Shown here one piece after another: positions 1 to 64,000 of a stretch of DNA of 64,000 nucleotides. Source of the DNA: an uncultured Bacillota bacterium (lineage in GTDB: Bacteria > Bacillota_I > Bacilli_A > RFN20 > CAG-288). The first letter of the stretch is position 1; each line of letters starts with the position of its first letter. The notes below the pieces were generated by a model, which saw nothing but the letters and a program-made list of their open reading frames with translations, was not told where the DNA came from and did no database searches. The translations under genes and the position numbers were made by a program. The stretch spans positions 216-64,215 of the forward strand of contig CASFYT010000018.1 of assembly GCA_949299015.1 (NCBI GenBank), in the 5' to 3' direction.

Positions 1-15
1 TATCCCACTGGTGCA

Positions 16-1173
16 AAAAAAAGATGATCTGAAATCACAATACTACCAAACGCCTGAACTTCTCCAACGAGCATTTCGGGAGTTGAAGGAGAATCTGAAA
101 TCACAATACTACCAAACGTCCGAAGCGTGGGCTTGCCGTCTTGTATGGTTGAAGGAGAATCTGAAATCACAATACTACCAAACCACGAGTTTATTTTAGC
201 GGCGAAAAAAGAAGTTGAAGGAGAATCTGAAATCACAATACTACCAAACAAGATTGGGGGGCGAAACACTTTTCGTTCTGTTGAAGGAGAATCTGAAATC
301 ACAATACTACCAAACTAGGCATACATGCACGCCCTCTTCTCGTTTGTTGAAGGAGAATCTGAAATCACAATACTACCAAACTCCCATAGTAACACGGCTA
401 CCCTCCCCCTGGTTGAAGGAGAATCTGAAATCACAATACTACCAAACCGGCTGATGAGATTGTATCGCTTCGTGCTTGTTGAAGGAGAATCTGAAATCAC
501 AATACTACCAAACATGGCTCTATGAATGTCTCAGATTAGACGCGTTGAAGGAGAATCTGAAATCACAATACTACCAAACACCTCTAATAGAATCTCCGGG
601 GAGAACCTCGTTGAAGGAGAATCTGAAATCACAATACTACCAAACATTCGCACTCGTCATAAGAAGCTTCATGCAGTTGAAGGAGAATCTGAAATCACAA
701 TACTACCAAACTCGTAGGAACGACAGGGGTAAGCATACGGGGTTGAAGGAGAATCTGAAATCACAATACTACCAAACATCAGCTCCGGCTTGCTCATGCG
801 GCTTATGGTTGAAGGAGAATCTGAAATCACAATACTACCAAACCAGTCCATGGGGGGTCACCACGACAGGCAGGTTGAAGGAGAATCTGAAATCACAATA
901 CTACCAAACGGCGGTGCGACAGTCCCTATTAATGTCAATGTTGAAGGAGAATCTGAAATCACAATACTACCAAACACCTGATTTAAAGACACAAGGTAAT
1001 ACTTTGTTGAAGGAGAATCTGAAATCACAATACTACCAAACATATAGGCTAGACTATTGACGCCTAAAGAAGTTGAAGGAGAATCTGAAATCACAATACT
1101 ACCAAACATAAGTCGAAGGAAGCACGGTTGCTTGTTCGTTGAAGGAGAATCTGAAATCACAATACTACCAAAC
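16..1173 (-). CRISPR. Type II-A CRISPR array with 18 repeats and 17 spacers
   Basis: The 36-nt repeat GTTGAAGGAGAATCTGAAATCACAATACTACCAAAC (+ strand) recurs with a strict 66-nt period, starting at 82, 148, 214 ... 1138. All spacers are unique and 30 nt long. The copy at 16-51 keeps only the last ~24 nt, so it is a degenerate terminal repeat. On the - strand the repeat reads GTTTGGTAGTATTGTGATTTCAGATTCTCCTTCAAC. The cas operon lies directly upstream on the - strand. Confidence 0.98.
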
Positions 1174-1224
1174 CTCTAGAGTATAGAAATATTGGTAGTA
1201 TTTGTTGATTTCTTGCCAATTTTA
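1174..1224 (-). promoter_or_regulatory. CRISPR leader with a candidate crRNA promoter
   Basis: A 51-nt AT-rich gap separates the csn2 stop (1225) from the leader-proximal repeat (1138-1173). On the - strand TCAACA (1203-1208) is followed by a 17-nt spacer and then TATACT (1180-1185). Confidence 0.45.
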
Positions 1225-1920
1225 TCATCTTTCCGATTTTGGTTCAATGTGCTGCTCGTAGAGGTCGGAATCGATTCGAACGATCTTCTCGATGGAGCTT
1301 TTTTTGGAAGGAAGGTGGCTTGAGAGAAGCAGATAAGGGATTTCGAGCCGTCTCATCTCTTGATGAAAAAGAAGAAATTCCTCTTCGCTGAGGGTGTCGC
1401 GAAGATTGTAGAAAAGGAACACGTCCTTCTTGCTGACATGGCGGAGGACGGCGACCTTCATGACGAGGCCTTCGAGGAAGCTTTCTTCGTCGATTGCGGG
1501 TGAGAGGGAAAAGGCCTTGAGGAGCGCAGGAAGGGAAGTCTCCTCGTCGATTCGGAGCGGGATGGGATAATCAAGGATGAGACCATGAAGAAAGGATTGG
1601 ATTTCGTGCACGATTCTCTGGAAGTCCTCCTTCTTTTCGTCCTTGAGGCGAAGGGGAACGTCCTTCTGGAGGAAGGTGCCGGTCTTCTTTTCGTCGAGAG
1701 GACAATGGAAAGGATCATAGAGGAAATATCCGACCTTCGAGAAGTCCTTTTCATCCTTCCCGTCGTAATAGCGGAGGAATTCCTCTCCGCTTTCGAGCTG
1801 TTCCTCGATTCCGCGGAGGAACTGACGAAGGAAGACGGGTTCTTCGATGACGAGATGCGTGACCCATTCGCCGTCGAGGACGAGCGCGGCTTCGATTCGA
1901 TGGTGCCGGAGCACTTTCAT
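1225..1920 (-). CDS. csn2: Csn2 (type II-A marker protein)
   Basis: This 231-aa ORF is the last gene of the cas operon and shares an ATGA overlap with cas2. Its size, position and Csn2-like sequence pattern fit (for example FLFYNLRDTLSEEEF...IPYLLL). Confidence 0.85.
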   Translation of the reverse strand: MKVLRHHRIEAALVLDGEWVTHLVIEEPVFLRQFLRGIEEQLESGEEFLRYYDGKDEKDFSKVGYFLYDPFHCPLDEKKTGTFLQKDVPLRLKDEKKEDFQRIVHEIQSFLHGLILDYPIPLRIDEETSLPALLKAFSLSPAIDEESFLEGLVMKVAVLRHVSKKDVFLFYNLRDTLSEEEFLLFHQEMRRLEIPYLLLSSHLPSKKSSIEKIVRIDSDLYEQHIEPKSER

Positions 1921-2240
1921 AGTTCGACCACCTTCCTGTCCGTATGGACGATGTCGGTCCTGAACTCTCCCAGAAGGTTCTCGATCGACGCGAACTGCTT
2001 CTCCGTCACCGTCAGCAGGGAGACCATTCCGTGCGGAGGGAGATGGACTTCGAGATTCTTCCTCATTCGTTGAATGGCCGCTTCGTTGACCGACAGCTTG
2101 ACGTAGACCGATTCCTGGAACATGATGAAACCGAGGCTCTTGATGAACTTCACGAACTGCCGGTAGTGCCTTCGATTCGCGGCCGTCACCGTCGGAAGGT
2201 CGAACATGAGGATGGTCCGCATATATCTATGAAGCGTCAT
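1917..2240 (-). CDS. cas2: Cas2
   Basis: The product is 107 aa from the internal ATG (MTLHRYMRTILMFDLP...). The tracked ORF extends further 5' into cas1. The gene overlaps the cas1 end by 14 nt, and the MFDLP...YVKL pattern is typical of Cas2. Confidence 0.9.
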   Translation of the reverse strand: MTLHRYMRTILMFDLPTVTAANRRHYRQFVKFIKSLGFIMFQESVYVKLSVNEAAIQRMRKNLEVHLPPHGMVSLLTVTEKQFASIENLLGEFRTDIVHTDRKVVEL

Positions 2241-3102
2241 CTTCGAAAGCAATGGGAAGCAGCAGCTCGCTCTTTTCCTCATTGAGGGCGTTGATGGCGG
2301 AACAAACGTAGTCATGGATGGCGTTGTCCAGAAGCATCGTCCTCGTCCCGCAGCGGACGCTCATCGACAGGACGTTGAGCATCCTGGACTTGAAGTCGTC
2401 TTTCTGAAAGTCCTGCTGGACGGCGACGAAGTCGACGAAGGGCCGGATTGGTTCGACGAGGTCGCATCCGAGGTTGAAGGTGTTCGTTTCTCCGATATGG
2501 TGGATTCCGAGCTGGGGAAGGTAGCCGAGGGTGGCGATTTCGCGGTTGACGGCGCTGAGAACGACGGAATATCCGTAATCGAGATAGACGTTCTCTTCAC
2601 AGACGGGGTTCCGCCGATCGAAGGAAGAGCCGAAGATGGCGGAAAAGTAGACCTTGGCGGCAAGGCCTTCTCTATTGTCCCTGTCTCCCTCGGACACGCT
2701 CTTCTCGTAGCCGTCGAGGAGAGTCGTTTCTAGCCCCAGGGAACGCATGACAAAGGCCTGGTTATGGATTTTCTGCTCGATGATCCTTTTCCAGGCTCGG
2801 TCCTTGTTTTCCTGCGACCAATCGACTTGCTTCTTGAGCTTGCGATAGGTATCCTTCGATCCGGCGTAGGGCTGGACTTCCGAGGAGGGATTGTGCTTGG
2901 CATCGCAAAAGACGATGCGAACGTGATGGTTCAGGAGTTCCGAAATGAGGGCGGTCGTAATGCACACCTGCTGGCTTTCGATGATGAGGATGGAAATCTC
3001 ATCGAGAAGGATCTTTGTCTCTTTGTCGGTCAGGCACACGAGATAGTTGAGACGCGTTTCGAGCTTGCACCGGCTGTTGATCTTCACGATGCGGAAGGAC
3101 AT
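2227..3102 (-). CDS. cas1: Cas1
   Basis: This 291-aa ORF sits between cas9 and cas2. It is Cas1-like along its full length and ends with the acidic C-terminal region seen in type II Cas1. Confidence 0.93.
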   Translation of the reverse strand: MSFRIVKINSRCKLETRLNYLVCLTDKETKILLDEISILIIESQQVCITTALISELLNHHVRIVFCDAKHNPSSEVQPYAGSKDTYRKLKKQVDWSQENKDRAWKRIIEQKIHNQAFVMRSLGLETTLLDGYEKSVSEGDRDNREGLAAKVYFSAIFGSSFDRRNPVCEENVYLDYGYSVVLSAVNREIATLGYLPQLGIHHIGETNTFNLGCDLVEPIRPFVDFVAVQQDFQKDDFKSRMLNVLSMSVRCGTRTMLLDNAIHDYVCSAINALNEEKSELLLPIAFEDDAS

Positions 3103-3105
3103 ACG

Positions 3106-6100
3106 TCAATCCTCAGGAATTGTGAAGAGGATTTTTTCGTAGAAGCCAGTAACGGATTGCGCTAGAATTCGTAAAGAAGGTGAAAATTGTTTTGAATATG
3201 TAATGTTTCCAGATAGTTTTGAAAGACCAATTTTACGTAAGTCCGCTTTTGAGTTGTTGTTCTGTAAGACCTTGATCAATTCGTTCAACACGAATGCTTG
3301 GTCGAGGGTGGAGAGATTATCAAACAGATCACGTCTTTCGATGACGTTGTCGATGGTGTTTTGCAGGCCGGGGACGTCGTGGAAGCAGGTCTTTTGGAAG
3401 ACGGTATCGCAAAGATAGTCGAAGAGCTTCCGATTGTCTTCCTTCGTGATCTTTCTTCCATGGACATCGATTTCTTCGCAGTTGTCGTACTTGGTCGTGT
3501 CCGGTCTCTTCGTCCCTGCCGGCAGGTTGTTGCCGAAGAGGATGGAGATTCGCTGGACATAGCGGACGTATTCTTCGGGGAGCCAGAGCTCGGTGATGTT
3601 GCAGGCGAGAAAGCGTTCGCCGGTCTTTCCGTTGATGGCAATCCGGACAGAGCCGTTCTTCCCGGGAATCTCGAGGACCGCCTTGATGGGGACGAAGGGA
3701 AGAAGGACTTCCGGATTCCTTAGCTTGGGTCCGAGGTCGTCGGTCGTCAGAAAACGATGCAGGAATTCCGCGTCGCCTCTCTTGCTGCCGTAGATCGCTG
3801 GGAAGCTCTCAAGCGTGTAGCTGTGCTTTCCTTTCTTTCCCTCCGATCGCACGAGCAGGAACGATTCTCCCGTCAGGTCGTTATATCCGCCATACTTCCT
3901 GGCGAAGCCTTCTTGGGCGAGGACGGGGGTCTGCTTGAGCGGAAGGACGGCATTGTCCCTTGTCGAATGGAAGCTGGTCTTTCCGAAGAGCCCTTTTTGC
4001 CGATGTGTCATGATGGTGACCATCGGATCATGGAGCTGGAGATTGGTGCGGACGCGGTCGATGGTTCCCTCCGACGAAGGAATCTCCTGTTTGTTGTCGT
4101 CGTAGCGCTTGGCTTTCCAGACCTCGGCTCCGGTCAGATGCGTGCCGGGAATGATCTGGTGCTGGTCGTGCCGGAAGAAGTTTTTGGGGTCGATCTTCGT
4201 CCCTTCGTAGTGCTCACGGATCTCGCGCAGCCTCTCCACGTCGACGGAACCGGAGAAGACCTTGTCGTAGACGTTGCCGACGACGATGTTGAGGTACGCG
4301 TCGTGCGCATGGTGGAAGTCGTTGACGTCGCGGCACTTGACGAGGTCGAAGGCCTTGCGGAAGTCGCTGACGGTGCTGGCCCTGGAATAGACGACCTTTC
4401 CGTTGGGGTCGATGCGATGGAGGAGGTCGGCCGTCGCCTTGACGCTCTGGCTGGTGATGGTCAGCTGCCGATTGATGAATCCGGCGCGTTCTTCGTCCGT
4501 GAGAGTCTTGCCGGCGGGCGTTGTCAGTCGCTCGTACTTGACCTTGGACATCAGATAGGGACGGCCCTTGGCATCCTTTCGTGCATAGAGGGCGTCGATT
4601 TGCTTCCTTCCTTCTTCGGTGATCAGTCCCTTCGGGATGGGATAGATGTCCTGCTTCTTGATGTTGGTTTCCTTGGCGACGAGGACGCGGTTGTCCAGGC
4701 TGTCGTCCTTCAGCATGGCCTGCGGGATGATATGGTCGATGTCGTAGTCCTTCAGTTCCGTGAGGGGAATCGGTTTGCCGGAATAGACGTCCTTTCCCAG
4801 CTGGAGGAAGTAGAGGAAGAGCTTGTCCTTTCGAAGGGCTTCCTCGTCCGTGGATTCGAGCTCCTGGCAGAGATGCTCCTCTTCCTTGGCGATGTGGCAC
4901 GCCCTGTAGACGTCCTGGAGCATCTTCTTGCGGGAGACGGTCCTCTTCTTGCCGGCAGCATCCTTCCTCTTCTGGTCGTCTCTTGTGCATTCCAGGAAAT
5001 AGGCGGAGAAGGAATCGATCTTGAGGATCTTCTTCAGCTCTTCGACGATTTTCTCGGTCTGGCGCAGGGAACGCTTGATGGCGGGCGAGCAGTAGAGGCT
5101 GTCGATGAAGTCCTCCTCCTTGTTTTTCTCGAGATATTCCTGGTTTTCCCTTTCGACCTGCTTCTTGAAGGTGAAGACGTCCTTGCTCTCGTAGATTTCC
5201 TGGAAGGAAAGGGGGAACTCCCACATCAGCTCAAGGATGGTCATGTCCTTCTCCAGGTCCTCTCCCGTCTCCGGATCGACGGCAGGAGAACGCAGTTCGT
5301 TCAGGAGCTTGCGGGACATCCTTCCCCAGCCTTTGAAGGAGAGGTGGGAGAGACGCTGGACGAGAGGAGAGGGGAGTCCAAGCTCCTTCAGCCGTTCCTT
5401 CTTCATCCGGGAGTCTTCGAAGACGGTCAGGGCCGCGATGATTTCCTCTCCCAGGTCAAAGGCTTTCTTGTCCCGGAGCAGGTCCTTCTGAAGGATCTTT
5501 TCGAGGTCGATGAACGAGGCAAGGTCGGCGTGCATGTCTTCCTCGAGAAGCTCCTTGCCCGTCTTCGTCGACAGCACGATTTCGGAAAGGTCCTTGGCGT
5601 TGTGACGGCGAAGGAGGGCTTCCCGGCATTGGCGAAGCTTCGGCTTGCGGAAGCAAAGGTAGACTTCGCGGATGAGGCATTCCTTGTCCTCCCGAGAGAG
5701 CTTCGCTCCGTTGAGAAGCCAGTTGTTCATCTCGTTGAGAAGGATGAAGAGAGAATAGAGAAGGGAGTTTCTGGGCAGGGTAGGCTCGCCATAGAGGTAG
5801 GTGCAGGCGTTGGTCATCCGGGAGATGAAGCGGTTGGCGCTTTCCTTCTCATCCACGATGTCGTAGAAGTTCCAAGGAGTGATTTTGACGCCTTCGACCT
5901 TTCGGACATGCCAAGAGGAACTCGTTTTCTGGCTCGGCAGCGGGCCGACGTAGTAGGGGACGCGGAAGGAGAGCAGGGAAAGAATTTTGTAGCAATCTTT
6001 CTCGGGATGGAGGAAATCCTTGTCCATCGCTCCGAGGAAGGGGTAGAACTTCTTCTGATGATCGAGGATCGTCTTCATTTCGTTATAGTTGAATTGATAG

Positions 6101-7479
6101 GGAATGACGGAGTTGTCTTTGCTGTTCTGCTTTGGAAGGAACTTATTGATTTCGAGAAGAGGAAGAACCTCATCCCATACCTTCCTGTCATCGGCAGAAA
6201 AGGATTCGACCCGGTCCTTGAAGTCGTTGAGAATCTTCTTGCAGAGCTCGTCCTGCGTCGTGCTGTGACGGAGGGGTCCGCCCTTCTTTCCGTTGTAGGC
6301 AACGTAGTTGACATAGTTCTTCGCCGCCTCCGCTTTGCCGTCCTTCTTCTTAACTTCGATGGTCTTGAACATGTTCTCGTAGTCTTCGGGACGATAGGCC
6401 CGATAGAGGTGCTTGAGGAAGCGAAGCTCCCTCTTGTGCTCGTCGTAGAGGGCGATCATGGCATCGGTCAGGGTGGCGTTCTTCTTCAGAAGCTGGCTGA
6501 GGACGCGGGCATCGCGGATTTCCTTCGCCTTGAGGATGAGACGTCCTTGGACATCGTTGACGAGGCCGAGGATCTCTTCCGCCTTCTCCTCGAAATCGCC
6601 TTCGAAGCAGATCTTGATGGCATCCTTTTCCTCGTCTTCCCTTTCGTCAGGGAAGAGGCTGGTCAGCTTGACCCCTGAGCCCCGAATCATGTCGAGAATG
6701 CTTTGCCGGATGTCGTATTCGTCCTTGTTCTTGGCGATAGGGCAGATATTCGACAGGGCCTCCTTGAGCTTGCTTGTTCCCACGATCGTCTGGAAGGCCT
6801 CCCCGATCTTCCTTGCCTGTTCCAGGGTCAGGTGAAATGTCGCGATGGGAAGGCTCTCGTCCAGGGGAAGTTCTTCTAGAATGGCGTCCAGCTCGTCGAA
6901 ATCCCTCTTCAGGGCTTCCGGGCTGGTGTTCGTCCCTTGCAAATCCCCTTCCGTCAGGAAGTTCCCCCGATACTTGATCATGTGGGCGAGGACGAGGTAG
7001 ACCTCCCGAAGGTCGAAGCGACGGTCCGGTTCTTTGAGCATCTTCTGGCGCAGGTGGTAGATGGTCGGATAGTCCTTGCGGAACCTCTTTTCCTGCTCCC
7101 TGTTCGCGAAGAGAAGGGAAAGTCCCCAGATGTTTTCGGCTTTGTCCTCATCGTGGAAGAAGGAGGAATTGAGCCTCTCGAAGAAACGAGGGTCGACCTT
7201 GTCCATCTCTTCGCGGAAGATTTCCTGCAGGAGGTCGAGTCTCCATCTCCTTCGCTGAAGCCTCCTTCTCGCCGTGCGATGCTGCCTCCGTTCGGCGGCG
7301 GTGCTGGCCTCTTCGAAGAGGCGGGCACCCCAAAGGTGCTTCTTGGTATAGACCTTCTGTCCATTCCTGCCATGACGGACCGCTCTCTTCGTGACGATGT
7401 TGTAGTCCTGATCCGTGACGCAAAAACCGACCGAATTGGTCCCGATGTCCAGTCCGAGGTAGTATTTTTCCTTTGCCAT
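3106..7479 (-). CDS. cas9: Cas9 (1457 aa)
   Basis: RuvC-I is present as YYLGLDIGTNSVGFCV. The HNH motif is DYDIDHIIPQAMLKDDSLDNRVLVAKETN. RuvC-III is DVNDFHHAHDAYLNIVVG. The reading frame is intact. Confidence 0.98.
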   Translation of the reverse strand: MAKEKYYLGLDIGTNSVGFCVTDQDYNIVTKRAVRHGRNGQKVYTKKHLWGARLFEEASTAAERRQHRTARRRLQRRRWRLDLLQEIFREEMDKVDPRFFERLNSSFFHDEDKAENIWGLSLLFANREQEKRFRKDYPTIYHLRQKMLKEPDRRFDLREVYLVLAHMIKYRGNFLTEGDLQGTNTSPEALKRDFDELDAILEELPLDESLPIATFHLTLEQARKIGEAFQTIVGTSKLKEALSNICPIAKNKDEYDIRQSILDMIRGSGVKLTSLFPDEREDEEKDAIKICFEGDFEEKAEEILGLVNDVQGRLILKAKEIRDARVLSQLLKKNATLTDAMIALYDEHKRELRFLKHLYRAYRPEDYENMFKTIEVKKKDGKAEAAKNYVNYVAYNGKKGGPLRHSTTQDELCKKILNDFKDRVESFSADDRKVWDEVLPLLEINKFLPKQNSKDNSVIPYQFNYNEMKTILDHQKKFYPFLGAMDKDFLHPEKDCYKILSLLSFRVPYYVGPLPSQKTSSSWHVRKVEGVKITPWNFYDIVDEKESANRFISRMTNACTYLYGEPTLPRNSLLYSLFILLNEMNNWLLNGAKLSREDKECLIREVYLCFRKPKLRQCREALLRRHNAKDLSEIVLSTKTGKELLEEDMHADLASFIDLEKILQKDLLRDKKAFDLGEEIIAALTVFEDSRMKKERLKELGLPSPLVQRLSHLSFKGWGRMSRKLLNELRSPAVDPETGEDLEKDMTILELMWEFPLSFQEIYESKDVFTFKKQVERENQEYLEKNKEEDFIDSLYCSPAIKRSLRQTEKIVEELKKILKIDSFSAYFLECTRDDQKRKDAAGKKRTVSRKKMLQDVYRACHIAKEEEHLCQELESTDEEALRKDKLFLYFLQLGKDVYSGKPIPLTELKDYDIDHIIPQAMLKDDSLDNRVLVAKETNIKKQDIYPIPKGLITEEGRKQIDALYARKDAKGRPYLMSKVKYERLTTPAGKTLTDEERAGFINRQLTITSQSVKATADLLHRIDPNGKVVYSRASTVSDFRKAFDLVKCRDVNDFHHAHDAYLNIVVGNVYDKVFSGSVDVERLREIREHYEGTKIDPKNFFRHDQHQIIPGTHLTGAEVWKAKRYDDNKQEIPSSEGTIDRVRTNLQLHDPMVTIMTHRQKGLFGKTSFHSTRDNAVLPLKQTPVLAQEGFARKYGGYNDLTGESFLLVRSEGKKGKHSYTLESFPAIYGSKRGDAEFLHRFLTTDDLGPKLRNPEVLLPFVPIKAVLEIPGKNGSVRIAINGKTGERFLACNITELWLPEEYVRYVQRISILFGNNLPAGTKRPDTTKYDNCEEIDVHGRKITKEDNRKLFDYLCDTVFQKTCFHDVPGLQNTIDNVIERRDLFDNLSTLDQAFVLNELIKVLQNNNSKADLRKIGLSKLSGNITYSKQFSPSLRILAQSVTGFYEKILFTIPED

Positions 7480-7487
7480 GTGTCCGT

Positions 7488-7516
7488 TTGACTCCTTGTG
7501 ATGACGATGGTATCAT
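7488..7516 (+). promoter_or_regulatory. Candidate tracrRNA promoter
   Basis: TTGACT (7488-7493), a 17-nt spacer and TATCAT (7511-7516) place the transcription start about 7 nt before the anti-repeat. Confidence 0.55.
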
Positions 7517-7544
7517 TATAGGCGTAATCACAATACAAGTCCAA
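7515..7544 (-). promoter_or_regulatory. Candidate cas9 promoter overlapping the tracrRNA promoter and 5' end
   Basis: On the - strand TTGGAC (7539-7544), an 18-nt spacer and TATAAT (7515-7520) precede an AAGGAG ribosome-binding site (7492-7497) and the ATG at 7479. This -10 box overlaps the + strand -10 box. Confidence 0.45.
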
Positions 7545-7606
7545 ATAAGCAGAAATGCCAAAGCTCCTAGCCTGTCGGAAGGCACTTGCCCGAAAGGGCA
7601 TTTTTT
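7523..7606 (+). ncRNA. tracrRNA: tracrRNA (predicted)
   Basis: The anti-repeat AATCACAATACAAGTCCAAAT (7527-7547) pairs with the crRNA repeat 5' end GUUUGGUAGUAUUGUGAUU as 11 bp, a bulge, then 6 bp. It is followed by a nexus-like AAGTCCAAATAAGC that parallels the S. pyogenes AAGUUAAAAUAAGG. Further stems and the hairpin TGCCC-GAAA-GGGCA with T6 (7587-7606) end the RNA. The gene is divergent from cas9. Confidence 0.85.
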
Positions 7607-7641
7607 CGTAAAGAGATAGAGATAATTTCATTTTTCTCTTC

Positions 7642-7670
7642 ATGGACGAGGAAATCCTCGTCCATTTTTC
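7642..7670 (+). terminator. Rho-independent terminator
   Basis: The hairpin ATGGACGAGG-aaat-CCTCGTCCAT is followed by TTTTT, downstream of the tracrRNA. Confidence 0.7.
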
Positions 7671-7697
7671 TAGGGTGGGAAAACCGACGGAGGCATG

Positions 7698-7723
7698 GAA
7701 AAAGCGGGGATTTCTCCCCGCTT
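7698..7723 (-). terminator. Rho-independent terminator of the lipoprotein gene
   Basis: On the - strand the hairpin AGCGGGGA-gaaa-TCCCCGCT is followed by TTTTT, immediately after the stop at 7731. Confidence 0.7.
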
Positions 7724-7730
7724 TCCGGCT

Positions 7731-9389
7731 TTAGAGCATCTGGTCGTAGTTTGCCATATCCATGAAGATGAGGCAGAAGGTTCCAGCATCGTTGACGGCC
7801 TCGACGTAGACGGTCGTGCCGTTGTCGAGCGTCTTGGTGTAGGAGAGGCCGCCGTTGAGGCTGCCGTCGAAGGGGGCGTAGCCCATCCCTTCCAGGACGG
7901 CACCGTAGGCCTGGATGTCCTCGTCGGTCGTGTCGAAGACCTCGTCATAGTAGACGAAGAAGAGGAAGGCCGTCGGATCTTCGGTCCAGTCGATCCAGTA
8001 GGGCTGGGTGAAGTCCGCCGGGGCCGGAAGGAGGGAAGCTTCCTCTCCCATGAGGGCCGTGAGGTTGGAGACGCTCGACTCTTCGAGCAGGTCGACGAAG
8101 AGGCTCTCCTCTGCCGGATCCTGGATGTCGCCCTCCGCAATGCCGTGGTCGGTCGTGCCGAAGTCGGTGAAGGTCAGTTCCGTCCGATAGTCGCCCAGGA
8201 CGTTGACGACCTGGATCTGGTCTTCGGCAATCGTGATCGTCAGGTCGGCGAGCTGATCGGCACCCGCGCCCAGGACGGTGAAGACGGAAAGTTCGCCCTC
8301 GACGTCGTCCTTCATCGTATAGGTGTTTCCGTCCTTGTCGAGCGTGGAAGGCGAGACCCGGAAGGAGGGAAGGAGCTCGTCGAGGCTGCCTTCCATCGGC
8401 TCGCCCTGGCGGACGTAGACGTCGTCGAAGCGTTCGCACGCCTGGATCAGGCCGTCGTCCGTCACGTAGTAGTACATGTCGTATCCCATGCTCTGGTAGG
8501 AGACGCCCTTGGCGTTGGCCTTGTAGTTTGCCGTGGAGACGAGTTCTCCGTCTTCGTAGTCTTGCTGGACCATGGTGTAGTCTCCGGCCTTCAGCTTGCC
8601 GATGGCGATGCTGAAGTCCTCGTCGTTGACTCCCGGATAGGGCGTCGCCCGTTCAAGGATGTCCTCTCCCTCCTTCAGGGCGGTGAAGGTTCCTTCGTAA
8701 TGATAGGTATAGGTCGTGGAATAGCGGAAGTCGGCCTCGAAGGAGAGGCTGTCCTCGCCCGCGACCGCAAGGGAGAGGGAGTCCAGCGTGAAGCCGGGGT
8801 TGCCATAGAGCTGGGTGACGACGGCGTTCTCCAGGGTCGCATTGGCCTGGAGGAGGTAGTTCTCGCCCTCCTTGAGGAAGTCGTCGAGGGTCAGGCCGTC
8901 GAAGAAGTTCCAGAAGCCGTCGGCCTGGAAGGAGTAATAGTCGGAGGAGACGGGGTTGTAGAGGGGATAGAGGTTGACCGTGTTGCTGATGTCGAGCCGC
9001 GTGCTCCTCAGCTCGTCGCCTTCCAGCTGGTAATAGGTCTCGAAGAAGAGGACGTTGCCTTCCGCGTCGGTGCTGCGGAAGGTGATCTTGTCGTTCTGGC
9101 TCTGGGTCTCGGCTTGGGTGGTGGTCGAACCGCTCGCTGTCGTCTCGACGGCTTCCGCCTTCATGCGATAGCCGTTTTCGAAGAGCGGAAGGACCTCGTC
9201 AAAGGTGGGCGCCGTGGCGCTGCTGGTGGAAGAGGAGGACGAAGAGGAGCTGCCGGAGGTCGTCGAGGAGGGAAGGGAGGAGCTCGTCGAGGAAGAGGCC
9301 GAGGAGGACGTGGAACTCGTCGTGTCGCAGGCACTGAGGAGCAGGAGGGGGAGAAGGAAAAGGACGTTTTTCTTTTTCATGTGGAACAC
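7731..9389 (-). CDS. Surface lipoprotein of unknown function
   Basis: The 552-aa product has a signal peptide and lipobox (LLLLSAC) followed by a Ser/Thr-rich linker. I recognise no catalytic motif. Confidence 0.75.
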   Translation of the reverse strand: MFHMKKKNVLFLLPLLLLSACDTTSSTSSSASSSTSSSLPSSTTSGSSSSSSSSTSSATAPTFDEVLPLFENGYRMKAEAVETTASGSTTTQAETQSQNDKITFRSTDAEGNVLFFETYYQLEGDELRSTRLDISNTVNLYPLYNPVSSDYYSFQADGFWNFFDGLTLDDFLKEGENYLLQANATLENAVVTQLYGNPGFTLDSLSLAVAGEDSLSFEADFRYSTTYTYHYEGTFTALKEGEDILERATPYPGVNDEDFSIAIGKLKAGDYTMVQQDYEDGELVSTANYKANAKGVSYQSMGYDMYYYVTDDGLIQACERFDDVYVRQGEPMEGSLDELLPSFRVSPSTLDKDGNTYTMKDDVEGELSVFTVLGAGADQLADLTITIAEDQIQVVNVLGDYRTELTFTDFGTTDHGIAEGDIQDPAEESLFVDLLEESSVSNLTALMGEEASLLPAPADFTQPYWIDWTEDPTAFLFFVYYDEVFDTTDEDIQAYGAVLEGMGYAPFDGSLNGGLSYTKTLDNGTTVYVEAVNDAGTFCLIFMDMANYDQML

Positions 9390-9652
9390 CTCGTTGGAAA
9401 TGGGCTGATAATAAGGGATTGGAGAAAACGATGCAAGAACCGCGTTTCTCGAGATGGCCCTGCTCCCTTTTGATCGGCTCGGCTCCTGTTCTTCCCGTAG
9501 AAGGCCCGATGTTGTGCGAAATTCCGACGGAAATGCTGCGAAAGCGACAGAAATCGCAAAATATCATGGTCCATGCAAAAAAGCAAAAAAGTGAGAAAGC
9601 GCTTTACTTTATCGTTAAAGTAAAGTATGATGATGCTAGTCACGGAGGATTT

Positions 9653-10594
9653 ATGACAAAAAAGCATATGGCGGCAGTCCTATTCCTGCCTTTGATGACC
9701 ACCAGCTGTTCCCCTTCCCTTTCGACCATTTCCTCTTCTTTTGAAGAGACTTCTTCCAGCTCTTCTTCCTCTTCTTCTCAAGGATCTTCGAAGACTCATG
9801 TCATCATCTTGGCTGGGCAGTCCAACTGTGCGGGCAATTCGTATTCCCAGTATCTTTCGAAGCATTTCTCGCAGGACAAGGTCCGCGAATTCACCGATGG
9901 ATACGGGTCGGTCCTCATCAACTTCGAGAACGAGAACGGCGGGAACTCCTCGGAAGGGACGTTCGTTCCCGTCGCCCTTGGCCAGGGATCGGAAACGACG
10001 AAGTTCGGAATCGAAGTCGGAATGGCGGAGACCATCTCCTCCGTCTACCCCGATCAGTTCGTCTACTTCATCAAGTTCGCCGTCGGTGGAACGGCGCTCT
10101 ACGACAAGTGGCGTTCTCCCTCCAGCGGACAGACGGGAGAGCTCTGGACCAAGATGGTCCGGTTCGTCCATGAATCCTTCGAGCAGATTGCGCTTTCGGA
10201 AAGCCATCCCGTCCTCTCCGCCTTCTGCTGGATGCAGGGCGAGTCCGACGCCGACGACTTGCGGACTCCGAGCTATCTCGACAATCTGAGATCCTTTGTG
10301 ACGGACATGCGGGAGGAGTTTGCCCCCTATGCCGACGAAGACGGCATCGGCTTTGTCGATGCGGGCATCTCCGACAGCTATGTCTGGAAGAACTTCGCCG
10401 AGATCAATCAGGCGAAGAAGCAGCTTTCGGAGGAGGATCCGGAGCACAATGTATATCTCGACACGGTCTCCGAGAGGCTGAGCTACAAATTCGAGCCGCA
10501 GGGAAACCCAGACCCCTACCATTACGACTCGGACGGCGAGATCGAGCTTGGCCGGCTCTTCGGACTGGCGGTGATGGAACACTTCATGGATTGA
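9653..10594 (+). CDS. Lipoprotein, SASA/DUF303-type carbohydrate acetylesterase
   Basis: The ATG at 9653 follows a GGAGGA ribosome-binding site. A lipobox (MTTSC) is present. Motifs seen are ILAGQSNCAGN, GGTALYDKW, WMQGESDA and DPYHYD. The tracked ORF start at 9419 is a spurious 5' extension. Confidence 0.8.
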   Translation: MTKKHMAAVLFLPLMTTSCSPSLSTISSSFEETSSSSSSSSSQGSSKTHVIILAGQSNCAGNSYSQYLSKHFSQDKVREFTDGYGSVLINFENENGGNSSEGTFVPVALGQGSETTKFGIEVGMAETISSVYPDQFVYFIKFAVGGTALYDKWRSPSSGQTGELWTKMVRFVHESFEQIALSESHPVLSAFCWMQGESDADDLRTPSYLDNLRSFVTDMREEFAPYADEDGIGFVDAGISDSYVWKNFAEINQAKKQLSEEDPEHNVYLDTVSERLSYKFEPQGNPDPYHYDSDGEIELGRLFGLAVMEHFMD

Positions 10595-10636
10595 AAAACA
10601 GACGTTGCATAGAGAGAAACACGAAAGGAGCAAATC

Positions 10637-12454
10637 ATGAGAAAGCGTTTCTTGAGAGTCTTCGGTGTCGGCTTCCTTCTCTCCGTCCTTTCCCTCGCCT
10701 CCTGCAATCCTTCTTCCTCCTCCCTTTCTTCCTCGACGTCCGAAGGGCCTTCGGAGTCGACGGGCTCTTCGACGACGAAGCCGGTGATCCGGATCGCCTC
10801 GACGGAGACCACGGTCAGCGTCGGCAAGCAGATCGTCATCCGCGTCCTGGTGACCGGAACGACGCAGCGCGACGTCACCTACACCTCCTCGGACACGGCC
10901 GTCGCAACCATCGACGACCGGGGCACGGTCACGGGACTGGCCGAAGGAAAGACGACGATCCGGGCCACCCTCGACGCGGACCCGACCGTCTTTGCCGAAG
11001 TGGAAATCACGGTTGAGCCGGCCGTTCCTCCGACCTCGATCTCCATCGCAGGAGAAGAGGAGCAGAACGGATGGGTCGGCGAAGAAGTCGTCCTCGAAGT
11101 CACGGCCCTGCCGGAGAACGCCGATCCGCGCGTCACCTTCTCCTCCTCCGACGAGGCGGTGGCGAAGGTCGACGAAGAAGGGACGGTCTCCTTCCTTGCG
11201 ACGGGCGACGTCACGATCACGGCGACCTCGACCGCGGACAGCACCATCTCCGACGCCGTCCTCTTCCACGTCCACGAATCCGACTACATCACCAATTACA
11301 GCAACTATGCCTTGAACTTCGACTACACGCATCAGCTGGAGGAGGACAGCTACATCGAGTCCGCCCCGGTCGTCGAAGGAGACAACAGCCCGGCGATGGC
11401 CTGGTTCAAGACGACGCCTTCCACAAGGTACTATGCGCAGGCGACGATTGAATTCGTCAACACCACCTCGGATCCTTGGACGAGAGTCGGCATTGGAAGC
11501 GGAACGGAAGACATGGATACGAGAGCCTTCTACTTCTCCGACAAGGAGGGACAGAAGACCGTCATGATGGACTTCCCGAACACCTGGGGGGCCTCGACCG
11601 CCCGGACGATGATCTGGCAGGTCAACGACATCCGCGACCTGGACAAGACCAACATCCGGCTGGGTGTCCTCCGAGACGGAGACGACTACTATTACACGAT
11701 CAACGACAAGTTCTATTGGTTCGAGCACACCGACCGCTTCAGCGACGAGGCGACCCTTCCGGTCATCGTCAGCAAGGACGTCCAGTGCCGCGTGCGCGAT
11801 CCGGAAGTGGTGACGGAGGACGCCGCCTTGGATGCCTTGATCGGATCCAGCGACTTCCAGAGGATCTTCTTCGAATCCTCCTCGAATCAGAAGAACGTCA
11901 TCTTCAACAACGACAAGGACTTCACGTTCACCAACGAAGCCGATACGCCGGACATGACCCGTCTTCGCGACCAATGCGTCAAGTCCTTCGGCGACAAGGG
12001 AACCATTGGGGACGACTTCTACGTCGAGTGGGACGTCTCCGGATACGAGAACAACTCGGACAACACCCACTCGATGGTCGGCCTTGCCCTCCGCCGCTAC
12101 AATTCCGACCCCGGGATCGTGGATTCCTTCATGGTCGACGAGCAGTCCTTCCACTTCCGCACGTGGGACTACGAGAACCAGTTCGAGGCCATCACGTCGG
12201 GAACGACGACGCGGGACAGCGCCGCCTTCCCCGTTCCCGCTTCCGAGATGGAGACCTTCCACGTCCGTCTGGAAAGAAGGGTGGACGCCGAGAATTCGAA
12301 GGCCGTCTTCACCTTCACCTTGGACGGGACGGAATATCTCTTCGACGAGAAGGAACTTGAGGTCAACTATCTCGGCGACTACAACATCCTCTTCGGCGCC
12401 AACGATGCCAAGGCGCACATCACGAACCTGACCTTCGGCACCCTTGAGGAATAG
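10637..12454 (+). CDS. Lipoprotein with Big_2-like repeats and an uncharacterised C-terminal domain
   Basis: A lipobox (LASC) and S-rich linker are followed by two Big_2-like segments (VTYTSSDTAVATIDDRGTVTGLAEGKTTIRATL; VTFSSSDEAVAKVDEEGTVSFLATGDVTITAT). The C-terminal ~380 aa is paralogous to the next gene. Confidence 0.8.
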   Translation: MRKRFLRVFGVGFLLSVLSLASCNPSSSSLSSSTSEGPSESTGSSTTKPVIRIASTETTVSVGKQIVIRVLVTGTTQRDVTYTSSDTAVATIDDRGTVTGLAEGKTTIRATLDADPTVFAEVEITVEPAVPPTSISIAGEEEQNGWVGEEVVLEVTALPENADPRVTFSSSDEAVAKVDEEGTVSFLATGDVTITATSTADSTISDAVLFHVHESDYITNYSNYALNFDYTHQLEEDSYIESAPVVEGDNSPAMAWFKTTPSTRYYAQATIEFVNTTSDPWTRVGIGSGTEDMDTRAFYFSDKEGQKTVMMDFPNTWGASTARTMIWQVNDIRDLDKTNIRLGVLRDGDDYYYTINDKFYWFEHTDRFSDEATLPVIVSKDVQCRVRDPEVVTEDAALDALIGSSDFQRIFFESSSNQKNVIFNNDKDFTFTNEADTPDMTRLRDQCVKSFGDKGTIGDDFYVEWDVSGYENNSDNTHSMVGLALRRYNSDPGIVDSFMVDEQSFHFRTWDYENQFEAITSGTTTRDSAAFPVPASEMETFHVRLERRVDAENSKAVFTFTLDGTEYLFDEKELEVNYLGDYNILFGANDAKAHITNLTFGTLEE

Positions 12455-12465
12455 GAGAAACGAAA

Positions 12466-14106
12466 ATGAAAAAGAAGAATCTTGCTCTTGCCGCCTTCGC
12501 CGCCTTCTCCCTGCTGGCCTCCTGCTCCCCGTCCCTGAGCTCGACGACGTCCTCCGCGACCGGTTCGACTTCGACGAGCGCCTCTTCGACCACGTCCTCT
12601 TCGACGACCGACACGACCAATTCTTCGAGTTCCTCTTCTTCTATTTCTTCTATTGTTTCTTCTACTACTACAACTCCTTCTTCTTCTACTTCTTCTTCCT
12701 CTTCCAGCAGCTCTTCTTCCAGCTCCGTGAAGGATCCGACGTCCTTTGAGGCCTCCGTCGAAAAGGGCACGCTCTTCGTCGGTGAGACGACGAAGGTCCT
12801 CGTCACCTGCGAGGAAGACGTTGCGATGACCTTCCGCTCCCTGACGCCCGAGATCGTCTCCGTCGACGCCGACGGCGTCGTCACGGCCCTGGGCGGAGGG
12901 ACGGGAACGATCGCCGTCTCCCCTATGGACGAGGACGACAACGTCAAGGAGGTCTCCGTCGAGATCCTTGCCTTCCAGCGTCTTTCGGGCTACACGCAGA
13001 ACTTCACGGAAGCCGACGGCATCCTGACGAGCCATCCGATCGAGGCCGGAGTCGACAATCCCCACGCCTACCTGATGTCGACGACCAAGGGGACGAAGTA
13101 CTATGCCGAGGCGACCATCTCGATCCTCAACCATTCCAACGATGGCTGGGCGAGGGCGGGCATCGGCCACGCCACCGACGACCAGGACGGAAACGGACGA
13201 GCCTTCTTCTTCTCTCCGATGGAAGGACAGAAGTCGGTGATGATGGACGTCCCCAACAACTGGGGAGCCGTCACGGCCCAGACGATGATCTGGCAGGTCA
13301 ACGGCCTTTCGGCAGTGAATCCGGCAGACTTCACCCTGGGCGTCCTGCGCGACGGAAACGAGTCCTACTACACGATCGACGGTCGCCTGGCCTGGTACGA
13401 GCAGACCACGCGCTTCGACAACATCGAGACCTCTCCGACTGTCATCGCAAAGGATGCACAGATCGAAGTGACAGATTTCACGGTCACGACAGATGAAGCA
13501 ACTCTGGAAGAGAAGATCAATTCTGCCGAATATCAGAAAAAGCTGTTCAATGCAGCCAACGAAGGATTCGTCGAGTTCGAATCCGACGAGAAGTTCACCT
13601 TCGTGGGCATGAACGACGGCAACGCCTTCTACAACAACAATTCCGTCCGCGCCTATGGCGAGAAGGGCCTGCTCAGCGGCAGCTTCCAGATCGACTTCGA
13701 CCTCTTCGGCATCGCCACGCAGGCGGACAACGACGACAACAACCGCATCGGCGTCGGCCTGCGCCGTGTCGCGACCGATCCGGCCATCGTCGACTCCTTC
13801 ACCATGACCAGCGACCTGGACCTCAACGCCTACGACTACGGCAACTGGACCTGGGACGGCCATACGTTCTGGCAGCGCGCCGACAAGCTTCAGACCACTT
13901 CCGACAAGGAGACGCGCGAGGGACACTATCGTCTCGTCCGGACGGTCGAAGAGGGCGCGGAAGCGGCCCACTTCTCCCTCTACCATGAGGACCTGGAGAC
14001 TCCGGTCATGGAAGTCGACGTCCCCTACGTCGGCGACTACATCATCTCCTTCGGCGGCAACTACGCCAACGGAACGTTCGACGGCGTCGGGTGGATGATG
14101 ATCTGA
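12466..14106 (+). CDS. Paralogous lipoprotein with one Big_2-like repeat and the same C-terminal domain
   Basis: A lipobox (LLASC) and a long S/T linker are followed by a Big_2-like segment. The C-terminal domain shares blocks with the previous gene (GQK.VMMD.PN.WGA.TA.TMIWQVN, LGVLRDG..YYYTI). Confidence 0.8.
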   Translation: MKKKNLALAAFAAFSLLASCSPSLSSTTSSATGSTSTSASSTTSSSTTDTTNSSSSSSSISSIVSSTTTTPSSSTSSSSSSSSSSSSVKDPTSFEASVEKGTLFVGETTKVLVTCEEDVAMTFRSLTPEIVSVDADGVVTALGGGTGTIAVSPMDEDDNVKEVSVEILAFQRLSGYTQNFTEADGILTSHPIEAGVDNPHAYLMSTTKGTKYYAEATISILNHSNDGWARAGIGHATDDQDGNGRAFFFSPMEGQKSVMMDVPNNWGAVTAQTMIWQVNGLSAVNPADFTLGVLRDGNESYYTIDGRLAWYEQTTRFDNIETSPTVIAKDAQIEVTDFTVTTDEATLEEKINSAEYQKKLFNAANEGFVEFESDEKFTFVGMNDGNAFYNNNSVRAYGEKGLLSGSFQIDFDLFGIATQADNDDNNRIGVGLRRVATDPAIVDSFTMTSDLDLNAYDYGNWTWDGHTFWQRADKLQTTSDKETREGHYRLVRTVEEGAEAAHFSLYHEDLETPVMEVDVPYVGDYIISFGGNYANGTFDGVGWMMI

Positions 14107-14107
14107 G

Positions 14108-15271
14108 ATGAAAAGGTTTTTCGTTCCCCTCTCCTTCGCCCTTCTCCTCCTCGTCGGATGCGCTTCCCCTTCCTCTTCCTCCTCTTCGGAGAGCTCCACT
14201 CCTCTCTCGTCCTCGACGACGGAATTCGTCCAGGAAGAGCGCTCCAACCCGGGGAAGATCGTCTATGAGGGAGAGGAGTATCCCCTCATGGCGGCCGACC
14301 CGGACTGCATCAAGGGAGAAGACGGCTACTTCTACCTCTACACGACGCAGAACTTCAGCCAGAGGGGCGAGGAGGGATATGGCTTCGACCGCTGTCCCAT
14401 CTACCGCAGCCGCAACCTCAGCGACTGGGAATACGTCGCGAGCGCCTTCTCCGGAAGCGACGTCGACTTCTCCGACTGGGACGGCGACTTCGGCGTCTGG
14501 GCGCCCTGCGTCGTCAAGGTCGGGGACATGTACAACCTCTACTATGCCGTCGGATACAGCTCCGGCTATCGGGAGACGACGGGCATCGGCGTCGCCCAGG
14601 CGCCGACTCCCGCGGGTCCCTGGACCCATTACGGAAAGATCTTCAACAGCGGCGAGATCGGCGTCGAGAACAGCATCGACCCCTTCGTCATGGAAGTGGA
14701 AGGCTCCCTCTACCTCTTCTTCGGAAGCTTCCTTGGCATCTATGCCGCCGAGCTGACGATCGACGGCATCTCCCTGATGCACGGGGATGAGGCGAGGGAC
14801 CATCTGATCGAGGTCAGCCCGCCGAGCGGTGCCTTCGACGTGGAGCGGAACTTCGAGGCCACCTTCATCCTTCCCAAGGACGGGAAGTACTACCTCTTCG
14901 GCTCGAAGGGGACCTGCTGCATCGGGACGTCCTCGTCCTACTACGTCGTCGCGGGAGTGAGCGACTCGCCCTTCGGACCCTATCTCGGAAGCGACGGAAA
15001 GGAGATCTCCGCAGCGGATTCCTCCGGCGGAGACCTCGTCCTGACCCCCAGCGAGGAGGTCGCCGGCGTCGGCCACAACAGCGTCGTCCAGGACGATGCA
15101 GGAGACTACTGGATCGTCTATCATGGATACGACATCGACGGCGCCCATCCCGGGGAGCGGACCATCTTCGCCGACCGGCTTCTCTTCCATCCGGAGACGG
15201 GCATGCCCTACGTCGAGAAGTTCCAGGCGAGCGACGGCATTGCGATGCCGGGCCCGCGCTGGCTGAAATGA
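14108..15271 (+). CDS. GH43 glycoside hydrolase, lipoprotein
   Basis: A lipobox (LLVGC) is present. GH43 blocks seen are ADPDCIKGEDGYFYLYTT, WAPCVVKVGDMYNLYY, IDPFVMEVEGSLYLFFGSF and EATFILPKDGKYYLFGS. Confidence 0.9.
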   Translation: MKRFFVPLSFALLLLVGCASPSSSSSSESSTPLSSSTTEFVQEERSNPGKIVYEGEEYPLMAADPDCIKGEDGYFYLYTTQNFSQRGEEGYGFDRCPIYRSRNLSDWEYVASAFSGSDVDFSDWDGDFGVWAPCVVKVGDMYNLYYAVGYSSGYRETTGIGVAQAPTPAGPWTHYGKIFNSGEIGVENSIDPFVMEVEGSLYLFFGSFLGIYAAELTIDGISLMHGDEARDHLIEVSPPSGAFDVERNFEATFILPKDGKYYLFGSKGTCCIGTSSSYYVVAGVSDSPFGPYLGSDGKEISAADSSGGDLVLTPSEEVAGVGHNSVVQDDAGDYWIVYHGYDIDGAHPGERTIFADRLLFHPETGMPYVEKFQASDGIAMPGPRWLK

Positions 15272-15284
15272 GGAGAAAAGAAAC

Positions 15285-16475
15285 ATGAAAAAGACATGGC
15301 TGTCCTTCCTCCTACTGCTTCCCCTGAGCCTGACGGGATGTACGACAGGGCCGAGTTCCACGACCCCCGCCAGCGACTCGACCTTGATCAGCTCGACCTC
15401 GTCCTCTTCCGCCAACGAGGACCCCGGCGACGTCAACAACTCCTATTCGAACCCGGTGAAGTTCTATCGCGAGGACGGGACGACCGAGTTCGTCGGCGTG
15501 GCGGATCCCTTCTGCCTCCGGGCCGACAACGGACTCTACTACCTCTACTGCACCCAGTTGGACTGCACAAGGGGCGAGTATGGATACGGCCTGGATTACT
15601 CCCCGATCTTCGAGAGCGCCAACCTGACGGAATGGCACTGGGTCGGCTCCGCATTCATCGGACATGAGGAATATGCGGAGTGGAACAACCACGAGAAGGG
15701 GGTCTGGGCTCCGACGGTCTGCAAGATCGGCGACACCTACAATCTCTACTACACGCTGGGAGCCGGCGGATACTACAGCGACTACACGGGCATCGGCGTC
15801 TGCACCTCGCCCACGCCCTACGGCCCCTGGACCCACTACGGCAAGCTCTTCGACAGCGGCGAGATCGGCGTCCGCAACTCCATCGACCCCTTTGTCTTCG
15901 TCGAAGACGGCCATGTCTACATGACCTGGGGTTCGGGAGACGGCATCTGGATCTGCGAGCTCGACGAGACGGGCACGGCGCTCAAGGGCGGCCTTGAGGC
16001 GCAGAAGGAGGCGAAGCGGCAGATCGCGGCCTACAACATCTTCGAGAACAGCAACTACGAGGCCAGCTTCATCCAGAAGCATGACGGCTACTACTATCTC
16101 TACCTCTCGACGGGTTCGTGCTGCGACGGCATCCGCTCGACCTACAAGACGGTCGTCGGCCGCTCCGAGAGCCTCTACGGCCCCTATGTGGGAAGCAACG
16201 GCCGTCCCATCGACACGGCCAACCGCGGCGACACGGTCGTCCAACCCCACAAGCGCTTCGGAATGGGGACGGGCCACTGCGCCGTCGTCCAGGACGACAA
16301 GGGCTACGACTGGCTCATCTATCATTCCTACTCTCCCTTTGCTGAGACGGAAGTCCAGAAGAACACCCGCACCCTCTACATCGACCGCCTCTACTGGAAC
16401 GAGAAGGGCTATCCGGAGGTCCAGGACACCTATCCGTCCAACGGGACGGTGCCGGGTCCCTACATCCTCGCCTGA
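15285..16475 (+). CDS. GH43 glycoside hydrolase, lipoprotein
   Basis: A lipobox (SLTGC) is present. GH43 blocks seen are ADPFCLRADNGLYYLYCT, WAPTVCKIGDTYNLYY, IDPFVFVEDGHVYMTWGS and EASFIQKHDGYYYLYLS. Confidence 0.9.
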   Translation: MKKTWLSFLLLLPLSLTGCTTGPSSTTPASDSTLISSTSSSSANEDPGDVNNSYSNPVKFYREDGTTEFVGVADPFCLRADNGLYYLYCTQLDCTRGEYGYGLDYSPIFESANLTEWHWVGSAFIGHEEYAEWNNHEKGVWAPTVCKIGDTYNLYYTLGAGGYYSDYTGIGVCTSPTPYGPWTHYGKLFDSGEIGVRNSIDPFVFVEDGHVYMTWGSGDGIWICELDETGTALKGGLEAQKEAKRQIAAYNIFENSNYEASFIQKHDGYYYLYLSTGSCCDGIRSTYKTVVGRSESLYGPYVGSNGRPIDTANRGDTVVQPHKRFGMGTGHCAVVQDDKGYDWLIYHSYSPFAETEVQKNTRTLYIDRLYWNEKGYPEVQDTYPSNGTVPGPYILA

Positions 16476-16495
16476 TACAGAAAGGAAAACCGAAC

Positions 16496-18049
16496 ATGAA
16501 AAGGAACATTCTGACTCTCCCGCTCCTGCTTCTGACGACCCTGACCCTGGGATCGTGCGCCGGGACCTCGACCTCGGGCGGAGGGACGAGCACGTCCTAT
16601 CCTTCCATCGACGAATGGGAGGACGACTCCGTCGACGACATCGTGACGGACGGGGCGGGCAACGTCGTCTTCGACGACGTCGAGATCTCGATGTGGTCTG
16701 TCACGACCAACCCCGATTCGGTCTACCAGGACCAGATCATCGACGAATTCAACCGCGCCTACGAGGGACAGATCCACGTCACCGTCTACCATGAATCCCG
16801 CTACTCCATCTTCAGCAACCTGGTCTCGACCGTCGCCCAGGATCCGGAGAACGCCCCGGACCTCTTCTACGGCTACGGCGAGCGCATCGCCTCCCTGGTC
16901 GACAACGACATCTTCGTCCCGATGGGACCCTATCTCGAGATGGCGGACATCGGCTTCGACCGCAACAACTTCGAGAAGGCCCTGATCGACAACTGCTACA
17001 TCGGCGACATGCTCTATGGCATCCCCTACGGCGTCGACTCGGCGATCATCTTCGCCCGCAAGGACATCCTTGAGGAGAACGGCCTCGCCGTTCCGACGAA
17101 CCTGACGGAGCTGGCCGACGTCTGCGACGCCCTGGTGGACAAGGCCGCCGCCGGCGAGCTGATGATCCGCGGCGAGGATTCCGACAACGCCGGGGCGGGC
17201 GACGTCTATGCCTGGCGGAAGTACAACCCGACCCTGGAGGGGACCTACTATCCCTTCCCGATCTCCTCGGGCGACATGTGGATCAACGCCTACGTCGCGC
17301 AGACGGCCGTCTATCAGAACGGCGGCTCCTTGGTCCGGGAAGAGGACGGCCACGCCAACTGGAACTCTCCGGAGGCGGAGAAGGGACTCCAGATCCTCCG
17401 CGATTTCCTCTATCCCACGGCGACGAGCGTCAACCGGCATCCCTTCTCCAAGGCCGACCTCAACTACGACGCCGGCGTCACGGAATTCCTTCGCGGGACG
17501 GGCGTCTTCAAGCTGGACGGTGCCTGGAGCGGCTATACCAACTACACCCTGATGGACAACATGTACGGCAAGGACGGCGGCGCGAAGGAGAACCTGGCCA
17601 TCATCAACCTCGGCAACATGCTGACGACCGACAACACGACGTCCTACAGCAAGACCATCTTCGGCGACAGCCACGCCGCGAGCATCGTCTCCTCGACGAC
17701 GAGCCGGACCAAGCGGGTGGCCGCCTCGATCCTGGCCAACTACCTGGCCGAGAACTCGGGCGGCGTCTGGACGCAGGCGGGACACCTTCCGGCTTCCCTG
17801 ATCGTCCAGAACTCCCACGACCTCTATCTGGACAACGAGTACTATGAGAAGTACGTCCAGTACTACGGCTCGCCCTCGCAGTACGTGACGGCCCTGCCGA
17901 CGAAGTACTACGACGAGGTTTCCGATTCCTTCTCGGTCGCCCTGAAGGCGGCGATGGCCTCCACCTACAAGGACCGTCCGATCGCGGACATCCTGCAGGA
18001 GAACTATGAGGACTGCGAGCTGAGGATCTCGGACCGCGAGGACCTCTGA
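16496..18049 (+). CDS. ABC transporter sugar-binding lipoprotein
   Basis: The 517-aa product has a lipobox (LTLGSC), resembles extracellular solute-binding proteins, and lies directly upstream of two permease genes. Confidence 0.85.
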   Translation: MKRNILTLPLLLLTTLTLGSCAGTSTSGGGTSTSYPSIDEWEDDSVDDIVTDGAGNVVFDDVEISMWSVTTNPDSVYQDQIIDEFNRAYEGQIHVTVYHESRYSIFSNLVSTVAQDPENAPDLFYGYGERIASLVDNDIFVPMGPYLEMADIGFDRNNFEKALIDNCYIGDMLYGIPYGVDSAIIFARKDILEENGLAVPTNLTELADVCDALVDKAAAGELMIRGEDSDNAGAGDVYAWRKYNPTLEGTYYPFPISSGDMWINAYVAQTAVYQNGGSLVREEDGHANWNSPEAEKGLQILRDFLYPTATSVNRHPFSKADLNYDAGVTEFLRGTGVFKLDGAWSGYTNYTLMDNMYGKDGGAKENLAIINLGNMLTTDNTTSYSKTIFGDSHAASIVSSTTSRTKRVAASILANYLAENSGGVWTQAGHLPASLIVQNSHDLYLDNEYYEKYVQYYGSPSQYVTALPTKYYDEVSDSFSVALKAAMASTYKDRPIADILQENYEDCELRISDREDL

Positions 18050-18051
18050 TC

Positions 18052-19038
18052 ATGACGGGAAGACGCCTGACGCTGGAGGAATACTCCCGAAGGGAAGCGC
18101 GTCTGACGAGCCTCTTCCGGAAGTACGGCCTGGTGCTCCTCTTCACGCTCCCCTACTTCGTGATGTTCGGCCTCTTCTTCCTCTATCCCTTCGTCAAGGG
18201 ACTGATCATGTCCCTCTACAAGTACAATTACGCCAATCCTGCGGAGAACGAGTGGAGGGGCTTCCAGAACTTCTACAAGATCCTCTTCGACGCGGAATCG
18301 TCCTACTTCCAGGACTTCTGGTCCTCCCTGGGAAGGACCGTGACGGTGAACCTGGTCCTGGTCCCGCTCTGCATCCTGATTCCCCTGCTTCTGGCCTACC
18401 TGGTCAACACCAAGCCCTGGGGCTACAAGTGGTATCGGGCGATCATCTACCTTCCCGGAATCTTCCCCCTGACGGCGACGGGCGTCATCTTCCTCAACCT
18501 CTTCAACTACCAGTACGGCTTCGTGAACTCCCTCTTCGGGACGGACGTCAACTGGCTTCTCAACCCCGAGACGACGTGGGTCGTGATCGTCCTCTTCTGC
18601 ATCTGGGGAGGCATCGGCACGAACTTCGTCATCTTCTCCGCCGGCCTCCAGGGCATCGACAAGTCCCTCTTCGAGGCCGGCGCGATCGACGGGGCCAACA
18701 AGCTCCAGCAGGTCGTCTGCATCTCCCTCCCCCAGATCAAGAACCAGCTGATCATCGGCCTCTTCACGACGATCACCGGCTACATGAACCTCTATGGGCA
18801 GAACTACATCCTGGGCGCCTTCACCCAGCCCCAGAAGGACATCTATACCGTCATCTACGTGATCCAGAACCAGTTGATGGGCACCCGCTACGAGGTCTAC
18901 GGCATGGTCTCGGCCATGGCGATCTGCCTCGGCCTGTTCATCGGCCTCTTCACCGGGTTGCAGATGTTCGTGACGCGCGAACGGAAAGGAGGGCACCGCC
19001 ATGCGAAAGCGTTCCTGGCTTTCCAGAAACAAGGCTAG
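18052..19038 (+). CDS. Sugar ABC transporter permease (MalF/UgpA-like)
   Basis: The product is multi-pass and carries an EAA-like loop (LFEAGAIDGANKLQQVVCISLPQIK). Confidence 0.9.
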   Translation: MTGRRLTLEEYSRREARLTSLFRKYGLVLLFTLPYFVMFGLFFLYPFVKGLIMSLYKYNYANPAENEWRGFQNFYKILFDAESSYFQDFWSSLGRTVTVNLVLVPLCILIPLLLAYLVNTKPWGYKWYRAIIYLPGIFPLTATGVIFLNLFNYQYGFVNSLFGTDVNWLLNPETTWVVIVLFCIWGGIGTNFVIFSAGLQGIDKSLFEAGAIDGANKLQQVVCISLPQIKNQLIIGLFTTITGYMNLYGQNYILGAFTQPQKDIYTVIYVIQNQLMGTRYEVYGMVSAMAICLGLFIGLFTGLQMFVTRERKGGHRHAKAFLAFQKQG

Positions 19039-19867
19039 GCTCTTCTCCACCGTCGTCCTCCTCGCGGTCTGCTTCGTCATCCTCTTCCCACTGGTCTGGG
19101 GCCTTGTCACCTCCTTCCGCGACGGCCTGGACCTCCAGGGACATCCCTCCGACTTCTTCCCCAGCAAGGGTGAGGCCTGGACGTTCGAGAACTACATCGA
19201 GATCTTCACCAGCGAGGAGTATCCCGTCGGGAACTGGATCCTGAACAGCTTCCTGGTCTCGACCCTGACGACGGTCTTCTACCTGACGATCATCTCCTTT
19301 GCGGCCTACGCCTTCGTCTTCTTCCGCTTCCGCTTCCGCAACGCCCTCTTCTACTTCCTCCTGGCGACGATGACCGTCCCGGGCATCGTCCTGACGGCTC
19401 CGCAGTTCACCAACATCGTCGCCATGGACCTCAACAAGACGATCTGGGGATTGATCCTGCCGGGCCTTTGCGGTGTCTACGGCCTCTTCCTCGTCCGTCA
19501 GTTCTTCCTCGGCATTCCGATTGACCTGGTCGAAAACGCCCGCATCGACGGGGCGAGCAACTTCACCATCTTCCGCAAGGTGGTGCTTCCTTTGGGAAAG
19601 TCCGCCCTCCTGGTCGAAGGCCTCTTCAGCTTCTTGGGTTCCTGGAACGACCTGCAGTGGGCGCAGCTGGTCTTGGGACGGGCCGATCCCAAGCAGTGGA
19701 CGTTGACGATCGGCCTTGCCAAGGTCATCGAAGGCAACCAGACCTTCTCCAACGTCGGCATTCAGCTGGCCTGTGCCATCATCTCGATGGTCCCGGTCCT
19801 GATCCTGTTCCTGATCGTCCAGGACCGGATCGTCGAAGGCGTGGCGATGACGGGCATCAAGAGGTAA
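19001..19867 (+). CDS. Sugar ABC transporter permease (MalG/UgpE-like)
   Basis: The product is multi-pass and carries an EAA loop (LVENARIDGASNFTIFRKVVLPLGK). Confidence 0.9.
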   Translation: MRKRSWLSRNKARLFSTVVLLAVCFVILFPLVWGLVTSFRDGLDLQGHPSDFFPSKGEAWTFENYIEIFTSEEYPVGNWILNSFLVSTLTTVFYLTIISFAAYAFVFFRFRFRNALFYFLLATMTVPGIVLTAPQFTNIVAMDLNKTIWGLILPGLCGVYGLFLVRQFFLGIPIDLVENARIDGASNFTIFRKVVLPLGKSALLVEGLFSFLGSWNDLQWAQLVLGRADPKQWTLTIGLAKVIEGNQTFSNVGIQLACAIISMVPVLILFLIVQDRIVEGVAMTGIKR

Positions 19868-19873
19868 AGCGAT

Positions 19874-21712
19874 ATGGAAAACGGCAATCCGTGGGAAGAG
19901 CGTCTGACGAAGAAGGAGGCGCGAAGGAAGTTCCGCGACGTCCACAGGACGCTGGTCAACGAGCAGGTTTCGGACTACGTCCTCCTCAAGGACGTGAACA
20001 AGGTCTATCCGGGGAACGTCCAGGCCGTCTACGACTTCAACCTCGGGATCGAGAAGAACGAGTTCGTCGTCCTGGTCGGCCCCTCGGGCTGCGGGAAGTC
20101 GACGACCCTCCGCATGATCGCGGGGCTGGAGGAGATCAGCTCGGGCTATTTCTACATCGACAAGGTCCTCTCCAACGACCGGACTCCCAAGGAGCGGGAC
20201 GTGGCGATGGTCTTCCAGAACTACGCCCTCTATCCGCACATGAACGTCTATGACAACATCTCCTTCGGCCTGAAGCTGAGGAAGGAGAGCTTTCCCGTCC
20301 TCGACGAGGAGGGGAAGCAGAAGGAAGGCGTCGACAGAAGGCGCATCCTCCGCCTCCGGAAGGAGATCCTGAAGAAGTCCCTTCTCTTCTGGGACCGGAA
20401 GGCAAGGGAGGAGAAAAAGGAGCGGAAGAAGGAGCTGGAGGAGGCCAGGACGGCGATCGTTCCTCTCTTCGTGACGAGGCACTACACCAAGGAGGAAATC
20501 GACGCCGCCGTCTTCCGCGCGGCCAAGATCCTGGACCTCGGCTCGCTTCTGGACCGCAAGCCCCGGCAGCTTTCCGGAGGTCAGATGCAGCGCGTCGCCC
20601 TGGGACGGGCCATCGTCCGCCGTCCCAAGCTCTTCCTGATGGACGAGCCGCTCTCCAACCTCGACGCCAAGCTCCGCGTCCAGATGCGTTCGGAGATCGT
20701 CTCCATCCACAAGGAGGTCCAGGCGACGACGATCTACGTCACCCACGACCAGACCGAGGCGATGACGATGGCCGACAAGGTCGTCGTCATGAACAAGGGC
20801 TTCGTCCAGCAGGTCGGGACGCCGATGGAGATCTATCGGCATCCCTACAACGTCTTCGTCGCCACCTTCATCGGCTCGCCTTCGATGAACATCCACCCGG
20901 CGACCTACGAGGAAGGGACTCTTTCCCTGGGTGAGGAGACGATCGCACTTCCGGAGTCCTTCTGTCGCGCCCACGACGCCTTCTACGACGCGAAGCGGAG
21001 CTACTGGGCGGACATCCTTTCGCGCTTCGACGGCAAGGCGGAGCAGGAATCGCTCGCGAAGGCGAAGGAACTGCTCTCCCTGATCCACGAGAAGGGAAGG
21101 GAGGAAGAGGTCCTGTCCCAGGCTGAGGAGCTTTTTGCCCACGACGACTTCTCTCCGGAGAGAAGGGGCCTCCTCGACCGTACGAGGAAGGACATCCAGG
21201 AATGCCTGGCGGCAAAGAACCTCCGCCCGCTTTCGTCCATGCTCAAGGAGTGGATCAAGATCCTTCAGGAGAAGGACCCGGCCATCTCGCAGAGCCTGGC
21301 GCAGCTCAAGTCGCATGCCATCTTCGAAAACGAACGCAAAGGCGAACAGGAGAAGACAAAGGAGAGGAAGATCTCCGACGACGAGCTTCTGCAGCAGGAG
21401 AGAAGAGAGGTCGAGACGATCGTGGACGCGTATCGGAAGGACGCCTTGGGCCGGCACGACATCCAGATCGGCCTTCGTCCGGAAGACCTGCGCCTCGCCA
21501 AGGTGGGAGAGGAACGGTCCTATCCCGCCCGGGTGAACCACGTGGAGCTTCTGGGAAGCGAGTACCTTCTCCACGTCACCCTGTTCGGCCGCGAATGGCT
21601 GGCGAAGGTCCCCTGCGAGCAGGTGATCCAGCCCGGCGATACGATCGCGCTGACCTTCCCGCTGGAGAAGCTCCACCTCTTCGATCCGGTGTCGTCCCTT
21701 GCCATTTGCTAA
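19874..21712 (+). CDS. Sugar ABC transporter ATPase (MsmX/MalK/UgpC type) with two large insertions
   Basis: Canonical motifs are all present: Walker [11 protein letters not shown]-loop [12 protein letters not shown], signature LSGGQMQRV, Walker [13 protein letters not shown] and H-loop YVTHDQ. At 612 aa it is longer than a typical ~370-aa homologue. Confidence 0.92.
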
Positions 21713-21726
21713 AGGAGGACTGAACA

Positions 21727-23913
21727 ATGGCCATCACATACGACGAAAAGAGACGTCTCTTCCACCTCTTCAACAGGAACGTTTCCTATTACTTCTATGT
21801 CAACAGCTGCGGCATGCTCCAGCACCTCTACTTCGGAAGGAGGCTGGACGAGATCTCCATCGAGGCGATCTCCTCCCGGGGCGACTGGTCCTGGCAGTAC
21901 TACGACGACAGGGAGAAGAAGGAGAAGATGACGGAGAGCAAGTACTATCCGGAGTTCTCCCTGATGGAATCGACGGTCCACGGCGGCTTCGACAAGCGCG
22001 GGTCGGACATCGTCCTGCGCCAGAGGGACGGATCCTACTACACCGCCTTCCGCTATCGCTCGCACCGCATCTCCAAGGGGAAGAGGAGGATGAGCACCCT
22101 GCCCTCGTGCACCGGAGGCACGAAGGAGGCGACGACGCTGGACATCGTCCTGGAGGATGAGCTCAGCCACCTGACGATGACCCTGACCTACGCCATCTTC
22201 GAGGATGCCGACGTCCTCTCCCGTTCCGTCCGCTTCCGCAACAAGACCTCCACGACCGTGGACGTCCTCAAGGCCGCCTCCCTGCTGCTCGACCTTCCCT
22301 CCTCCGACTACGACCTGATCCACTTCCACGGCGAATGGTCGAAGGAGCAGGTCTGGACCCGCCATCCGCTGGTGGACGGAAAGTTCGAGATCGACTCGAC
22401 GCGCGGCTTCACCGGCCATCAGGAGAATCCGTTCGTCATCCTGGCCCAGAGGGGAGCCGGCGAGACCCACGGCGAATGCATGGGCTTCCACCTCTGCTAC
22501 AGCGGAAACTTCTCCTTCCAGGCCGAGGTCACCAACTTCAAGACGACGCGGATCCTCTTCGGCGTCGACGACGATTCCTTCTCCTACCACCTGCGGCCGC
22601 GGGAATCCGTGAAGCTTCCGGAGGTCCTGCTGAGCTACTCCTCCTCGGGACTTCGTTCTCTCTCGCTGACGATCCACGACTTCATCCGCCGTCACCTGAT
22701 GCAGGGCGAGGACATGCGGCGCGAGAGGCCGATCGTCTTCAATTCCTGGGACGGCATCGGCATGGACTTCGACACCGAGAAGCTGATCAAGGCCATCGAC
22801 CGCTCCAAGGAAATCGGCGCGGAGCTCTTCGTCCTGGACGACGGCTGGTTCGGCCGGCGGTCCGACGACAGGACCTCGCTGGGCGACTGGGTCCCCAACG
22901 AGGAGAAGCTCGACCTCACCCGCGTCATCCGGCACTGCCACGAGCAGGGGCTGAAGTTCGGCATCTGGGTCGAGCCGGAGATGGTCTCTCCCGACTCCGA
23001 CCTCGCCCGGAGGCATCCGGAATGGATCCTCCGCCATCCGGACGTCCCCAGCTCCCTGGGGCGGCACCAGTTCGTCCTCGACATGAGCAATCCCGAGGCG
23101 GTGGAGGACGTCCACGGACAGCTGAAGGATCTCCTGACCCGATACGACATCGACTACGTCAAGTGGGACTTCAACCGCTGCCTCTCGGAAGTCTTCTCGC
23201 CGACCAAGTCGAACCTCCACCAGGGCGAGGTCCAGCACCGCTTCATCCTGGGGACCTATCGCCTGCTCTCCTCCCTGAGGGAGGAGTTCCCCCGCGTGAT
23301 GTGGGAGACCTGCGCCTCGGGCGGCGGTCGGCTGGATGCGGGTATGATCCCCTACTCGATGCAGATCCAGGCCAGCGACGTCGACGACGCCGTCGAGCGC
23401 GCCTTCATGCTCTATTCCTACTCCATGGGATATCCGCTCGCCTGCTTCTCGAGCCACGTCTTCCGCTGGAAGGGGATGGACGCCAAGTCGAAGGCGGCGA
23501 TCGCCCTCTTCAGCGGCTTCGGCTACGAGGTCGACCCGCTGCAGCTGGAGGAGAAGGACGTCGAGGCCTATCGGCAGGCCAACGACATCTATCGCCGCTA
23601 CCATCGGGAGTGCATCCTCGAGGGCGACTTCTACCGGGTGGAAAACCCCTATGAGGGCAACCACCTCCTGGTTCTCTCCGTCTCGAAGAAGAAGGACAAG
23701 GCCATGGTCCTCTTCCTCAACAAGATGCGGGAAATCCACGACTCCCGCTTCCTCCGCCTGGCCGGGCTCGATCCGGAGAAGAAGTACTGGAACAGCTACG
23801 ACAACGAGGTCCACACGGGGGCCTACTATGAGCAGGTCGGCATCAACTTCATCCGCTACCTGGGCGAGTTCGAGACGCATCTGATCCTGCTTGAGGAGAA
23901 GAAGGGCGTATGA
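21727..23913 (+). CDS. Alpha-galactosidase (GH36)
   Basis: The 728-aa product shows FNSWDGIGMDFD, FVLDDGWFGRRSDD, KWDFNR and CASGGGRLD. Confidence 0.92.
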   Translation: MAITYDEKRRLFHLFNRNVSYYFYVNSCGMLQHLYFGRRLDEISIEAISSRGDWSWQYYDDREKKEKMTESKYYPEFSLMESTVHGGFDKRGSDIVLRQRDGSYYTAFRYRSHRISKGKRRMSTLPSCTGGTKEATTLDIVLEDELSHLTMTLTYAIFEDADVLSRSVRFRNKTSTTVDVLKAASLLLDLPSSDYDLIHFHGEWSKEQVWTRHPLVDGKFEIDSTRGFTGHQENPFVILAQRGAGETHGECMGFHLCYSGNFSFQAEVTNFKTTRILFGVDDDSFSYHLRPRESVKLPEVLLSYSSSGLRSLSLTIHDFIRRHLMQGEDMRRERPIVFNSWDGIGMDFDTEKLIKAIDRSKEIGAELFVLDDGWFGRRSDDRTSLGDWVPNEEKLDLTRVIRHCHEQGLKFGIWVEPEMVSPDSDLARRHPEWILRHPDVPSSLGRHQFVLDMSNPEAVEDVHGQLKDLLTRYDIDYVKWDFNRCLSEVFSPTKSNLHQGEVQHRFILGTYRLLSSLREEFPRVMWETCASGGGRLDAGMIPYSMQIQASDVDDAVERAFMLYSYSMGYPLACFSSHVFRWKGMDAKSKAAIALFSGFGYEVDPLQLEEKDVEAYRQANDIYRRYHRECILEGDFYRVENPYEGNHLLVLSVSKKKDKAMVLFLNKMREIHDSRFLRLAGLDPEKKYWNSYDNEVHTGAYYEQVGINFIRYLGEFETHLILLEEKKGV

Positions 23914-24740
23914 CCTTGTCCGACCTTGTCATCCGCGATCCCTTCGTCCTTCCGGACAAGGATGGGTACTACATCTACGGGACGACCTTCGACGCCTCGC
24001 ATCCCAATTCCTTCCGCGTCTACCACAGCAAGGACCTTTGCGACATCGACTCGAGCGACGTCGTCTTCCAGGCCAGCGAGGACTTCTGGGCCAAGAAGGA
24101 CTTCTGGGCACCGGAGGTCTACCACCGCCTGGGACGCTACTACATGGCGGCCAGCTTCAAGTCCGACAACCGCTGCCGGGGGACCCAGATCCTCGTCTCC
24201 CGTCGTCCCACCGGTCCCTTCCGCCCGTTGACGGATGAGCCGGTGACGCCCGAAAGCTGGGAATGCCTCGACGGCACTCTCTACTTCGAGGAAGGAAGAT
24301 GCTACATGTTCTTCTGTCGGGAATGGCTCCAGGTCCATGACGGAGAGATGTACGTCCAAGAACTCAGTTCCGACCTGAAGGAGCCCAAGGGAGAGCCGGT
24401 GAAGCTCTTCTCGGCCGGAGACGTGAAGTGGGTCTCCTCGATTCTCGGAGAGGGAAACTTCGTGACCGACGGCCCCTTCGTCTACAAGGACAGAGGACGC
24501 TATCGCATGCTCTGGTCGAGCTTCTCTCAGGAGGGATACGCGATCGGCCTGGCGGAAGCGGAAAGCCTCCGGGGCCCCTGGCGTCACAAGGAGCGGCCCG
24601 TCTACAACGACAACGGCGGGCACCCGATGGTCTTCATGAAAAATGGAAGGCGCTACATCGCCTTCCATTCGCCCAACGATCCTTCCGGGAAGGAGAGGAT
24701 CCAGATCCTTCCCCTGGAAGAGCTGCTGAGAAACGACTAA
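23910..24740 (+). CDS. Small intracellular GH43-like glycoside hydrolase
   Basis: The 276-aa product has no signal peptide. It shows RDPFVLPDKDGYYIYGTT, FWAPEVYHRLGRYYMAAS and DGPFVYKDRGRYRMLWS. Confidence 0.8.
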   Translation: MTLSDLVIRDPFVLPDKDGYYIYGTTFDASHPNSFRVYHSKDLCDIDSSDVVFQASEDFWAKKDFWAPEVYHRLGRYYMAASFKSDNRCRGTQILVSRRPTGPFRPLTDEPVTPESWECLDGTLYFEEGRCYMFFCREWLQVHDGEMYVQELSSDLKEPKGEPVKLFSAGDVKWVSSILGEGNFVTDGPFVYKDRGRYRMLWSSFSQEGYAIGLAEAESLRGPWRHKERPVYNDNGGHPMVFMKNGRRYIAFHSPNDPSGKERIQILPLEELLRND

Positions 24741-25711
24741 GGATGTTCGTAGAGGGAGACGGGGAAGACCTTCTCGACGTGCTCCCTCTTTTCCGTTTCG
24801 ACCTTCTGGATGATGTCGTCGGTCACGATCGAGGTCAGGCTGTCGAAGTCGCAGCCGACGGAGTTGGTCGGCTCCAGGAGGTCGTAGCGCTCCGAGAGCC
24901 GGTCGAAGCCGTAGATGGGACAGACGTACTTCCTTCGCCTGAGCTTTCGCCGGAGGAGGATGGCCAGGTAGTCGGAATAGGCGAAGACGAAGTCGACCTC
25001 CTTCTCGACGATTTCCTTCGCCGCCTTCTCCAGCGTGACGTCGACGTTTCCCGAGCTCGGGACGTAGAGCGGATCCACGCCTTGGGCCTGGAGCGTCCTG
25101 CGGAAGCCCTGGAAGCGGCGGTTGCTGGTCTCGGAGACGGAGTCGGTGACGAAGAGGGGGCGTCTCCTTCCCAGCTCCAGGCAGCGTCGGGCGATGAGCT
25201 CCCCGCCGTGGTTGTCGTCCGTGTAGTAGAGGTCGATGTCCTTCGATTCCCTGCGGATGCCGATCAGGGCGAAGGGGATGCCTCGCTTCTTGTAGACCTG
25301 GATGACTTCGTCGTCCGGCTCGACCAGGGAGATGACGGCGCAGTAGCTGGCCGGCATGCGGGAGACGATGTCCTGGTAGTGCATCTGCTCCGACGGGCAG
25401 AAGACGATGGAACCGTAGAATCCCTTCTCGTTGAGGGCGGAGACGATCCGGTCGGAGATGACGGAGTAGAAGGGGTTGAGGAGGTTGTTCTCGACGATGG
25501 CGACGTTCTTCCCCTGGCCGCTCTTGAGGGTGACGGCGGCCTGATTGGGAAGGTAGCCCATGTCCTCGGCCGTCTTTCGGACGAGCTCCTTGGTGGCGCG
25601 AGAAATGTCGGGGGCATCCTTGAGCGCCTTGCTGACGGCGTTGGCGGTGATGCCCAGCGACCTTCCGATATCGGCAAGCGTGGTGACCTTGCGACTCTTC
25701 CGTTCTTTCAT
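24737..25711 (-). CDS. LacI-family transcriptional regulator
   Basis: An N-terminal helix-turn-helix (VTTLADIGRSLGITANAVSKALKD) precedes a periplasmic-binding-protein-like core. The start was chosen at the internal ATG (MKERKS). Confidence 0.9.
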   Translation of the reverse strand: MKERKSRKVTTLADIGRSLGITANAVSKALKDAPDISRATKELVRKTAEDMGYLPNQAAVTLKSGQGKNVAIVENNLLNPFYSVISDRIVSALNEKGFYGSIVFCPSEQMHYQDIVSRMPASYCAVISLVEPDDEVIQVYKKRGIPFALIGIRRESKDIDLYYTDDNHGGELIARRCLELGRRRPLFVTDSVSETSNRRFQGFRRTLQAQGVDPLYVPSSGNVDVTLEKAAKEIVEKEVDFVFAYSDYLAILLRRKLRRRKYVCPIYGFDRLSERYDLLEPTNSVGCDFDSLTSIVTDDIIQKVETEKREHVEKVFPVSLYEHP

Positions 25712-25925
25712 TTCTCTTTCGTCCCTCGCAGGTATTGGAAACAATCTTTTACTCGAATCGGAAACAGAGTGTTGACGAAAAAAGGGAAAATCTTCGATGG
25801 ATTCCCTCTCCTTCTAACTATTTCTATTATAAACGTCCAATGGGCGAAAAGAAACGCCTTTCCGGAAAAAAGCATCCGATCCTTCCCCGCTTTCCTTTCC
25901 TTTGCCGGCTTCGGCCGAGGAGAAG

Positions 25926-26465
25926 TCAGTAGCGTCCGACCTTCCTTCTCCGGTTCTGATGGGCCCGCAGGTATTCCGGCTTCCGCCTTTCGGGGGCCTC
26001 CTTTCGGAAATAGGGGACCAGGGAGCGGAGGAAGTCGTGGCCGGAGAGGACCATCTCCCGGACCTCCCTCGTGGGGAAGGTGATCTCCTCCCTCGTCTTG
26101 TGCTCCAGGCGGAAGTCGCATCGTCCCTTGAGGAAGAGGGTCCTGTCGACGTACCGGAGGCCCATCCCGTAGGGGAAGCACTTCGAAAGGAGCTTCCAGT
26201 CCTCGCTCTGGAGATAGGATTCGTTTCCTTCCGTCGGCGCCTGGTGGAGCAGGAGGAGGAATCCGCCCTCCCGATAGTCGAAGGCGAGGAAGAGGGGAGG
26301 CTCCCCGTCCTGTTCCTCCAGGGTTCCTTCCTTCGGGAAGAAGCCATAGAAAAGCCTTCCGTCCTCTTCCGACAGGAGGAGGGGGAAGAGCGTCCTCTCC
26401 CGGAGGGCGGGAAGGAGGTCCTGGAGGTGTTCCTGGCACCAGTCCTTGAATCGTTCGGGATACAT
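25926..26465 (-). CDS. Hypothetical protein
   Basis: This 179-aa ORF has native codon bias and is the last of three co-oriented genes. I recognise no motif. Confidence 0.6.
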   Translation of the reverse strand: MYPERFKDWCQEHLQDLLPALRERTLFPLLLSEEDGRLFYGFFPKEGTLEEQDGEPPLFLAFDYREGGFLLLLHQAPTEGNESYLQSEDWKLLSKCFPYGMGLRYVDRTLFLKGRCDFRLEHKTREEITFPTREVREMVLSGHDFLRSLVPYFRKEAPERRKPEYLRAHQNRRRKVGRY

Positions 26466-26469
26466 GTCC

Positions 26470-27129
26470 CTATTGTAGCAGAGAAGCGCGGTCCCGGAAG
26501 TCCTGAAGGTTCGGATTCTCGCCCTGGAAGGGATGGCCCTCGAGAGGGAGGAAGCGGTAGGGATGGAAGCCGGTGACGTTGCTGGCGGCGCGGAGCATCG
26601 CGATCTTCATCGCCTGGTACTTGCCCGTGGGGCTGTTGCCGAAGTCGGGGACCGGATCCTGCCTGAGGTCCAGGGAATAGACGTAGGGATCCAGGGAGAC
26701 CTCCTCCTGGAAGAGGCTCTGCAGTCCCGGGTCGAGGCGGACGTCGCTGCCGTTGTAGCCTCCGCCCCGATAGAAGACCGGTAGGTTGACCTCGTCGTCG
26801 TAGACCTTGTTTCCGTCGGCATCGAAGAACCCTTCCGTGTTGGTCAGGCTCTCCCGGATCGGATCGAGGGCGCGGACGAAGTCGTCCTTTTCGTAGCGGC
26901 CGACGGGAAGGCCGGCGAACTCGTTGGCCTGGGTCTGGTAGATGGCGCCATAGGAGAGGAGGGCGTCGGCGCGGTCGTCCATCCGGCCCAGGGACTCGAA
27001 GCTCTGGGGGCTGAGGTAGTCGGCGGCCGTGGTCTGACGGCGGACGCCGTATTGGTCCGTATAGGTGACGATCTTTGTTAGATCGACGGGATTGCTTCGA
27101 TTGGAACCGGACAGGAAAAGGAATTCCAT
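26470..27129 (-). CDS. Hypothetical protein
   Basis: This 219-aa ORF has native codon bias and lies 4 nt upstream of the next gene. I recognise no motif. Confidence 0.6.
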   Translation of the reverse strand: MEFLFLSGSNRSNPVDLTKIVTYTDQYGVRRQTTAADYLSPQSFESLGRMDDRADALLSYGAIYQTQANEFAGLPVGRYEKDDFVRALDPIRESLTNTEGFFDADGNKVYDDEVNLPVFYRGGGYNGSDVRLDPGLQSLFQEEVSLDPYVYSLDLRQDPVPDFGNSPTGKYQAMKIAMLRAASNVTGFHPYRFLPLEGHPFQGENPNLQDFRDRASLLQ

Positions 27130-27144
27130 CCAGTTCTGAAGAAG

Positions 27145-27846
27145 CTAGTTTTCCACGACAAATCCATGGCAGGAGAAGGAGCGGAGGACGTTCCTTCCCT
27201 TCTCGAGGATGGAGTCTTCGATGCGGATGTCGTCCCCTCTTGTCTCCACGACCGTCCCGGCATAGGTCAGGTTGGTCAGGTTGCCGGAGAAGCGGTCGGC
27301 GTTGGCGAAGTGGCAGTCGCGCAGGACGATGCCGTCTCCTTCGACGTAGAAGCCGACGTTGTCCTGCCCGTAGAGAGCGAAGATCGGAATCCCGCTTTCG
27401 GTCAACGTGACGCCGAAGAGCAGCATCAGGCCGAAGAAGAAGAGCTGGGAATGGCTGAGAATGGCCAGGGCGAACTCGAAGGTTCCAAGCCCGGCCATCA
27501 TGGAGGAAGGAGACAGCATCGCGCCGACGAAGTAGCCCAGTCCGCTCAGGAAGGAATAGAATCCGCCGACGTATTGCAGCTGCGGGATGCCCGAGAGGAG
27601 GATGGCGCAGGTCAGGAAGTAGCTGATGTGGCTGATCTCGATGGGGTAGGTCGGAATTCCGAGGATGGCGTAGGCGATGAACTGGCCGCTGCGGACCAAG
27701 GCCAGGGCCAGGCTCAGGAGGAAGACGACGGGAAGGGAAAAGCTCTTCTTCCTCAGGGCGAGGAAGAGGAGGACGAAAAAGAGGTAGAGGACGATGAGGA
27801 CGAGACGATAGGCAATGGAATCCATGTTCCGGAAGCTCCTTCCCAT
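27145..27846 (-). CDS. Membrane protein with a C-terminal soluble domain
   Basis: The product is 233 aa from the internal ATG (MGRSFRNMDS...). It has about 6 hydrophobic helices and a C-terminal tail of ~70 aa. The tracked ORF extends to 28092, but that part overlaps gmk on the other strand. Confidence 0.65.
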   Translation of the reverse strand: MGRSFRNMDSIAYRLVLIVLYLFFVLLFLALRKKSFSLPVVFLLSLALALVRSGQFIAYAILGIPTYPIEISHISYFLTCAILLSGIPQLQYVGGFYSFLSGLGYFVGAMLSPSSMMAGLGTFEFALAILSHSQLFFFGLMLLFGVTLTESGIPIFALYGQDNVGFYVEGDGIVLRDCHFANADRFSGNLTNLTYAGTVVETRGDDIRIEDSILEKGRNVLRSFSCHGFVVEN

Positions 27847-27961
27847 GATATAAGCACAATCGTTTCGGAGAGGCAAAGGCTTTTCGCTTTTTCCCGTCTT
27901 GCGGTTGAAAGAAAAATAGGCGAAAAGTAGAATAGTTCCATTATCATCGCGAGGTTCGAAC

Positions 27962-28570
27962 ATGATTGTACTGACGGGGCCATCGGCATCGGGAAAGACG
28001 GCGACCTGCCTCTTCCTCCAGGACCATTTCGGGATTCGGAAGGTCGTGACGCATACGACGCGGCCGAAGCGGGAAGGTGAGAGGGACGGCATCGACTACC
28101 ACTTCGTCACGGAAGAGGAGTTTCGGCGGATGGAGGAGGAAGGCCTCTTCGTCGAGACGGTCCTCTACAACGGATACCACTACGGGACCTCGAAGAAGGA
28201 AGTTCGCATCGACAAGTGCCTTGCGGTCGAACTCTCCGGAGCGAAGGTCTATCGGGGCCTGAAGGATCCCCGCATCGTCCTCTTCTTCCTGAAGGCGGAG
28301 GAAGGCCAGCGGGAAAGAAGGATGAAGGAGCGGGGCGACGCGCCGGAGAAGATCCTCTCCCGGCTTGAGAACGACCGTCAGGCCTTCCAGCTCGACGGCA
28401 CCATCGAGAGTCTCATCGACGGGGTCATCGACACGGAGAGCCACTCCCTGGAGGAGGTCAGCGAGATCGTCTATTCCCGCTACCTCGAGATCCTCAAGGA
28501 ACGCGGAATCTCCTTCATGGACGAGCTGAAAAGAGACGGGAAGCAACTTGACGAACCGGGGGAGGCTTGA
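27962..28570 (+). CDS. gmk: Guanylate kinase-like protein
   Basis: The 202-aa product has a P-loop (LTGPSASGKT) and shows TTRPKREGERDGIDYHFV and YHYGTSK. Confidence 0.85.
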   Translation: MIVLTGPSASGKTATCLFLQDHFGIRKVVTHTTRPKREGERDGIDYHFVTEEEFRRMEEEGLFVETVLYNGYHYGTSKKEVRIDKCLAVELSGAKVYRGLKDPRIVLFFLKAEEGQRERRMKERGDAPEKILSRLENDRQAFQLDGTIESLIDGVIDTESHSLEEVSEIVYSRYLEILKERGISFMDELKRDGKQLDEPGEA

Positions 28571-28590
28571 ACCCCCGGTTTTCCTTTTTT
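28556..28590 (+). terminator. Rho-independent terminator
   Basis: The hairpin CCGGGGG-aggcttgaa-CCCCCGG spans the gmk stop and is followed by TTTTCCTTTTTT. Confidence 0.7.
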
Positions 28591-28792
28591 GCGGATTTTA
28601 TCGTGATTTTTCCTGTCAAGGACTGAAGAAAAATTCTTTTTTCCGCCCTTTCGCGCAGCCGGATTGGCCCCTCTTTCCCATGGCGCGGACGTTTTGGGAA
28701 GAAGGCGCAAGGGAGGCGGGGAAAAGTTGTCACCCCGTTTTCCGGAAAGGTCCGCCGGCCCCCTTATAATCCAGGCAAGGGAGGTGAAAGCC

Positions 28793-30037
28793 ATGGAAGA
28801 ACGCGTCATTCTCGCCATCGACCTGAAGTCCTTCTACGCTTCCGTCGAGTGCAAGAGGAGGGGCATGGACCCCTTTGAGACGCCTCTTGTCGTGGCCGAC
28901 CTCTTCCGCGGGAACGGAACCATCGTCCTCGCCGCCTCCCCCTACATCAAGAGCCGCTATGGCGTGAAGTCGCGCTGCCGCCTCTCCGAGGTCGACCGCC
29001 GGATCCCCGGCCTCGTCGTCGCCCGGCCCCACATGCAGGACTACCTCGAGGAGAGCGCCGCGGTCAACGCCGTCTACCTCGACTACGTCGACGAATCCGA
29101 CCTGCACGTCTATTCCATCGACGAGTCCTTCCTGGACGTGACCCACTATCTGAAGAGGGCGGGGGACACGCCCGAGAGCTATGCGCGGAAGATCCTCCGG
29201 GACCTCTTGGAGAAGCGCGGCCTCGTCGCCACCTGCGGCATCGGGTCCAACCTCTTCCTGGCGAAGTGCGCCATGGACCTCGAGGCCAAGAAGAGAAGAG
29301 AGCGCCTCGCCTACTGGCGGAAGGAGGACCTTCCCGAGAAGCTCTGGAACGTCCGTCCGCTCTCCCGGATCTGGGGCATCGGCTCCCATCTGGAGCGGAG
29401 GCTCCTCGCTCTCGGATTCGCGACGATGGGGGACATCGCCGCCGGCGATCGGGACTACCTTTGCCGCCACCTCGGCGTCATCGGAGCGGAAATCTACTGC
29501 CATGCCCTCGGGGAGGACGACGCCCGGATCCAGGACCGCTACGAAAGCCGGGAGTCGACCGTCAGCGTCGGCGAGGTCCTGCTGCGGGACTACAAGGGCG
29601 CGGAAGTCCCCACCCTGGTCCACGACCTCGTCCTCGAGCTTTCCGAGGAGCTGCAGCGTCGAAGGGTCCTTCCCAAGAGGATCGACCTCGTCCTCGGCGC
29701 CAAGGACGGGACGGCCGTGCGTCGCGTCCTGGCCCTCGAGGAAAGGACTTCCTCTTCCTTCCGGCTCTGGACCTTCCTCAAGCCGCTCGTCCTCGTCCCG
29801 GCCGAAAGGGACTACCGCCGGATCCACCTTGTGGCGAGCGACCTTTCCGGGGAGGAGAGCTTCCAGGGGACGCTCTTCCGGGATGAGGAAGGGGAACGAA
29901 GGGAAAGGGCGTGCGACGAGGCGCTTCAGACGATCCGAAGACGTTACGGAACCAGCAAGGCCATGCCCTGCTCCGCCCTCCTTTCTTCCTCGACCTACTG
30001 GATCCGACACCAACAGATAGGAGGACACCATCGATGA
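28793..30037 (+). CDS. Y-family DNA polymerase (UvrX/ImpB/DinB-like)
   Basis: The ATG at 28793 follows a GGGAGG ribosome-binding site. The N-terminus reads ILAIDLKSFYASVEC, and a SIDESFLDV catalytic block is present. Confidence 0.88.
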   Translation: MEERVILAIDLKSFYASVECKRRGMDPFETPLVVADLFRGNGTIVLAASPYIKSRYGVKSRCRLSEVDRRIPGLVVARPHMQDYLEESAAVNAVYLDYVDESDLHVYSIDESFLDVTHYLKRAGDTPESYARKILRDLLEKRGLVATCGIGSNLFLAKCAMDLEAKKRRERLAYWRKEDLPEKLWNVRPLSRIWGIGSHLERRLLALGFATMGDIAAGDRDYLCRHLGVIGAEIYCHALGEDDARIQDRYESRESTVSVGEVLLRDYKGAEVPTLVHDLVLELSEELQRRRVLPKRIDLVLGAKDGTAVRRVLALEERTSSSFRLWTFLKPLVLVPAERDYRRIHLVASDLSGEESFQGTLFRDEEGERRERACDEALQTIRRRYGTSKAMPCSALLSSSTYWIRHQQIGGHHR

Positions 30038-30348
30038 GAGGAATGAAGGCCTGGCTTCCCTTCCGCTCCCTGAGGGGACAGGAGGAGGCAATCGAAAGGG
30101 CGGTTTCCGCCAAGAGGAAGAAGGAGCTTCCCGAGCTGAGCGAGGACGAGGTCCAGGAACTGGAAGGAATCCTGCGGAGCCTGCGCCGCGGAGATCCGAC
30201 GGAGGTGACCTTCTTCGACGACGGGAAGATCTATACCCGAAGGGAAATCTTCCAGCGGATCGACCTCGGGGAGAGGAGGATCGTCTTCCTCGGCTTCTCC
30301 CTGGTCCTGGGACATCTCCTGGGCATCCGGAAGGTCTCGCTTTCCTGA
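30034..30348 (+). CDS. YolD-like protein, usual partner of UvrX-type polymerases
   Basis: The 104-aa ORF shares an ATGA overlap with the polymerase gene. The call rests on the N-terminal MKAWLPF pattern and on gene position. Confidence 0.6.
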   Translation: MRGMKAWLPFRSLRGQEEAIERAVSAKRKKELPELSEDEVQELEGILRSLRRGDPTEVTFFDDGKIYTRREIFQRIDLGERRIVFLGFSLVLGHLLGIRKVSLS

Positions 30349-30407
30349 ACAAGGGTCGCCTTGGAAGGCAATAGGAGGTGAAGAGGCAGGACGGAGGAAA
30401 AAAGGCT

Positions 30408-30522
30408 TTGCTTCCGGGCTCTTCATCTTCTATACTATCTGATGCTCCCGAAAGGGAGCGTATACTTTCTTGCCGTTCCCTGATGTAGGAACGGCCGAAA
30501 GACCATAGGGAGGTATAGACGC
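30408..30522 (+). promoter_or_regulatory. rpsF promoter and structured 5' leader
   Basis: TTGCTT (30408-13), a 17-nt spacer and TATACT (30431-36) form a candidate promoter. The leader carries two hairpins: GCTCCC-GAAA-GGGAGC (30444-59) and GCCGTTCC-8nt-GGAACGGC (30472-95). Confidence 0.45.
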
Positions 30523-30804
30523 ATGAAGAATTACGAGATCATGTACATTCTTGCGCCGACCCTCGACGAAGCGGCCACCAAGGGCGCCATCGAGAGTCTC
30601 CACAAGATCCTCACCGACAACGGCGCCACCATCACCGGCGTCAAGGAGTGGGGCATGAGAGATCTGGCCTATCCCATCAAGAAGCAGACGAAAGGCTATT
30701 ACGTCATCGTCGAGTTCAAGGCGGAGCCCAAGGCTCTGAACGAATTCGACCGCATCGTCCGCTTGGATAGCAAGGTCCTGCGCTTCCTTGTCACTGTCTG
30801 CTGA
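30523..30804 (+). CDS. rpsF: 30S ribosomal protein S6
   Basis: The 93-aa product starts MKNYEIMYIL and lies in the conserved rpsF-ssb-rpsR gene order. Confidence 0.97.
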   Translation: MKNYEIMYILAPTLDEAATKGAIESLHKILTDNGATITGVKEWGMRDLAYPIKKQTKGYYVIVEFKAEPKALNEFDRIVRLDSKVLRFLVTVC

Positions 30805-30826
30805 CAGAACCAAAGGAGAAAAGACA

Positions 30827-31240
30827 ATGGCTGGAATCAATCGTGTCGTGCTGGTCGGGAGGATGGTCCGGGATCCGGAGCTGAAGAGAACCAACTCCGG
30901 TGCCTCGGTCACGTCCTTCACGATCGCTGTCGACAATCTCGCCAAGGCGGGGGCGGAACGGACCGCCAGCTTCATCCCCTGCACGTGCTGGAACAAGACG
31001 GCGGAGAACGTCTCCAAGTATTGCTCGAAGGGTTCCCTGGTCGGCGTCGACGGACGCCTCAGCCAGCGAAACTACGAAGACAAGAACGGACAGAAGCGTT
31101 CGGTCGTCGAAGTCGTCGCCGAATCGGTCCAGTTCCTGGAACGCAAGGGCGCCACGGAAGAGAACGAGAGCCAGCCGGAAGAAAAGAGCACGGTCGCGCA
31201 CGAGGGCATCGACTCCTCGGACGACGACCTGCCCTTCTAG
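30827..31240 (+). CDS. ssb: Single-stranded DNA-binding protein
   Basis: The product starts MAGINRVVLVGRMVRDPELK and ends with the acidic tip DDDLPF. Confidence 0.97.
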   Translation: MAGINRVVLVGRMVRDPELKRTNSGASVTSFTIAVDNLAKAGAERTASFIPCTCWNKTAENVSKYCSKGSLVGVDGRLSQRNYEDKNGQKRSVVEVVAESVQFLERKGATEENESQPEEKSTVAHEGIDSSDDDLPF

Positions 31241-31273
31241 CCTTCCTCGGGAAGGCGGAAAGGAATCACGGAA

Positions 31274-31498
31274 ATGTATCGTAGACCCAAGCCCAGAAAG
31301 AAGATCTGCTACTTCTGCAAGAACCACGTCGACCACGTCGACTACAAGGACGTCGAGCTCCTGAAGAAGTACATCTCTCCTTCCGGAAAGATCACGGCGC
31401 GCCGCATCACGGGAACCTGCAGCAAGCATCAGAGGATGCTCGCCCAGGCCATCAAGCGCGCCCGTTACATGGCCCTTCTTCCCTACGTCGCCGAATAA
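31274..31498 (+). CDS. rpsR: 30S ribosomal protein S18
   Basis: The 74-aa product shows KKICYFCK...VDYKDV...[11 protein letters not shown]. Confidence 0.97.
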
Positions 31499-31507
31499 GG
31501 GACGAAA

Positions 31508-31542
31508 AGAAAACCTCGGTTTGCATCGGCCGAGGTTTTTTC
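31508..31542 (+). terminator. Rho-independent terminator
   Basis: A CCTCGG...CCGAGG hairpin is followed by TTTTTT, immediately after rpsR. Confidence 0.75.
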
Positions 31543-31596
31543 GTGCCGGAAGGAAAAGGCCTTTCCTTTTCCTGTCGATGCGCTTAGAATGCACAC

Positions 31597-32301
31597 ATGA
31601 CCAAATACACCAAGGAGCAGAAGACGACCTTCGCGGTCGGATACTTCCTCGTCTTGCAGCTTCTGGAGCAGTGCCCGGAGAGGCTTGTCCGTCTCTATTA
31701 TTCCGAGGATGCCCTCAAGAGCGATGCCTATCGAAAGATCGAACGTCTTGTCCCGAAGGAGCGGAGGACCCTCTCAAGCAAGGCCATCGAGAAGATCTCC
31801 GGCAAGGAGAACGGATACGTGATGGCGGAGTTCCTCAAGAAGGAAGAGAAACTCGATCCGGAGAAGGACCATCTGGCCCTCGTCGCTCCCAGGGACAAGG
31901 GAAACCTCGGCAACGCGATGCGCTCCCTTCTGGCCTTTCACCTTCACGACATCGCCCTGATCCGGGATTGCTGCGACCTCTTCGATCCGAAGGTGATCCG
32001 GTCCTCGATGGGGGCCTTCTTTCACCTCCGGATGAAGGTCTACGACTCCTTCGAAGACTATCGAAAGGAATTCGATCGTCCCTATTATCCCTTCATCCTC
32101 CAGAAGGCAAGGCCTCTGGGAGAGGTGTCTTTCCGGAGTCCCTGTTCCCTGGTCTTCGGAAACGAGGCAAGTGGCCTTCCCGAAGAGCTCCATAACGAAA
32201 ACGCCGTCAGGATCGAGCAGTCCGACGAGGTGGACTCCCTCAATCTGACGACCTCGATCGCGATTGCCCTCTATCAGCTTGATAGGCAGAGGAAATTCTA
32301 G
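31597..32301 (+). CDS. TrmH/SpoU-family RNA 2'-O-methyltransferase
   Basis: Motifs seen are PRDKGNLGNAMRSLLAF, LVFGNEASGLPEE and SLNLTTSIAIALYQL. Confidence 0.85.
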   Translation: MTKYTKEQKTTFAVGYFLVLQLLEQCPERLVRLYYSEDALKSDAYRKIERLVPKERRTLSSKAIEKISGKENGYVMAEFLKKEEKLDPEKDHLALVAPRDKGNLGNAMRSLLAFHLHDIALIRDCCDLFDPKVIRSSMGAFFHLRMKVYDSFEDYRKEFDRPYYPFILQKARPLGEVSFRSPCSLVFGNEASGLPEELHNENAVRIEQSDEVDSLNLTTSIAIALYQLDRQRKF

Positions 32302-32837
32302 AAGAGCGTCCCCTGCTGCTCTTTGTCCAGGGAGAAGATCTTGACCTCCATGGCAAGGAGAGAGGAGAGAGAGAAAAGGCCCCTGAGATAATCCTTGGCG
32401 TGATCGCGAGGGATGAGAAGAGGCATCCTTTCGTGGTGGAAGGAGACGACCTTGTCCGCCGGACGTGTCAGGAGCGCAAACTCGCCCTGCTTGTAAAAGC
32501 CGGCCAGGTAAAGCAGGCCTTCTCCAGCGAAGGCGTGCTCCTTCTTCCTCTCGTCCTTCTCGAAGAAGAGGGAGCAGGGGAAAAGGGCTTTCCTCTGCCT
32601 GTAGGAGGAGCAGAAGAGCTCCTTTTCCGCAACGGTCTCCACTCGGGCGTTGAGGACCTTCTTCTCGACGATGTCTAGGCCGAAGGAGAGGGGACGAAGG
32701 ACCATCCTCCCCTCTTCCAGGACAAGGCCGGGGGCCAGGGTGCTCTCGAGGATGTCGGTCTGGATTCTCTCATAGAAGCCCGGGAAGTCGGAGAACTTCC
32801 ACCAGTCTTCCTTCAAGAGCTGATAATGGCAGCACAT
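32298..32837 (-). CDS. SOS-response-associated peptidase (SRAP/YedK-like)
   Basis: The product is 179 aa from the internal ATG and starts MCC (Cys2). The C-terminal HERMPLLIPRDHAKDYL matches the SRAP pattern. Confidence 0.65.
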   Translation of the reverse strand: MCCHYQLLKEDWWKFSDFPGFYERIQTDILESTLAPGLVLEEGRMVLRPLSFGLDIVEKKVLNARVETVAEKELFCSSYRQRKALFPCSLFFEKDERKKEHAFAGEGLLYLAGFYKQGEFALLTRPADKVVSFHHERMPLLIPRDHAKDYLRGLFSLSSLLAMEVKIFSLDKEQQGTLF

Positions 32838-32850
32838 GTCCTTCTCCTTG

Positions 32851-34371
32851 TTATCCGAACAGGGGCGGAAGTCCTTGCATGACCAAGTTGGCCAACAGGA
32901 CATAGACGCAGATCGAGATGATGTCCAGGATGTTGGAGATGAGGGGCTGGCTCATGACAGCGGGATCGAGATGGACAAGCTTGGCCAGCATCGGAAGGGT
33001 CGCTCCGAGCCACTTGGCGATGATGATCACGATCAGGAAGGTCAATCCGATCAAGCCCGCGACCGAGAGGAAGAGCGCATCCCTTGAGCCGTAGGCGGAG
33101 GTGATGATCTGCTGGTCGGCGTCGGTCAGGGTGATGATTCCGCTGTAGAGCTCGACCAGGATCCAGAGGAAGGAGACGAAGGCCATGATCAAGGCGGTCA
33201 GAAGGGAGGCCTTGAACTCCTTGAAGATCGTCTTGAAATAGTTCTTGTGCGTGATGTGCCCCAAGGCCAGCTCTCTTGTGACGACGGTGCAGGTCTGGTC
33301 GGAGGCGTTTCCGTTGGTGCCCATGATCGTCGGGATGAAGGCCAGGAGCAAGGGAATGGCGTTGAGCGTGTTCTGGAGGTAGGAGAGCGTGGAGGAGGTG
33401 AAGGTGTTGAGCATCAGAAGGACGATGATCCAGACGACATAGCCCTTGACCAGGCCGAAGACGGTCTGCTGGCTGTAGGGCTTTTCGCTCGGAGTGACGG
33501 CCGACTGGATGGCGATGTCCTCGCTGATCTCGGCGTTTGCGGCATCCAGGACATCGTCGAAGGTGATGATTCCGACCATCCTTCCGGTGCTGTTGGTGAC
33601 TGGCATGACCGAGATGTCATAGTGGCGGAAGGCGCGGACGACCTCTTCCTTGTCCGTGTCGACATCGACCTTCGGATAGTCTCTTTCCATCACCGAGGAG
33701 AGAGAGTCCTCGGGATCGGCTTCCAACAGGTGATCCAGACGCAAGGTCCCGACAAGCCTTCTCTGTTCGTCGGTGACGAAGGAGAACCAGATCGTCTCCA
33801 TGTCCGGGCCTTCCTCCCGAATCTTGTCGACGGCATCCCGGACGTTGTCCGTCTCGCGGAAGGAGAGATATTCGCAGGTCATCAGTGTTCCGGCGGAGTC
33901 GTCCTTGAAGCGGAGGTAGGAGTTGATCCTCTCCCGGTCTTCCTTGCTGGCCGAGCGCAGGACCTTGTGGACCAGGTTGGCCGGAAGGTCGTCGACGAAG
34001 TCCACGACGTTGTCGGTCGACATCTCTTCCAGAAGCTTCTGGATGGCATCGGTCGAGAAGGCCTCGATCAGGCGCTTCTTGGTCTTCGGTGAGAGCAGGG
34101 TGAACACTTCGGCCGAGTCGTCGCTCTTGACGGCGCGGAAGAAGAAGACCAGGGTCTCGTCGCTTTCTTCCTCTAGCAAGGCCGCCAAGGTATGGCGGTC
34201 GAAAGCCTGGACAAGCTCTCGAAGCTTGTTGGCATCCTTCTCTTCCAAGGTCTTTTTGACGACATCGAGGCCTTCCGGATGGTGATAGACCGGCCCGAGG
34301 TCCTTGTCGACCTTGAGCTCCTCTTCCTCAGGCTGCCAGCTCTCGAGGAGATTCTTCTTTTCTTCTCCCAT
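32851..34371 (-). CDS. mgtE: Magnesium transporter MgtE
   Basis: The product is 506 aa from the internal ATG. It has an acidic N-domain, a CBS pair (VMPVTNSTGRMVGIITFDDVLD) and five C-terminal TM helices. Confidence 0.9.
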   Translation of the reverse strand: MGEEKKNLLESWQPEEEELKVDKDLGPVYHHPEGLDVVKKTLEEKDANKLRELVQAFDRHTLAALLEEESDETLVFFFRAVKSDDSAEVFTLLSPKTKKRLIEAFSTDAIQKLLEEMSTDNVVDFVDDLPANLVHKVLRSASKEDRERINSYLRFKDDSAGTLMTCEYLSFRETDNVRDAVDKIREEGPDMETIWFSFVTDEQRRLVGTLRLDHLLEADPEDSLSSVMERDYPKVDVDTDKEEVVRAFRHYDISVMPVTNSTGRMVGIITFDDVLDAANAEISEDIAIQSAVTPSEKPYSQQTVFGLVKGYVVWIIVLLMLNTFTSSTLSYLQNTLNAIPLLLAFIPTIMGTNGNASDQTCTVVTRELALGHITHKNYFKTIFKEFKASLLTALIMAFVSFLWILVELYSGIITLTDADQQIITSAYGSRDALFLSVAGLIGLTFLIVIIIAKWLGATLPMLAKLVHLDPAVMSQPLISNILDIISICVYVLLANLVMQGLPPLFG

Positions 34372-34384
34372 AGATCTTTTCCTC

Positions 34385-35869
34385 CTAGAGCAATGCGACA
34401 AAAGGCTCGATCGTTCCGGGATCGATGCCATCGATGATGGCCATCGAGACGGAGAAGTAGAGAAGCAGGGTCAGGATGTCCATGATGGATGCGATCAAGG
34501 GGCCGGACATCACGGCCGGATCGAGATGGAGGGCCTTGGCCAAGAAGGGCAGAACCGAAGCCAGCAGCTTCGCAACCGCAATCCCGAAGAAGAAGCTGAC
34601 GGAGACGATGGCGGCGATGACAAGCTGTCCGTTGAGAATCGAACCGAAGAGAGTGATGAAGGTCTGTTCCATCTCCGATGTGATATTGAGAATCGGAGTG
34701 TTGAGTTCCAAAAGGACCCAAGCGAAGTTGAAGACGGCGACGATCAAGGCCGTGATGATTCCGGCCAGGAATTCCTTCCCGACCGCCTTGAACCAGTTCT
34801 TGGAGTTGAGCTCCCCGGTGGCAATCGACCTTGTGACCATGGAGGAGGTCTGGTCGCCGGCATCGCCGCAGGAATCGCCCAAAGCCGGGATGAAGGAGAC
34901 CAGGACCGGGAAGGTCAGAAGGGCGTTCTCGAAGCTGGAGATGACCATGCCCGAGAAGGTATTGATGACAAGGAGGATGACAAGCCAGATGGCATAGGAC
35001 CGGGCCAGGCGGAAGGAACGGGTCTCGAGATACGGAGTCTTTCCGGGAGCGATGGCGGCCTGCTTGAGGACGTCCTCGGTGTTCTCCTCCTCGATGACAT
35101 CCAGGACGTCGTCGAAGGTGATGATGCCCAGAAGGTCGTTGTTCCTGGAGACGACCGGAAGGACGGGAAGGTCGAACTGCCGGCAGATCCGTGTCGCTTC
35201 CTCTCGGTCGGAGATGGGGCTGATGGAAGGGAAGTCCTTGCTCATCACGTCCCCGATTTTCTCATCTTCCTTGCAGAACATCAGCTCTTCCAGGCTCTGG
35301 ATGCCCAAGAGATGGTTTCCTTCGTCGGTGACGAAGATCGTCCGGACGGTCTCCTGGTCCTTTCCGACCGTGCGGATCAGATCCAGGACTTCTTTCACGG
35401 TCTTCTCGGGAGAGACGGCCAGGTATTCGGTGGTCATGATGGAGCCGATCGTGTCGTCCCCGAAGCGCGCCAGGGAGCCCAGGATTTTCCTTCTCCTTGC
35501 CGGGATCAAGGCCAGAATCTTTTCTCTCCGGTTCTTGTTGAGGTCGGTCAGGAAATCGACGAGGTCGTCGTTGGGGACGTTGGCGAGAAGGAGAGAAAAC
35601 CTCTTGCTGTCGAGCTCCTCGGCGACGGCGATCTTGTGGCGGAAGAGCAGATAGGCGAAGATCTCGCCCAGCTTGTCATAGTCCTGGACGATGGAGAAGA
35701 ACAGGACCGTCTCGTTCTCCGAGAGGGAATTGAGCTCCTCGGCCAGGGAGACAATCGAAAAGTCCTTTGCGAACTGGCGGACCTTTTCGTTCTCGTTGGT
35801 GACCAAGAGGGCATGAAGCTCGTGGATGTCGTTTTCCTTGACTGTGCCTTGCTCGAGAATCTCTTCCAT
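34385..35869 (-). CDS. mgtE: Magnesium transporter MgtE, tandem paralogue
   Basis: The 494-aa product has the same architecture (LPVLPVVSRNNDLLGIITFDDVLD, C-terminal TM helices). Confidence 0.9.
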   Translation of the reverse strand: MEEILEQGTVKENDIHELHALLVTNENEKVRQFAKDFSIVSLAEELNSLSENETVLFFSIVQDYDKLGEIFAYLLFRHKIAVAEELDSKRFSLLLANVPNDDLVDFLTDLNKNRREKILALIPARRRKILGSLARFGDDTIGSIMTTEYLAVSPEKTVKEVLDLIRTVGKDQETVRTIFVTDEGNHLLGIQSLEELMFCKEDEKIGDVMSKDFPSISPISDREEATRICRQFDLPVLPVVSRNNDLLGIITFDDVLDVIEEENTEDVLKQAAIAPGKTPYLETRSFRLARSYAIWLVILLVINTFSGMVISSFENALLTFPVLVSFIPALGDSCGDAGDQTSSMVTRSIATGELNSKNWFKAVGKEFLAGIITALIVAVFNFAWVLLELNTPILNITSEMEQTFITLFGSILNGQLVIAAIVSVSFFFGIAVAKLLASVLPFLAKALHLDPAVMSGPLIASIMDILTLLLYFSVSMAIIDGIDPGTIEPFVALL

Positions 35870-35880
35870 CTTCTCGCCTC

Positions 35881-36531
35881 CTAGAGCAGTTTCATAAGCT
35901 TGCTCTTGAGCTCACGGATCGTATGACAGACATTGCCGGTATTGTTTCTTTCCAGCTCCTCGTCATAGGTCTTGGAGTGGGAATAGCCGGCGGAGAGGAG
36001 GTCGACCGGGACCTCCTTCATCGAGCGGATGTCTTCCAGGGTGTCCCCGACATAGACGACATCCTCTTTTTTGAGGTGGTTCTCTTCCAGAAGCTTTCTC
36101 ATCGAATCGGGCTTGTTGACGCTCTCCTGGGAACCCCAGTAACACTTTTCGAAGTAATTTTCATAGGAAAGCTTCCTCAGGGAGAGAAGGAGAGTCCTTT
36201 CGCTTCTTCCCGTCAGGAGGAAGAGACGTTTTCCTTTTTCCTTGAGGAGCTTGAGAATCTCTTCCATCTCTGGGAAGGGAATCAACAGATCTTCCTGTCT
36301 TTTCTCATAATAGTCGAAGAAAAAGGAAAGAGCTTCCTCGATTTTTTCGGGAGCGACGATCTTCTTCAGAATGCCATCTTCCGTCGGTCCGAAATAACGA
36401 TAGATTGCATCCGGACGGAAAAAGGGATCGTGATAGCGGTGGATCGTCTCGACCATCGTGACCTTCTCCAATTCGTTGGAATCGACCAAGGTCCCGTCGA
36501 AGTCGAAGACAAAGCATTCTTTCTTCTTCAT
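35881..36531 (-). CDS. HAD-superfamily hydrolase
   Basis: The product is 216 aa from the internal ATG. It shows FVFDFDGTLVDS (motif I), a LLTGRS block and VGDTLEDI. Confidence 0.85.
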   Translation of the reverse strand: MKKKECFVFDFDGTLVDSNELEKVTMVETIHRYHDPFFRPDAIYRYFGPTEDGILKKIVAPEKIEEALSFFFDYYEKRQEDLLIPFPEMEEILKLLKEKGKRLFLLTGRSERTLLLSLRKLSYENYFEKCYWGSQESVNKPDSMRKLLEENHLKKEDVVYVGDTLEDIRSMKEVPVDLLSAGYSHSKTYDEELERNNTGNVCHTIRELKSKLMKLL

Positions 36532-36748
36532 ACGCCTTGATTTTAAGCAGGCAAGCCGAAGAAAGAAAGACGAAAAACGCTTTCTTTGGGAAGAAGTTGC
36601 AAAGGAGAGAGAAAAACACAAACATCTTCGGACAAGACTGTGATTCTCACTTCTTTTAATTCAGAAGGAGACCCGGTATGTGAGATGGTCTTACGGAGAT
36701 TGGAAGTCCTTTGATGTTCAATCTCAGATAGCCTTCTAATCCACTCAA

Positions 36749-37204
36749 TCAGGCATCGTCTTGAATCATACCATCTTTGCATATTTTGGCTTCTTTTAAT
36801 TTTTCTAGGGCTCCAATTACAACTTTGATCTGTGCTCCCGATAGGACAAAACGACCTGTTGTCAGTGACTTTATCAAAGAGGAGATAATCGATTGTTCTT
36901 TAGGGTTGAGAATTCCTTGTTCCGTTCCGCAATCTAGGCATTCCTGCCACCCGTTAGGAGATATTCGATAAACCAAAATCGTATCAGTTACAGCGTTCTC
37001 TCTTGTTTGTTCATGTTTAGCAGAAATCTGATTAGCCTTGTATTCATCTCTGGAAATAAGTATTTTTCTTGCTTCATCCGAAGGAAAAATCTGAATTTCT
37101 TTTATAGCCTTCCAGCAGTCTTCTTTTTTGCATAGCACACTGATGTTTTTCTCTGGATGATTGCCATTATAGAAATAATCAAAGCATTTCGATGCGATGT
37201 CCAT
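36749..37204 (-). CDS. Hypothetical protein, possibly the C-terminal remnant of a larger gene
   Basis: The product is 151 aa from the internal ATG (MDIASKCF...). The longer tracked ORF overlaps the facing gene fragment. I recognise no motif. Confidence 0.4.
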   Translation of the reverse strand: MDIASKCFDYFYNGNHPEKNISVLCKKEDCWKAIKEIQIFPSDEARKILISRDEYKANQISAKHEQTRENAVTDTILVYRISPNGWQECLDCGTEQGILNPKEQSIISSLIKSLTTGRFVLSGAQIKVVIGALEKLKEAKICKDGMIQDDA

Positions 37205-37221
37205 GATAAGCCCATCTAGAT

Positions 37222-37818
37222 ATGAGAGGCATAAGACAAGAAACAAAATCTTATCCTGGTAAGAGTTTAAGAGAAGCAATTTTAAATGCCATCTGCCATG
37301 CTGATTATAGTATGCCATCGAACATTAAAATAGAATTTTATGTCGATAGAGTCGAAATAACTAATCCTGGCGGAATTTATAGATATAATATTGATGACAT
37401 TTTATTAGGAATTCAGTCCTTTAGAAATCCAAAATTGATAGCTGTGTTGCATAGGCTCGGATTCATAGAAAATTATGGAACGGGAATCAAGAGAATTAGA
37501 GAAGCTTATCCTAATTATGATATTAGAAACTTTTTGATAAATCGTCTTCAATGGTTTAGGGGCGTCTTACCGGATTTGAATTATGAAAAAGCTTCTTTGG
37601 AGGACAATGTCCCTCAAAATGTCCCTCAAAATGATTTAAGTAAGATAATTGACGCCATAAAAAAGAATGAAAGAATAACAAGAGAAGAATTAGCTGCTAT
37701 CATTGGGAAGAGCGTAAAGACCGTAGCGCGAATTATAAAAGAATCTGACTCAATTAAATTTGTAGGTTCATCAAAAACCGGTCATTGGGAAATCATAGAA
37801 GACAAGAAAGAAAATTAA
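37222..37818 (+). pseudogene. N-terminally truncated putative regulator (RecG-like HATPase_c_4 domain plus wHTH)
   Basis: The 198-aa fragment shows AILNAICHADYS...EITNPGG...RNPKLIAVLHRLGFIENYGTGIKRI and a C-terminal wHTH (ITREELAAIIGKSVKTVARIIKE). As I recall, full-length relatives are ~450-500 aa with an N-terminal AlbA_2/Schlafen domain, which is missing here. Confidence 0.6.
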
Positions 37819-37839
37819 GTCTATAACAAGCTCATTCAC

Positions 37840-37871
37840 GCCTCACTAGAAAAATCTGGTGAGGCTTTTTC
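37840..37871 (+). terminator. Rho-independent terminator
   Basis: The hairpin GCCTCAC-12nt-GTGAGGC is followed by TTTTT. Confidence 0.7.
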
Positions 37872-37914
37872 TTTAAAATCATTGCTTGCACATAAAACAC
37901 GGCCGACATTATGG

Positions 37915-38186
37915 ATAGTTACAAGAATTATGTGTGAAACCCGAGCTGCATCTTCCTGCCTCCTCCCTCTACTCCTCTGTCAGCTACGAGAAGTGTCTCT
38001 GGGTGATTCTTCCGGCGCTCTTGTTGTAGTTGCGGTAGACGAAAGTAATCACGATTGTTACGTTCTCCTCCGAGTTCATCATGACGCGCCTTCTCGTCTC
38101 CTTCTTCAGTTTGGAGTTGAACCCCTCAATCGCTTTTCTCAAATACACATACTTCTAGACCAATCTCCACAATTATTGTAACTGCC
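37915..38186 (-). mobile_element. IS256-family remnant (~270 bp, MITE-like) that keeps both inverted repeats
   Basis: The - strand frame 37984-38154 encodes KYVYLRKAIEGFNSKLKKETRRRVMMNSEENVTIVITFVYRNYNKSAGRITQRHFS*, which looks like the C-terminus of an IS256/mutator-type transposase. The ends are imperfect inverted repeats: AGTTACAAGAATTATGTG (37917-) and CCACAATTATTGTAACT (-38184). Confidence 0.6.
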
Positions 38187-38218
38187 AAAATAAAGTATTA
38201 GAAAACAAAAATCGCTGA

Positions 38219-38257
38219 GCAAAACGAACATTGAATACAAAATTCGTTTTTGCTTTT
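38219..38257 (+). terminator. Hairpin with T-run, possibly a relic terminator
   Basis: The stem GCAAAACGAA pairs with TTCGTTTTTGC across a 14-nt loop (38229-38242) and is followed by TTTTG. Confidence 0.35.
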
Positions 38258-38304
38258 GATGGCGTTCAGCTCACCTTTCGATCTTTATGCCAGAATCAGG
38301 CGCT

Positions 38305-38387
38305 GAAATTTCCCCCGATTTCCCTCGCTTTCCCACATTTCCTTTTTTGAGCGGATGTTTTTTGTAGGCTATTGGCGAACCGAGAGA
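38305..38387 (+). promoter_or_regulatory. Conserved upstream block of cassette A
   Basis: GAAATTTCCCCCGATTTCCCTCGCTTTCC (38305-33) and TTTTTGTAGGCTATTGGCGAACCGAGAGA (38358-87) closely match 42816-43 and 42859-88 upstream of cassette B. Confidence 0.55.
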
Positions 38388-38435
38388 CTCGTCTTCCGTT
38401 TTCTTAAGCACTCTCGACTCCATCGGAGGGAACGT

Positions 38436-38531
38436 ATGAAGAAGTTTGTTTTCAGGGAAGGATTCCGGGAGGGTATTGCTCGCGGAACCATGGCCGAGCT
38501 AACGCATCCAGGGAAGATGGGGGTAAAATGA
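38436..38531 (+). pseudogene. Collapsed DUF4417-like gene (31 codons)
   Basis: The product MKKFVFREGFREGIARGTMAELTHPGKMGVK* keeps the start (compare MKKTFFDDGFQDY...) and the tail (compare ...HSQEKGVK*) of the 223-aa gene at 42956-43627. The stop / 1 nt / ATG junction to the next gene is also the same. Confidence 0.6.
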
Positions 38532-38532
38532 T

Positions 38533-38910
38533 ATGGGCGTCACGTTGAGAAGGAATTCCTTGCCCGTAAAGTCGAACCCCTTTTACCATTACAATCCAAG
38601 AAGTGGATACTTCGGGACTTATGTTTCGGGGAACAAGATTAAGACGAGGCTAATCTATGCCGAAGATCCTGAAGAAGAAGCGAGGGAATTGTTCCGCCAA
38701 TTCGTTGTCGGAACGAAAATCGATGAGAGTGTTCCGGGGAAAAAGTGGAGTGCCGTGCTTGAGGATTGCTCTGTCATCACTTTGCGGATTAGGCATCCTA
38801 CCCCGGAACACGAACCGGCCGTCATGATCAGCGTGAAGAAAAGCGATGACCCGGCTGGGATTAGGACGCAGAAGATACATTTCGTAAAGAAAGGAGAAGA
38901 CAAGAAATGA
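38533..38910 (+). CDS. Small basic protein A2 (uncharacterised), paralogue of 43629-44045
   Basis: The 125-aa product is about 55-60% identical to B2 by hand alignment. Shared blocks are NP.Y.Y.P..GYFG, EAR.LF, PGK.W, ITLRI.HP.P.H.PAVMISVKK and QKIHFVK. Confidence 0.75.
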   Translation: MGVTLRRNSLPVKSNPFYHYNPRSGYFGTYVSGNKIKTRLIYAEDPEEEARELFRQFVVGTKIDESVPGKKWSAVLEDCSVITLRIRHPTPEHEPAVMISVKKSDDPAGIRTQKIHFVKKGEDKK

Positions 38911-39545
38911 AAGATCTGAATCTATCCATATCCCAGGAGGGAATCCGACTGTTGAAGGAAATGATCGGTCAAGAACTTGTTTCCGTGCGATATGCAAAAT
39001 TCGGTTCCGGAAACATCGTTTTCCAGAAGGTGGAACTTACGACTCCGCATGGAAAATATCTCATCGACAATGATGTTGGTTGGTTCGAGGATTTCTGTTC
39101 GGGTCCCGACGATCTTCCTTGCTTGAGTTTCAAAAAGCTTCCGGATGGTAAGAATCCGTTTGCGCATCGAAGCTCCGAAGAGATCATCACGGATGAAATT
39201 GGAGAAAAGATTACCGATATCTTGATCCTCCAGGATGAGGCCAATGTCTTTGATGGCGAAAAATATCTGCAGAAAATGGAATCCTCGGAAGGAATCATTC
39301 TTGTCATGGACAAAGCCCAATATGGATTCTTCAAGGAGAACATGTGGCTGGACGAAGAACTTGTCCTCTGCAAAGGCAGAAATGCCATGGATGGCCTCGA
39401 GAGCCTCAAGGACCATTTCGACATCTTCGGATATCCCTTCCGTGCGAAGTGCAAGAGGGTCGTCCTCTCCCTGAAAGACGGAACGGAAAGAGAGGTCGAA
39501 AGGGCAGAAGAAATCGGCGAAAGACCCGAAGAGGAGATCGGATGA
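38907..39545 (+). CDS. Acidic protein A3 (uncharacterised, immunity-like), paralogue of 44042-44674
   Basis: The 212-aa ORF shares an ATGA overlap with A2 and is roughly half identical to B3. Shared blocks are MKDL.LSIS, SSEGII, GFFK.NMWLDEE, HFDIFG.PFRAKC and AEEIGE. Confidence 0.75.
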   Translation: MKDLNLSISQEGIRLLKEMIGQELVSVRYAKFGSGNIVFQKVELTTPHGKYLIDNDVGWFEDFCSGPDDLPCLSFKKLPDGKNPFAHRSSEEIITDEIGEKITDILILQDEANVFDGEKYLQKMESSEGIILVMDKAQYGFFKENMWLDEELVLCKGRNAMDGLESLKDHFDIFGYPFRAKCKRVVLSLKDGTEREVERAEEIGERPEEEIG

Positions 39546-39887
39546 AGATGAATCTAATTTTATGGCGACATAAGGACAAGCAAACGCATTTTTATCCCAG
39601 GTAAAGTACTTTCTATAAACCTATTTCAGGATAGAAGACCGAGGCAAAATCGTTCCCAAATTTTAGCCGGTGTTTATTTCTCTTCTCTCGGCAAGTTCGT
39701 CCTATCATTTAGGGCATTCGAAGGCTAGGGAAAGAGAGCCAAACTGTTCTTTTGACTGCTTACGGTTATACGTGATATAGCTATGCGATTAAAGGATGAG
39801 TTGCCAAGAAAGGTGGACGACGTTCCTTTTTTGACTTGTCCAGGTAATGACATAAATGAAAGACAGAAGGACTGGATTACAATTGAT

Positions 39888-41529
39888 TTATTCTGCCGTT
39901 GACCATATGCGCCCAAACAGAGTGTTTTCTCCGTTTCCTAATCGAACAATTTGATGTTGTGTGATGATCTTTTGAACTTCATTTTCAAAAACGTTGATTC
40001 TGTCTATTGCAATGAAAATTTGTTTCCTTGAGTTATTGTAAATGCGGAACAAGCCTTCGACTGGCTCGTCCCACATGTTTTTGAAAAGCATCGAATCATC
40101 AATGACAAAAGGAAGCTTTGTCAATTCAAGGACAGCCATGTCAAATAGAAGAAGACCCTTATATTCCGTGCCCGCACCTTTGTCATTTGGAGTTTTATAA
40201 GTGTAATGGGAAAAGTCGGAAAGGGTCATCGTTGGCGCAAATCTTTTCTCCTTGTAAATGCTGTCATTCAATTCGGCAAGCTTTTCATTCAATGATTTTT
40301 CTATGCTTGAAAGGACATAGGAATATTCTTCGCCAAGCTGAAGCTTGTCATTTGCGATCTTGTTATCCAATTCTTTTTTCTTTTCGTACATAGCCACTTG
40401 GTTTTCCAGCTTTTTGATTTGATCGTTTTTGGCTTGGAACGCTTCGAGAAAGGCCTTAGGGATTCGAGGCGACACATTGTTTTTGAGGAGGGCATCGTTG
40501 ATTTCCCGGAGTCTTTTATTCACTTCGGAAATTTTGTCATTCAGATTTGCTTTTTGTTGATTGACCTCTTCATTGACGTTGATGCTCAAATTCCTTTGGA
40601 ATTCATTGATTTCCGTTAGTGATTTGAGATTGACATTTGGAAAAATGGAAACAAGTTTTTGCATATCGTCTTCCGTCATGAGAAGATTATCTCCGGTCAT
40701 GGATTCCAGACTGTTGAGACGAATCGAAAGCATCTTTCTTTTTCTCATCAGACAAATCTGCTCGGATTTGAGGTCGATGTCCGCTTGCGATAGTCTTTCG
40801 TCTGCAACCAAAGAGGCTTGGTCTTGACTTTTGACCAGTGAATCGATTTCTTGCCGGATTCGGGCAATTTCCTCTTTGGCAGCTTTGACATCGGAGGCTG
40901 TCTTGATCGGCGAATAGACTAGCCATATTTATTTGCGTCCTTCCACGCCTTTTTCGTCTTTTCAGCTTGCTCGATTTTCGCTAGAATTTCGTTCAGTAGT
41001 GTTCTCTTCCCGAAAAGATCAATGAGAACTTTAATTCCGTTTTCGTCTTTTGCGTCGTTGCCATAAGTTTTGAGCGGTTTCTCCACGTCGTAATTTCCCT
41101 TGCCATAGATCCTGGCGAAAGTATTGACCAAGCCTCTGAAGGAAGATACGACAGATGAGCCGAAATATTGTTCTCGAAGAAAGGAATTCAAGCAATCGAT
41201 GGACTTTTTTCCCCGATTGGAGTATAGGAAGAATCGCATTCATGATAGTGATTCGGATCGGAAGTCTCTCTAGAAAAATAATAATCGCGAGAATCGAATT
41301 CAAAAGTGAAGTAGATGGTATGGTCGCCAACATTTTTGATTATGTCGGAGTCTTTATTGGTATAGTCACTGCCTCCAAAACAAAAATCCACCATCATGAG
41401 AAGGCTGGACTTTCCGATGGAGTTCAAGGCATCATCCGTACCAACGACACAATTAAGGCCAAGCATGAACCGTATGGTCTTGTCCTTGATTTTGTTTGAG
41501 AATTTATCGCATTTGATTTCTTTCAACAT
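39888..41529 (-). pseudogene. ABC-3C-type (DUF2326-like) ABC/SMC-like ATPase, frameshifted into three pieces
   Basis: The N-terminal piece (41188-41529) starts MLKEIKCDKF...GLNCVVGTDDALNSIGKSSLL and carries Walker A. A middle piece (40919-41239) and a C-terminal piece (39888-~40928) carry a coiled coil, GAGTEYKG, LPFVIDDS (Walker B) and KQIFIAIDR. The frame breaks at the T6C4 run 41205-14 and at 40919-31. Confidence 0.7.
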
Positions 41530-41925
41530 TTTCTGATCCTTCCTTTTTCTGACATCTCTATTCGCCCAATGGCATACAAGGCACTTAATGCTTCATAAAA
41601 TGCCTTTGAATCCATTTTCTTGGATACTTTGCGATACAAATCAGCTGGTGCCGACTCAAATCCCAGTGAGTTTAAAATCTCCGTCATCTGATAAATGATA
41701 GTGGTCTTGTATCGATTGACCTTATTTGGAAATCTCATGGAAGACCTCACAGCTTTGAACGAAATAGGAGACGATGATTTCAGCGACGGATTTGTCACAA
41801 CAGCCGGCGATGGAGACTTTGTCGACAAGGAGATTGAAAATATCCTCCTTGTTTTGGGATTCCTTCTCTGCAAACAAGAAGGCCGTCCTTATCGTGGAAG
41901 AGAGAAGTTCGTATGAACGTCGCTC
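41523..41925 (-). pseudogene. ABC-3C middle-component-like gene, frameshifted
   Basis: The C-terminal frame encodes a wHTH-like ...MTEILNSLGFESAPADLYRKVSKKMDSKAFYEALSALYAIGRIEMSEKGRI. The N-terminal part (SYELLSSTIRTAFLFAEKESQ...EVFHEISK*) is in another frame that stops at 41722-24. The gene end overlaps the ATPase start by 7 nt. Confidence 0.55.
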
Positions 41926-42810
41926 TTAACCATCAAGTTCCCCGAACAACTTGTAGAGATTCGGGAAATAATGGGCGACATTCGATTTAATTTTGTTGTA
42001 GAGAAACAACTCATTTTCTTTATTAACTTTTTGATTTATTTTTAGGCTTTTCATATTCAAAACCACATCAGACGTTTTTGATTCTTTTAAAAGGATTTCA
42101 ATCGCAGACATCAGTTTTCCATCAACTGAAATGGTTCCGGCTTGCTTTCGAAGATTGGCTTTCTTTTCCAGTCTCTCTTTGGCATGGATCAAATCTTTGT
42201 CAAGCTTTCCAATCGTATAAAGATTTGCGCAATCTTTGCAAAGGCCAATCATTTTGTATGGCCTGCCAGTATCGGAGTCAAAGGTATCAAGTTTAGTGGC
42301 AACTATGGCGTTTTCGTCTGCGCTATTTAAACTAAGGCTTTTCCCGCAACAGGGGCAAATTCCATCATCTTCCTCGAAAAGTTGCGCCCGCAGCGTGGCG
42401 GTTCCTTGAAGCTGGGCGCTTCGAAACGTTGCGGAACTATCGAAGATGATTTTTTTGAACTGGTCTGCGACTTTTTGAGCAAAGTTCTCTTTGGTCACAT
42501 TTCCAACGTAACAGCTGAACGTTTCAACGAAATTCGCAAGTGAATCGCCTTGAATGGTATCTTCCAAAACCTTCACTAGGCCTGAAGTGTCCAAAACGGG
42601 GTATATCCTTTCCGCTATCCTGGATATCGAACTGATGCCACTGAAAAGATTCCTTTTCTGTTTTGGAGTCATCTTTGCTATGTCTTGTCCGATTTCACTG
42701 CCCGCATCACTTATCGAGTTCAACACAATCAAATCGAAAACTTCTGCCTTGCTTTTGCAACCGCTCTTCAAGAATGGCTCGAGCATCATGCACAATTCAC
42801 TGAAGGTCAT
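41926..42810 (-). CDS. First gene of the ABC-3C-like operon (effector/CTD position), function unknown
   Basis: This intact 294-aa ORF contains a CPCCGK...(x37)...CKDC zinc-ribbon-like pair. It is assigned to the system by gene order only. Confidence 0.55.
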   Translation of the reverse strand: MTFSELCMMLEPFLKSGCKSKAEVFDLIVLNSISDAGSEIGQDIAKMTPKQKRNLFSGISSISRIAERIYPVLDTSGLVKVLEDTIQGDSLANFVETFSCYVGNVTKENFAQKVADQFKKIIFDSSATFRSAQLQGTATLRAQLFEEDDGICPCCGKSLSLNSADENAIVATKLDTFDSDTGRPYKMIGLCKDCANLYTIGKLDKDLIHAKERLEKKANLRKQAGTISVDGKLMSAIEILLKESKTSDVVLNMKSLKINQKVNKENELFLYNKIKSNVAHYFPNLYKLFGELDG

Positions 42811-42815
42811 GTATC

Positions 42816-42888
42816 GAAATTTCCCTCGATTTCCCTCGTTTCCTTATCCGCCAGTGTGCTTTTTGTAATCTATTGGCGAGTTGAGACA
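42816..42888 (+). promoter_or_regulatory. Conserved upstream block of cassette B (divergent intergenic region)
   Basis: GAAATTTCCCTCGATTTCCCTCGTTTCC (42816-43) contains a tandem ATTTCCCYCG. CTTTTTGTAATCTATTGGCGAGTTGAGACA follows at 42859-88. Both blocks are shared with cassette A. Confidence 0.55.
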
Positions 42889-42955
42889 AGTTTCGATGCA
42901 ATACGAATATTGTATCAAAAATGTTCGCTCACTCTCATTACAAGGAGAAACAACC

Positions 42956-43627
42956 ATGAAAAAAACTTTTTTTGATGACGGTTTCCAAGACTACCTTGTC
43001 GACGGGGCACGGTTTGAAGGAAGGGACGGGATTCCAAGACTGCTCAACACGACCGGAGAGATCCCGGCGACCCTCATTCCGTTTGACAAAGCCAAGACCT
43101 CAAAAACAACGCATGGCTACCTTCATTTCTATATCCATGATCGTCAATACGGAAAAATCCTTACGGACACGAGGAAGTACGATGAATTGATTTCAAGGTT
43201 TGATGGAATTATCACTCCAGATCCCACGATTGTCATCGGCATGCCACATTGCATTCAGGCGGCGGCCACATACATGAGTCGGGCAATCGGGTATTACGAA
43301 CAATGTAGGGGAATATCGGTGATTCCCAATGTTCGGTGGGGAGACCCGTCAACATTCGATTTCTGCTTCCTTGGCATTCCGAAACATTCGGTCGTTTCGA
43401 TTGGCACGCACGGCGCCATTGCCAGGGACAGGGCCACGGGGAACCTTCTCCGGAATTGCTTCAGGGATGGACTTGGAAGGATGTTGGACGTCATCGAGCC
43501 GACGGATGTCCTTGTTTATGGCTATATGCCGGATGACGTTTTTCGTGATTTTTTTGGACGGACCAGGTTTCACAGGTATCCGTCGGAGTTCGAGAGGACC
43601 CATTCGCAAGAGAAAGGAGTAAAATGA
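42956..43627 (+). CDS. DUF4417-like protein B1 (function unknown)
   Basis: The product is 223 aa from the ATG that follows an AGGAG ribosome-binding site. The motif pattern YLHFYIHDRQY, GIITPDPTIVIGMP, YMSRAIGYY.Q..GISVIPNVRWGD and SIGTHG matches my recollection of Pfam DUF4417. Confidence 0.7.
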   Translation: MKKTFFDDGFQDYLVDGARFEGRDGIPRLLNTTGEIPATLIPFDKAKTSKTTHGYLHFYIHDRQYGKILTDTRKYDELISRFDGIITPDPTIVIGMPHCIQAAATYMSRAIGYYEQCRGISVIPNVRWGDPSTFDFCFLGIPKHSVVSIGTHGAIARDRATGNLLRNCFRDGLGRMLDVIEPTDVLVYGYMPDDVFRDFFGRTRFHRYPSEFERTHSQEKGVK

Positions 43628-43628
43628 G

Positions 43629-44045
43629 ATGGGAGTATCTGTAAAATCGTCTTTGCGACAACATTCCGCAACGCTAAGGGAAAACTCGTTGCTGGTGAAG
43701 GCCAATCCACTCTATAAGTATGATCCAAAGACAGGGTATTTCGGAGAACACAGAAAGGGAACGAGTATCGATGTCCGCCTTGTGTATGTGAATAGCAATC
43801 ATAAGCAAGAAGCTCGGATTCTATTCAACCAACTTGTCAGGGGAGTTTCCGAAATAACGGAAGACAAGCCAGGCAAGAGGTGGCACGCAAATTTGCAGGA
43901 TGGCTCCATAATAACTCTACGTATCGACCATCCAGATCCCAGCCATGCCCCCGCTGTCATGATAAGCGTGAAAAAAAACAACGACTCCGCTGGAATAGTA
44001 GATCAGAAAATTCATTTCGTAAAGGAAGGAGAAACCCGGAAATGA
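43629..44045 (+). CDS. Small basic protein B2 (uncharacterised, toxin-like by context)
   Basis: The 138-aa ORF starts 1 nt after the B1 stop. See A2 for the shared blocks. Confidence 0.75.
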   Translation: MGVSVKSSLRQHSATLRENSLLVKANPLYKYDPKTGYFGEHRKGTSIDVRLVYVNSNHKQEARILFNQLVRGVSEITEDKPGKRWHANLQDGSIITLRIDHPDPSHAPAVMISVKKNNDSAGIVDQKIHFVKEGETRK

Positions 44046-44674
44046 AAGACTTGGACTTATCGATCTCTGAAAAGGGAAAAGAAGATTTGAAAGCAATCAT
44101 CGGGCAAGAGAACATCTCATTCGTTTACCGCCGGGAAATGACGGACAACGAGGCTGTTTACAAGATTCAAATCAAGACCGAGAAAGGCAACTACCTTCTC
44201 ACAAACAGTCTCGACTGGTTTGATAACTGCTTTGCTGGCGGTGACTGGCTTCCGCATTTCGATATCGAAGCCTTGAGAGATGACGTGAATCCGTTTGAGA
44301 ATTCAAAAGAATCGAAACTCATTGTCATCACACTCGATGAGAAAGTCGTCGATATCCTGTTGCTAAGGGACACTGCGAATGTATTCAAGGGAGACAAGCA
44401 CTGGCAGAACATCGACTCGTCGGAAGGGATTATCTTTGTTACCGAAAAGCGCCAGTTGGGTTTCTTCAAGGATAACATGTGGCTTGATGAAGAGATTAAC
44501 ATCCACGAGGGAAAGAACGTGGTCGAGATGGCGGAAGGGCTGAAGAAACATTTCGACATCTTCGGCTGGCCGTTCCGTGCGAAATGCGAGAGGTTTCTGG
44601 TTTCTTTGAGCGATGGCGACGAGAAAAAACTTGATACAGCAGAGGAAATCGGTGAAAAGATCGAAGAGGAATAG
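44042..44674 (+). CDS. Acidic protein B3 (uncharacterised, immunity-like by context)
   Basis: The product is 210 aa from the ATG at 44042, which shares an ATGA overlap with B2. The tracked ORF 43880-44674 is an in-frame 5' extension that overlaps B2. Confidence 0.75.
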   Translation: MKDLDLSISEKGKEDLKAIIGQENISFVYRREMTDNEAVYKIQIKTEKGNYLLTNSLDWFDNCFAGGDWLPHFDIEALRDDVNPFENSKESKLIVITLDEKVVDILLLRDTANVFKGDKHWQNIDSSEGIIFVTEKRQLGFFKDNMWLDEEINIHEGKNVVEMAEGLKKHFDIFGWPFRAKCERFLVSLSDGDEKKLDTAEEIGEKIEEE

Positions 44675-44866
44675 GAAACCTAGTAACAATCGGTATCTTC
44701 TATTCAAATATTAGAACTGTTATATAATACAATTTTTCTCGCAATCATTTGCTTACGCATCAGAGAAGTTGCGTCGGTGACATGAAAAGCTTTCGGACAA
44801 GGAGCGGAAGCACAAGAATTTCTATGTGGAAGGTGTTGGAATACCTTGAACAAGTCATTGTTGCCG

Positions 44867-44925
44867 CAAAAACACACAACAGAATACAACAAAAACACAT
44901 AATGAAATACCACAAAAACACACAA
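44867..44925 (+). repeat. Three direct repeats CAAAAACACA(C/T)AA with a 23-bp period
   Basis: Copies start at 44867, 44890 and 44913, just upstream of the ATPase gene start (44967). TATCAT/CATAAT lies at 44955-63 and no Shine-Dalgarno sequence is visible. Confidence 0.8.
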
Positions 44926-44966
44926 TATATCTTGAATGCCAGCAAAATTACCCTTATCATAATGCT

Positions 44967-46274
44967 ATGGAAATGATTGGAAAGACACGCTATATTCCGC
45001 GTATTGCGGACAGTGAACTGCAAGACCGCCTCGAGGCTTCCGGTGCGGTCTTGATCGTCGGCCCCAAATGGTGTGGAAAGACGACGCTCGCCTCTCATCA
45101 GGCGAGGAGTGTCCTGTCCCTTCAGGATCCTGATCGCCGTTCCTCCTATATCTCCACGGCCTCCGTGAAGCCGTCCTTGCTCCTCAAGGGGGACAAGCCA
45201 AGGCTTCTCGATGAATGGCAGACGATTCCCGTGCTTTGGGATGCCGTACGGCATGATGTCGACCGAAGCGGGCTTTTGGGGCAATACATCCTGACAGGAT
45301 CAAATGCCGTCGACGAGAAGCAGATCCTGCATTCCGGAATCGGACGGATCGCACGGATGAAACTCTATCCGATGAGCCTATTCGAGACGGGCGAATCCAA
45401 TGGCGCCCTTTCCTTGGACAGACTCTTTTGCGATCCGAACTATGACATCGACGGAATGGTTTCTTCCCTGAGCGTGGAAGACCTGCTTTTCGCCACTTGC
45501 CGAGGAGGATGGCCTTCTTCGCTCTTCATGACTTCCCGGAAGGCGCAACTGCTCGTTCCGAAGGACTATCTGAATGGTGTCTGCGAAACGGAAATCTCGA
45601 CAGTCGATGGCGTCCGCCGAGATCCGGCCAAGACAAAGGCGCTTCTTTCCTCCTATGCGAGAAACGTATCGACGATGGTGAAAAAGACGACCCTTTTGCA
45701 GGACATCAACACCCAGGACACGGGGATGTCCATCGGTACCCTCGATAGCTATCTCTCGGCGCTGGAACGTCTCTTTGTCATCGAGGATGTCCCGGCTTGG
45801 TCACCGGCAATCCGCTCGGCTTCCTCGATGCAGAGTCGTCACAAGAGGGAATTCGTCGATCCATCGATTGGAATCGCTGCCCTTGGTCTCGCGCCCGAGT
45901 ATTTTGAGACCGATCTCAAGACCTTCGGCTTCTTCTTCGAGAACCTCTGCGCCCGGGATTTGCGCGTGTATTCGCAGAAAACGGGAGGACACCTGTCCTA
46001 CTATCATGACCGGTATGGCCTGGAAGCGGATTTCGTCCTACACCGGGACGATGGCCGCTATGCCCTTGTCGAATGCAAACTGGGGAGTGCGGAAATCGAG
46101 GAGGGCGCAAGACATCTTTTGGAGATCCGTCGCCTCTTGGAAGAGAAGATCGCAAGCGAAAAGCAATGCCCGTTGAAAGTGCCCGATCTCATGATCGTCC
46201 TGACCGGAGGGGAGATGGCTTATCGCCGTCCCGATGGCGTCGATGTCATCCCCATCGGTTGCTTGAGGGATTAG
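44967..46274 (+). CDS. AAA+ ATPase (AAA_14) with a DUF4143 / PD-(D/E)xK-like C-terminal domain
   Basis: The 435-aa product has Walker A (VGPKWCGKTT). The C-terminal block GLEADFVLHRDDGRYALVECKLG fits a D...E.K nuclease-fold motif. Confidence 0.85.
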   Translation: MEMIGKTRYIPRIADSELQDRLEASGAVLIVGPKWCGKTTLASHQARSVLSLQDPDRRSSYISTASVKPSLLLKGDKPRLLDEWQTIPVLWDAVRHDVDRSGLLGQYILTGSNAVDEKQILHSGIGRIARMKLYPMSLFETGESNGALSLDRLFCDPNYDIDGMVSSLSVEDLLFATCRGGWPSSLFMTSRKAQLLVPKDYLNGVCETEISTVDGVRRDPAKTKALLSSYARNVSTMVKKTTLLQDINTQDTGMSIGTLDSYLSALERLFVIEDVPAWSPAIRSASSMQSRHKREFVDPSIGIAALGLAPEYFETDLKTFGFFFENLCARDLRVYSQKTGGHLSYYHDRYGLEADFVLHRDDGRYALVECKLGSAEIEEGARHLLEIRRLLEEKIASEKQCPLKVPDLMIVLTGGEMAYRRPDGVDVIPIGCLRD

Positions 46275-46308
46275 TTGTCGCTTTTGAACCGATTTTGTGT
46301 CGGAGATT

Positions 46309-46329
46309 TTGCACAGCGGTCGTGTGCAA
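46309..46329. terminator. Hairpin between convergent genes
   Basis: TTGCACA-gcggtcg-TGTGCAA forms a 7-bp stem, preceded by a T-rich stretch. Confidence 0.35.
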
Positions 46330-46398
46330 GGTTTCCGGGCAACACATACTTTTACGCTCCTCCCGGAGTTCAAATCAAATGCGATAATTCTAGAACGA

Positions 46399-46680
46399 TC
46401 AATCGTTTGCAAGTCTTCTGTTGAGGTCTTCGTAGTCGATGCATTCGGGGTTCCAGTTAAGTTCATCGATGGCCTTGACCGCACTCAACGGAGCATCGTG
46501 ATCAATCTCTTCTCCGGCCTCTTCTTGCTGGGTCAAAGGAACTTCAACCTCGCTTTCCAAAAAATCGATGAGGTCATATACATTTTCGCTTGTTACCGGA
46601 AGTATGGTTCTCAAGGCTTCGACAGATAAAAAACGTTTGATAAATTCAATAGACTCATCGCTGACTATTATTTTTTTCAT
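46399..46680 (-). CDS. Small acidic protein, putative immunity/antitoxin partner 2
   Basis: The 93-aa ORF overlaps the upstream toxin-like ORF by 26 nt. It is homologous to 47239-47502 (FIK, YDL, GE.ID, DEL, ID.EDL..RL). Confidence 0.7.
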   Translation of the reverse strand: MKKIIVSDESIEFIKRFLSVEALRTILPVTSENVYDLIDFLESEVEVPLTQQEEAGEEIDHDAPLSAVKAIDELNWNPECIDYEDLNRRLAND

Positions 46681-46936
46681 ATGCTTTCATGTCCTTTCTC
46701 AATTCTTTGTCGTGGAATCGTCTCACCGAGCATACGTTTTTGTTGAACGGATTGATCACGCTCAGGATTTTGTTCAAGCTGAAACGCTTGTAAGCCGGTC
46801 TTCCGAAGATGTCCCTTTTGGTCTTCGTTCTAAGAAGTGACCTCTTTCTGAAATTATACCCCAATTGCCTTTTGTTATATCTCTTTTCTGTATGTCGTGG
46901 GTGGCATTCCTGGTGACATATCCCGCTTAGATGCAC
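46655..46936 (-). CDS. DUF4258-like toxin 2 (start uncertain, possibly degraded)
   Basis: The C-terminal ~70 aa (LGYNFRKR...INPFNKNV...) aligns with toxin 1. The GTG start at 46936 is a guess. An alternative frame upstream (46875-47075) also carries an H..DH-like motif. Confidence 0.45.
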   Translation of the reverse strand: MHLSGICHQECHPRHTEKRYNKRQLGYNFRKRSLLRTKTKRDIFGRPAYKRFSLNKILSVINPFNKNVCSVRRFHDKELRKDMKAYEKNNSQR

Positions 46937-47187
46937 CCACGCTGTTCTGAACCAGACAAACCTTTTCTGCAACGTGGTCAAGCGGATGTTCCGGGTCCAC
47001 CTCCGAGTCCATCCGCGGAACGTCCGGAAGTGGCTGGACGAGCTTCGTCGAGAGAAGATGAATCCATGACGACAAGGCATACGAAAATTACTTCTTCAAG
47101 GTCATCGAAAGAATATTCCTTTCTGGAAAAAGTCTTAGATGAAGGGAAGTTCGAAGGAGGTAGAAACACGATTATTGTTCCATCTCT

Positions 47188-47220
47188 TCAAGAAAAAGAA
47201 AAGGACTCGCTTCGGAGCCC
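47188..47220 (-). terminator. Candidate terminator after toxin/immunity pair 1
   Basis: On the - strand GGGCTC-cgaagc-GAGTCC is followed by TTTTCTTTTTC. The stem has one mismatch. Confidence 0.45.
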
Positions 47221-47238
47221 TCTCTGCTTCAGCATTTC

Positions 47239-47502
47239 TTATTTGAGCCGATTGCTTAGATCTTCCAAGTCGATTTCGTTGTCTCTCAGCTCATCTCCCG
47301 CCTTGGTGGCGTCCTCGAGAAGCTTCATGTCGATAGGCTCGCCATTCTCCTGCTTGTTTACCAGGAAATATTCGAACCTGTGGGCGATATCCACCTCCAA
47401 ATCGTACAAGGAGTCCTCTGTCAAAGGCATGAATTTGGAGATCTCGTCCTTTGAATAATGCTCCTTGATGAAGCCGACTAGGAAGTCACTTGCCTTGACC
47501 AT
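47239..47502 (-). CDS. Small acidic protein, putative immunity/antitoxin partner 1
   Basis: The 87-aa ORF has a GGAG ribosome-binding site and overlaps the toxin-like ORF by 17 nt. Confidence 0.7.
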   Translation of the reverse strand: MVKASDFLVGFIKEHYSKDEISKFMPLTEDSLYDLEVDIAHRFEYFLVNKQENGEPIDMKLLEDATKAGDELRDNEIDLEDLSNRLK

Positions 47503-47809
47503 GCTTGTGCATCTCCTTTCTTTTCGCTTTCTTCAGAGTCCTTTCCCCATAGGGATAAACGGTTATGACCCTCTTTCGGAACGGATTGATGGCGGCGAAT
47601 ATCCTGTTCCAACCGAACCTCCCGTAGGAAGGCTCGTTGCCGTAGTTCATCGTCACCGAGGTCTTGAATCTTGGCTTGTGCCGAAGATTGTAACCAAGCT
47701 CCCCCTTCGACACGTTCCTCTCCTTCATCCTCTTCACGGCATGATCCGTGACGTGGTAGCCGCTTGTATTATACGGCTTCTTCGGAATGATTTTCTTTCT
47801 CATCCCCAT
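47486..47809 (-). CDS. DUF4258-like small basic toxin 1
   Basis: The 107-aa product is very basic. The N-terminal YHVTDHAVKRMKERNVSKGEL matches the H...HA..R...R pattern I associate with DUF4258. Confidence 0.65.
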   Translation of the reverse strand: MGMRKKIIPKKPYNTSGYHVTDHAVKRMKERNVSKGELGYNLRHKPRFKTSVTMNYGNEPSYGRFGWNRIFAAINPFRKRVITVYPYGERTLKKAKRKEMHKHGQGK

Positions 47810-47825
47810 CGCCTTTCTGGCCTTC

Positions 47826-48044
47826 TCATGTTTGCCAAAGCAAGTATAAACCCTGTTCTTTCCACTGCTTTATAGAAAAACTCGAAAAAACTCTTGACAG
47901 AGTTTCGACGATTCCGTTCTCTTCACTATTTGCTATTGCTTCGTAGTCCAGACTGTATCGTTTCAAAATGGCATAAGAAACAATTGTCGCTACAGTCTCG
48001 TCCATTCTTTTTCCGTGGTCTTGCCAAAGTGTCGACGTCCACAT
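47826..48044 (-). CDS. Small hypothetical ORF
   Basis: This 72-aa ORF ends 16 nt before toxin 1. It has no recognisable motif and may not be expressed. Confidence 0.25.
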   Translation of the reverse strand: MWTSTLWQDHGKRMDETVATIVSYAILKRYSLDYEAIANSEENGIVETLSRVFSSFSIKQWKEQGLYLLWQT

Positions 48045-48287
48045 GTCTTGATGGACGCTGTGGCGTCAAGGGGAGTGGGCTGGCGTAGAAAATGGTGATG
48101 AAAGAACATCCAATTCCTTTACGTGCAAAACGCATTCGAATCGAATCGGGTCATGAATCGCTTTTGGCAATCGAGAAAATCTGCCTTTCTCTTCAAGGGA
48201 CAAAAGCTGTTTTTTATACAAGAGACGGATCCGGTTCAAATGGCGGTTTGCGAATTGGCGAACCGATCCAGGCTATCCGCCAAGCGG

Positions 48288-48821
48288 CTAGGCTTTTTCG
48301 AAAGTGACGACATCGAAATGGAGCTCGAAAGGGGTGCCGCCGTACGGACCGAAAGTCAGCTTCACTTCGAGGATCTCCTTGAGCCACCTTTCGGCGTTGG
48401 CGATATCCTCCTGGACTTCGTTCCAGGCTTTCGACAAGTCGACGTTTTGCGAATAGACGCGTTCGGTCAAATAACGATTGCGACGGGCCGTGCCGATATA
48501 GACCGAGGTTGAGGGCATGCCCGGGGCATCGACGCTTTTCAGCGCACGGGCGATGACCGGAACGGTGACCACGAAAACGCCGTCTTCTCTTTGCGATACC
48601 CTCGCCTTGTTCGGGTCATGATTGACGTAAATGAAATCGTCCTTCAATTGGGACTTAAAGAAGTTGACCGCCCGCAATCGGACTCTCTTGATCTTGTCGT
48701 AAGGCCGATATTGGTATTTCACTTTCTCCATTGATTCTTTGAGCCCGAACCAGCAATCGAAAATCTCCGATACTTTGTTTTGGATGTCTCCGGTGAACAT
48801 CAGCAAGGATGGCATACTCAT
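48288..48821 (-). CDS. Hypothetical protein at the island edge
   Basis: This 177-aa ORF has no confidently recognisable motif. Confidence 0.55.
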   Translation of the reverse strand: MSMPSLLMFTGDIQNKVSEIFDCWFGLKESMEKVKYQYRPYDKIKRVRLRAVNFFKSQLKDDFIYVNHDPNKARVSQREDGVFVVTVPVIARALKSVDAPGMPSTSVYIGTARRNRYLTERVYSQNVDLSKAWNEVQEDIANAERWLKEILEVKLTFGPYGGTPFELHFDVVTFEKA

Positions 48822-49062
48822 GGAACTAATAATATTCTACCGTTCGATTTCCGTCAATAGCACACAAATATGTCGAAGTCCTGTGCGGGATATCGCTGGC
48901 TTTCCTTCTCGCCCATCATGATGCCTTGCCTCTTGGGAGGACGGCCGATGGATTTAGGATTCCAGGCGGCGGTCTTCGATTTCCCTGTCCAACTTTTTTC
49001 GCATCCTGTGGGAAAGTCCGGCCTTGTGGAACTATAATGGATGGAAAACGGAGGAGCTTTCC

Positions 49063-50322
49063 ATGACGGTCAAAAGCGTGTGTATGGAAGACGAGGAAGT
49101 CTTTTCGGCCATCGAGAACGAGAGGAAGAGGCAAGAGGATTCCACGGAGCTGATCGCGAGCGAGAATTTCGTCTCCCTGGCCGTTTTGAAGGCCCAAGGA
49201 AGCGTCCTGACCAACAAGTATGCCGAGGGCTATCCGGGAAAACGATATTACGGCGGATGCCTCAATGTCGACAAAGTCGAGGAGATTGCGAGGGAAAGGG
49301 CGAAGGAACTCTTCCACTGCCGTTTTGCCAACGTCCAGCCCTATTCGGGATCGACGGCCAATATGGCTGCCATCCGTTCCGTTCTTAACCCTGGCGACAG
49401 GATCATGGGAATGAGCGTCAACGGAGGCGGACATCTCAGCCACGGATATGCGCTCTCCTTCTCCGGACGCGACTATGTCTCCCAGTCCTATGACGTCGAC
49501 AAGGATACCTTCCTTCTGGATTATGATGCCATTTTGAGACAGGCTCGGGAATTCCGTCCGAAGCTGATCGTCTGCGGGGCCAGCGCCTATTCCCGAAGGA
49601 TCGACTTTAAGGCCTTCCGGAAGATCGCGGACGACGTCGGCGCCTACCTGATGGCGGACATCGCCCACATCGCCGGTCTTGTCGCCACGGGAGAGCACGA
49701 GTCGCCGATCGGAATCGCCGACATCGTGACTTCGACGACGCACAAGACCCTGCGGGGTCCCAGAGGCGGCTTGATCCTTACAAACGACGAGGAGCTGGCG
49801 AAGAAGATCGACAAGAACGTCTTCCCCGGAATCCAGGGCGGTCCTTTGGAACACGTGATCGCGGCCAAGGCCGTCGCCTTCGGAGAGGACTTGACGCAAG
49901 AATATCGGGACTACATCCATCAGGTCGTCCTCAACGCTCAGGCCATGGCCGGAGAATTCATGAAGATGGGATACGAGGTCCTGACCGGTGGGACGGACAA
50001 CCATCTCTTCCTCATCGACGTCCTATCCTCCAGAGGCATCACGGGCATGGAGGCGCAGAAGCTTCTGGAGAGCGTCCATATCACGGCCAACCGGAACTCC
50101 ATTCCCTTCGACACCCAGAAGCCCTACATCTCCTCGGGAATCCGCATCGGAACCCCGGCGATGACGACCCGCGGCTTCAAGGAGAAGGAGTTTGTCCAGA
50201 TCGCCCATCTCATCGACGAGGCCATCCGGAGCAAGGACGACCTCAAGGCCTTGTCTTCCATCGACGAGGAAGTCGTGCGGCTGAACCATTCCTTCCCTCT
50301 TCCCTATGAGGAAATCGGATGA
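49063..50322 (+). CDS. glyA: Serine hydroxymethyltransferase
   Basis: The ATG at 49063 follows a GGAGG ribosome-binding site. Motifs seen are ELIASENF, YAEGYPGKRYYGG and TTHKTLRGPRGG (the PLP lysine). Confidence 0.96.
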   Translation: MTVKSVCMEDEEVFSAIENERKRQEDSTELIASENFVSLAVLKAQGSVLTNKYAEGYPGKRYYGGCLNVDKVEEIARERAKELFHCRFANVQPYSGSTANMAAIRSVLNPGDRIMGMSVNGGGHLSHGYALSFSGRDYVSQSYDVDKDTFLLDYDAILRQAREFRPKLIVCGASAYSRRIDFKAFRKIADDVGAYLMADIAHIAGLVATGEHESPIGIADIVTSTTHKTLRGPRGGLILTNDEELAKKIDKNVFPGIQGGPLEHVIAAKAVAFGEDLTQEYRDYIHQVVLNAQAMAGEFMKMGYEVLTGGTDNHLFLIDVLSSRGITGMEAQKLLESVHITANRNSIPFDTQKPYISSGIRIGTPAMTTRGFKEKEFVQIAHLIDEAIRSKDDLKALSSIDEEVVRLNHSFPLPYEEIG

Positions 50323-52766
50323 GATTGGAAAAGGGGACTTCCTACCTCCTGATCGCCGATCCCTGCTATCAGGACCTCATCCTCGGCGTCAAGGCGGAAC
50401 ATCCCGAACTGGATCTCGCTTTCCTCTCTCTCGATGATGCCTTTTCCGCTTTGGGGTACTCCTATCGCAAGGATCCTCTTCCGAGGCTTCTTTCCGAGAT
50501 GCGCTTCAGCTATCCCGATGCCAAGGAGCTGATGCGTCTTCTTCGCTATGCCCGTTTTCCGGAAGGATCGTATTATCGGAAGCTCCAGCGTTCCCTGATC
50601 GAGGAAGGCTATCTCTTCAAGGATGCTCTCTCCTTCTATTCACTCCAGAGCAAGAAGGTCCTGGTTTTGGAAGAAGACGAGGACAAAGCCCTTCTTTTCC
50701 TGCTCGGGGAAAACAAGATTCCCTACTCTCTCCTTCATCTTCCGGACCTCGGGTTGAAGAGGAACAAGACCGAAGACATTCCGGTCTTTCTCTTTCCGGA
50801 CAAGGTTCATCAGTTTGCCTATCTCTTCTCCGACTTGAGAAGAGAAAAACTTTCTTCGATCGAACAAAATGGCAAAGAAACACAAGGGAAGAGAAACAAG
50901 GAGGAATACGAAATCCTAATCCATGATTCCCAGGATCGATATTTTCTGGATTTCTTCTCCGCCCTCTTCCGGGTGAACGTCTCCTATCCCTATCGCTATC
51001 CTTTGCTTTCCGACATCGAGGTGAAGAAGAGGATGGATTGCTTCTTTCAGGAGCAGTTCTTCTCTTTCCCGGAGGAAGAGACACCGGGTGTGAAAAGATT
51101 GCACCAGCTTGTCGACTACTATGGATTGGCCAAGATCGATTTCGGCTATGCCTTTTCGGTCCTGATGGAGATCGTCAAGTCGGAAAGCTATGTCGATGAG
51201 GAAGAGACCTATCCCGTAGAGGCGACCGAGGCGATGAAGTTCTCCCTGCGGAAGAGATATTATGTCACCAATTTCCAGCATGGGGACTTCTATCAGATCG
51301 GCAGCGACAAAGGCCTTTTCTCCGATGAGGAGCTTTCGGACATGGGAGCCAATCCCAGCTACGTCAAAAGCCTTCTCGACAAGAGGAAGAAGGCCAACTT
51401 CGTCCTCTACATGGACATCCTTTTCCTCTCTCGGGTCTCCCTCCATCTGGATGACAAGATCTTCCCGTCGGAACTGCTCAGCGAGCTTCCCTTGGAGAAA
51501 GACGAGAAGCCTCTTCGCGAAGTCCAGAAGGAGATCAACGAGCAGGGAGCGTATCCCGACAAGGCCAGGAACTTCGTCCTCTCCCTGTTCAAGGACAAAT
51601 GGTTTTCTCCTGCGGACGAGAGCTATCGGAACTTCGATTCCTCCTATCAGAAGATCGATTCCATCCCCCTCAAGGATACCTTCTCCGTCACGGAGTTCTC
51701 CTCCTACTTCAATTGCCCCTTCCAGTATTATCTCGACCAAATCCTCAAGATCGGCCAGGACGATCCCGATCAGGACTACTTCAGCCGAAAGTTCGGAAAC
51801 TTCGTCCATCACCTCTTCGAGAGGATCTACGATCCGGACTATGATTTCGAAACGGTCTATGCGGAGGCAAAGGAGCTGTTCGAGAAAGAAAGCGCCTCCG
51901 CTCCCGAGAAGAACACCAACGAAAGGGAGAGGGCATGGCTGGAGAACAGCAAGGAATACCTCCGCCGATTCGTCGCTCATGCCCATGATCAGTTCAAGGA
52001 ACGGGAGAGCTTCCTCAGGGAAGAGCATGAATTCCCGATCGAAATCGAATTCCGGCCTTCGGAAGGAGAGAGTCGTTACACCGTGAAGGGAAGGATCGAC
52101 AAGCTGCTCTACACGGAGAGCAAGAACGGAAAGGTCTTCTATTCGATCATCGACTACAAGACCGGCCCGGTCGCCTTCGACCCTCGCTCCGTCTTTCTGG
52201 GAGACAGCCTCCAGCTTCCGCTCTATTCCGTGGCCATGGAGAAAAAGGAGCAGGAATCGACCTTCGGCCTCTTTGGCATCGAGAAGGTCTTCTCCAAGTC
52301 TCCGCTCAAGGACAAGGACCGCTCTTATTCCAAGAAGGCCGTCGCGGATTTCATGAAGATCCGGGGCATCGCCTTCGCGGACAAGGATTTCTTCGCAAGC
52401 ATCGATGACGAGACGGCCTTCACCGCAAACGGGAATCTCAAGCCCTATGGCGGAACCTATGTCTCCAAGACCTACTCCTTCAAGGATCGGGAGAAGTCTG
52501 CCCTCAAGAAATCCCTTCCCTATTCCTACAAGCGGATGATCGACGATGCGAGGAAGGCCTGCCTTTCGATGATGGAGAGGATCCATCGGAAGGAATTCCC
52601 GATCGCCCCGAGCGTCAAGAAGGGAAACGAACAGCCCAGCTGTTCCTATTGTTCCTACCGGGACATCTGCTATCGGAAGGTGGAGAACATCGTCAACCTA
52701 GAAGGCACGATCAAGAGACATTTCGGGACGAAGGCCACCGAAGAGGACACAGGGGAAGAGCAATGA
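50319..52766 (+). CDS. addB: AddB/RexB-like helicase-nuclease subunit B (short form, 815 aa)
   Basis: A C-terminal RecB-type nuclease motif (GRIDKL...IIDYKTG) is flanked by four cysteines (FNCPFQ ... CSYCSYRDIC) that fit an Fe-S cluster. The gene shares an ATGA overlap with addA. Confidence 0.8.
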   Translation: MRLEKGTSYLLIADPCYQDLILGVKAEHPELDLAFLSLDDAFSALGYSYRKDPLPRLLSEMRFSYPDAKELMRLLRYARFPEGSYYRKLQRSLIEEGYLFKDALSFYSLQSKKVLVLEEDEDKALLFLLGENKIPYSLLHLPDLGLKRNKTEDIPVFLFPDKVHQFAYLFSDLRREKLSSIEQNGKETQGKRNKEEYEILIHDSQDRYFLDFFSALFRVNVSYPYRYPLLSDIEVKKRMDCFFQEQFFSFPEEETPGVKRLHQLVDYYGLAKIDFGYAFSVLMEIVKSESYVDEEETYPVEATEAMKFSLRKRYYVTNFQHGDFYQIGSDKGLFSDEELSDMGANPSYVKSLLDKRKKANFVLYMDILFLSRVSLHLDDKIFPSELLSELPLEKDEKPLREVQKEINEQGAYPDKARNFVLSLFKDKWFSPADESYRNFDSSYQKIDSIPLKDTFSVTEFSSYFNCPFQYYLDQILKIGQDDPDQDYFSRKFGNFVHHLFERIYDPDYDFETVYAEAKELFEKESASAPEKNTNERERAWLENSKEYLRRFVAHAHDQFKERESFLREEHEFPIEIEFRPSEGESRYTVKGRIDKLLYTESKNGKVFYSIIDYKTGPVAFDPRSVFLGDSLQLPLYSVAMEKKEQESTFGLFGIEKVFSKSPLKDKDRSYSKKAVADFMKIRGIAFADKDFFASIDDETAFTANGNLKPYGGTYVSKTYSFKDREKSALKKSLPYSYKRMIDDARKACLSMMERIHRKEFPIAPSVKKGNEQPSCSYCSYRDICYRKVENIVNLEGTIKRHFGTKATEEDTGEEQ

Positions 52767-55700
52767 AAGAACAGAGCAAGGAAATCCAGGGCAAGGAAGA
52801 GCAAAAAGGGAAAGACGAATTCAACGCTGAGCAGAGAAGGGCCATCGAGAGCCCCTTGGGCCAGGATGTCCTCATCGCCGCCGGCGCCGGGAGCGGAAAG
52901 ACCAAGACCCTGTCGAAGAAGGTCTACAAGATCTGCGCGGATTTCCATGTCGATCCCAGCAAGATCCTGGTCCTGACCTTCACCAACAAGGCCGCCTTCG
53001 AGATGAAGGAGAGGATCGTCAAGGAATTCCGCAAGGCCCATTCCGGAGAGCTGGCCGACAAGATCCTCTCCAGCCACATCCAGACCTTCGATTCCTTCTC
53101 CCTCTATCTCGTCCAGCAGCATGCCAGCGTCCTCCATCTCCCCTCGACGATCTCCGTCATGGATTCCAGCATCCTTGCGGCCAAGGCCAATTCCTTTGTC
53201 GACGAGATCTTCGAGGAGTACTACAAAGCCCATGACGAGCGTTTCCTCAACCTGATCGGCAAGATCAACGCTTACGGAGACTTCAAGACCAAGGTTCTCG
53301 TGAAGGACCTCCAGAGGAAGCTCTCCAATCTCCTCCCCTCCGAGAGGGAGTCCTTCGTGAAGGACTATGACGAGAGATTCCTCTCCGAATCCTTCCTCAA
53401 GGAAAAGTACGACCTCTTCCTCGAAGACAGGAGGGAGAAGCTGAGACAGGCGATGAAGAAAGCCTGTCTTGCTTTCTCCTATGGCCAGGAGGAATGGGAC
53501 CGGGATGCCCTGGTCGAGGAGCTCAAGAGAGTGGATGTCGCCGACATCGACTTCGGGTCCTTCTCCTTCGGACAGGAGCATCTCGACAAGATCTTCCGAC
53601 TCGCCCGATCTGTCCTTGCCTCCTCGACGGAAGACCTGGTCGAGGAAGCGGAGGCCTATGCCGGAGACGAGGCGAAGGATTTCTGGGACGGGAAGCGGTT
53701 CTATCAGGAGACCAAGGGAGAAAAGTATGCCCATCTCTACAAAGATGCCTTTTATCTTCTTCGCGAGGCCTTGCGCGATTCCTTCTTCCTTCCTTTGAGA
53801 AACTACGGAACATTTGAATCGCAGAAGGAAAGGATTCGCTCCTTCCGGGAGGACATCCACCTGCTCTTCGAAATCGTCGAGAAGCTCGAGGAAAGGCTGA
53901 GGAAGTTCAAGTTCCTCTCCAACGCCTATTCCTTCCAGGACATCTCGAACATGGCCCTCTCCCTTCTGATCGACCCGAAGTATGCGAAGGTGGCCGAGGA
54001 GATCCAGGACCGTTTCTCCTATGTCCTTGTCGACGAGTATCAGGACACCAACGACTTCCAGGAAGCCTTCCTCAACGCCATCTCCAAGAAGGCGACCCTC
54101 TTCACGGTCGGCGATGCTAAGCAGTCCATCTACGGCTTCCGCAACTCCAACTGCCAGCTCTTCCTCGACCGCAAGGAGCTCTACCGGAAGGAAGGCAGCG
54201 ACAAGCGGATCGTCATCGAGATGAACAAGAACTACCGTTCGGTCGAGAAGATCCTCGACGATGTCAACGCCATCTTCGAAGGCTACATGAACCGGGAGCA
54301 CGGCGGAATCGACTACGTGGGCGGGGAAAGGCTGGACTATGACAAGGAGACCGACCTCTTCGCCCTGGCCAGGAAAAACGAGAAGGGACAATACGGCCTG
54401 TCCCTTCTCCAGTACACCGACGTTCCGGAGAAGCTGGAAGGGGATGTCGTCTCCCTGGAAGGAAGGACGATCATCAAGGACATCCAGGAGAAGGTCCGGT
54501 CCGGATACCAGGTGCTGGATTTCGGCAAGGACGGTCTGCACCTTCGTCCCTGCACCTACAAGGACTTCGCCATCTTGATTCGGAAGAAGAAGGACTTCGC
54601 GACCTATCAGAAGCTCTTTCTGGACGCGGGAATCCCGCTCAACGACGAGATCGAGACGGGTTATCACGACATCGATTGCATCCTCGTCCTTCAGAACCTG
54701 GTCAAGATGTTCTCCTATTATCTGGGAACGTCCAAGGAGAACATCCGCCACCTCTATCTCTCCCTGGCCCGCAGCTATCTCTTCGGAAAGAGGAAGGGCT
54801 ATGACGACAAGAGGATCTACGAGACGCTCCAGAGCGAGGAGCTCTGGGAGAAGGATCCGCTTTTGCAACAGGTTCAGGGCTTTGTCCGAAAGGAGAAGGA
54901 CAAGGCCTTCTCTCGCATCTTTTTGGACATGATCCGGGAGTTCCATGTCTTGGAATGTCTTCCCTATCTGGGCGATGTCAGCAACAACGTCTCCAAGGTG
55001 GAATCCTATTACCGGCTCTTGGTCAGCCAGGAGAACATCGGGGAGGGACTTTCCCAGTTCGTGGAACTCTTCAAGACCATCGACAAGTACGACATCGGAA
55101 TCAGCGCCTCCTCCGTGACCTCCCTGGAGGATGCCGTGAGCCTGATGACCATCCACCAGTCCAAGGGCCTGGAGTTCAAGATCGTCTACATGCCTTTGGC
55201 GAGGAACGTCATCGCCTCCGGAAACAACATGAACGCTCCCGACTATCTCTTCTCCCGTGAGTATGGATTGATCCTTCCGAACTATCGATACGACGAGCCG
55301 GTCGACACTTTCCTCCGCCCGCTCTACTTCGAGGGAGAGGGAAGCAAGGTCGGGGAGGTCAGCGAACACGTCCGCCTCTTCTATGTCGCCCAGACGAGAG
55401 CCAAGGAAAGCCTCTTCTTGGTCGGAAATCCCACCGACCTTTCCTCAAGGGAGAAGGAGACCCTTCTGGACATGCTCGACAGCACGGTCCACTACGAGAG
55501 AATCAATGACGCCCTTCTGAAGCGCCATGAATCCGTCTTCCAGAAAGAGGATCTCGACAGGTATCGGGCGCTCACGAAGGAAGCCGAAGACATCTGCTTC
55601 AGAAGGAAGGAAGTCCTCTCGAATGCCGATGACGAAAGAAAGGAGATTCTCTCCTATCTCTATGAGAAGCTCATCGTGGAAAGCTTCCAAGAAGAGCTGT

Positions 55701-56692
55701 CCGCCGTCCTGGATTCCCTCAAGCTCTCTCTCTATGACGAACTTCTTGAGGAAGTCTCGAAAAACATCACTCTCTCTATCCGCCTGCTCCTTCTCTTCTA
55801 TACGGGTATCGACTGTGGAGAGGATATCGACGCTTTCTGCAATGAAAAGAAAGATGTCCTTTCCATGTACGACTTGGGAGCGACGAAGGAGGAACTTTTG
55901 GAAGAGAGCAAGGAGTTCCTCCGCTCCTTCCTTGAGCTGAAGGAAACGGACTTCGTCAAGAAGCACAATTCCATCCGCGAGGTCAAGCTTGGGACGAAGA
56001 GAAACAAGGACATGGACGAGGAGGGGAACCTGGCCCTGCAAAAGTCGAAGAAGGCCATCCCCTTGATCTTCGACGATCTGCTTTCTGTCACCGACGGAAG
56101 TGCTCTCTTCCAGGAGAAGTTCTATCCGCTGTTCCAGACATACGTCCATTCCCTTGAGGGAGAGGAGAGAAGGGAGACGAAAAAAGATCTGCCGCAGCTT
56201 GGGAAGACGGAGGATGGCGAAGAGATCATCGATGAGACTCCCCTCACTCACAAGCGAGCCAGCAAGTATCTCTCTGATGAAGAGACCATCTCCGAGGAAA
56301 CCCTCTCCAAGGGTACGCTCTACCATCGCTACATGGAGAATGTCGACCTGAGGACGAAGGAGATTCCCCCTTTCCTGAAGGGCGAGGAAAGGAAGAACAT
56401 CGAGAAGGTCCTTTCCCTTCCTCTCTTCGACGATCTGTCCGCAGTCGACATCTACAAGGAATATTCCTATTACGACAGCAAGAATCACGCACGAGGTTCG
56501 ATCGACCTGCTTCTGGTGCGGAAGGACGAGATCGACATCGTCGACTACAAGCTCAAGAAGATCTCCGATCCGGAGTATCGCCAGCAGCTCGAGATCTATC
56601 GGGAGAACGTCCTCCGGCTCTTCGGAGAAAAGAGAATCCGGACGTTCCTGCTCTCCTTGCTCGACGCAAGGCTGGAAGAGGTCAAGCTTTGA
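52763..56692 (+). CDS. addA: AddA/RexA-like UvrD-family helicase-nuclease subunit A
   Basis: The product is 1309 aa from the ATG at 52763. It shows Walker A (AGAGSGKTKT), VDEYQDTN, and a C-terminal nuclease block (GSIDLLLV...IDIVDYKLKK). Confidence 0.9.
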   Translation: MKEQSKEIQGKEEQKGKDEFNAEQRRAIESPLGQDVLIAAGAGSGKTKTLSKKVYKICADFHVDPSKILVLTFTNKAAFEMKERIVKEFRKAHSGELADKILSSHIQTFDSFSLYLVQQHASVLHLPSTISVMDSSILAAKANSFVDEIFEEYYKAHDERFLNLIGKINAYGDFKTKVLVKDLQRKLSNLLPSERESFVKDYDERFLSESFLKEKYDLFLEDRREKLRQAMKKACLAFSYGQEEWDRDALVEELKRVDVADIDFGSFSFGQEHLDKIFRLARSVLASSTEDLVEEAEAYAGDEAKDFWDGKRFYQETKGEKYAHLYKDAFYLLREALRDSFFLPLRNYGTFESQKERIRSFREDIHLLFEIVEKLEERLRKFKFLSNAYSFQDISNMALSLLIDPKYAKVAEEIQDRFSYVLVDEYQDTNDFQEAFLNAISKKATLFTVGDAKQSIYGFRNSNCQLFLDRKELYRKEGSDKRIVIEMNKNYRSVEKILDDVNAIFEGYMNREHGGIDYVGGERLDYDKETDLFALARKNEKGQYGLSLLQYTDVPEKLEGDVVSLEGRTIIKDIQEKVRSGYQVLDFGKDGLHLRPCTYKDFAILIRKKKDFATYQKLFLDAGIPLNDEIETGYHDIDCILVLQNLVKMFSYYLGTSKENIRHLYLSLARSYLFGKRKGYDDKRIYETLQSEELWEKDPLLQQVQGFVRKEKDKAFSRIFLDMIREFHVLECLPYLGDVSNNVSKVESYYRLLVSQENIGEGLSQFVELFKTIDKYDIGISASSVTSLEDAVSLMTIHQSKGLEFKIVYMPLARNVIASGNNMNAPDYLFSREYGLILPNYRYDEPVDTFLRPLYFEGEGSKVGEVSEHVRLFYVAQTRAKESLFLVGNPTDLSSREKETLLDMLDSTVHYERINDALLKRHESVFQKEDLDRYRALTKEAEDICFRRKEVLSNADDERKEILSYLYEKLIVESFQEELSAVLDSLKLSLYDELLEEVSKNITLSIRLLLLFYTGIDCGEDIDAFCNEKKDVLSMYDLGATKEELLEESKEFLRSFLELKETDFVKKHNSIREVKLGTKRNKDMDEEGNLALQKSKKAIPLIFDDLLSVTDGSALFQEKFYPLFQTYVHSLEGEERRETKKDLPQLGKTEDGEEIIDETPLTHKRASKYLSDEETISEETLSKGTLYHRYMENVDLRTKEIPPFLKGEERKNIEKVLSLPLFDDLSAVDIYKEYSYYDSKNHARGSIDLLLVRKDEIDIVDYKLKKISDPEYRQQLEIYRENVLRLFGEKRIRTFLLSLLDARLEEVKL

Positions 56693-57353
56693 CGTTCCTT
56701 CCTTCTTCGGAAAGGGGAGAGAGGATCACGCCCTGGGATTCCTTTCCCTCCCTGTCCAGAAGGTGGATTTCGATCCTCTGGATTTTCTTTTGCATGGAAC
56801 GGAAGACGGTCTTGTCCTCATACCTCTCGATGAAGAAGAGGGTCGCGCTTTCCCAGATGAAGACCCAGGCGACGATGTCCAGGACCTCGCTGACGATGTC
56901 GGAAGTCATGTTGCTCTTGCCCTTGAAGAGGAGAGCCTGGACCAGGATCATGGCGATGAGGGTGAGGACTCCGACGATCAGGAAGATCAAGGAGAGAAGG
57001 GACTTCCCCCTCAGGCGCCTCCGATAGCCTTGGATGCCGAAGAAGAGGCCGTCCTCGACCGCCCTCTGGCATTCTTCCTTCTGGTGGCCTTGGCTGTCCT
57101 GGATCTCGATTTTGAGGACGACGTCATAGAAGGAGGGGAGCTGGGGAATGATCGACGACAGGCTTTCCTTGAGCGCTCCCTTGAGCTGGAGCGACTTTCC
57201 GATGCTTGTGTCCAAAAAGTCCTCGAGCCTCTCGACATGGAACGGGATTGTCAGGATTCCTTTTTCGTCATCCAGAAGATAGTTCCTTGCGAGGACGTCG
57301 TGCCATTGTTTGTCCATCTTGTGTCCGCAGACGGAAATCTTTTCTTTCTTCAT
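56682..57353 (-). CDS. Membrane protein of unknown function
   Basis: The 223-aa product has two clear TM helices and lies immediately downstream of the ABC exporter pair. Confidence 0.6.
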   Translation of the reverse strand: MKKEKISVCGHKMDKQWHDVLARNYLLDDEKGILTIPFHVERLEDFLDTSIGKSLQLKGALKESLSSIIPQLPSFYDVVLKIEIQDSQGHQKEECQRAVEDGLFFGIQGYRRRLRGKSLLSLIFLIVGVLTLIAMILVQALLFKGKSNMTSDIVSEVLDIVAWVFIWESATLFFIERYEDKTVFRSMQKKIQRIEIHLLDREGKESQGVILSPLSEEGRNVKA

Positions 57354-57355
57354 AG

Positions 57356-59212
57356 CTAGGAGAGCTCCTTTCTTCCGGTGTAGAGGTCATAATAGGCCCC
57401 CTTGAGCTTCAGGAGGTCCTCTTGCCTTCCTCTTTCGATGATCGTCCCGTGGTCGAGGACGAGGATCTCGTCGGCGTCGGCGATGGTGCTAAGACGATGG
57501 GCGATGACCAGGACCGAGCGCTCCCGCATCAGGCTCTTGAGGCCCTCGTGGATCAGTTTCTCGCTGCGCGTGTCGATGTTGCTGGTCGCCTCGTCTAGGA
57601 TCAGGACCGGCGGCTTGTTCAAAGAGGCCCTGGTCAGTCCCAGAAGCTGTCTCTGCCCTTCCGAGAGGTTGGCCCCGTCGTCGTAGAGCATCGTGTCGTA
57701 TCCCTCCGGAAGGCGCAAGATGAAGCTGTCGGCATGGGAGCTTTCGCTGGCCTTTCGTATCTCCTCGTCGGTGGAATGGCGGCGGACGTAGCGAATGTTG
57801 TCCTTGACGGTGCCGGTGAAGAGGTGCGTGTCCTGGGTGACCATCGACAGGGCTCTTCTCAGGGAGGAGAGCTCGATGTCTCGGATGTCGATGCCGTCAT
57901 AGGTAATCGTCCCGGAGTCGACCGGATAGAAGCGGGCCAGAAGGGAGATGATCGTCGTCTTCCCGGCTCCGGTGGAACCGACGAAGGCGACCTTCTTCCC
58001 GGGATGGACCTCGAAGGAGATGCCCTTGAGGACTTCCTTTCCCGGGACGTAGGAGAAGCGGACGTCGTCGAAGACGATCCTTCCCACGAGCGGGATTTCT
58101 TCTCCCTGGGGTGTCTTCCAGCAGTAGCGGTCCTGGAACTCCTCCGCGTCGGAGACCTTGAAGAGTTCGACCTTTCCGAGATTCTCCTCTTCCTTCTCGT
58201 CCAGGAAGGAGAAGATCCTTTCCGCGCCGGCGCTGGCCGAGAGAATCGAGTTGAGATGCTGGGTGAAGAAGTTGAAGGGCTGGCAGGAGGTGCGGACGAA
58301 GACGAGGTAGGAGGAGAGGCCCCCAAGGCCGGTCGCGATCCATCCGTTGGCCAGGAAGATCGCGCCGACGACCGCGCTGATGGAGAAGTTGAGATAGCTC
58401 AGGGAGACGAAGATCGGGATGTTGAGCTGGGTGAAGAAGAAGGCCTTCTCGCTGGCTTTCCTCCAGCTCTCGTTCCCTTGAAGGAATCTCTTCCGGCTTT
58501 CCTCCCCGTGCGAGAAGGCCTTGATGACCTTGGCGCCGAGGATGTCCTCCTCGACCCGGGCGTTGACTTCCGAGAGGGCGACCTGCTGGGCCTTGAAGTA
58601 CTTCTGGGCCTTGTGCGAATCCAGGAACATGAAGAAGAACATCAAGAGGACGAAGACCACGACGATCAAGGACAGCAGGGAATTGATCAGGAAGAGGGAG
58701 ACGATGGTCCCGACGATGTTGCTCAGGGAGAGGACGATGTTGGCGAAGGAATCGTTCATCGCCGTGACCAGGGCATCGACGTCGTTGGTGAAGTAGGTCA
58801 TGATCTCCCCGTGGGTGTGACGGTCGAAATACGGGATGGGAAGCCTCTGGACCTTCGCCATCAGTTCCTTGCGGATCTGGTAGAGGACCTTCTGCGTCAG
58901 CCGGACCATGATCTGCATGTAGAGGATGTTGGAGAGCACTCCGAAGAGGTAGATTCCGATCAGGACGGCGCACTGCCGGTAGAGGGTCGAGAGGTTCTCT
59001 TTCAAAGGAAGGAGGTCGAGGTTCTCCTCCAGGGTGTGGATGACCCAGTTCCCGGAGAGATAGGTGCCCAGGATGTTGCAGGCGCTGGAGCAGACGGCAA
59101 GGACGCAGACCAGGATCAAGAGGAAGAGCTGGACGCCCCTGAAGTAGGAGAAGAGACGGCGCATCGTCTGGAGGAAGTTCTTCGGCCGGGCTCGGTTCAG
59201 GCTTGCGGGCAT
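57356..59212 (-). CDS. ABC exporter, fused permease/ATPase (heterodimer partner B)
   Basis: An N-terminal six-TM domain precedes GSTGAGKTT, LSEGQRQLL and LILDEATS. Confidence 0.92.
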   Translation of the reverse strand: MPASLNRARPKNFLQTMRRLFSYFRGVQLFLLILVCVLAVCSSACNILGTYLSGNWVIHTLEENLDLLPLKENLSTLYRQCAVLIGIYLFGVLSNILYMQIMVRLTQKVLYQIRKELMAKVQRLPIPYFDRHTHGEIMTYFTNDVDALVTAMNDSFANIVLSLSNIVGTIVSLFLINSLLSLIVVVFVLLMFFFMFLDSHKAQKYFKAQQVALSEVNARVEEDILGAKVIKAFSHGEESRKRFLQGNESWRKASEKAFFFTQLNIPIFVSLSYLNFSISAVVGAIFLANGWIATGLGGLSSYLVFVRTSCQPFNFFTQHLNSILSASAGAERIFSFLDEKEEENLGKVELFKVSDAEEFQDRYCWKTPQGEEIPLVGRIVFDDVRFSYVPGKEVLKGISFEVHPGKKVAFVGSTGAGKTTIISLLARFYPVDSGTITYDGIDIRDIELSSLRRALSMVTQDTHLFTGTVKDNIRYVRRHSTDEEIRKASESSHADSFILRLPEGYDTMLYDDGANLSEGQRQLLGLTRASLNKPPVLILDEATSNIDTRSEKLIHEGLKSLMRERSVLVIAHRLSTIADADEILVLDHGTIIERGRQEDLLKLKGAYYDLYTGRKELS

Positions 59213-60981
59213 GTCGTTTCCTCCTTCTGGAGTCTCGCGATGTCGCGATAGATGTCGTCGTCTTTGAGAAGCTCGAGGTTCGTCCCGAAGCCGTGGATCC
59301 TGCCCTCGTCTAGGACGAGGATCTTGTCGGCATCCTTGATGGTGGAGACCTTCTGGGCGATGACAATCGTCGTCATCCGGGGAAGCCTCGTCCTCAGGTT
59401 GTCCTTCAGCCTCGCCTCCGTCAGCCGGTCCAGGGCCGAGAAGGAATCGTCGAGGATCAGGATCTTGGGATGTCTCAAAAGGGCCCTAGCGATGCAAAGC
59501 CTTTGCCTCTGTCCGCCGGAGACGTTGCTTCCGCCCTGCCCGATCGGCGTGTCCAGTCCCAAAGGCAGGGAATTCCGAACGAAGTCTTTGGCGCAGGCGA
59601 TGTCCAAGGCTTCCAGCATCTCCGCCTCGCTCGCGTCCGGGTCTCCCCAAAGAAGATTGTCCCGGATCGTGCCGGAGAAGAGGCGCGGGTTCTGGAAGCA
59701 GATGGAAAGGCTCTTCCGAAGCGCCGCGATCTTGTAGTCCCGGATGTCCACACCGCCTAGGAGGATGCGCCCCTCGTCGACGTCGTAGAAGCGCTCCAGA
59801 AGGTGGATCAGGGTCGTCTTGCTGCTTCCGGTCTGCCCGATCACGCCCAAGAACTCCCCTTCCTTCAGGTCGAAGGTGATGTCCTCGATGGCGTTTGGAC
59901 CATCCTTTCCGTAGCGGAAGGAGACCTTTTCGAAGGAGAGGGAACCGTTCCGGACTTCCTCGATCGTCCCGTCGTCCTGGATTTCGCTTTGGGTCTCCAT
60001 CACTTCCTTGATACGCTCCAGGGAAGCCTCCGAGCGGGTGAAGGAAAGGAAGACGTTGCTGACCATGTTGAGGGAGGCCAGAAGCTGGGCGACGTAGCTC
60101 AGGAAGGAAGCCATGTCGTTGATGAAGTCGGCATCCTTCGCCGTCAAGGAAAGGTTGCCTCCGATGAGAAGGATTCCGATTGTGCAGGAATAGGTCATGA
60201 ACTGCATGACCGCTTGGTTATAGGCGATGAATCCGAGGGATCTTTGGCTGGCCGTGGAAAGGGCTTGGTTGACGTCATGGAACTTCTCGTTCTCGAATCC
60301 TCCCTTGTCGTTGGCGCGGATCAGCTTCATGGCGATGAGGCTCTCCTGGGTGACGCGGTTGATGTTGTCGAGACTTCTTTGGACCTTGAGGAAGCGCGGC
60401 CTCGCCTGGACGGTCAAAAAGACCAGGATGGCGGCCATGATGGGAAGGATGATGGCGAAGACGATTGAGAGACGGGCGGACATGGTGACGGCGAAAGCCA
60501 GGGCGAAGACGAGCTGGATGGGAGAGCGAAGCAGGGGTCGCATCACCTGGCAGCAGGTGTCCGAGACGATCTGGATGTCGTTGGTGAGCCTTGTCACCAG
60601 GGAATTCATGCGGAAACTGTCGATGTTGCGGAAGGAATAGGCTTGGATCTTCTCGTACTCGGCCTTTCTCAGCTCGTAGCCGAGACCTCTTCCCGTCTTG
60701 GCCGTGTAGCGGGCGGTGATGATTCCAAGGGCCAGGGCAATCAGGGCGAAGAGGACCATCACGCCTCCCAGCATCAGGACGAAGGGAAGGTCCAGATGGT
60801 AGAGGACCTCCCCGGCCTTTTCGTACCGCTCCAGGCCGTTGTCCAGAAGGACGTTCATCAGAAAGGGAATCGAGATCTCCAAGGCGCATTCGAAGACGAT
60901 GGCGAAGCAGGCCAGGAAGAGCTCCTTCTTGCGTGGCCTGAGGTAGGTCCAGAGGCGGAATCTTGCGGTCGGATGGTTCAT
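59197..60981 (-). CDS. ABC exporter, fused permease/ATPase (heterodimer partner A)
   Basis: An N-terminal six-TM domain precedes GQTGSSKTT, VSGGQRQRL and LILDDSFS. Confidence 0.92.
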   Translation of the reverse strand: MNHPTARFRLWTYLRPRKKELFLACFAIVFECALEISIPFLMNVLLDNGLERYEKAGEVLYHLDLPFVLMLGGVMVLFALIALALGIITARYTAKTGRGLGYELRKAEYEKIQAYSFRNIDSFRMNSLVTRLTNDIQIVSDTCCQVMRPLLRSPIQLVFALAFAVTMSARLSIVFAIILPIMAAILVFLTVQARPRFLKVQRSLDNINRVTQESLIAMKLIRANDKGGFENEKFHDVNQALSTASQRSLGFIAYNQAVMQFMTYSCTIGILLIGGNLSLTAKDADFINDMASFLSYVAQLLASLNMVSNVFLSFTRSEASLERIKEVMETQSEIQDDGTIEEVRNGSLSFEKVSFRYGKDGPNAIEDITFDLKEGEFLGVIGQTGSSKTTLIHLLERFYDVDEGRILLGGVDIRDYKIAALRKSLSICFQNPRLFSGTIRDNLLWGDPDASEAEMLEALDIACAKDFVRNSLPLGLDTPIGQGGSNVSGGQRQRLCIARALLRHPKILILDDSFSALDRLTEARLKDNLRTRLPRMTTIVIAQKVSTIKDADKILVLDEGRIHGFGTNLELLKDDDIYRDIARLQKEETTCPQA

Positions 60982-61139
60982 TTGGAATCATTGTGGCACA
61001 GCTTCTTCTCATGTGCAAAGGAGTTGTTAAGGAAGCCTCGAGACTTTTCGATACGGGAATCCGAAAGATGAAGCGTATCTGTGGCGCTTGTCCTTGCCAG
61101 ATGCTATACTTGAGACAGTTCACGGAGGTTAAAAGAACG

Positions 61140-61694
61140 ATGAAAGAATTGAAGGGAACGCAGACGGAGAAGAATCTCCAGGCCGCCTTTGCCGGAGAGA
61201 GCCAGGCCCATACCAAGTATCGGTATTACGCTTCGGTCGCGGCCAAGGAAGGCCACACGGAATTCTCGGAGCTCTTCATGGAGACGGCCAAGAACGAGAG
61301 CGAGCATGCGGAACTCTGGTTCAAGTATCTCCACGGCGGATCCATCCCGACCACGGAAGTCAACCTGGAGGATGCCGCTGCCGGCGAAAACTACGAGCAT
61401 ACGGAGATGTATCCGGAATTCGCCCGCGTCGCCCGCGAGGAAGGCTTCCCCGAGATTGCGGCCAAGTTCGAGATGGTCGGAAAGATCGAGTCCCGTCACG
61501 AGGCCCGCTACAAGGCTCTCCTCGAGGCTCTCAAGACGGACAAGCTGACCATCAAGGAAGGCGTTGTCGTCGTCTTCAAGTGCCAGGTCTGCGGACACAT
61601 CCACGTCGGCGCCACGGCCCCGAAGGTCTGCCCGGTCTGCGGCCACAAGAATTCCTTCCTTCCCGAAACCCTCTACTACGATTGGAAGGCCTAA
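61140..61694 (+). CDS. rbr: Rubrerythrin
   Basis: The product is 184 aa from the internal ATG. It shows LQAAFAGESQAHTKY, ESEHAELW, and a C-terminal rubredoxin-like CQVCGH...CPVCGH. Confidence 0.93.
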   Translation: MKELKGTQTEKNLQAAFAGESQAHTKYRYYASVAAKEGHTEFSELFMETAKNESEHAELWFKYLHGGSIPTTEVNLEDAAAGENYEHTEMYPEFARVAREEGFPEIAAKFEMVGKIESRHEARYKALLEALKTDKLTIKEGVVVVFKCQVCGHIHVGATAPKVCPVCGHKNSFLPETLYYDWKA

Positions 61695-61709
61695 GCCAAG
61701 ACGATCCTT

Positions 61710-61737
61710 GCCGGCGGAGAAATCCGCCGGCTTTTTC
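61710..61737 (+). terminator. Rho-independent terminator
   Basis: The hairpin GCCGGCGG-agaaat-CCGCCGGC is followed by TTTTT. Confidence 0.8.
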
Positions 61738-61839
61738 GATTCGAAACGCGGAACAAAAGTGGAATGCCGGAATTCTTCTGACGCTTCTTGACAAGGGAAA
61801 TGAGCGCGTTTTAGATTAACTTCTGAGGAGGAATGGAAC

Positions 61840-62283
61840 ATGGGCATGAATGAGGAACTGGCGAGGCTGGGCTTCACAAGGCCGAACCGGGAAAAGCGTG
61901 TTTTTGCGATTCGCCATTGGAGCGAGAATCTCATCCAAGACGATTTCATCTTCTCCATGGACCGTTCGATCGACAACATCGAAGCGGCTCCTGGAACAAC
62001 GATTTACACCCTGGCAACGTACGCCGGAAGCTTCATCCTGGAACAAGGAGGGCAGCTCATCGCACCCAATCTGGTCAAATGCAATTCCATCATCCTTGCC
62101 AAAGGGGCGAAGGCGTACTGCCCTTCCCTGAGACGCACGGAGAACGGATGGTTCGGAGAGAACGACTACAAGCGCAACGGCACGATCTTCGTGGACGAAG
62201 GCTGCCTCATCTATGCGCCGCACGCCGTGCCGAAAATCCAATTGGGCGAGGGGGCTTTTCTGAGGAAGCTCCCCTCTGAATGA
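61840..62283 (+). CDS. Hypothetical protein
   Basis: This 147-aa ORF has native codon bias and no recognisable motif. Confidence 0.55.
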   Translation: MGMNEELARLGFTRPNREKRVFAIRHWSENLIQDDFIFSMDRSIDNIEAAPGTTIYTLATYAGSFILEQGGQLIAPNLVKCNSIILAKGAKAYCPSLRRTENGWFGENDYKRNGTIFVDEGCLIYAPHAVPKIQLGEGAFLRKLPSE

Positions 62284-62326
62284 GATTTCCCCCGTCTTCG
62301 CTTTTTGCGTGACGGACCGCATCTCG

Positions 62327-62353
62327 AGGATTCCGGCTCGGAATCCTTTTTTC
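62327..62353 (+). terminator. Rho-independent terminator
   Basis: The hairpin AGGATTCCG-gct-CGGAATCCT is followed by TTTTTT. Confidence 0.8.
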
Positions 62354-62401
62354 TTTCGCTTTTGTGAATCTTCTGGAGATGGAAAAAAGCCCTTTCACGG
62401 C

Positions 62402-62424
62402 ATGATAATCATCCGATGAATCAT
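62402..62424. promoter_or_regulatory. Fur-box-like sequence in an AT-rich intergenic region
   Basis: ATGATAATCAT (62402-12) matches the core of the classical Fur box GATAATGATAATCATTATC. A second half-site-like ATGAATCAT lies at 62416-24. Confidence 0.3.
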
Positions 62425-62555
62425 TTTATATTTCAAAATATATCGATAAATACGTATCAAATTTTAAAACATTCAGTAGGATACTGACTTTTGAAATGTA
62501 AGTGCTATCATATTCATAGCTTCGCTTTTGTTTCAAACAAGAAAGGAGAAGAACG

Positions 62556-63749
62556 ATGGAAAAGCAAAAGCAGTATCGAATTGGAACCAGCGAGCAACAG
62601 GCCTATCTCGACGACTACAACTTCGCTCCGAGAGGCTACGGCTTTCTGGAACCGGGCGTCGTGTCGACCGATTCCAACGAATTCGTCGCTTTCAACGTCG
62701 CCAAGTCCTTCTACCAGGTCTATCCCGAAGTCTTCAACCTCGCCTATGTCGAGAAGGTGACGGGAATCAAGCAGGCCGACGTGAAGAAGAGGCTCCTGAA
62801 GATGTACCGGGAGCACGAGATGATGCTCGTCTTCAATCCGGCCGTCTCGATCATGGGCTTCGGCCTCTACTATTGGATCGTCAAGCTGAAGAAGGGCGCG
62901 ACGAAGGAACAGCGGGAGAGCCTGACGAAGTGGTTCCAGGACAACGACCAGATCTGCACGGGCTACATGATGGAGGAAGGCGGGGACTTCGACTACTTCA
63001 ACGGCAACCACATGCGGAATCTCGACAACCTGATCGCCGGCGTCCTCGACAAGTTCAAGAACCAGGACTTCATCGAGTACGTCCATCTCTGTCCGATCCG
63101 TCGCTGCGTCCGCGAGAGCCACGTCAACCAGTTCGACAGCAAGAAGGACTACCGCCGCTATCTTTGGGACGAGGAGCAGATGAGGAACGTCCTGAAGTTC
63201 CAGAAGAAGATGGACAAGGACGACTTCGCCATCATCGACGCCCTGAACAACACCAAGAGCATTGGAGACATGTTCGACTTCGACGTCCTGGCCAAGCTTT
63301 CGGGCCTGGACGCGAAGGAGATGAAGGACAATCTCTGCCGACTGGTCGACAAGGACCATTCAACGATTCCGATGATCTATTTCAACTACATGGCCCTGGG
63401 ACTCAAGCTTCACTTCTTTGCGGTGACCCTCTTCCAGAACACGCCGACCTTCCGCTCGGAGCAGATCCTGGACGAGCTGTGCGAGGAGGAAGCCTTCTCC
63501 AATATCTTCGACATCGGCGACGCCCATCACAACTACGTCCTGACGGCCTATGAAGACATCACGGACCTCGACCGGCTCCGGAAGAAGATCCTGGGATACG
63601 GGGAGGTGACGGAGGTCCTCGAGGCGACCTCTCCGCGTCAGTTCCGACGCTGGACCTGCCGTCTGGACGCCCAGAACGGCTATTGGGAAGAATGCGTCTT
63701 CACGGACGACGTCCTGCTCGACAGGACGACGGAGAAGGAGGGAAAGTAA
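62556..63749 (+). CDS. Tandem Lrp/AsnC-fold-like protein (two wHTH plus ligand-domain repeats), function unknown
   Basis: The 397-aa product has two internal halves. Each has an HTH-like segment followed by a beta-alpha-beta-beta-alpha-beta-like segment. This is a pattern-level call only. Confidence 0.45.
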   Translation: MEKQKQYRIGTSEQQAYLDDYNFAPRGYGFLEPGVVSTDSNEFVAFNVAKSFYQVYPEVFNLAYVEKVTGIKQADVKKRLLKMYREHEMMLVFNPAVSIMGFGLYYWIVKLKKGATKEQRESLTKWFQDNDQICTGYMMEEGGDFDYFNGNHMRNLDNLIAGVLDKFKNQDFIEYVHLCPIRRCVRESHVNQFDSKKDYRRYLWDEEQMRNVLKFQKKMDKDDFAIIDALNNTKSIGDMFDFDVLAKLSGLDAKEMKDNLCRLVDKDHSTIPMIYFNYMALGLKLHFFAVTLFQNTPTFRSEQILDELCEEEAFSNIFDIGDAHHNYVLTAYEDITDLDRLRKKILGYGEVTEVLEATSPRQFRRWTCRLDAQNGYWEECVFTDDVLLDRTTEKEGK

Positions 63750-63750
63750 G

Positions 63751-64000
63751 ATGAAGGTACAAAAGGCCCGTTCCTACGTCGTCAACAACCTCCGCTATGC
63801 GCTCAACCCCTCTTCCATCGCCGTCGTCGGCGCCTCCCGCTATCCGACCAAGGTCGGGAACAAGGTCATCTACGAGCTGGTCAAGTGGGGCTATCGTGGA
63901 AAGATCTATCCCGTCAACCCGCGGGCTGACGAAATCCTCGGCTTCAAGTCGTATCGGACGCTGCGGGAGATCAAGGATCCCGTCGACCTCGTCTTCGTGG
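63751..64000 (+). CDS. CoA-binding domain protein, likely ADP-forming acyl-CoA synthetase family (5' partial)
   Basis: The N-terminus reads NPSSIAVVGASRYPTKVGNKV...GKIYPVNP. The gene is truncated by the window edge. Confidence 0.7.
   Translation, partial: MKVQKARSYVVNNLRYALNPSSIAVVGASRYPTKVGNKVIYELVKWGYRGKIYPVNPRADEILGFKSYRTLREIKDPVDLVFV

Follow-up and report, generated by a model that had tools for sequence, protein, structure and literature searches.

MuF polymorphic toxin/immunity modules are carried by temperate phages with gut Firmicutes hosts, and their immunity ORFs are under 150 aa in length (Jamet et al., 2017; PMC5576092). Lamassu and ABC-3C, which bear on the locus described below, are treated in the literature as two names for one thing; the genes are arranged as LmuA-LmuC-LmuB and the domains concerned are DUF2326, MC7 and CTD11. 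At CDI and Rhs loci, orphan toxin-immunity pairs are found near a complete system, together with short fragments of the upstream component.

The locus analysed here, cassette A (38305–39545), is an eroded second copy of DUF4417-X-Y, a poorly characterized bacterial conflict cassette of three genes. It lies in a window of 64,000 nucleotides, by which we mean the whole stretch of DNA analysed, which also contains an intact counterpart, cassette B. The genes are denoted A1, A2 (X) and A3 (Y) in the former and B1, B2 (X) and B3 (Y) in the latter. DUF4417 is a widespread domain to which no function is assigned; phages and mobile elements are enriched in it, and few papers in the literature searched mention it.

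Cassette A shares several properties with the MuF modules (PMC5576092). The X domain forms the C-terminus of MuF (SPP1 gp7-like) proteins at two loci, L064 (455 aa, X at 341–454) and L098 (460 aa, X at 353–460), both assigned by Pfam Phage_Mu_F (3.6e-8) and TIGR01641 (3e-15, above the cut-off). At both loci Y follows downstream (twice in L098) and no DUF4417 gene is nearby. A variable toxin part follows a conserved upstream part, and gut Firmicutes are among the hosts. In some members the predicted toxin domain stands at the C-terminus of a conserved trafficking domain, with A2 itself unfused, and a gene in the immunity position lies immediately downstream. Unlike in the MuF modules, X in the window is free-standing, at 125 aa, and its conserved upstream partner is a separate DUF4417 protein, reduced in cassette A to a 31-codon stub. 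X is outside the toxin domains listed in PMC5576092 and in Pfam, and Y, at 185–215 aa, is larger than typical immunity proteins and longer than the immunity ORFs of that study. The setting is a defence island rather than a phage packaging module.

Compared by general arrangement and not by sequence, cassette A also resembles the CDI and Rhs orphans: it is a second, diverged pair near a complete system, without the conserved upstream component but with short fragments of it. It differs from them in that the whole toxin ORF is present and has a start and a ribosome-binding site of its own, in that the upstream remnant is an open 31-codon ORF coupled to the toxin ORF, and in that the flanks are too diverged (~54% at the DNA level) for recombination with cassette B. 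A2 and A3 recall type II toxin–antitoxin systems as a small, overlapping basic and acidic pair that persists on a mobile island, and an Xre and ImmA/COG2856 pair often lies upstream of the operon in other species (~20 loci). The pair was nevertheless not assigned to type II, since no toxin–antitoxin family was matched and Y, which is larger than X, has no recognizable DNA-binding domain; moreover, the toxin gene comes first and a third conserved gene, DUF4417, normally precedes the pair. Finally, a Lamassu/ABC-3C operon is always the divergent neighbour of DUF4417-X-Y in the close clade. Cassette A keeps the leader and repeat region of such a locus but no Lamassu gene. The recurrent coupling of the two operons, which has not been described before, is physical on the sequence evidence; a functional coupling is putative.

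Structure of cassettes A and B

All elements of the preliminary description of cassette A were found where it had placed them (Table 1). It had reported that the upstream block and both ends of the DUF4417-like gene are kept, that about 190 internal codons are absent, that the stop/1 nt/ATG junction is exact and that A2 and A3 are full-length though diverged, and each of these points was borne out. Block A is identical to the three-repeat B allele of a sister strain at 64 of 83 positions (77%), against 43.6 ± 3.3 in shuffles (maximum 54). The difference between B1 (223 aa) and A1 (31 codons) corresponds to ~192 missing codons, and the junction sequence GTAAAATGAnATGGG is common to both cassettes. 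A2 and B2 are 57.6–60% identical and A3 and B3 48.6% identical, with all four free of stops; A2 and A3 overlap by 4 nt (ATGA). The collapsed A1 recurs in four further metagenome assemblies of near relatives (L001–L004), so it is not an assembly artefact of the source genome.

Table 1. Coordinates and properties of the features of cassettes A and B and of the genes adjoining them.
Feature	Position	Strand	Description
IS256-family transposase fragment, C-terminal	37984..38148	-	~55 codons, translation ...IEGFNSKLKKETRRR...; family as presumed here
Upstream block	38305..38385	+	Homologues: 42816-42887; intergenic regions of L002, L006, L012, L015 and L023-L025
Shortened spacer	38386..38435	+	Shine-Dalgarno GGAGGG before A1; without palindrome/extended -10
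A1	38436..38531	+	31-codon DUF4417 remnant; no Pfam match
A2 (X)	38533..38910	+	125 aa, pI 9.5; unnamed family of ~125-150-aa proteins; predicted toxin domain
A3 (Y)	38907..39545	+	212 aa, pI 4.7, beta-rich; predicted immunity protein
Lamassu/ABC-3C operon	39888..42810	-	CTD11 effector, MC7 middle component, DUF2326 ABC ATPase
Cassette B	42816..44674	+	Intact counterpart of cassette A
B block	42816-42887	+	Homologous to the A block
B1 (DUF4417)	42956-43627	+	223 aa; Pfam DUF4417 E=2.9e-40
B2 (X)	43629-44045	+	Part of cassette B
B3 (Y)	44042-44674	+	Part of cassette B

A1 reads MKKFVFREGFREGIARGTMAELTHPGKMGVK and consists of ~17 N-terminal and ~13 C-terminal DUF4417 codons joined in frame. Its ends were scored against the DUF4417 termini of the close clade, with the 622 ORFs of the window as background. 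The first 17 residues scored 36.5 (background -13.3 ± 8.2, best other ORF 16.7, z=6.1) and the last nine scored 12.6 (background -7.5 ± 4.8, z=4.2), a value exceeded only by B1; the closest sequence to the tail, AELTHPGKMGVK, is FELTHPKKKGVK from locus L024. The 31-residue product matched nothing in Pfam and did not reach the gathering score of PF14386 (28.9 bits), and a profile built from 19 DUF4417 proteins gave -0.8 bits for A1 against 138 bits for B1. The family-wide DUF4417 HMM is blind to A1, as conservation of the termini does not extend beyond the close clade. From the end scores, the shared upstream block and the shared stop/1 nt/ATG junction, A1 can be identified as a true remnant of a DUF4417 gene, though not as a member of PF14386. 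The deletion is in frame and spares the Shine–Dalgarno sequence and start codon of A1, and the 3' codons of A1 carry the ribosome-binding site and the junction of A2. The gene directly upstream of X in cassette A is this stub and not an intact DUF4417 gene.

The block upstream of A1 holds three to four tandem repeats of 10 bp (ATTTCCCCCG ATTTCCCTCG CTTTCCCACA TTTCC...) and a box, TTTTTGTAGGCTATTGGCGA. The sequence GAAATTTCCCYCGATTTCCCTCG occurs exactly twice in the 64 kb, at 38305 and 42816, as does TTTTTGTARNCTATTGGCGA, at 38359 and 42860; none was expected for either in shuffles. In all intact modules the 10 bp repeats run directly up to the Lamassu effector gene at its start codon. Their number varies between strains, and the repeat unit is a different one in L029. 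All intact modules also have a minus-strand extended -10 element (TGnTACAAT), which lies in a palindrome ~110–120 nt from the effector start. In cassette A both the repeats and the second box remain; the retained sequence reaches the place where the effector gene would begin, and nothing of the module is left beyond it. TGnTAnnnT is absent from cassette A on both strands, and a promoter scan found no sigma-70-like site upstream of A1. Block A is what is left of the region between the two divergent operons of a six-gene module, the leader/operator region of a lost Lamassu operon. The block had been described as intact, and it is present as described; it is not evidence of a retained promoter, as it belongs to the lost neighbour and the conserved core -10 is missing. 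With the core -10 deleted and no sigma-70-like site seen upstream of A1, cassette A may be poorly expressed or silent.

The Lamassu/ABC-3C operon between the two cassettes belongs to cassette B, judging by their divergent arrangement; cassette B is in the canonical divergent position and cassette A is on the opposite, convergent side. Its identity rests on Pfam matches to DUF2326, MC7 and CTD11 and on PADLOC matches to LmuB. In the window it is a pseudo-operon, with a premature stop in the effector gene and the ATPase in three frames, and the corresponding operon is intact in the sister strain L002. In L001 the effector gene and B2 are frameshifted and the Y gene of cassette B is intact. No ABC ATPase, middle component or effector gene was found to the left of 38305, and cassette A was accordingly not classed as a Lamassu/ABC-3C locus; the IS256-family fragment adjoins the site expected for the Lamassu half of module A. 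The island contains many decayed modules. The source genome assembly comprises 1.14 Mb, is 85% complete and has a GC content of roughly 59%; exactly one intact DUF4417 gene, B1, was found in it, 4.4 kb from cassette A. Three strain assemblies cover this gene and none shows it broken, not even L001 with its frameshifted B2.

X and Y proteins and their operon in other species

A profile search for X returned 148 representative proteins, of which P0096, P0099 and P0121 were set aside as long X-containing candidates; they are Ig/cadherin-repeat proteins and the matches are spurious. Contigs from one genome per species were scanned with a 13-sequence X alignment, and the 80 loci obtained were analysed with our own profiles. 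They come mostly from gut and rumen Bacillota and from Coriobacteriia, with a few from Spirochaetota, Fibrobacterota and Bacteroidota. Nearly all of these species-level loci have the order DUF4417, X, Y, usually with overlapping or adjacent stop and start codons, and Y follows X at every locus with sufficient downstream sequence, L087 and L097 with their diverged Y genes among them; Y is present in tandem in L042, L075 and L098. A2 and A3 match the X and Y profiles at 2.8e-59 and 1.2e-94, respectively, and lie in this order on the same strand. The Y family is rare, with 12 clusters among 5.8 billion.

In the close clade, at least four unrelated chromosomal neighbourhoods of Y members share a fixed layout of six genes, in which DUF2326 ABC ATPase, MC7 and CTD11 effector genes run divergently from DUF4417, X and Y. 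Beyond this clade the operon is found on mobilisable elements. The typical upstream neighbours there are an Xre repressor and an ImmA/M78 (COG2856) peptidase (~20 loci), or a Fic protein (nine loci). The wider DUF4417-X-Y family also occurs without Lamassu.

Losses within the operon were tabulated across the 80 loci and the strain assemblies. Five species (L020, L032, L050, L072 and L083) have a frameshifted DUF4417 gene beside undamaged X and Y genes; in L031, L055 and L066 DUF4417 is gone, X is truncated or mostly gone and Y is intact. No locus in either set has lost Y with X intact, and no other species among the 80 has the exact state of cassette A, with DUF4417 deleted and X and Y full-length. 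This order of loss, with immunity last and DUF4417 dispensable, is the one expected of a toxin/immunity pair. The preliminary description had suggested that the downstream pair can persist without the DUF4417-like partner; the MuF-X-Y loci that lack DUF4417, the five frameshifted DUF4417 genes and the constant presence of Y after X agree with this, with the qualification that outside the MuF fusions such persistence is seen in one lineage and in frameshifted genes that may be sequencing errors of metagenome-assembled genomes.

A2 retains all invariant and near-invariant residues of X (M1, G2, N8, G25, F27, G28, R39, D78, R85, P95, A96, Q113, K114, I115, H116 and F117), and A3 retains every invariant residue of the Y family. 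The X proteins are basic (pI 9.5–9.7) and the Y proteins acidic (pI 4.7); some forms of X have a glycine-rich N-terminal extension of ~100 residues. Neither X nor Y belongs to a family in Pfam, NCBIfam, PADLOC or PHROGs or has a relative in the PDB by sequence, and profiles of DUF4417, X and Y searched against PDB sequences gave nothing below E=0.1. The model of Y (A3; pLDDT 84, pTM 0.84) consists mostly of beta strands, has no helix-turn-helix and found no fold match in the PDB or BFVD (TM 0.22 or less). The model of X was poor (pLDDT 62), which makes its fold matches in the PDB meaningless; neither these nor the sequence databases gave a recognized toxin domain.

The three components evolve at different rates. 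The tree paths from cassette B to L024 are 0.27 for DUF4417, 0.98 for X and 1.3 for Y, and dN is 0.16–0.20, 0.32–0.41 and 0.45–0.48, respectively; DUF4417 evolves three to five times more slowly than X and Y. A slow DUF4417 with a fast X and Y is the constant-plus-variable pattern of polymorphic toxin loci. X is accordingly predicted to be a small basic effector domain of the polymorphic-toxin type, probably, if only as a guess, a nuclease, and Y is the putative acidic cognate protein that neutralizes it.

Origin of and selection on cassette A

In the trees of X and Y, cassettes A and B form distinct branches of a single polytomy, together with cassettes from Faecalibacillus, Lachnospiraceae and Bacillales metagenome-assembled genomes, and L024, L015 and L023 lie closer to A (Y path 0.92) than B does (1.39). 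A recent duplication of cassette B was ruled out by these trees. With cassettes from other bacteria closer to A than B is, a duplication within the genome fits less well than two acquisitions or than a very ancient paralogy from before the cassette spread. Cassette A descends from a full module; its Lamassu half has been lost, as have the core promoter region and most of DUF4417.

The ratio of dN to dS between the cassettes was computed by the Nei–Gojobori method, as the preliminary description had suggested, but no ratio was obtainable for A2/B2 or A3/B3. Synonymous sites are saturated (pS 0.82–0.90), which makes the comparison uninformative, and the history before the deletion dominates it; the window was therefore compared with its sister strains. 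A2 carries two nonsynonymous and four synonymous substitutions (2 N:4 S, omega 0.13). For A3 the counts are 8.5 N:5.5 S (omega 0.40–0.49, P=0.053), relaxed relative to the values of 0.09–0.13 between intact cassettes. Taken together, the two genes show 10.5 N:9.5 S, a synonymous excess relative to neutrality (P=0.004) on 20 substitutions only. An open frame of 1,017 bp is kept in five assemblies at a synonymous divergence of 0.04–0.05; over the same span other genes of the island have been broken (the ATPase and effector genes of the window, and the effector gene and B2 of L001). The small sample supports the view that A2 and A3 are not decaying neutrally, the outcome on which the earlier account of them had been made to depend. 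Of its phrase 'old duplication under selection', the second half is upheld by the strain-level counts and the first is not supported by the trees.

Explanations for the state of cassette A

We favour the explanation, which we consider reasonably probable, that cassette A is the surviving orphan toxin–immunity half of a second Lamassu-linked DUF4417-X-Y module with a descent separate from that of cassette B. The ancestral module would have been mobile and would have comprised six genes, a Lamassu/ABC-3C operon divergent from a DUF4417-X-Y operon. Its Lamassu half would have been lost, with the breakpoint where its start codon would be, beside the IS256 remnant. Some 20 bp with the shared core promoter element would have gone as well, and ~192 codons of DUF4417 would have been removed in frame; the order of these three deletions is a presumed one. 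Translation of the 31-codon leader ORF would still bring ribosomes to the signals of X, its ribosome-binding site and the stop/ATG junction. A2 would act as a small basic effector domain, probably a nuclease, and A3 as its acidic cognate neutralizer. Such a pair would maintain itself, as loss of Y while X is still made would harm the cell, and Y may also guard against the same type of toxin from outside, for example from phage MuF proteins. Maintained by addiction and protection, the X-Y pair would have no need of DUF4417 in cis.

The role given to DUF4417 is where another explanation departs from this one. DUF4417 could be required as an activator, chaperone, delivery adaptor or co-antidote and be supplied to cassette A by B1, 4.4 kb away, so that one DUF4417 protein serves two X-Y pairs. 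The preliminary description had also allowed for such service in trans. DUF4417 is the slowest component of the operon, which makes it plausible that diverged partners share a single copy. No second intact DUF4417 gene was found in the genome, B1 is undamaged wherever it is covered (three of three assemblies), even beside the frameshifted B2 of L001, and DUF4417 precedes X at nearly all 80 loci. The three assemblies are closely related, however, which makes the retention of B1 in them weak evidence, and X and Y occur without a nearby DUF4417 gene in L064 and L098 and beside a frameshifted one in five species; we regard a requirement in trans as unlikely. Selection could instead act on A3 alone, against phage MuF-X proteins or X-type toxins of neighbours, with A2 an undecayed passenger on the path to a Y-only state. 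Orphan Y genes beside a truncated X (L031, L055 and L066) and the frameshifted X and intact Y of cassette B in L001 are what such a path would leave, two Y genes at 49% identity in one genome are as expected for different specificities, and the ancestral promoter core is absent from cassette A. This appears quite improbable to us, since A2 is, on tiny counts, more constrained than A3 (omega 0.13 against 0.40), the opposite of a passenger, and keeps all family-invariant residues, its ribosome-binding site and the coupling junction.

That nothing in cassette A is under selection, and that it is a silent pseudo-operon whose frames are intact by chance and which has yet to acquire disabling mutations, we hold to be highly improbable. 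The absence of a recognizable promoter, the adjoining Lamassu pseudogenes, the many decayed modules of the island and the small sample in the selection test would all suit a relic. The 1,017 bp, however, have remained open in five assemblies despite a synonymous divergence of 0.04–0.05, the N:S ratio is below neutral (P=0.004), all invariant residues are retained, and the DUF4417 deletion keeps the frame exactly and leaves the translational signals of X untouched.

If the favoured explanation of an orphan toxin–immunity half holds, cassette A is a natural deletion experiment in an otherwise conserved three-gene operon, in which X-Y would be the self-sufficient core and DUF4417 dispensable in cis. 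The antidote would then not be DUF4417, whose part would be accessory or regulatory or lie in delivery. A wider proposal, to which we give a low probability, is that DUF4417-X-Y is an undescribed polymorphic-toxin-like system, with DUF4417 as the constant part for delivery, activation or modification of the toxin (its N-terminal Met-Gly is invariant) and X-Y pairs as exchangeable cartridges; B1 would act in trans, cassette A would be a functional spare, and Lamassu would be wired to the system through a shared, repeat-controlled divergent promoter. The two diverged X-Y pairs in one genome (58% identity for X and 49% for Y) are suited to a comparison of cross-neutralization by the immunity proteins.

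The Lamassu/ABC-3C operon and the flanks of the cassettes

The Lamassu/ABC-3C operon that lies between cassettes A and B (the copies with a remnant and an intact DUF4417 gene, respectively) is dead in the window genome. Its DUF2326 ATPase gene is broken across three frames, and its CTD11 effector carries a premature stop, with profile positions 1–292 and 294–360 in separate ORFs; both genes are intact in the sister strain L002. In L001, another sister strain, a frameshift near the 3′ end of B2, the gene for the small basic predicted toxin domain (X), removes the QKIHF motif; B1 (DUF4417) and B3 (the acidic predicted immunity protein, Y) are intact. A truncated regulator gene and a transposase fragment lie immediately to the left of cassette A. 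Positions 36000–48000 of the window form a low-GC island (GC 0.35–0.49, versus approximately 0.59 for the genome). The genome is small (1.14 Mb, 19 contigs, 85% complete).

Coordinates of features in the window and in other DUF4417-X-Y loci (L numbers).
Feature	Location	Strand	Remarks
HATPase_c_4/wHTH regulator gene	window 37222–37818	+	Truncated
IS256-family transposase	window 37984–38148	−	C-terminal fragment
Lamassu/ABC-3C operon	window 39888–42810	−	
DUF2326 ATPase	window 39888–40811, 40919–41239, 41188–41529	−	
10-bp tandem repeats	window 42816–42850		Also in intergenic regions of L002, L006, L012, L015, L023–L025, L029
Extended −10	window 42905–42917	−	Conserved; equivalent position in eight other loci
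AAA_14/DUF4143 ATPase gene	window 44967–46274		3′ of cassette B
AAA_14/DUF4143-family gene	L031:1496–2680		Next to orphan Y
B2 of L001	L001:12709–13121		
MuF/SPP1 gp7 protein	L064:1778–3142		X domain as C-terminal extension
MuF/SPP1 gp7 protein	L098:2885–4264		X domain as C-terminal extension
Xre/ImmA-preceded examples	L019:3293–4119, L021:3208–4096, L062:2529–3098		

Intergenic region of the module

In every module, two to four copies of a 10-bp tandem repeat (AyTTCCCTCG) directly adjoin the Lamassu effector's start codon. The copy number is two at cassette B of the window and three in L002; in L029 the unit differs (AGGTTCGYCR) and its position is unchanged. The repeats look like a co-varying operator or leader element. 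The minus-strand extended −10 (TGnTACAAT) is contained within the palindrome ACAATATTGT, and the promoters of the divergent Lamassu and DUF4417 operons probably overlap here.

The X family and its gene neighbourhoods

Alignment of 52 X proteins shows an N-terminal Met-Gly that is invariant or almost invariant throughout the X family; in many members, a segment of varying length rich in Gly, Ser or Asn comes next. This conservation could stem from processing or modification of the N-terminal glycine, or from a constraint imposed by the DUF4417 gene, the end of which overlaps here.

Outside the Lamassu-linked clade, an Xre-type repressor and an ImmA/IrrE (M78) peptidase are commonly encoded upstream of DUF4417-X-Y (approximately 20 of 80 loci), which gives a unit of five genes carried by mobilisable elements. 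A Fic protein is encoded upstream in nine loci. The AAA_14/DUF4143 family, present beside cassette B and beside the orphan Y of L031, is possibly a recurrent neighbour. Downstream of each MuF-X gene lie one or two copies of Y. The L098 MuF-X gene adjoins sporulation genes (SleB/YpeB) and is not within a phage packaging module.

Follow-up and report, generated by a model that had tools for sequence, protein, structure and literature searches.

A widely conserved three-gene cassette joins a DUF4417 protein to a predicted toxin and a putative immunity protein

We analysed a 64,000-nt stretch of DNA from an uncultured Bacillota bacterium (the whole stretch is called the window here), in which three intact + strand genes, B1 (42956-43627), B2 (43629-44045) and B3 (44042-44674), form a compact cassette. 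B1 starts with an ATG at 42956 behind an AGGAGA ribosome-binding site (42944-42949) and ends with a TGA at 43625-43627, leaving a 1-nt gap before the B2 ATG at 43629. B2 and B3 overlap by ATGA (44042-44045), which holds the stop of the former and the start of the latter. The reading frames and their coupled junctions are as the first-pass annotation had described them. The cassette also lies, as claimed, in an AT-rich island, the GC content being 0.42 across 36.6-44.9 kb vs 0.60 in the flank. Its neighbours agree with the earlier reading too: it diverges from an ABC-3C operon (CTD11/MC7/DUF2326) and stands upstream of an AAA+ gene (AAA_14+DUF4143) that matches PADLOC PDC-S01. We found no Rfam family in the 35-50 kb part of the window and no tRNA gene anywhere in the window, and a promoter/terminator scan was uninformative.

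Searching the three products against family collections, we find that only B1 belongs to a known family. Its assignment to DUF4417, proposed from motifs, was borne out by a match to Pfam PF14386 over residues 25-199 (138.2 bits against a cut-off of 28.9, E 2.8e-40); phrog_8680 and phrog_940 match it as well, and Pfam, PADLOC and NCBIfam gave nothing else for it. B2 had been called small, basic and beta-rich. It has 138 aa, a pI of 9.7 and an AF2 model (pLDDT 85) with two helices and five to six strands, and it represents a new family of about 570 clusters (572) with no match in Pfam, PADLOC, NCBIfam, PHROG or a PDB profile search. B3 (210 aa) is indeed acidic (pI 4.7) and had no match in Pfam, PADLOC, NCBIfam or PHROGs. 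The claim that no named system has this gene set therefore held: B1-B3 match no characterised system in PADLOC, NCBIfam or Pfam, and in PHROGs B1 alone is hit, by DUF4417-type families. The cassette appears to be undescribed so far in the literature.

The synteny sample comprised 57 species-representative genomes, 80 metagenome contigs and the contigs reached via B2 and B3 homologues. The order B1-B2-B3 recurs in >130 independent loci of gut and rumen Firmicutes, spirochaetes and Eggerthellaceae, so its conservation is far above chance; the trio is a real, widely conserved cassette, and the three families are found together in other genomes almost without exception. Across all loci examined, a full-length B2 is followed by B3 in 129, by a B3-sized ORF in 9 and by the contig end in 10. 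Five B2 genes were scored as partnerless, which reflects two ORF-calling artefacts, two truncated B3 genes and one position near a contig end. At ten further loci a degraded B2 stands beside an intact B3. The plasmid collection gave no B2 match. The relatives are flanked by housekeeping genes, or sit in mobile elements, in integrase and R-M regions. Neither they nor the window cassette have phage structural genes around them, and the trio is not a phage structural or replication module. The genes of ~420 aa downstream of the trio in relatives, considered as terminases of a phage packaging module, encode Ffh, enolase, MFS transporters and the like.

The window had also been said to hold a diverged second copy of the cassette with the same upstream DNA. 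The upstream part of this claim is real: a block copy with the 10-bp units and the TTTTTGTAGGCTATTGGCG motif precedes the second copy (38305-38387, + strand), and 68 nt of it (38318-38385) are 75% identical to 42819-42886. Likewise real is a paralogous pair on the + strand (38533-39545), B2' (38533-38910, 125 aa) and B3' (38907-39545, 212 aa), which share an ATGA overlap and are 58% and 47% identical to B2 and B3, respectively. The copy is not a full trio, and it does not have the proximal upstream motif. A + strand ORF of 31 codons at 38436-38531 stands in the place of B1, with MKKFVF..GF at its N-terminal end, TH..GVK and a stop at its C-terminal end and an unchanged junction to the following ATG. 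From these short similarities we infer a relic of a DUF4417 gene, and the second copy would be an orphan B2'-B3' pair left after DUF4417 deletion. PADLOC gave a single, chance-level match to B2' (E 0.013).

The divergent intergenic region in front of B1 holds two tandem 10-bp units, ATTTCCCTCG (42819-42838, + strand), which are also found upstream of the second copy. Same-species contigs from ENA metagenomes carry three of them, with a 10-bp indel at window position 42819 in the comparison with the loci L001 and L002. Aligning the CTD11-B1 intergenic regions of six species, we identified conserved + strand motifs at 42860-42921, namely TTTTTGTAATCTATTGGCG (42860-42878) and the palindrome-containing ACGAATATTGTATCAAAAA (about 42903-42921), which may serve the cassette as promoter or operator. 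On the other side of this region lies the Lamassu-like ABC-3C operon (39888-42810, - strand), with genes for CTD11 (41721-42810), MC7 (41523-41738) and a DUF2326 ABC ATPase (39888-41529), supported by Pfam and PADLOC LmuB matches. The operon is decayed in the window through 1-bp deletions at 40922 and 41205 and an in-frame stop at CTD11 codon 295; intact versions occur at L002, L005 and L009. A broken ABC-3C beside an intact trio means either that the two are independent or that the trio too is being lost.

The above arrangement raised the question of whether trio and ABC-3C form one six-gene system in this clade, with the trio as its effector arm. Foreign DNA would be sensed by the ABC ATPase/MC7/CTD11 complex, and the CTD11 protein would turn the trio on via the intergenic operator. 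Every close relative has the same divergent ABC-3C although the chromosomal sites differ (the window, L005-8, L009-10, L018 and L020-22, with CTD11 remnants at L016, L017 and L023), the intergenic motifs are kept across species, and the CTD11 protein carries no recognised effector domain, only a weak HTH_51 match. We nevertheless regard a six-gene system as improbable. The divergent ABC-3C is specific to one clade and absent from most trios, the window operon has two frameshifts and a nonsense codon next to an intact trio, and co-transfer of one island could explain the linkage. Other upstream neighbours are common elsewhere: in roughly 40-45% of the relatives an XRE gene and an ImmA/IrrE (Peptidase_M78) gene stand directly upstream on the same strand, other loci have nSTAND3 (a STAND NTPase) upstream, and about half of the relatives have no recognisable sensor gene upstream.

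B1 (42956-43627, + strand; 223 aa) is the constant partner of the cassette. Its invariant residues include D62, D89, R109, R127 and W128, and H152 is nearly invariant; this pattern looks like that of an enzyme and not that of a typical adaptor. The AF2 model (pLDDT 91) adopts an enzyme-like (beta/alpha) repeat fold whose matches, to TIM barrels and to TGT/DpdA, are weak, with TM-scores < 0.5. After DUF4417 proteins, the best match is to phage 'queuine tRNA-ribosyltransferase' models (E 1.7e-3, TMq 0.48), and the fold-match probability against bacterial TGT reaches 0.82. Over the TGT/DpdA matches, Foldseek gave TMq 0.37-0.49 and E 1.7e-3 to 0.1, and other TIM barrels score as high. A sequence-profile relation of DUF4417 to TGT was absent (hhalign probability 1.1% against E. 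coli Tgt), so for DUF4417 as a TGT/DpdA relative we keep no more than a weak fold-level lead.

DUF4417 is also a phage family. It is present in 491 genomes of the phage collection searched. In phages the gene stands one or two positions ahead of the terminase genes, and a gene for a small protein follows it. The small proteins of this kind from A25 (gp23) and Jekyll, considered as B2 homologues, show no homology to B2, and the Refuge gp2 peptidase, considered as a relative of M78, has nothing in common with it beyond the HExxH motif. Phage DUF4417 (phrog_940) is often fused to ParB-type domains (10.1101/2025.10.10.680097). Together with the fold matches to the phage and bacterial base-exchange enzymes, and with the RNA 2'-phosphotransferase gene in some DUF4417 cassettes, these fusions would suit a phage-derived three-subunit module for nucleic-acid modification or anti-defence, in which DUF4417 is catalytic (TGT/DpdA-like base exchange) and B2 and B3 are accessory. 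We find such a module scarcely credible, given that hhalign shows no TGT relationship, B3 has no conserved residues, and B2 takes the toxin position of MuF proteins and is elsewhere swapped for a structurally characterised toxin-immunity pair, as described below.

Two relatives carry B2 fused to a MuF protein. The L070 protein scores 34.7 bits against Phage_Mu_F, above the cut-off, and has the B2 domain at residues 318-429, with B3 following; P0148 is the second fusion. They are rare, at two vs >130 DUF4417-linked B2 genes. Long B2 forms have an N-terminal extension that shows homology to the pre-toxin linker of MuF proteins (E 8e-9). A 'PT-TG-like' identity of this extension was considered; Pfam gave no PT-TG match, and only the MuF-B2 linker homology was retained. 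Other DUF4417 genes sit before a toxin of the CdiA-CT(BWH57) type (PDB 7M5F_C, E 1.3e-19 and 3e-11), and a CdiI-type protein also occurs in a DUF4417 cassette (E 0.002). The entry 7M5F consists of a BECR-fold RNase toxin and its immunity protein (PMC8616854). In the L020 and L101 cassettes the CdiA-CT-type toxin occupies the B2 position, and in L020 the CdiI-type protein occupies the B3 position. L101 has three tandem DUF4417 cassettes, and the leader MGAGNSG.Y is found there on both the CdiA-CT-type domain and B2; the third gene-2 product starts with the related MGSRGS. This MG-Gly/Ser leader is thus carried by B2-type, CdiA-CT-type and other domains.

The MuF-B2 fusions followed by B3, the other pairs behind DUF4417 and the single leader on different domains together suggest that B2 is a toxin, B3 its immunity protein and DUF4417 their constant partner. 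The hallmarks of polymorphic toxins are present, namely a constant N-terminus, variable domains of predicted toxin activity, a putative cognate immunity gene and orphan copies. The proposal of a candidate undescribed conflict system is supported, and we recast the cassette as a new branch of the polymorphic-toxin/immunity systems and not as something unrelated to them.

B2 (43629-44045, + strand) would be a toxin domain with a short N-terminal MG leader. GYFG, D91, R98 and QKIHF are invariant in its family, whose median pI is 9.0 (4.6 for the B3 family). Performing Foldseek searches of the B2 model against the PDB, we found no significant neighbour (best E 0.2, TM < 0.3), and the BECR-fold RNases barnase, EndoU, colicin E5/D and RelE were not among the top matches; a BECR or E2-like fold was therefore dropped. 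A suspected CdiA-CT likeness of the motif DGS.I..R..S....PAV.I....QKIHF was given up as well, the PDB profile search and a Pfam scan of 31 members being empty. Most plausibly, B2 would be a metal-independent nuclease acting on RNA. As the model has no significant structural neighbour, this idea draws on residue chemistry and analogy.

B3 (44042-44674, + strand) is the predicted cognate immunity protein or antitoxin and follows B2 directly in the relatives. Members of its family are acidic in 97% of cases and share no invariant residue, and among 44 of them we found no HTH, RHH or any Pfam domain. The median pairwise identity is 0.49 for B1, 0.44 for B2 and 0.28 for B3, which makes B3 the fastest-evolving member; the rates of B2 and B3 correlate at 0.86. 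In strain L001, B2 is frameshifted and B3 is intact. The candidate second B3 at L015:281-841 misaligns, has no HMM match and is unrelated. That an acidic B3 might be an immunity protein or antitoxin began as a guess from the sequence; it is strengthened by its place behind the MuF-B2 toxins, by the CdiA-CT/CdiI-type pairs of other cassettes and by its fast evolution.

A plain toxin-antitoxin addiction module that stabilises the island, with DUF4417 as a passenger without a role in toxicity, would share several features with this locus: a small basic toxin, an acidic partner, translational coupling, a mobile-island location and orphan B2'-B3' pairs that persist without DUF4417. We consider it very improbable, since DUF4417 is kept before B2 across phyla and before unrelated toxin types, a pattern that a passenger would hardly show. 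B1 and B2 also co-diversify (r = 0.71), B3 has no DNA-binding domain, and the toxin comes first in the gene order.

Another explanation is that B2 is exported or delivered by phage particles, DUF4417 being a trafficking or loading factor for the MG leader and B3 protecting kin. MuF toxins have been proposed to be phage-delivered (Jamet et al., PMC5576092), and B2 has both its domain and the pre-toxin linker in common with them. The conserved leader on different toxin domains, the position of phage DUF4417 before the terminase genes and a small-protein gene, and the co-diversifying DUF4417 that each cassette keeps as its own would fit such delivery, and the B3 arrays and orphan copies (L053, L038 and copy 2 in the window) are typical of immunity to incoming toxins. 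Most cassettes, however, are isolated in chromosomes between housekeeping genes and have neither particle nor secretion genes close by. We detected no signal peptide or known secretion domain, DUF4417 is enzyme-like, and the B2 family is limited in viral collections to a few integrase-proximal contigs. On this balance we judge delivery to be unlikely.

Our best explanation, which we hold with somewhat better than even confidence, is a widespread unnamed three-gene conflict module made of DUF4417, a leader-toxin and an acidic immunity protein. B1, B2 and B3 would probably be made from one translationally coupled transcript. The predicted toxin domain of B2 is basic and alpha+beta, with Arg, Lys, His, Gln and Asp among its invariant residues; it would target RNA, and B3 would block it through direct binding. 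DUF4417, the partner that co-diversifies with the toxin, would be needed for its deployment, through an enzymatic activity or by recognising the leader-bearing protein as an adaptor. The module most likely acts inside the producer cell, where it would serve a defence or abortive-infection circuit as effector arm. Its release would depend on a variable upstream sensor or switch, most often XRE with the ImmA/IrrE protease, a STAND NTPase in other relatives and the divergent ABC-3C (Lamassu-like) operon in the clade of the window. We count several points against this explanation. A toxin that is co-expressed with its own immunity protein needs an extra trigger; the conservation of DUF4417 is enzyme-like and its fold matches are weak; MuF-B2 fusions are rare; ABC-3C is broken here; half or so of the relatives have no sensor gene; and no PADLOC model covers B1-B3.

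A bolder idea, possible in our view yet doubtful, is that DUF4417 defines a new deployment route for toxins and effectors. As an enzyme, it would act on proteins with the MG-Gly/Ser leader, recognising them and perhaps processing or attaching them chemically. Phages would employ it directly ahead of the terminase genes, plausibly for loading an effector into or onto the genome that they package, the chromosomal cassettes would be the output of XRE/ImmA, ABC-3C and STAND sensors, and B2/B3 would be one of several interchangeable warhead-immunity pairs.

DUF4417 is a common family of phages and gut bacteria with no assigned function, and the cassette gives it a first functional context, tying it to leader-toxin and immunity partners that are repeatedly re-assorted. 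Such a defined partner set leads to testable hypotheses on the role of DUF4417. A new predicted toxin domain family and its putative immunity family are added to the polymorphic-toxin repertoire of gut and rumen bacteria. Judging by the neighbourhoods, one type of effector cassette may be driven by three sensor modules of very different kinds (XRE/ImmA, Lamassu-like ABC-3C and STAND NTPases). A confirmed defence role would make the cassette a new modular anti-phage effector, and a confirmed delivery role would make it a new toxin-trafficking route.

Comparing the cassette with known systems, we find shared parts in the MuF modules of temperate phages (Jamet et al. 2017, PMC5576092), where the B2 domain and part of the linker occur at the MuF C-terminus with B3 homologues next to them, and where the logic of a variable toxin domain and a cognate downstream gene is the same. 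The window B2 differs in being a standalone protein without a MuF domain; among the relatives, L070 and P0148 alone have that domain. MuF modules occupy the prophage packaging site downstream of portal, whereas the window B2 is not beside portal or terminase and is preceded by DUF4417 instead; their immunity protein has <150 aa, and the B3 family about 200 aa. Homologues of CdiA-CT/CdiI of S. marcescens BWH57 (PDB 7M5F; PMC8616854) stand in the B2 and B3 positions of sister cassettes (L020 and L101, the immunity protein in L020), whereas B2 and B3 themselves have no sequence or fold similarity to them, and neither a CdiA filament nor a CdiB transporter is present.

ABC-3C/Lamassu is the divergent neighbour in the clade of the window, and B1-B3, with no ABC, MC or CTD matches, are not its components. 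Switches of the XRE + ImmA/IrrE type, such as ImmR/ImmA, lie directly upstream of the trio in many relatives, which they may regulate, and are absent from the window. For the B1 model, TGT/DpdA proteins are the best structural neighbours, though weak ones, and B1 has less than two-thirds of the length of Tgt (223 vs 375 aa). Type II toxin-antitoxin systems have two genes and a DNA-binding, autoregulating antitoxin, whereas the cassette has three genes with the toxin before its partner and no such domain in B3. None of the anti-phage models of PADLOC-DB v2 is matched by B1, B2 or B3. The adaptor-effector-immunity triplets of T6SS and T7SS (DUF4123, DUF1795 and Lap/LXG partners) are ordered as constant partner, variable toxin and immunity gene, and the partner co-diversifies with its toxin. 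The cassette has the same order by analogy only, without secretion-system genes, and DUF4417 differs from the triplet partners in its invariant Asp, Arg and His and its (beta/alpha) enzyme-like fold.

The three cassette genes lie on the + strand of the window with tight junctions, exactly where the first-pass annotation had placed them. B1 opens with an ATG at 42956, just behind an AGGAGA, and closes with a TGA at 43625-43627. B2 (43629-44045) starts one base past that stop, and an ATGA at 44042-44045 is common to the stop of B2 and the start of B3 (44042-44674). The assignment of B1 to DUF4417 was borne out by Pfam (E 2.8e-40), and B1 also matches two DUF4417-type PHROGs. As claimed from the sequence, B2 is basic (pI 9.7), B3 is acidic (pI 4.7), and the cassette sits in an AT-rich island (36.6-44.9 kb) with 42% GC vs 60% in the flank. 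No named system with this gene set had been recognized, and we also find B2 and B3 in none of the family databases queried, with no match in Pfam, PADLOC, PHROGs or NCBIfam. Among the main texts searched, only four papers mention DUF4417, and they assign it no function.

The main refutation test set for the cassette was co-occurrence of the three families in other genomes, and they do co-occur. Scanning a single genome per species for the pattern, we find 57 loci, spread over Lachnospiraceae, Erysipelotrichales-type Bacilli, other Clostridia, Sphaerochaetaceae, Treponema, Eggerthellaceae and others; a metagenome scan gave a further 80. B3 homologues were scarce in a word-indexed search (12 clusters). 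An exhaustive profile search yielded 572 B2 clusters at 50% identity, nearly all of them stand-alone proteins of 120-150 aa. Surveying gene order with HMMs built from our own alignments, we find the tightly packed order B1-B2-B3 in virtually every locus with room. Across all loci examined, a full-length B2 was followed by a B3 match in 129 cases and, in 9, by an ORF of B3 size that has diverged beyond the reach of the HMM, while 10 met a contig end and 5 were scored partnerless. Two of these five were ORF-start-calling artefacts (the window itself among them), two had a truncated B3, and one was near a contig end. At 10 loci, a degraded B2 stands beside an intact B3. Median pairwise identity is 0.49 for B1, 0.44 for B2 and 0.28 for B3, and the tightest co-variation is that of B2 with B3 (r = 0.86). 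Family-wide, 97% of B3 proteins are acidic and 70% of B2 proteins are basic.

The few longer B2-family proteins carry the B2 domain at their extreme C-terminus. In P0148 and in a 430-aa protein of locus L070, a Phage_Mu_F domain lies upstream of it (34.7 bits in L070, above the gathering score), and the L070 gene is followed by a B3 homologue. The 200-aa B2 forms encoded behind DUF4417 have an N-terminal extension homologous to this MuF-B2 linker (E 8e-9), and therefore modules have been exchanged between the two settings. The partners of DUF4417 are also swapped. At locus L020, a second DUF4417 paralogue is followed by a 168-aa protein matching the CdiA-CT toxin of PDB 7M5F (E 1.3e-19) and then by a 121-aa acidic protein with a full-length match to the CdiI of 7M5F (E 0.002). 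Locus L101 holds three tandem cassettes (3602-8715), one DUF4417 each. One second gene starts with MGAGNSGLYKNTKG and continues into a CdiA-CT(7M5F)-type domain (E 3e-11), another starts with MGAGNSGKYIGRKG and continues into a B2 domain, and that of the third cassette starts with MGSRGS before a third, unrelated domain. All three bear an MG-Gly/Ser leader, and the start MG is kept in at least 90% of B2 proteins. Orphan pairs or immunity-only arrays occur in the window (copy 2), L016 and L038, and L053 has three B3 paralogues. Together, the MuF fusions, linker exchange, swapped pairs, shared leader and orphans are characteristic of a polymorphic toxin system in which the separately encoded DUF4417 protein is the constant part. 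On these sequence comparisons, the best reading of B2 is a predicted toxin domain, with B3 as its predicted immunity protein.

The orphan of the window had been described as a diverged second copy with the same upstream block. It does comprise a B2'-B3' pair (38533-38910, 58% identity to B2; 38907-39545, 47% identity to B3) and retains the 68-nt upstream block, but its DUF4417 position holds only a 31-codon relic (38436-38531), which keeps the first and last few B1 codons and joins the following ATG just as B1 does.

The immunity-only arrays and the MuF link of the B2 domain also favor the main rival explanation, namely delivery of the toxin to other cells, possibly via phage particles, with DUF4417 as a loading factor. 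The position of DUF4417 in phages points the same way. The family is common in sequenced phages (491 records). In Streptococcus and Roseburia phages it precedes the terminase genes by one or two positions, and in many mycobacteriophages it is gene 1; B2 is essentially absent from sequenced phages. Small proteins sharing an HHGYNH motif follow phage DUF4417 in Streptococcus phage A25 (gp22-gp23; L167 2426-3489), Roseburia phage Jekyll (L168 2968-4273) and L161 (3968-5025). One small Jekyll protein starts with MGGRGASSG, and another ORF contains NLQFFGGRGG, which we take to resemble the motif at which Prp protease cleaves L27 of Firmicutes and capsid proteins of phages. In many mycobacteriophages, Mycobacterium phage Refuge among them (genes 1-2; L160 438-1939), this DUF4417 gene, annotated 'nuclease', overlaps gene 2, which encodes a HExxH peptidase. 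This overlap in mycobacteriophages echoes the bacterial M78-DUF4417 adjacency; BLAST of the Refuge gene 2 peptidase against bacterial M78 found no significant similarity.

The bacterial cassettes have variable surroundings. In 150 flanking ORFs, the only recurrent neighbors were HTH_3 (14), Peptidase_M78 (12) and CTD11 (5), the rest being housekeeping or assorted conflict genes. In about 40-45% of loci, the immediate upstream neighbors on the same strand are XRE and an M78 peptidase of the ImmA/IrrE type. On viral-classed contigs, the trio with XRE-M78 stands beside large serine recombinases, type I R-M genes and a Sak recombinase. Genes downstream of the trio in relatives encode Ffh, enolase, transporters and similar proteins, which places the cassette outside any prophage structural module, a possibility that the first-pass annotation had wanted checked. 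In the window, the AAA+ gene reported downstream does directly follow the trio (44967-46274); it encodes an AAA_14 + DUF4143 protein with a strong match (E 2.7e-56) to PDC-S01, a candidate system in PADLOC, and such a gene is also near the relatives L023, L025 and L065. Small ORFs of 93, 87, 107 and 177 aa (46399-48821, - strand), initially called toxin/immunity pairs, lie in a region that is 90-92% identical in the same-species contig L001. At the island edge, a 198-aa ORF (37222-37818) corresponds to the C-terminal part of a HATPase_c_4/HTH_24 protein, as annotated for the identical L003 gene, and is probably a truncated AlbA_2/Schlafen-type regulator.

The reported divergence of the trio from an ABC-3C-like operon is real in the window, but the operon (39888-42810, - strand) is decayed relative to same-species contigs (L001-L004, 98% identity), and the arrangement is limited to the clade nearest the window, though chromosomal sites differ there. 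Its DUF2326 ABC ATPase gene has two 1-bp deletions (40922 and 41205). In its CTD11 gene, codon 295 is an in-frame stop (other strains encode 362 aa); the L001 CTD11 gene has a 26-bp deletion instead. The trio of the window is intact. In L001, B2 has one base fewer at window position 43971 (L001 13051), within an A8 run (43969-43976), giving a 122-aa product beside an intact B3. This change could reflect slippage-driven on/off switching of the predicted toxin or simple decay. Between the CTD11 gene and B1, TTTTTGTAATCTATT.GCG and the palindrome AACAATATTGTAyCAAAAA (within 42860-42921) are kept across six species in alignment A7; the palindrome is missing from copy 2. A 10-bp tandem unit, ATTTCCCYCG, occurs at 42819-42838 and 38308-38327. 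Its copy number upstream of B1 differs between strains: the window has two, L001 and L002 three each. Located within the divergent promoter region, the unit may serve as an operator or as an element of variable spacing.

The AF2 model of B1 (pLDDT 91) has a repeated beta-alpha fold, in which the invariant or nearly invariant D62, D89, R109, R127, W128, N125, D130 and H152 appear to sit just after predicted strands. B1 has no sequence relative in PDB, and Foldseek gave weak TIM-barrel matches only. Among these, tRNA-guanine transglycosylase recurred, as did phage 'queuine tRNA-ribosyltransferase' models of the viral library (best E 1.7e-3, TMq 0.48); hhalign of the B1 family against E. coli Tgt found no relationship. 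Because of the beta-alpha model, the conserved polar residues, the weak fold matches and the hhalign result, we call B1 enzyme-like on the model and assign it no chemistry. The B2 model (pLDDT 85) has two helices and a five-to-six-strand sheet, with no significant structural neighbor; GYFG, D91, R98 and QKIHF are invariant. B3 has no relative in Pfam or PDB and no invariant residue other than the initiator Met (44 members).

A second type of DUF4417 cassette was found in L164 (116-6160), L170 (1-5655), L169 (1949-5563), L163 (3306-5348) and L166 (127-5624). Here, a basic protein of 165-180 aa with the start MGSG[IVY]S comes after DUF4417, and behind it a 125-153-aa protein, acidic in two checked members (152-153 aa) and of pI 8.4 in L169. 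An RNA 2'-phosphotransferase gene (PTS_2-RNA, Tpt1/KptA) directly follows the cassette in L164, L169 and L170, and is divergent and upstream in L163. A 1230-aa nSTAND3 NTPase is encoded upstream in L164, L166 and L170. Since B2 is basic, has conserved Arg/Lys/His/Gln residues and has sister cassettes with an RNase and RNA-repair flavor, it is by analogy probably a nuclease acting on RNA.

In the mechanism we propose, B2 would be a growth-arresting toxin that B3 binds and keeps inactive, and DUF4417 would be needed for deploying the leader-bearing toxin. Because the upstream sensor-type modules vary, gene content suggests that the cassette may be the effector arm of defense circuits. The trio falls within the polymorphic toxin/toxin-antitoxin world and is not categorically new. 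MuF-B2 proteins such as that of L070 share the MuF plus C-terminal domain architecture of MuF polymorphic toxins (PMC5576092), and the pair behind DUF4417 in L020 is homologous to the CdiA-CT/CdiI pair of 7M5F, a complex of a BECR-fold RNase toxin with its immunity protein (PMC8616854).
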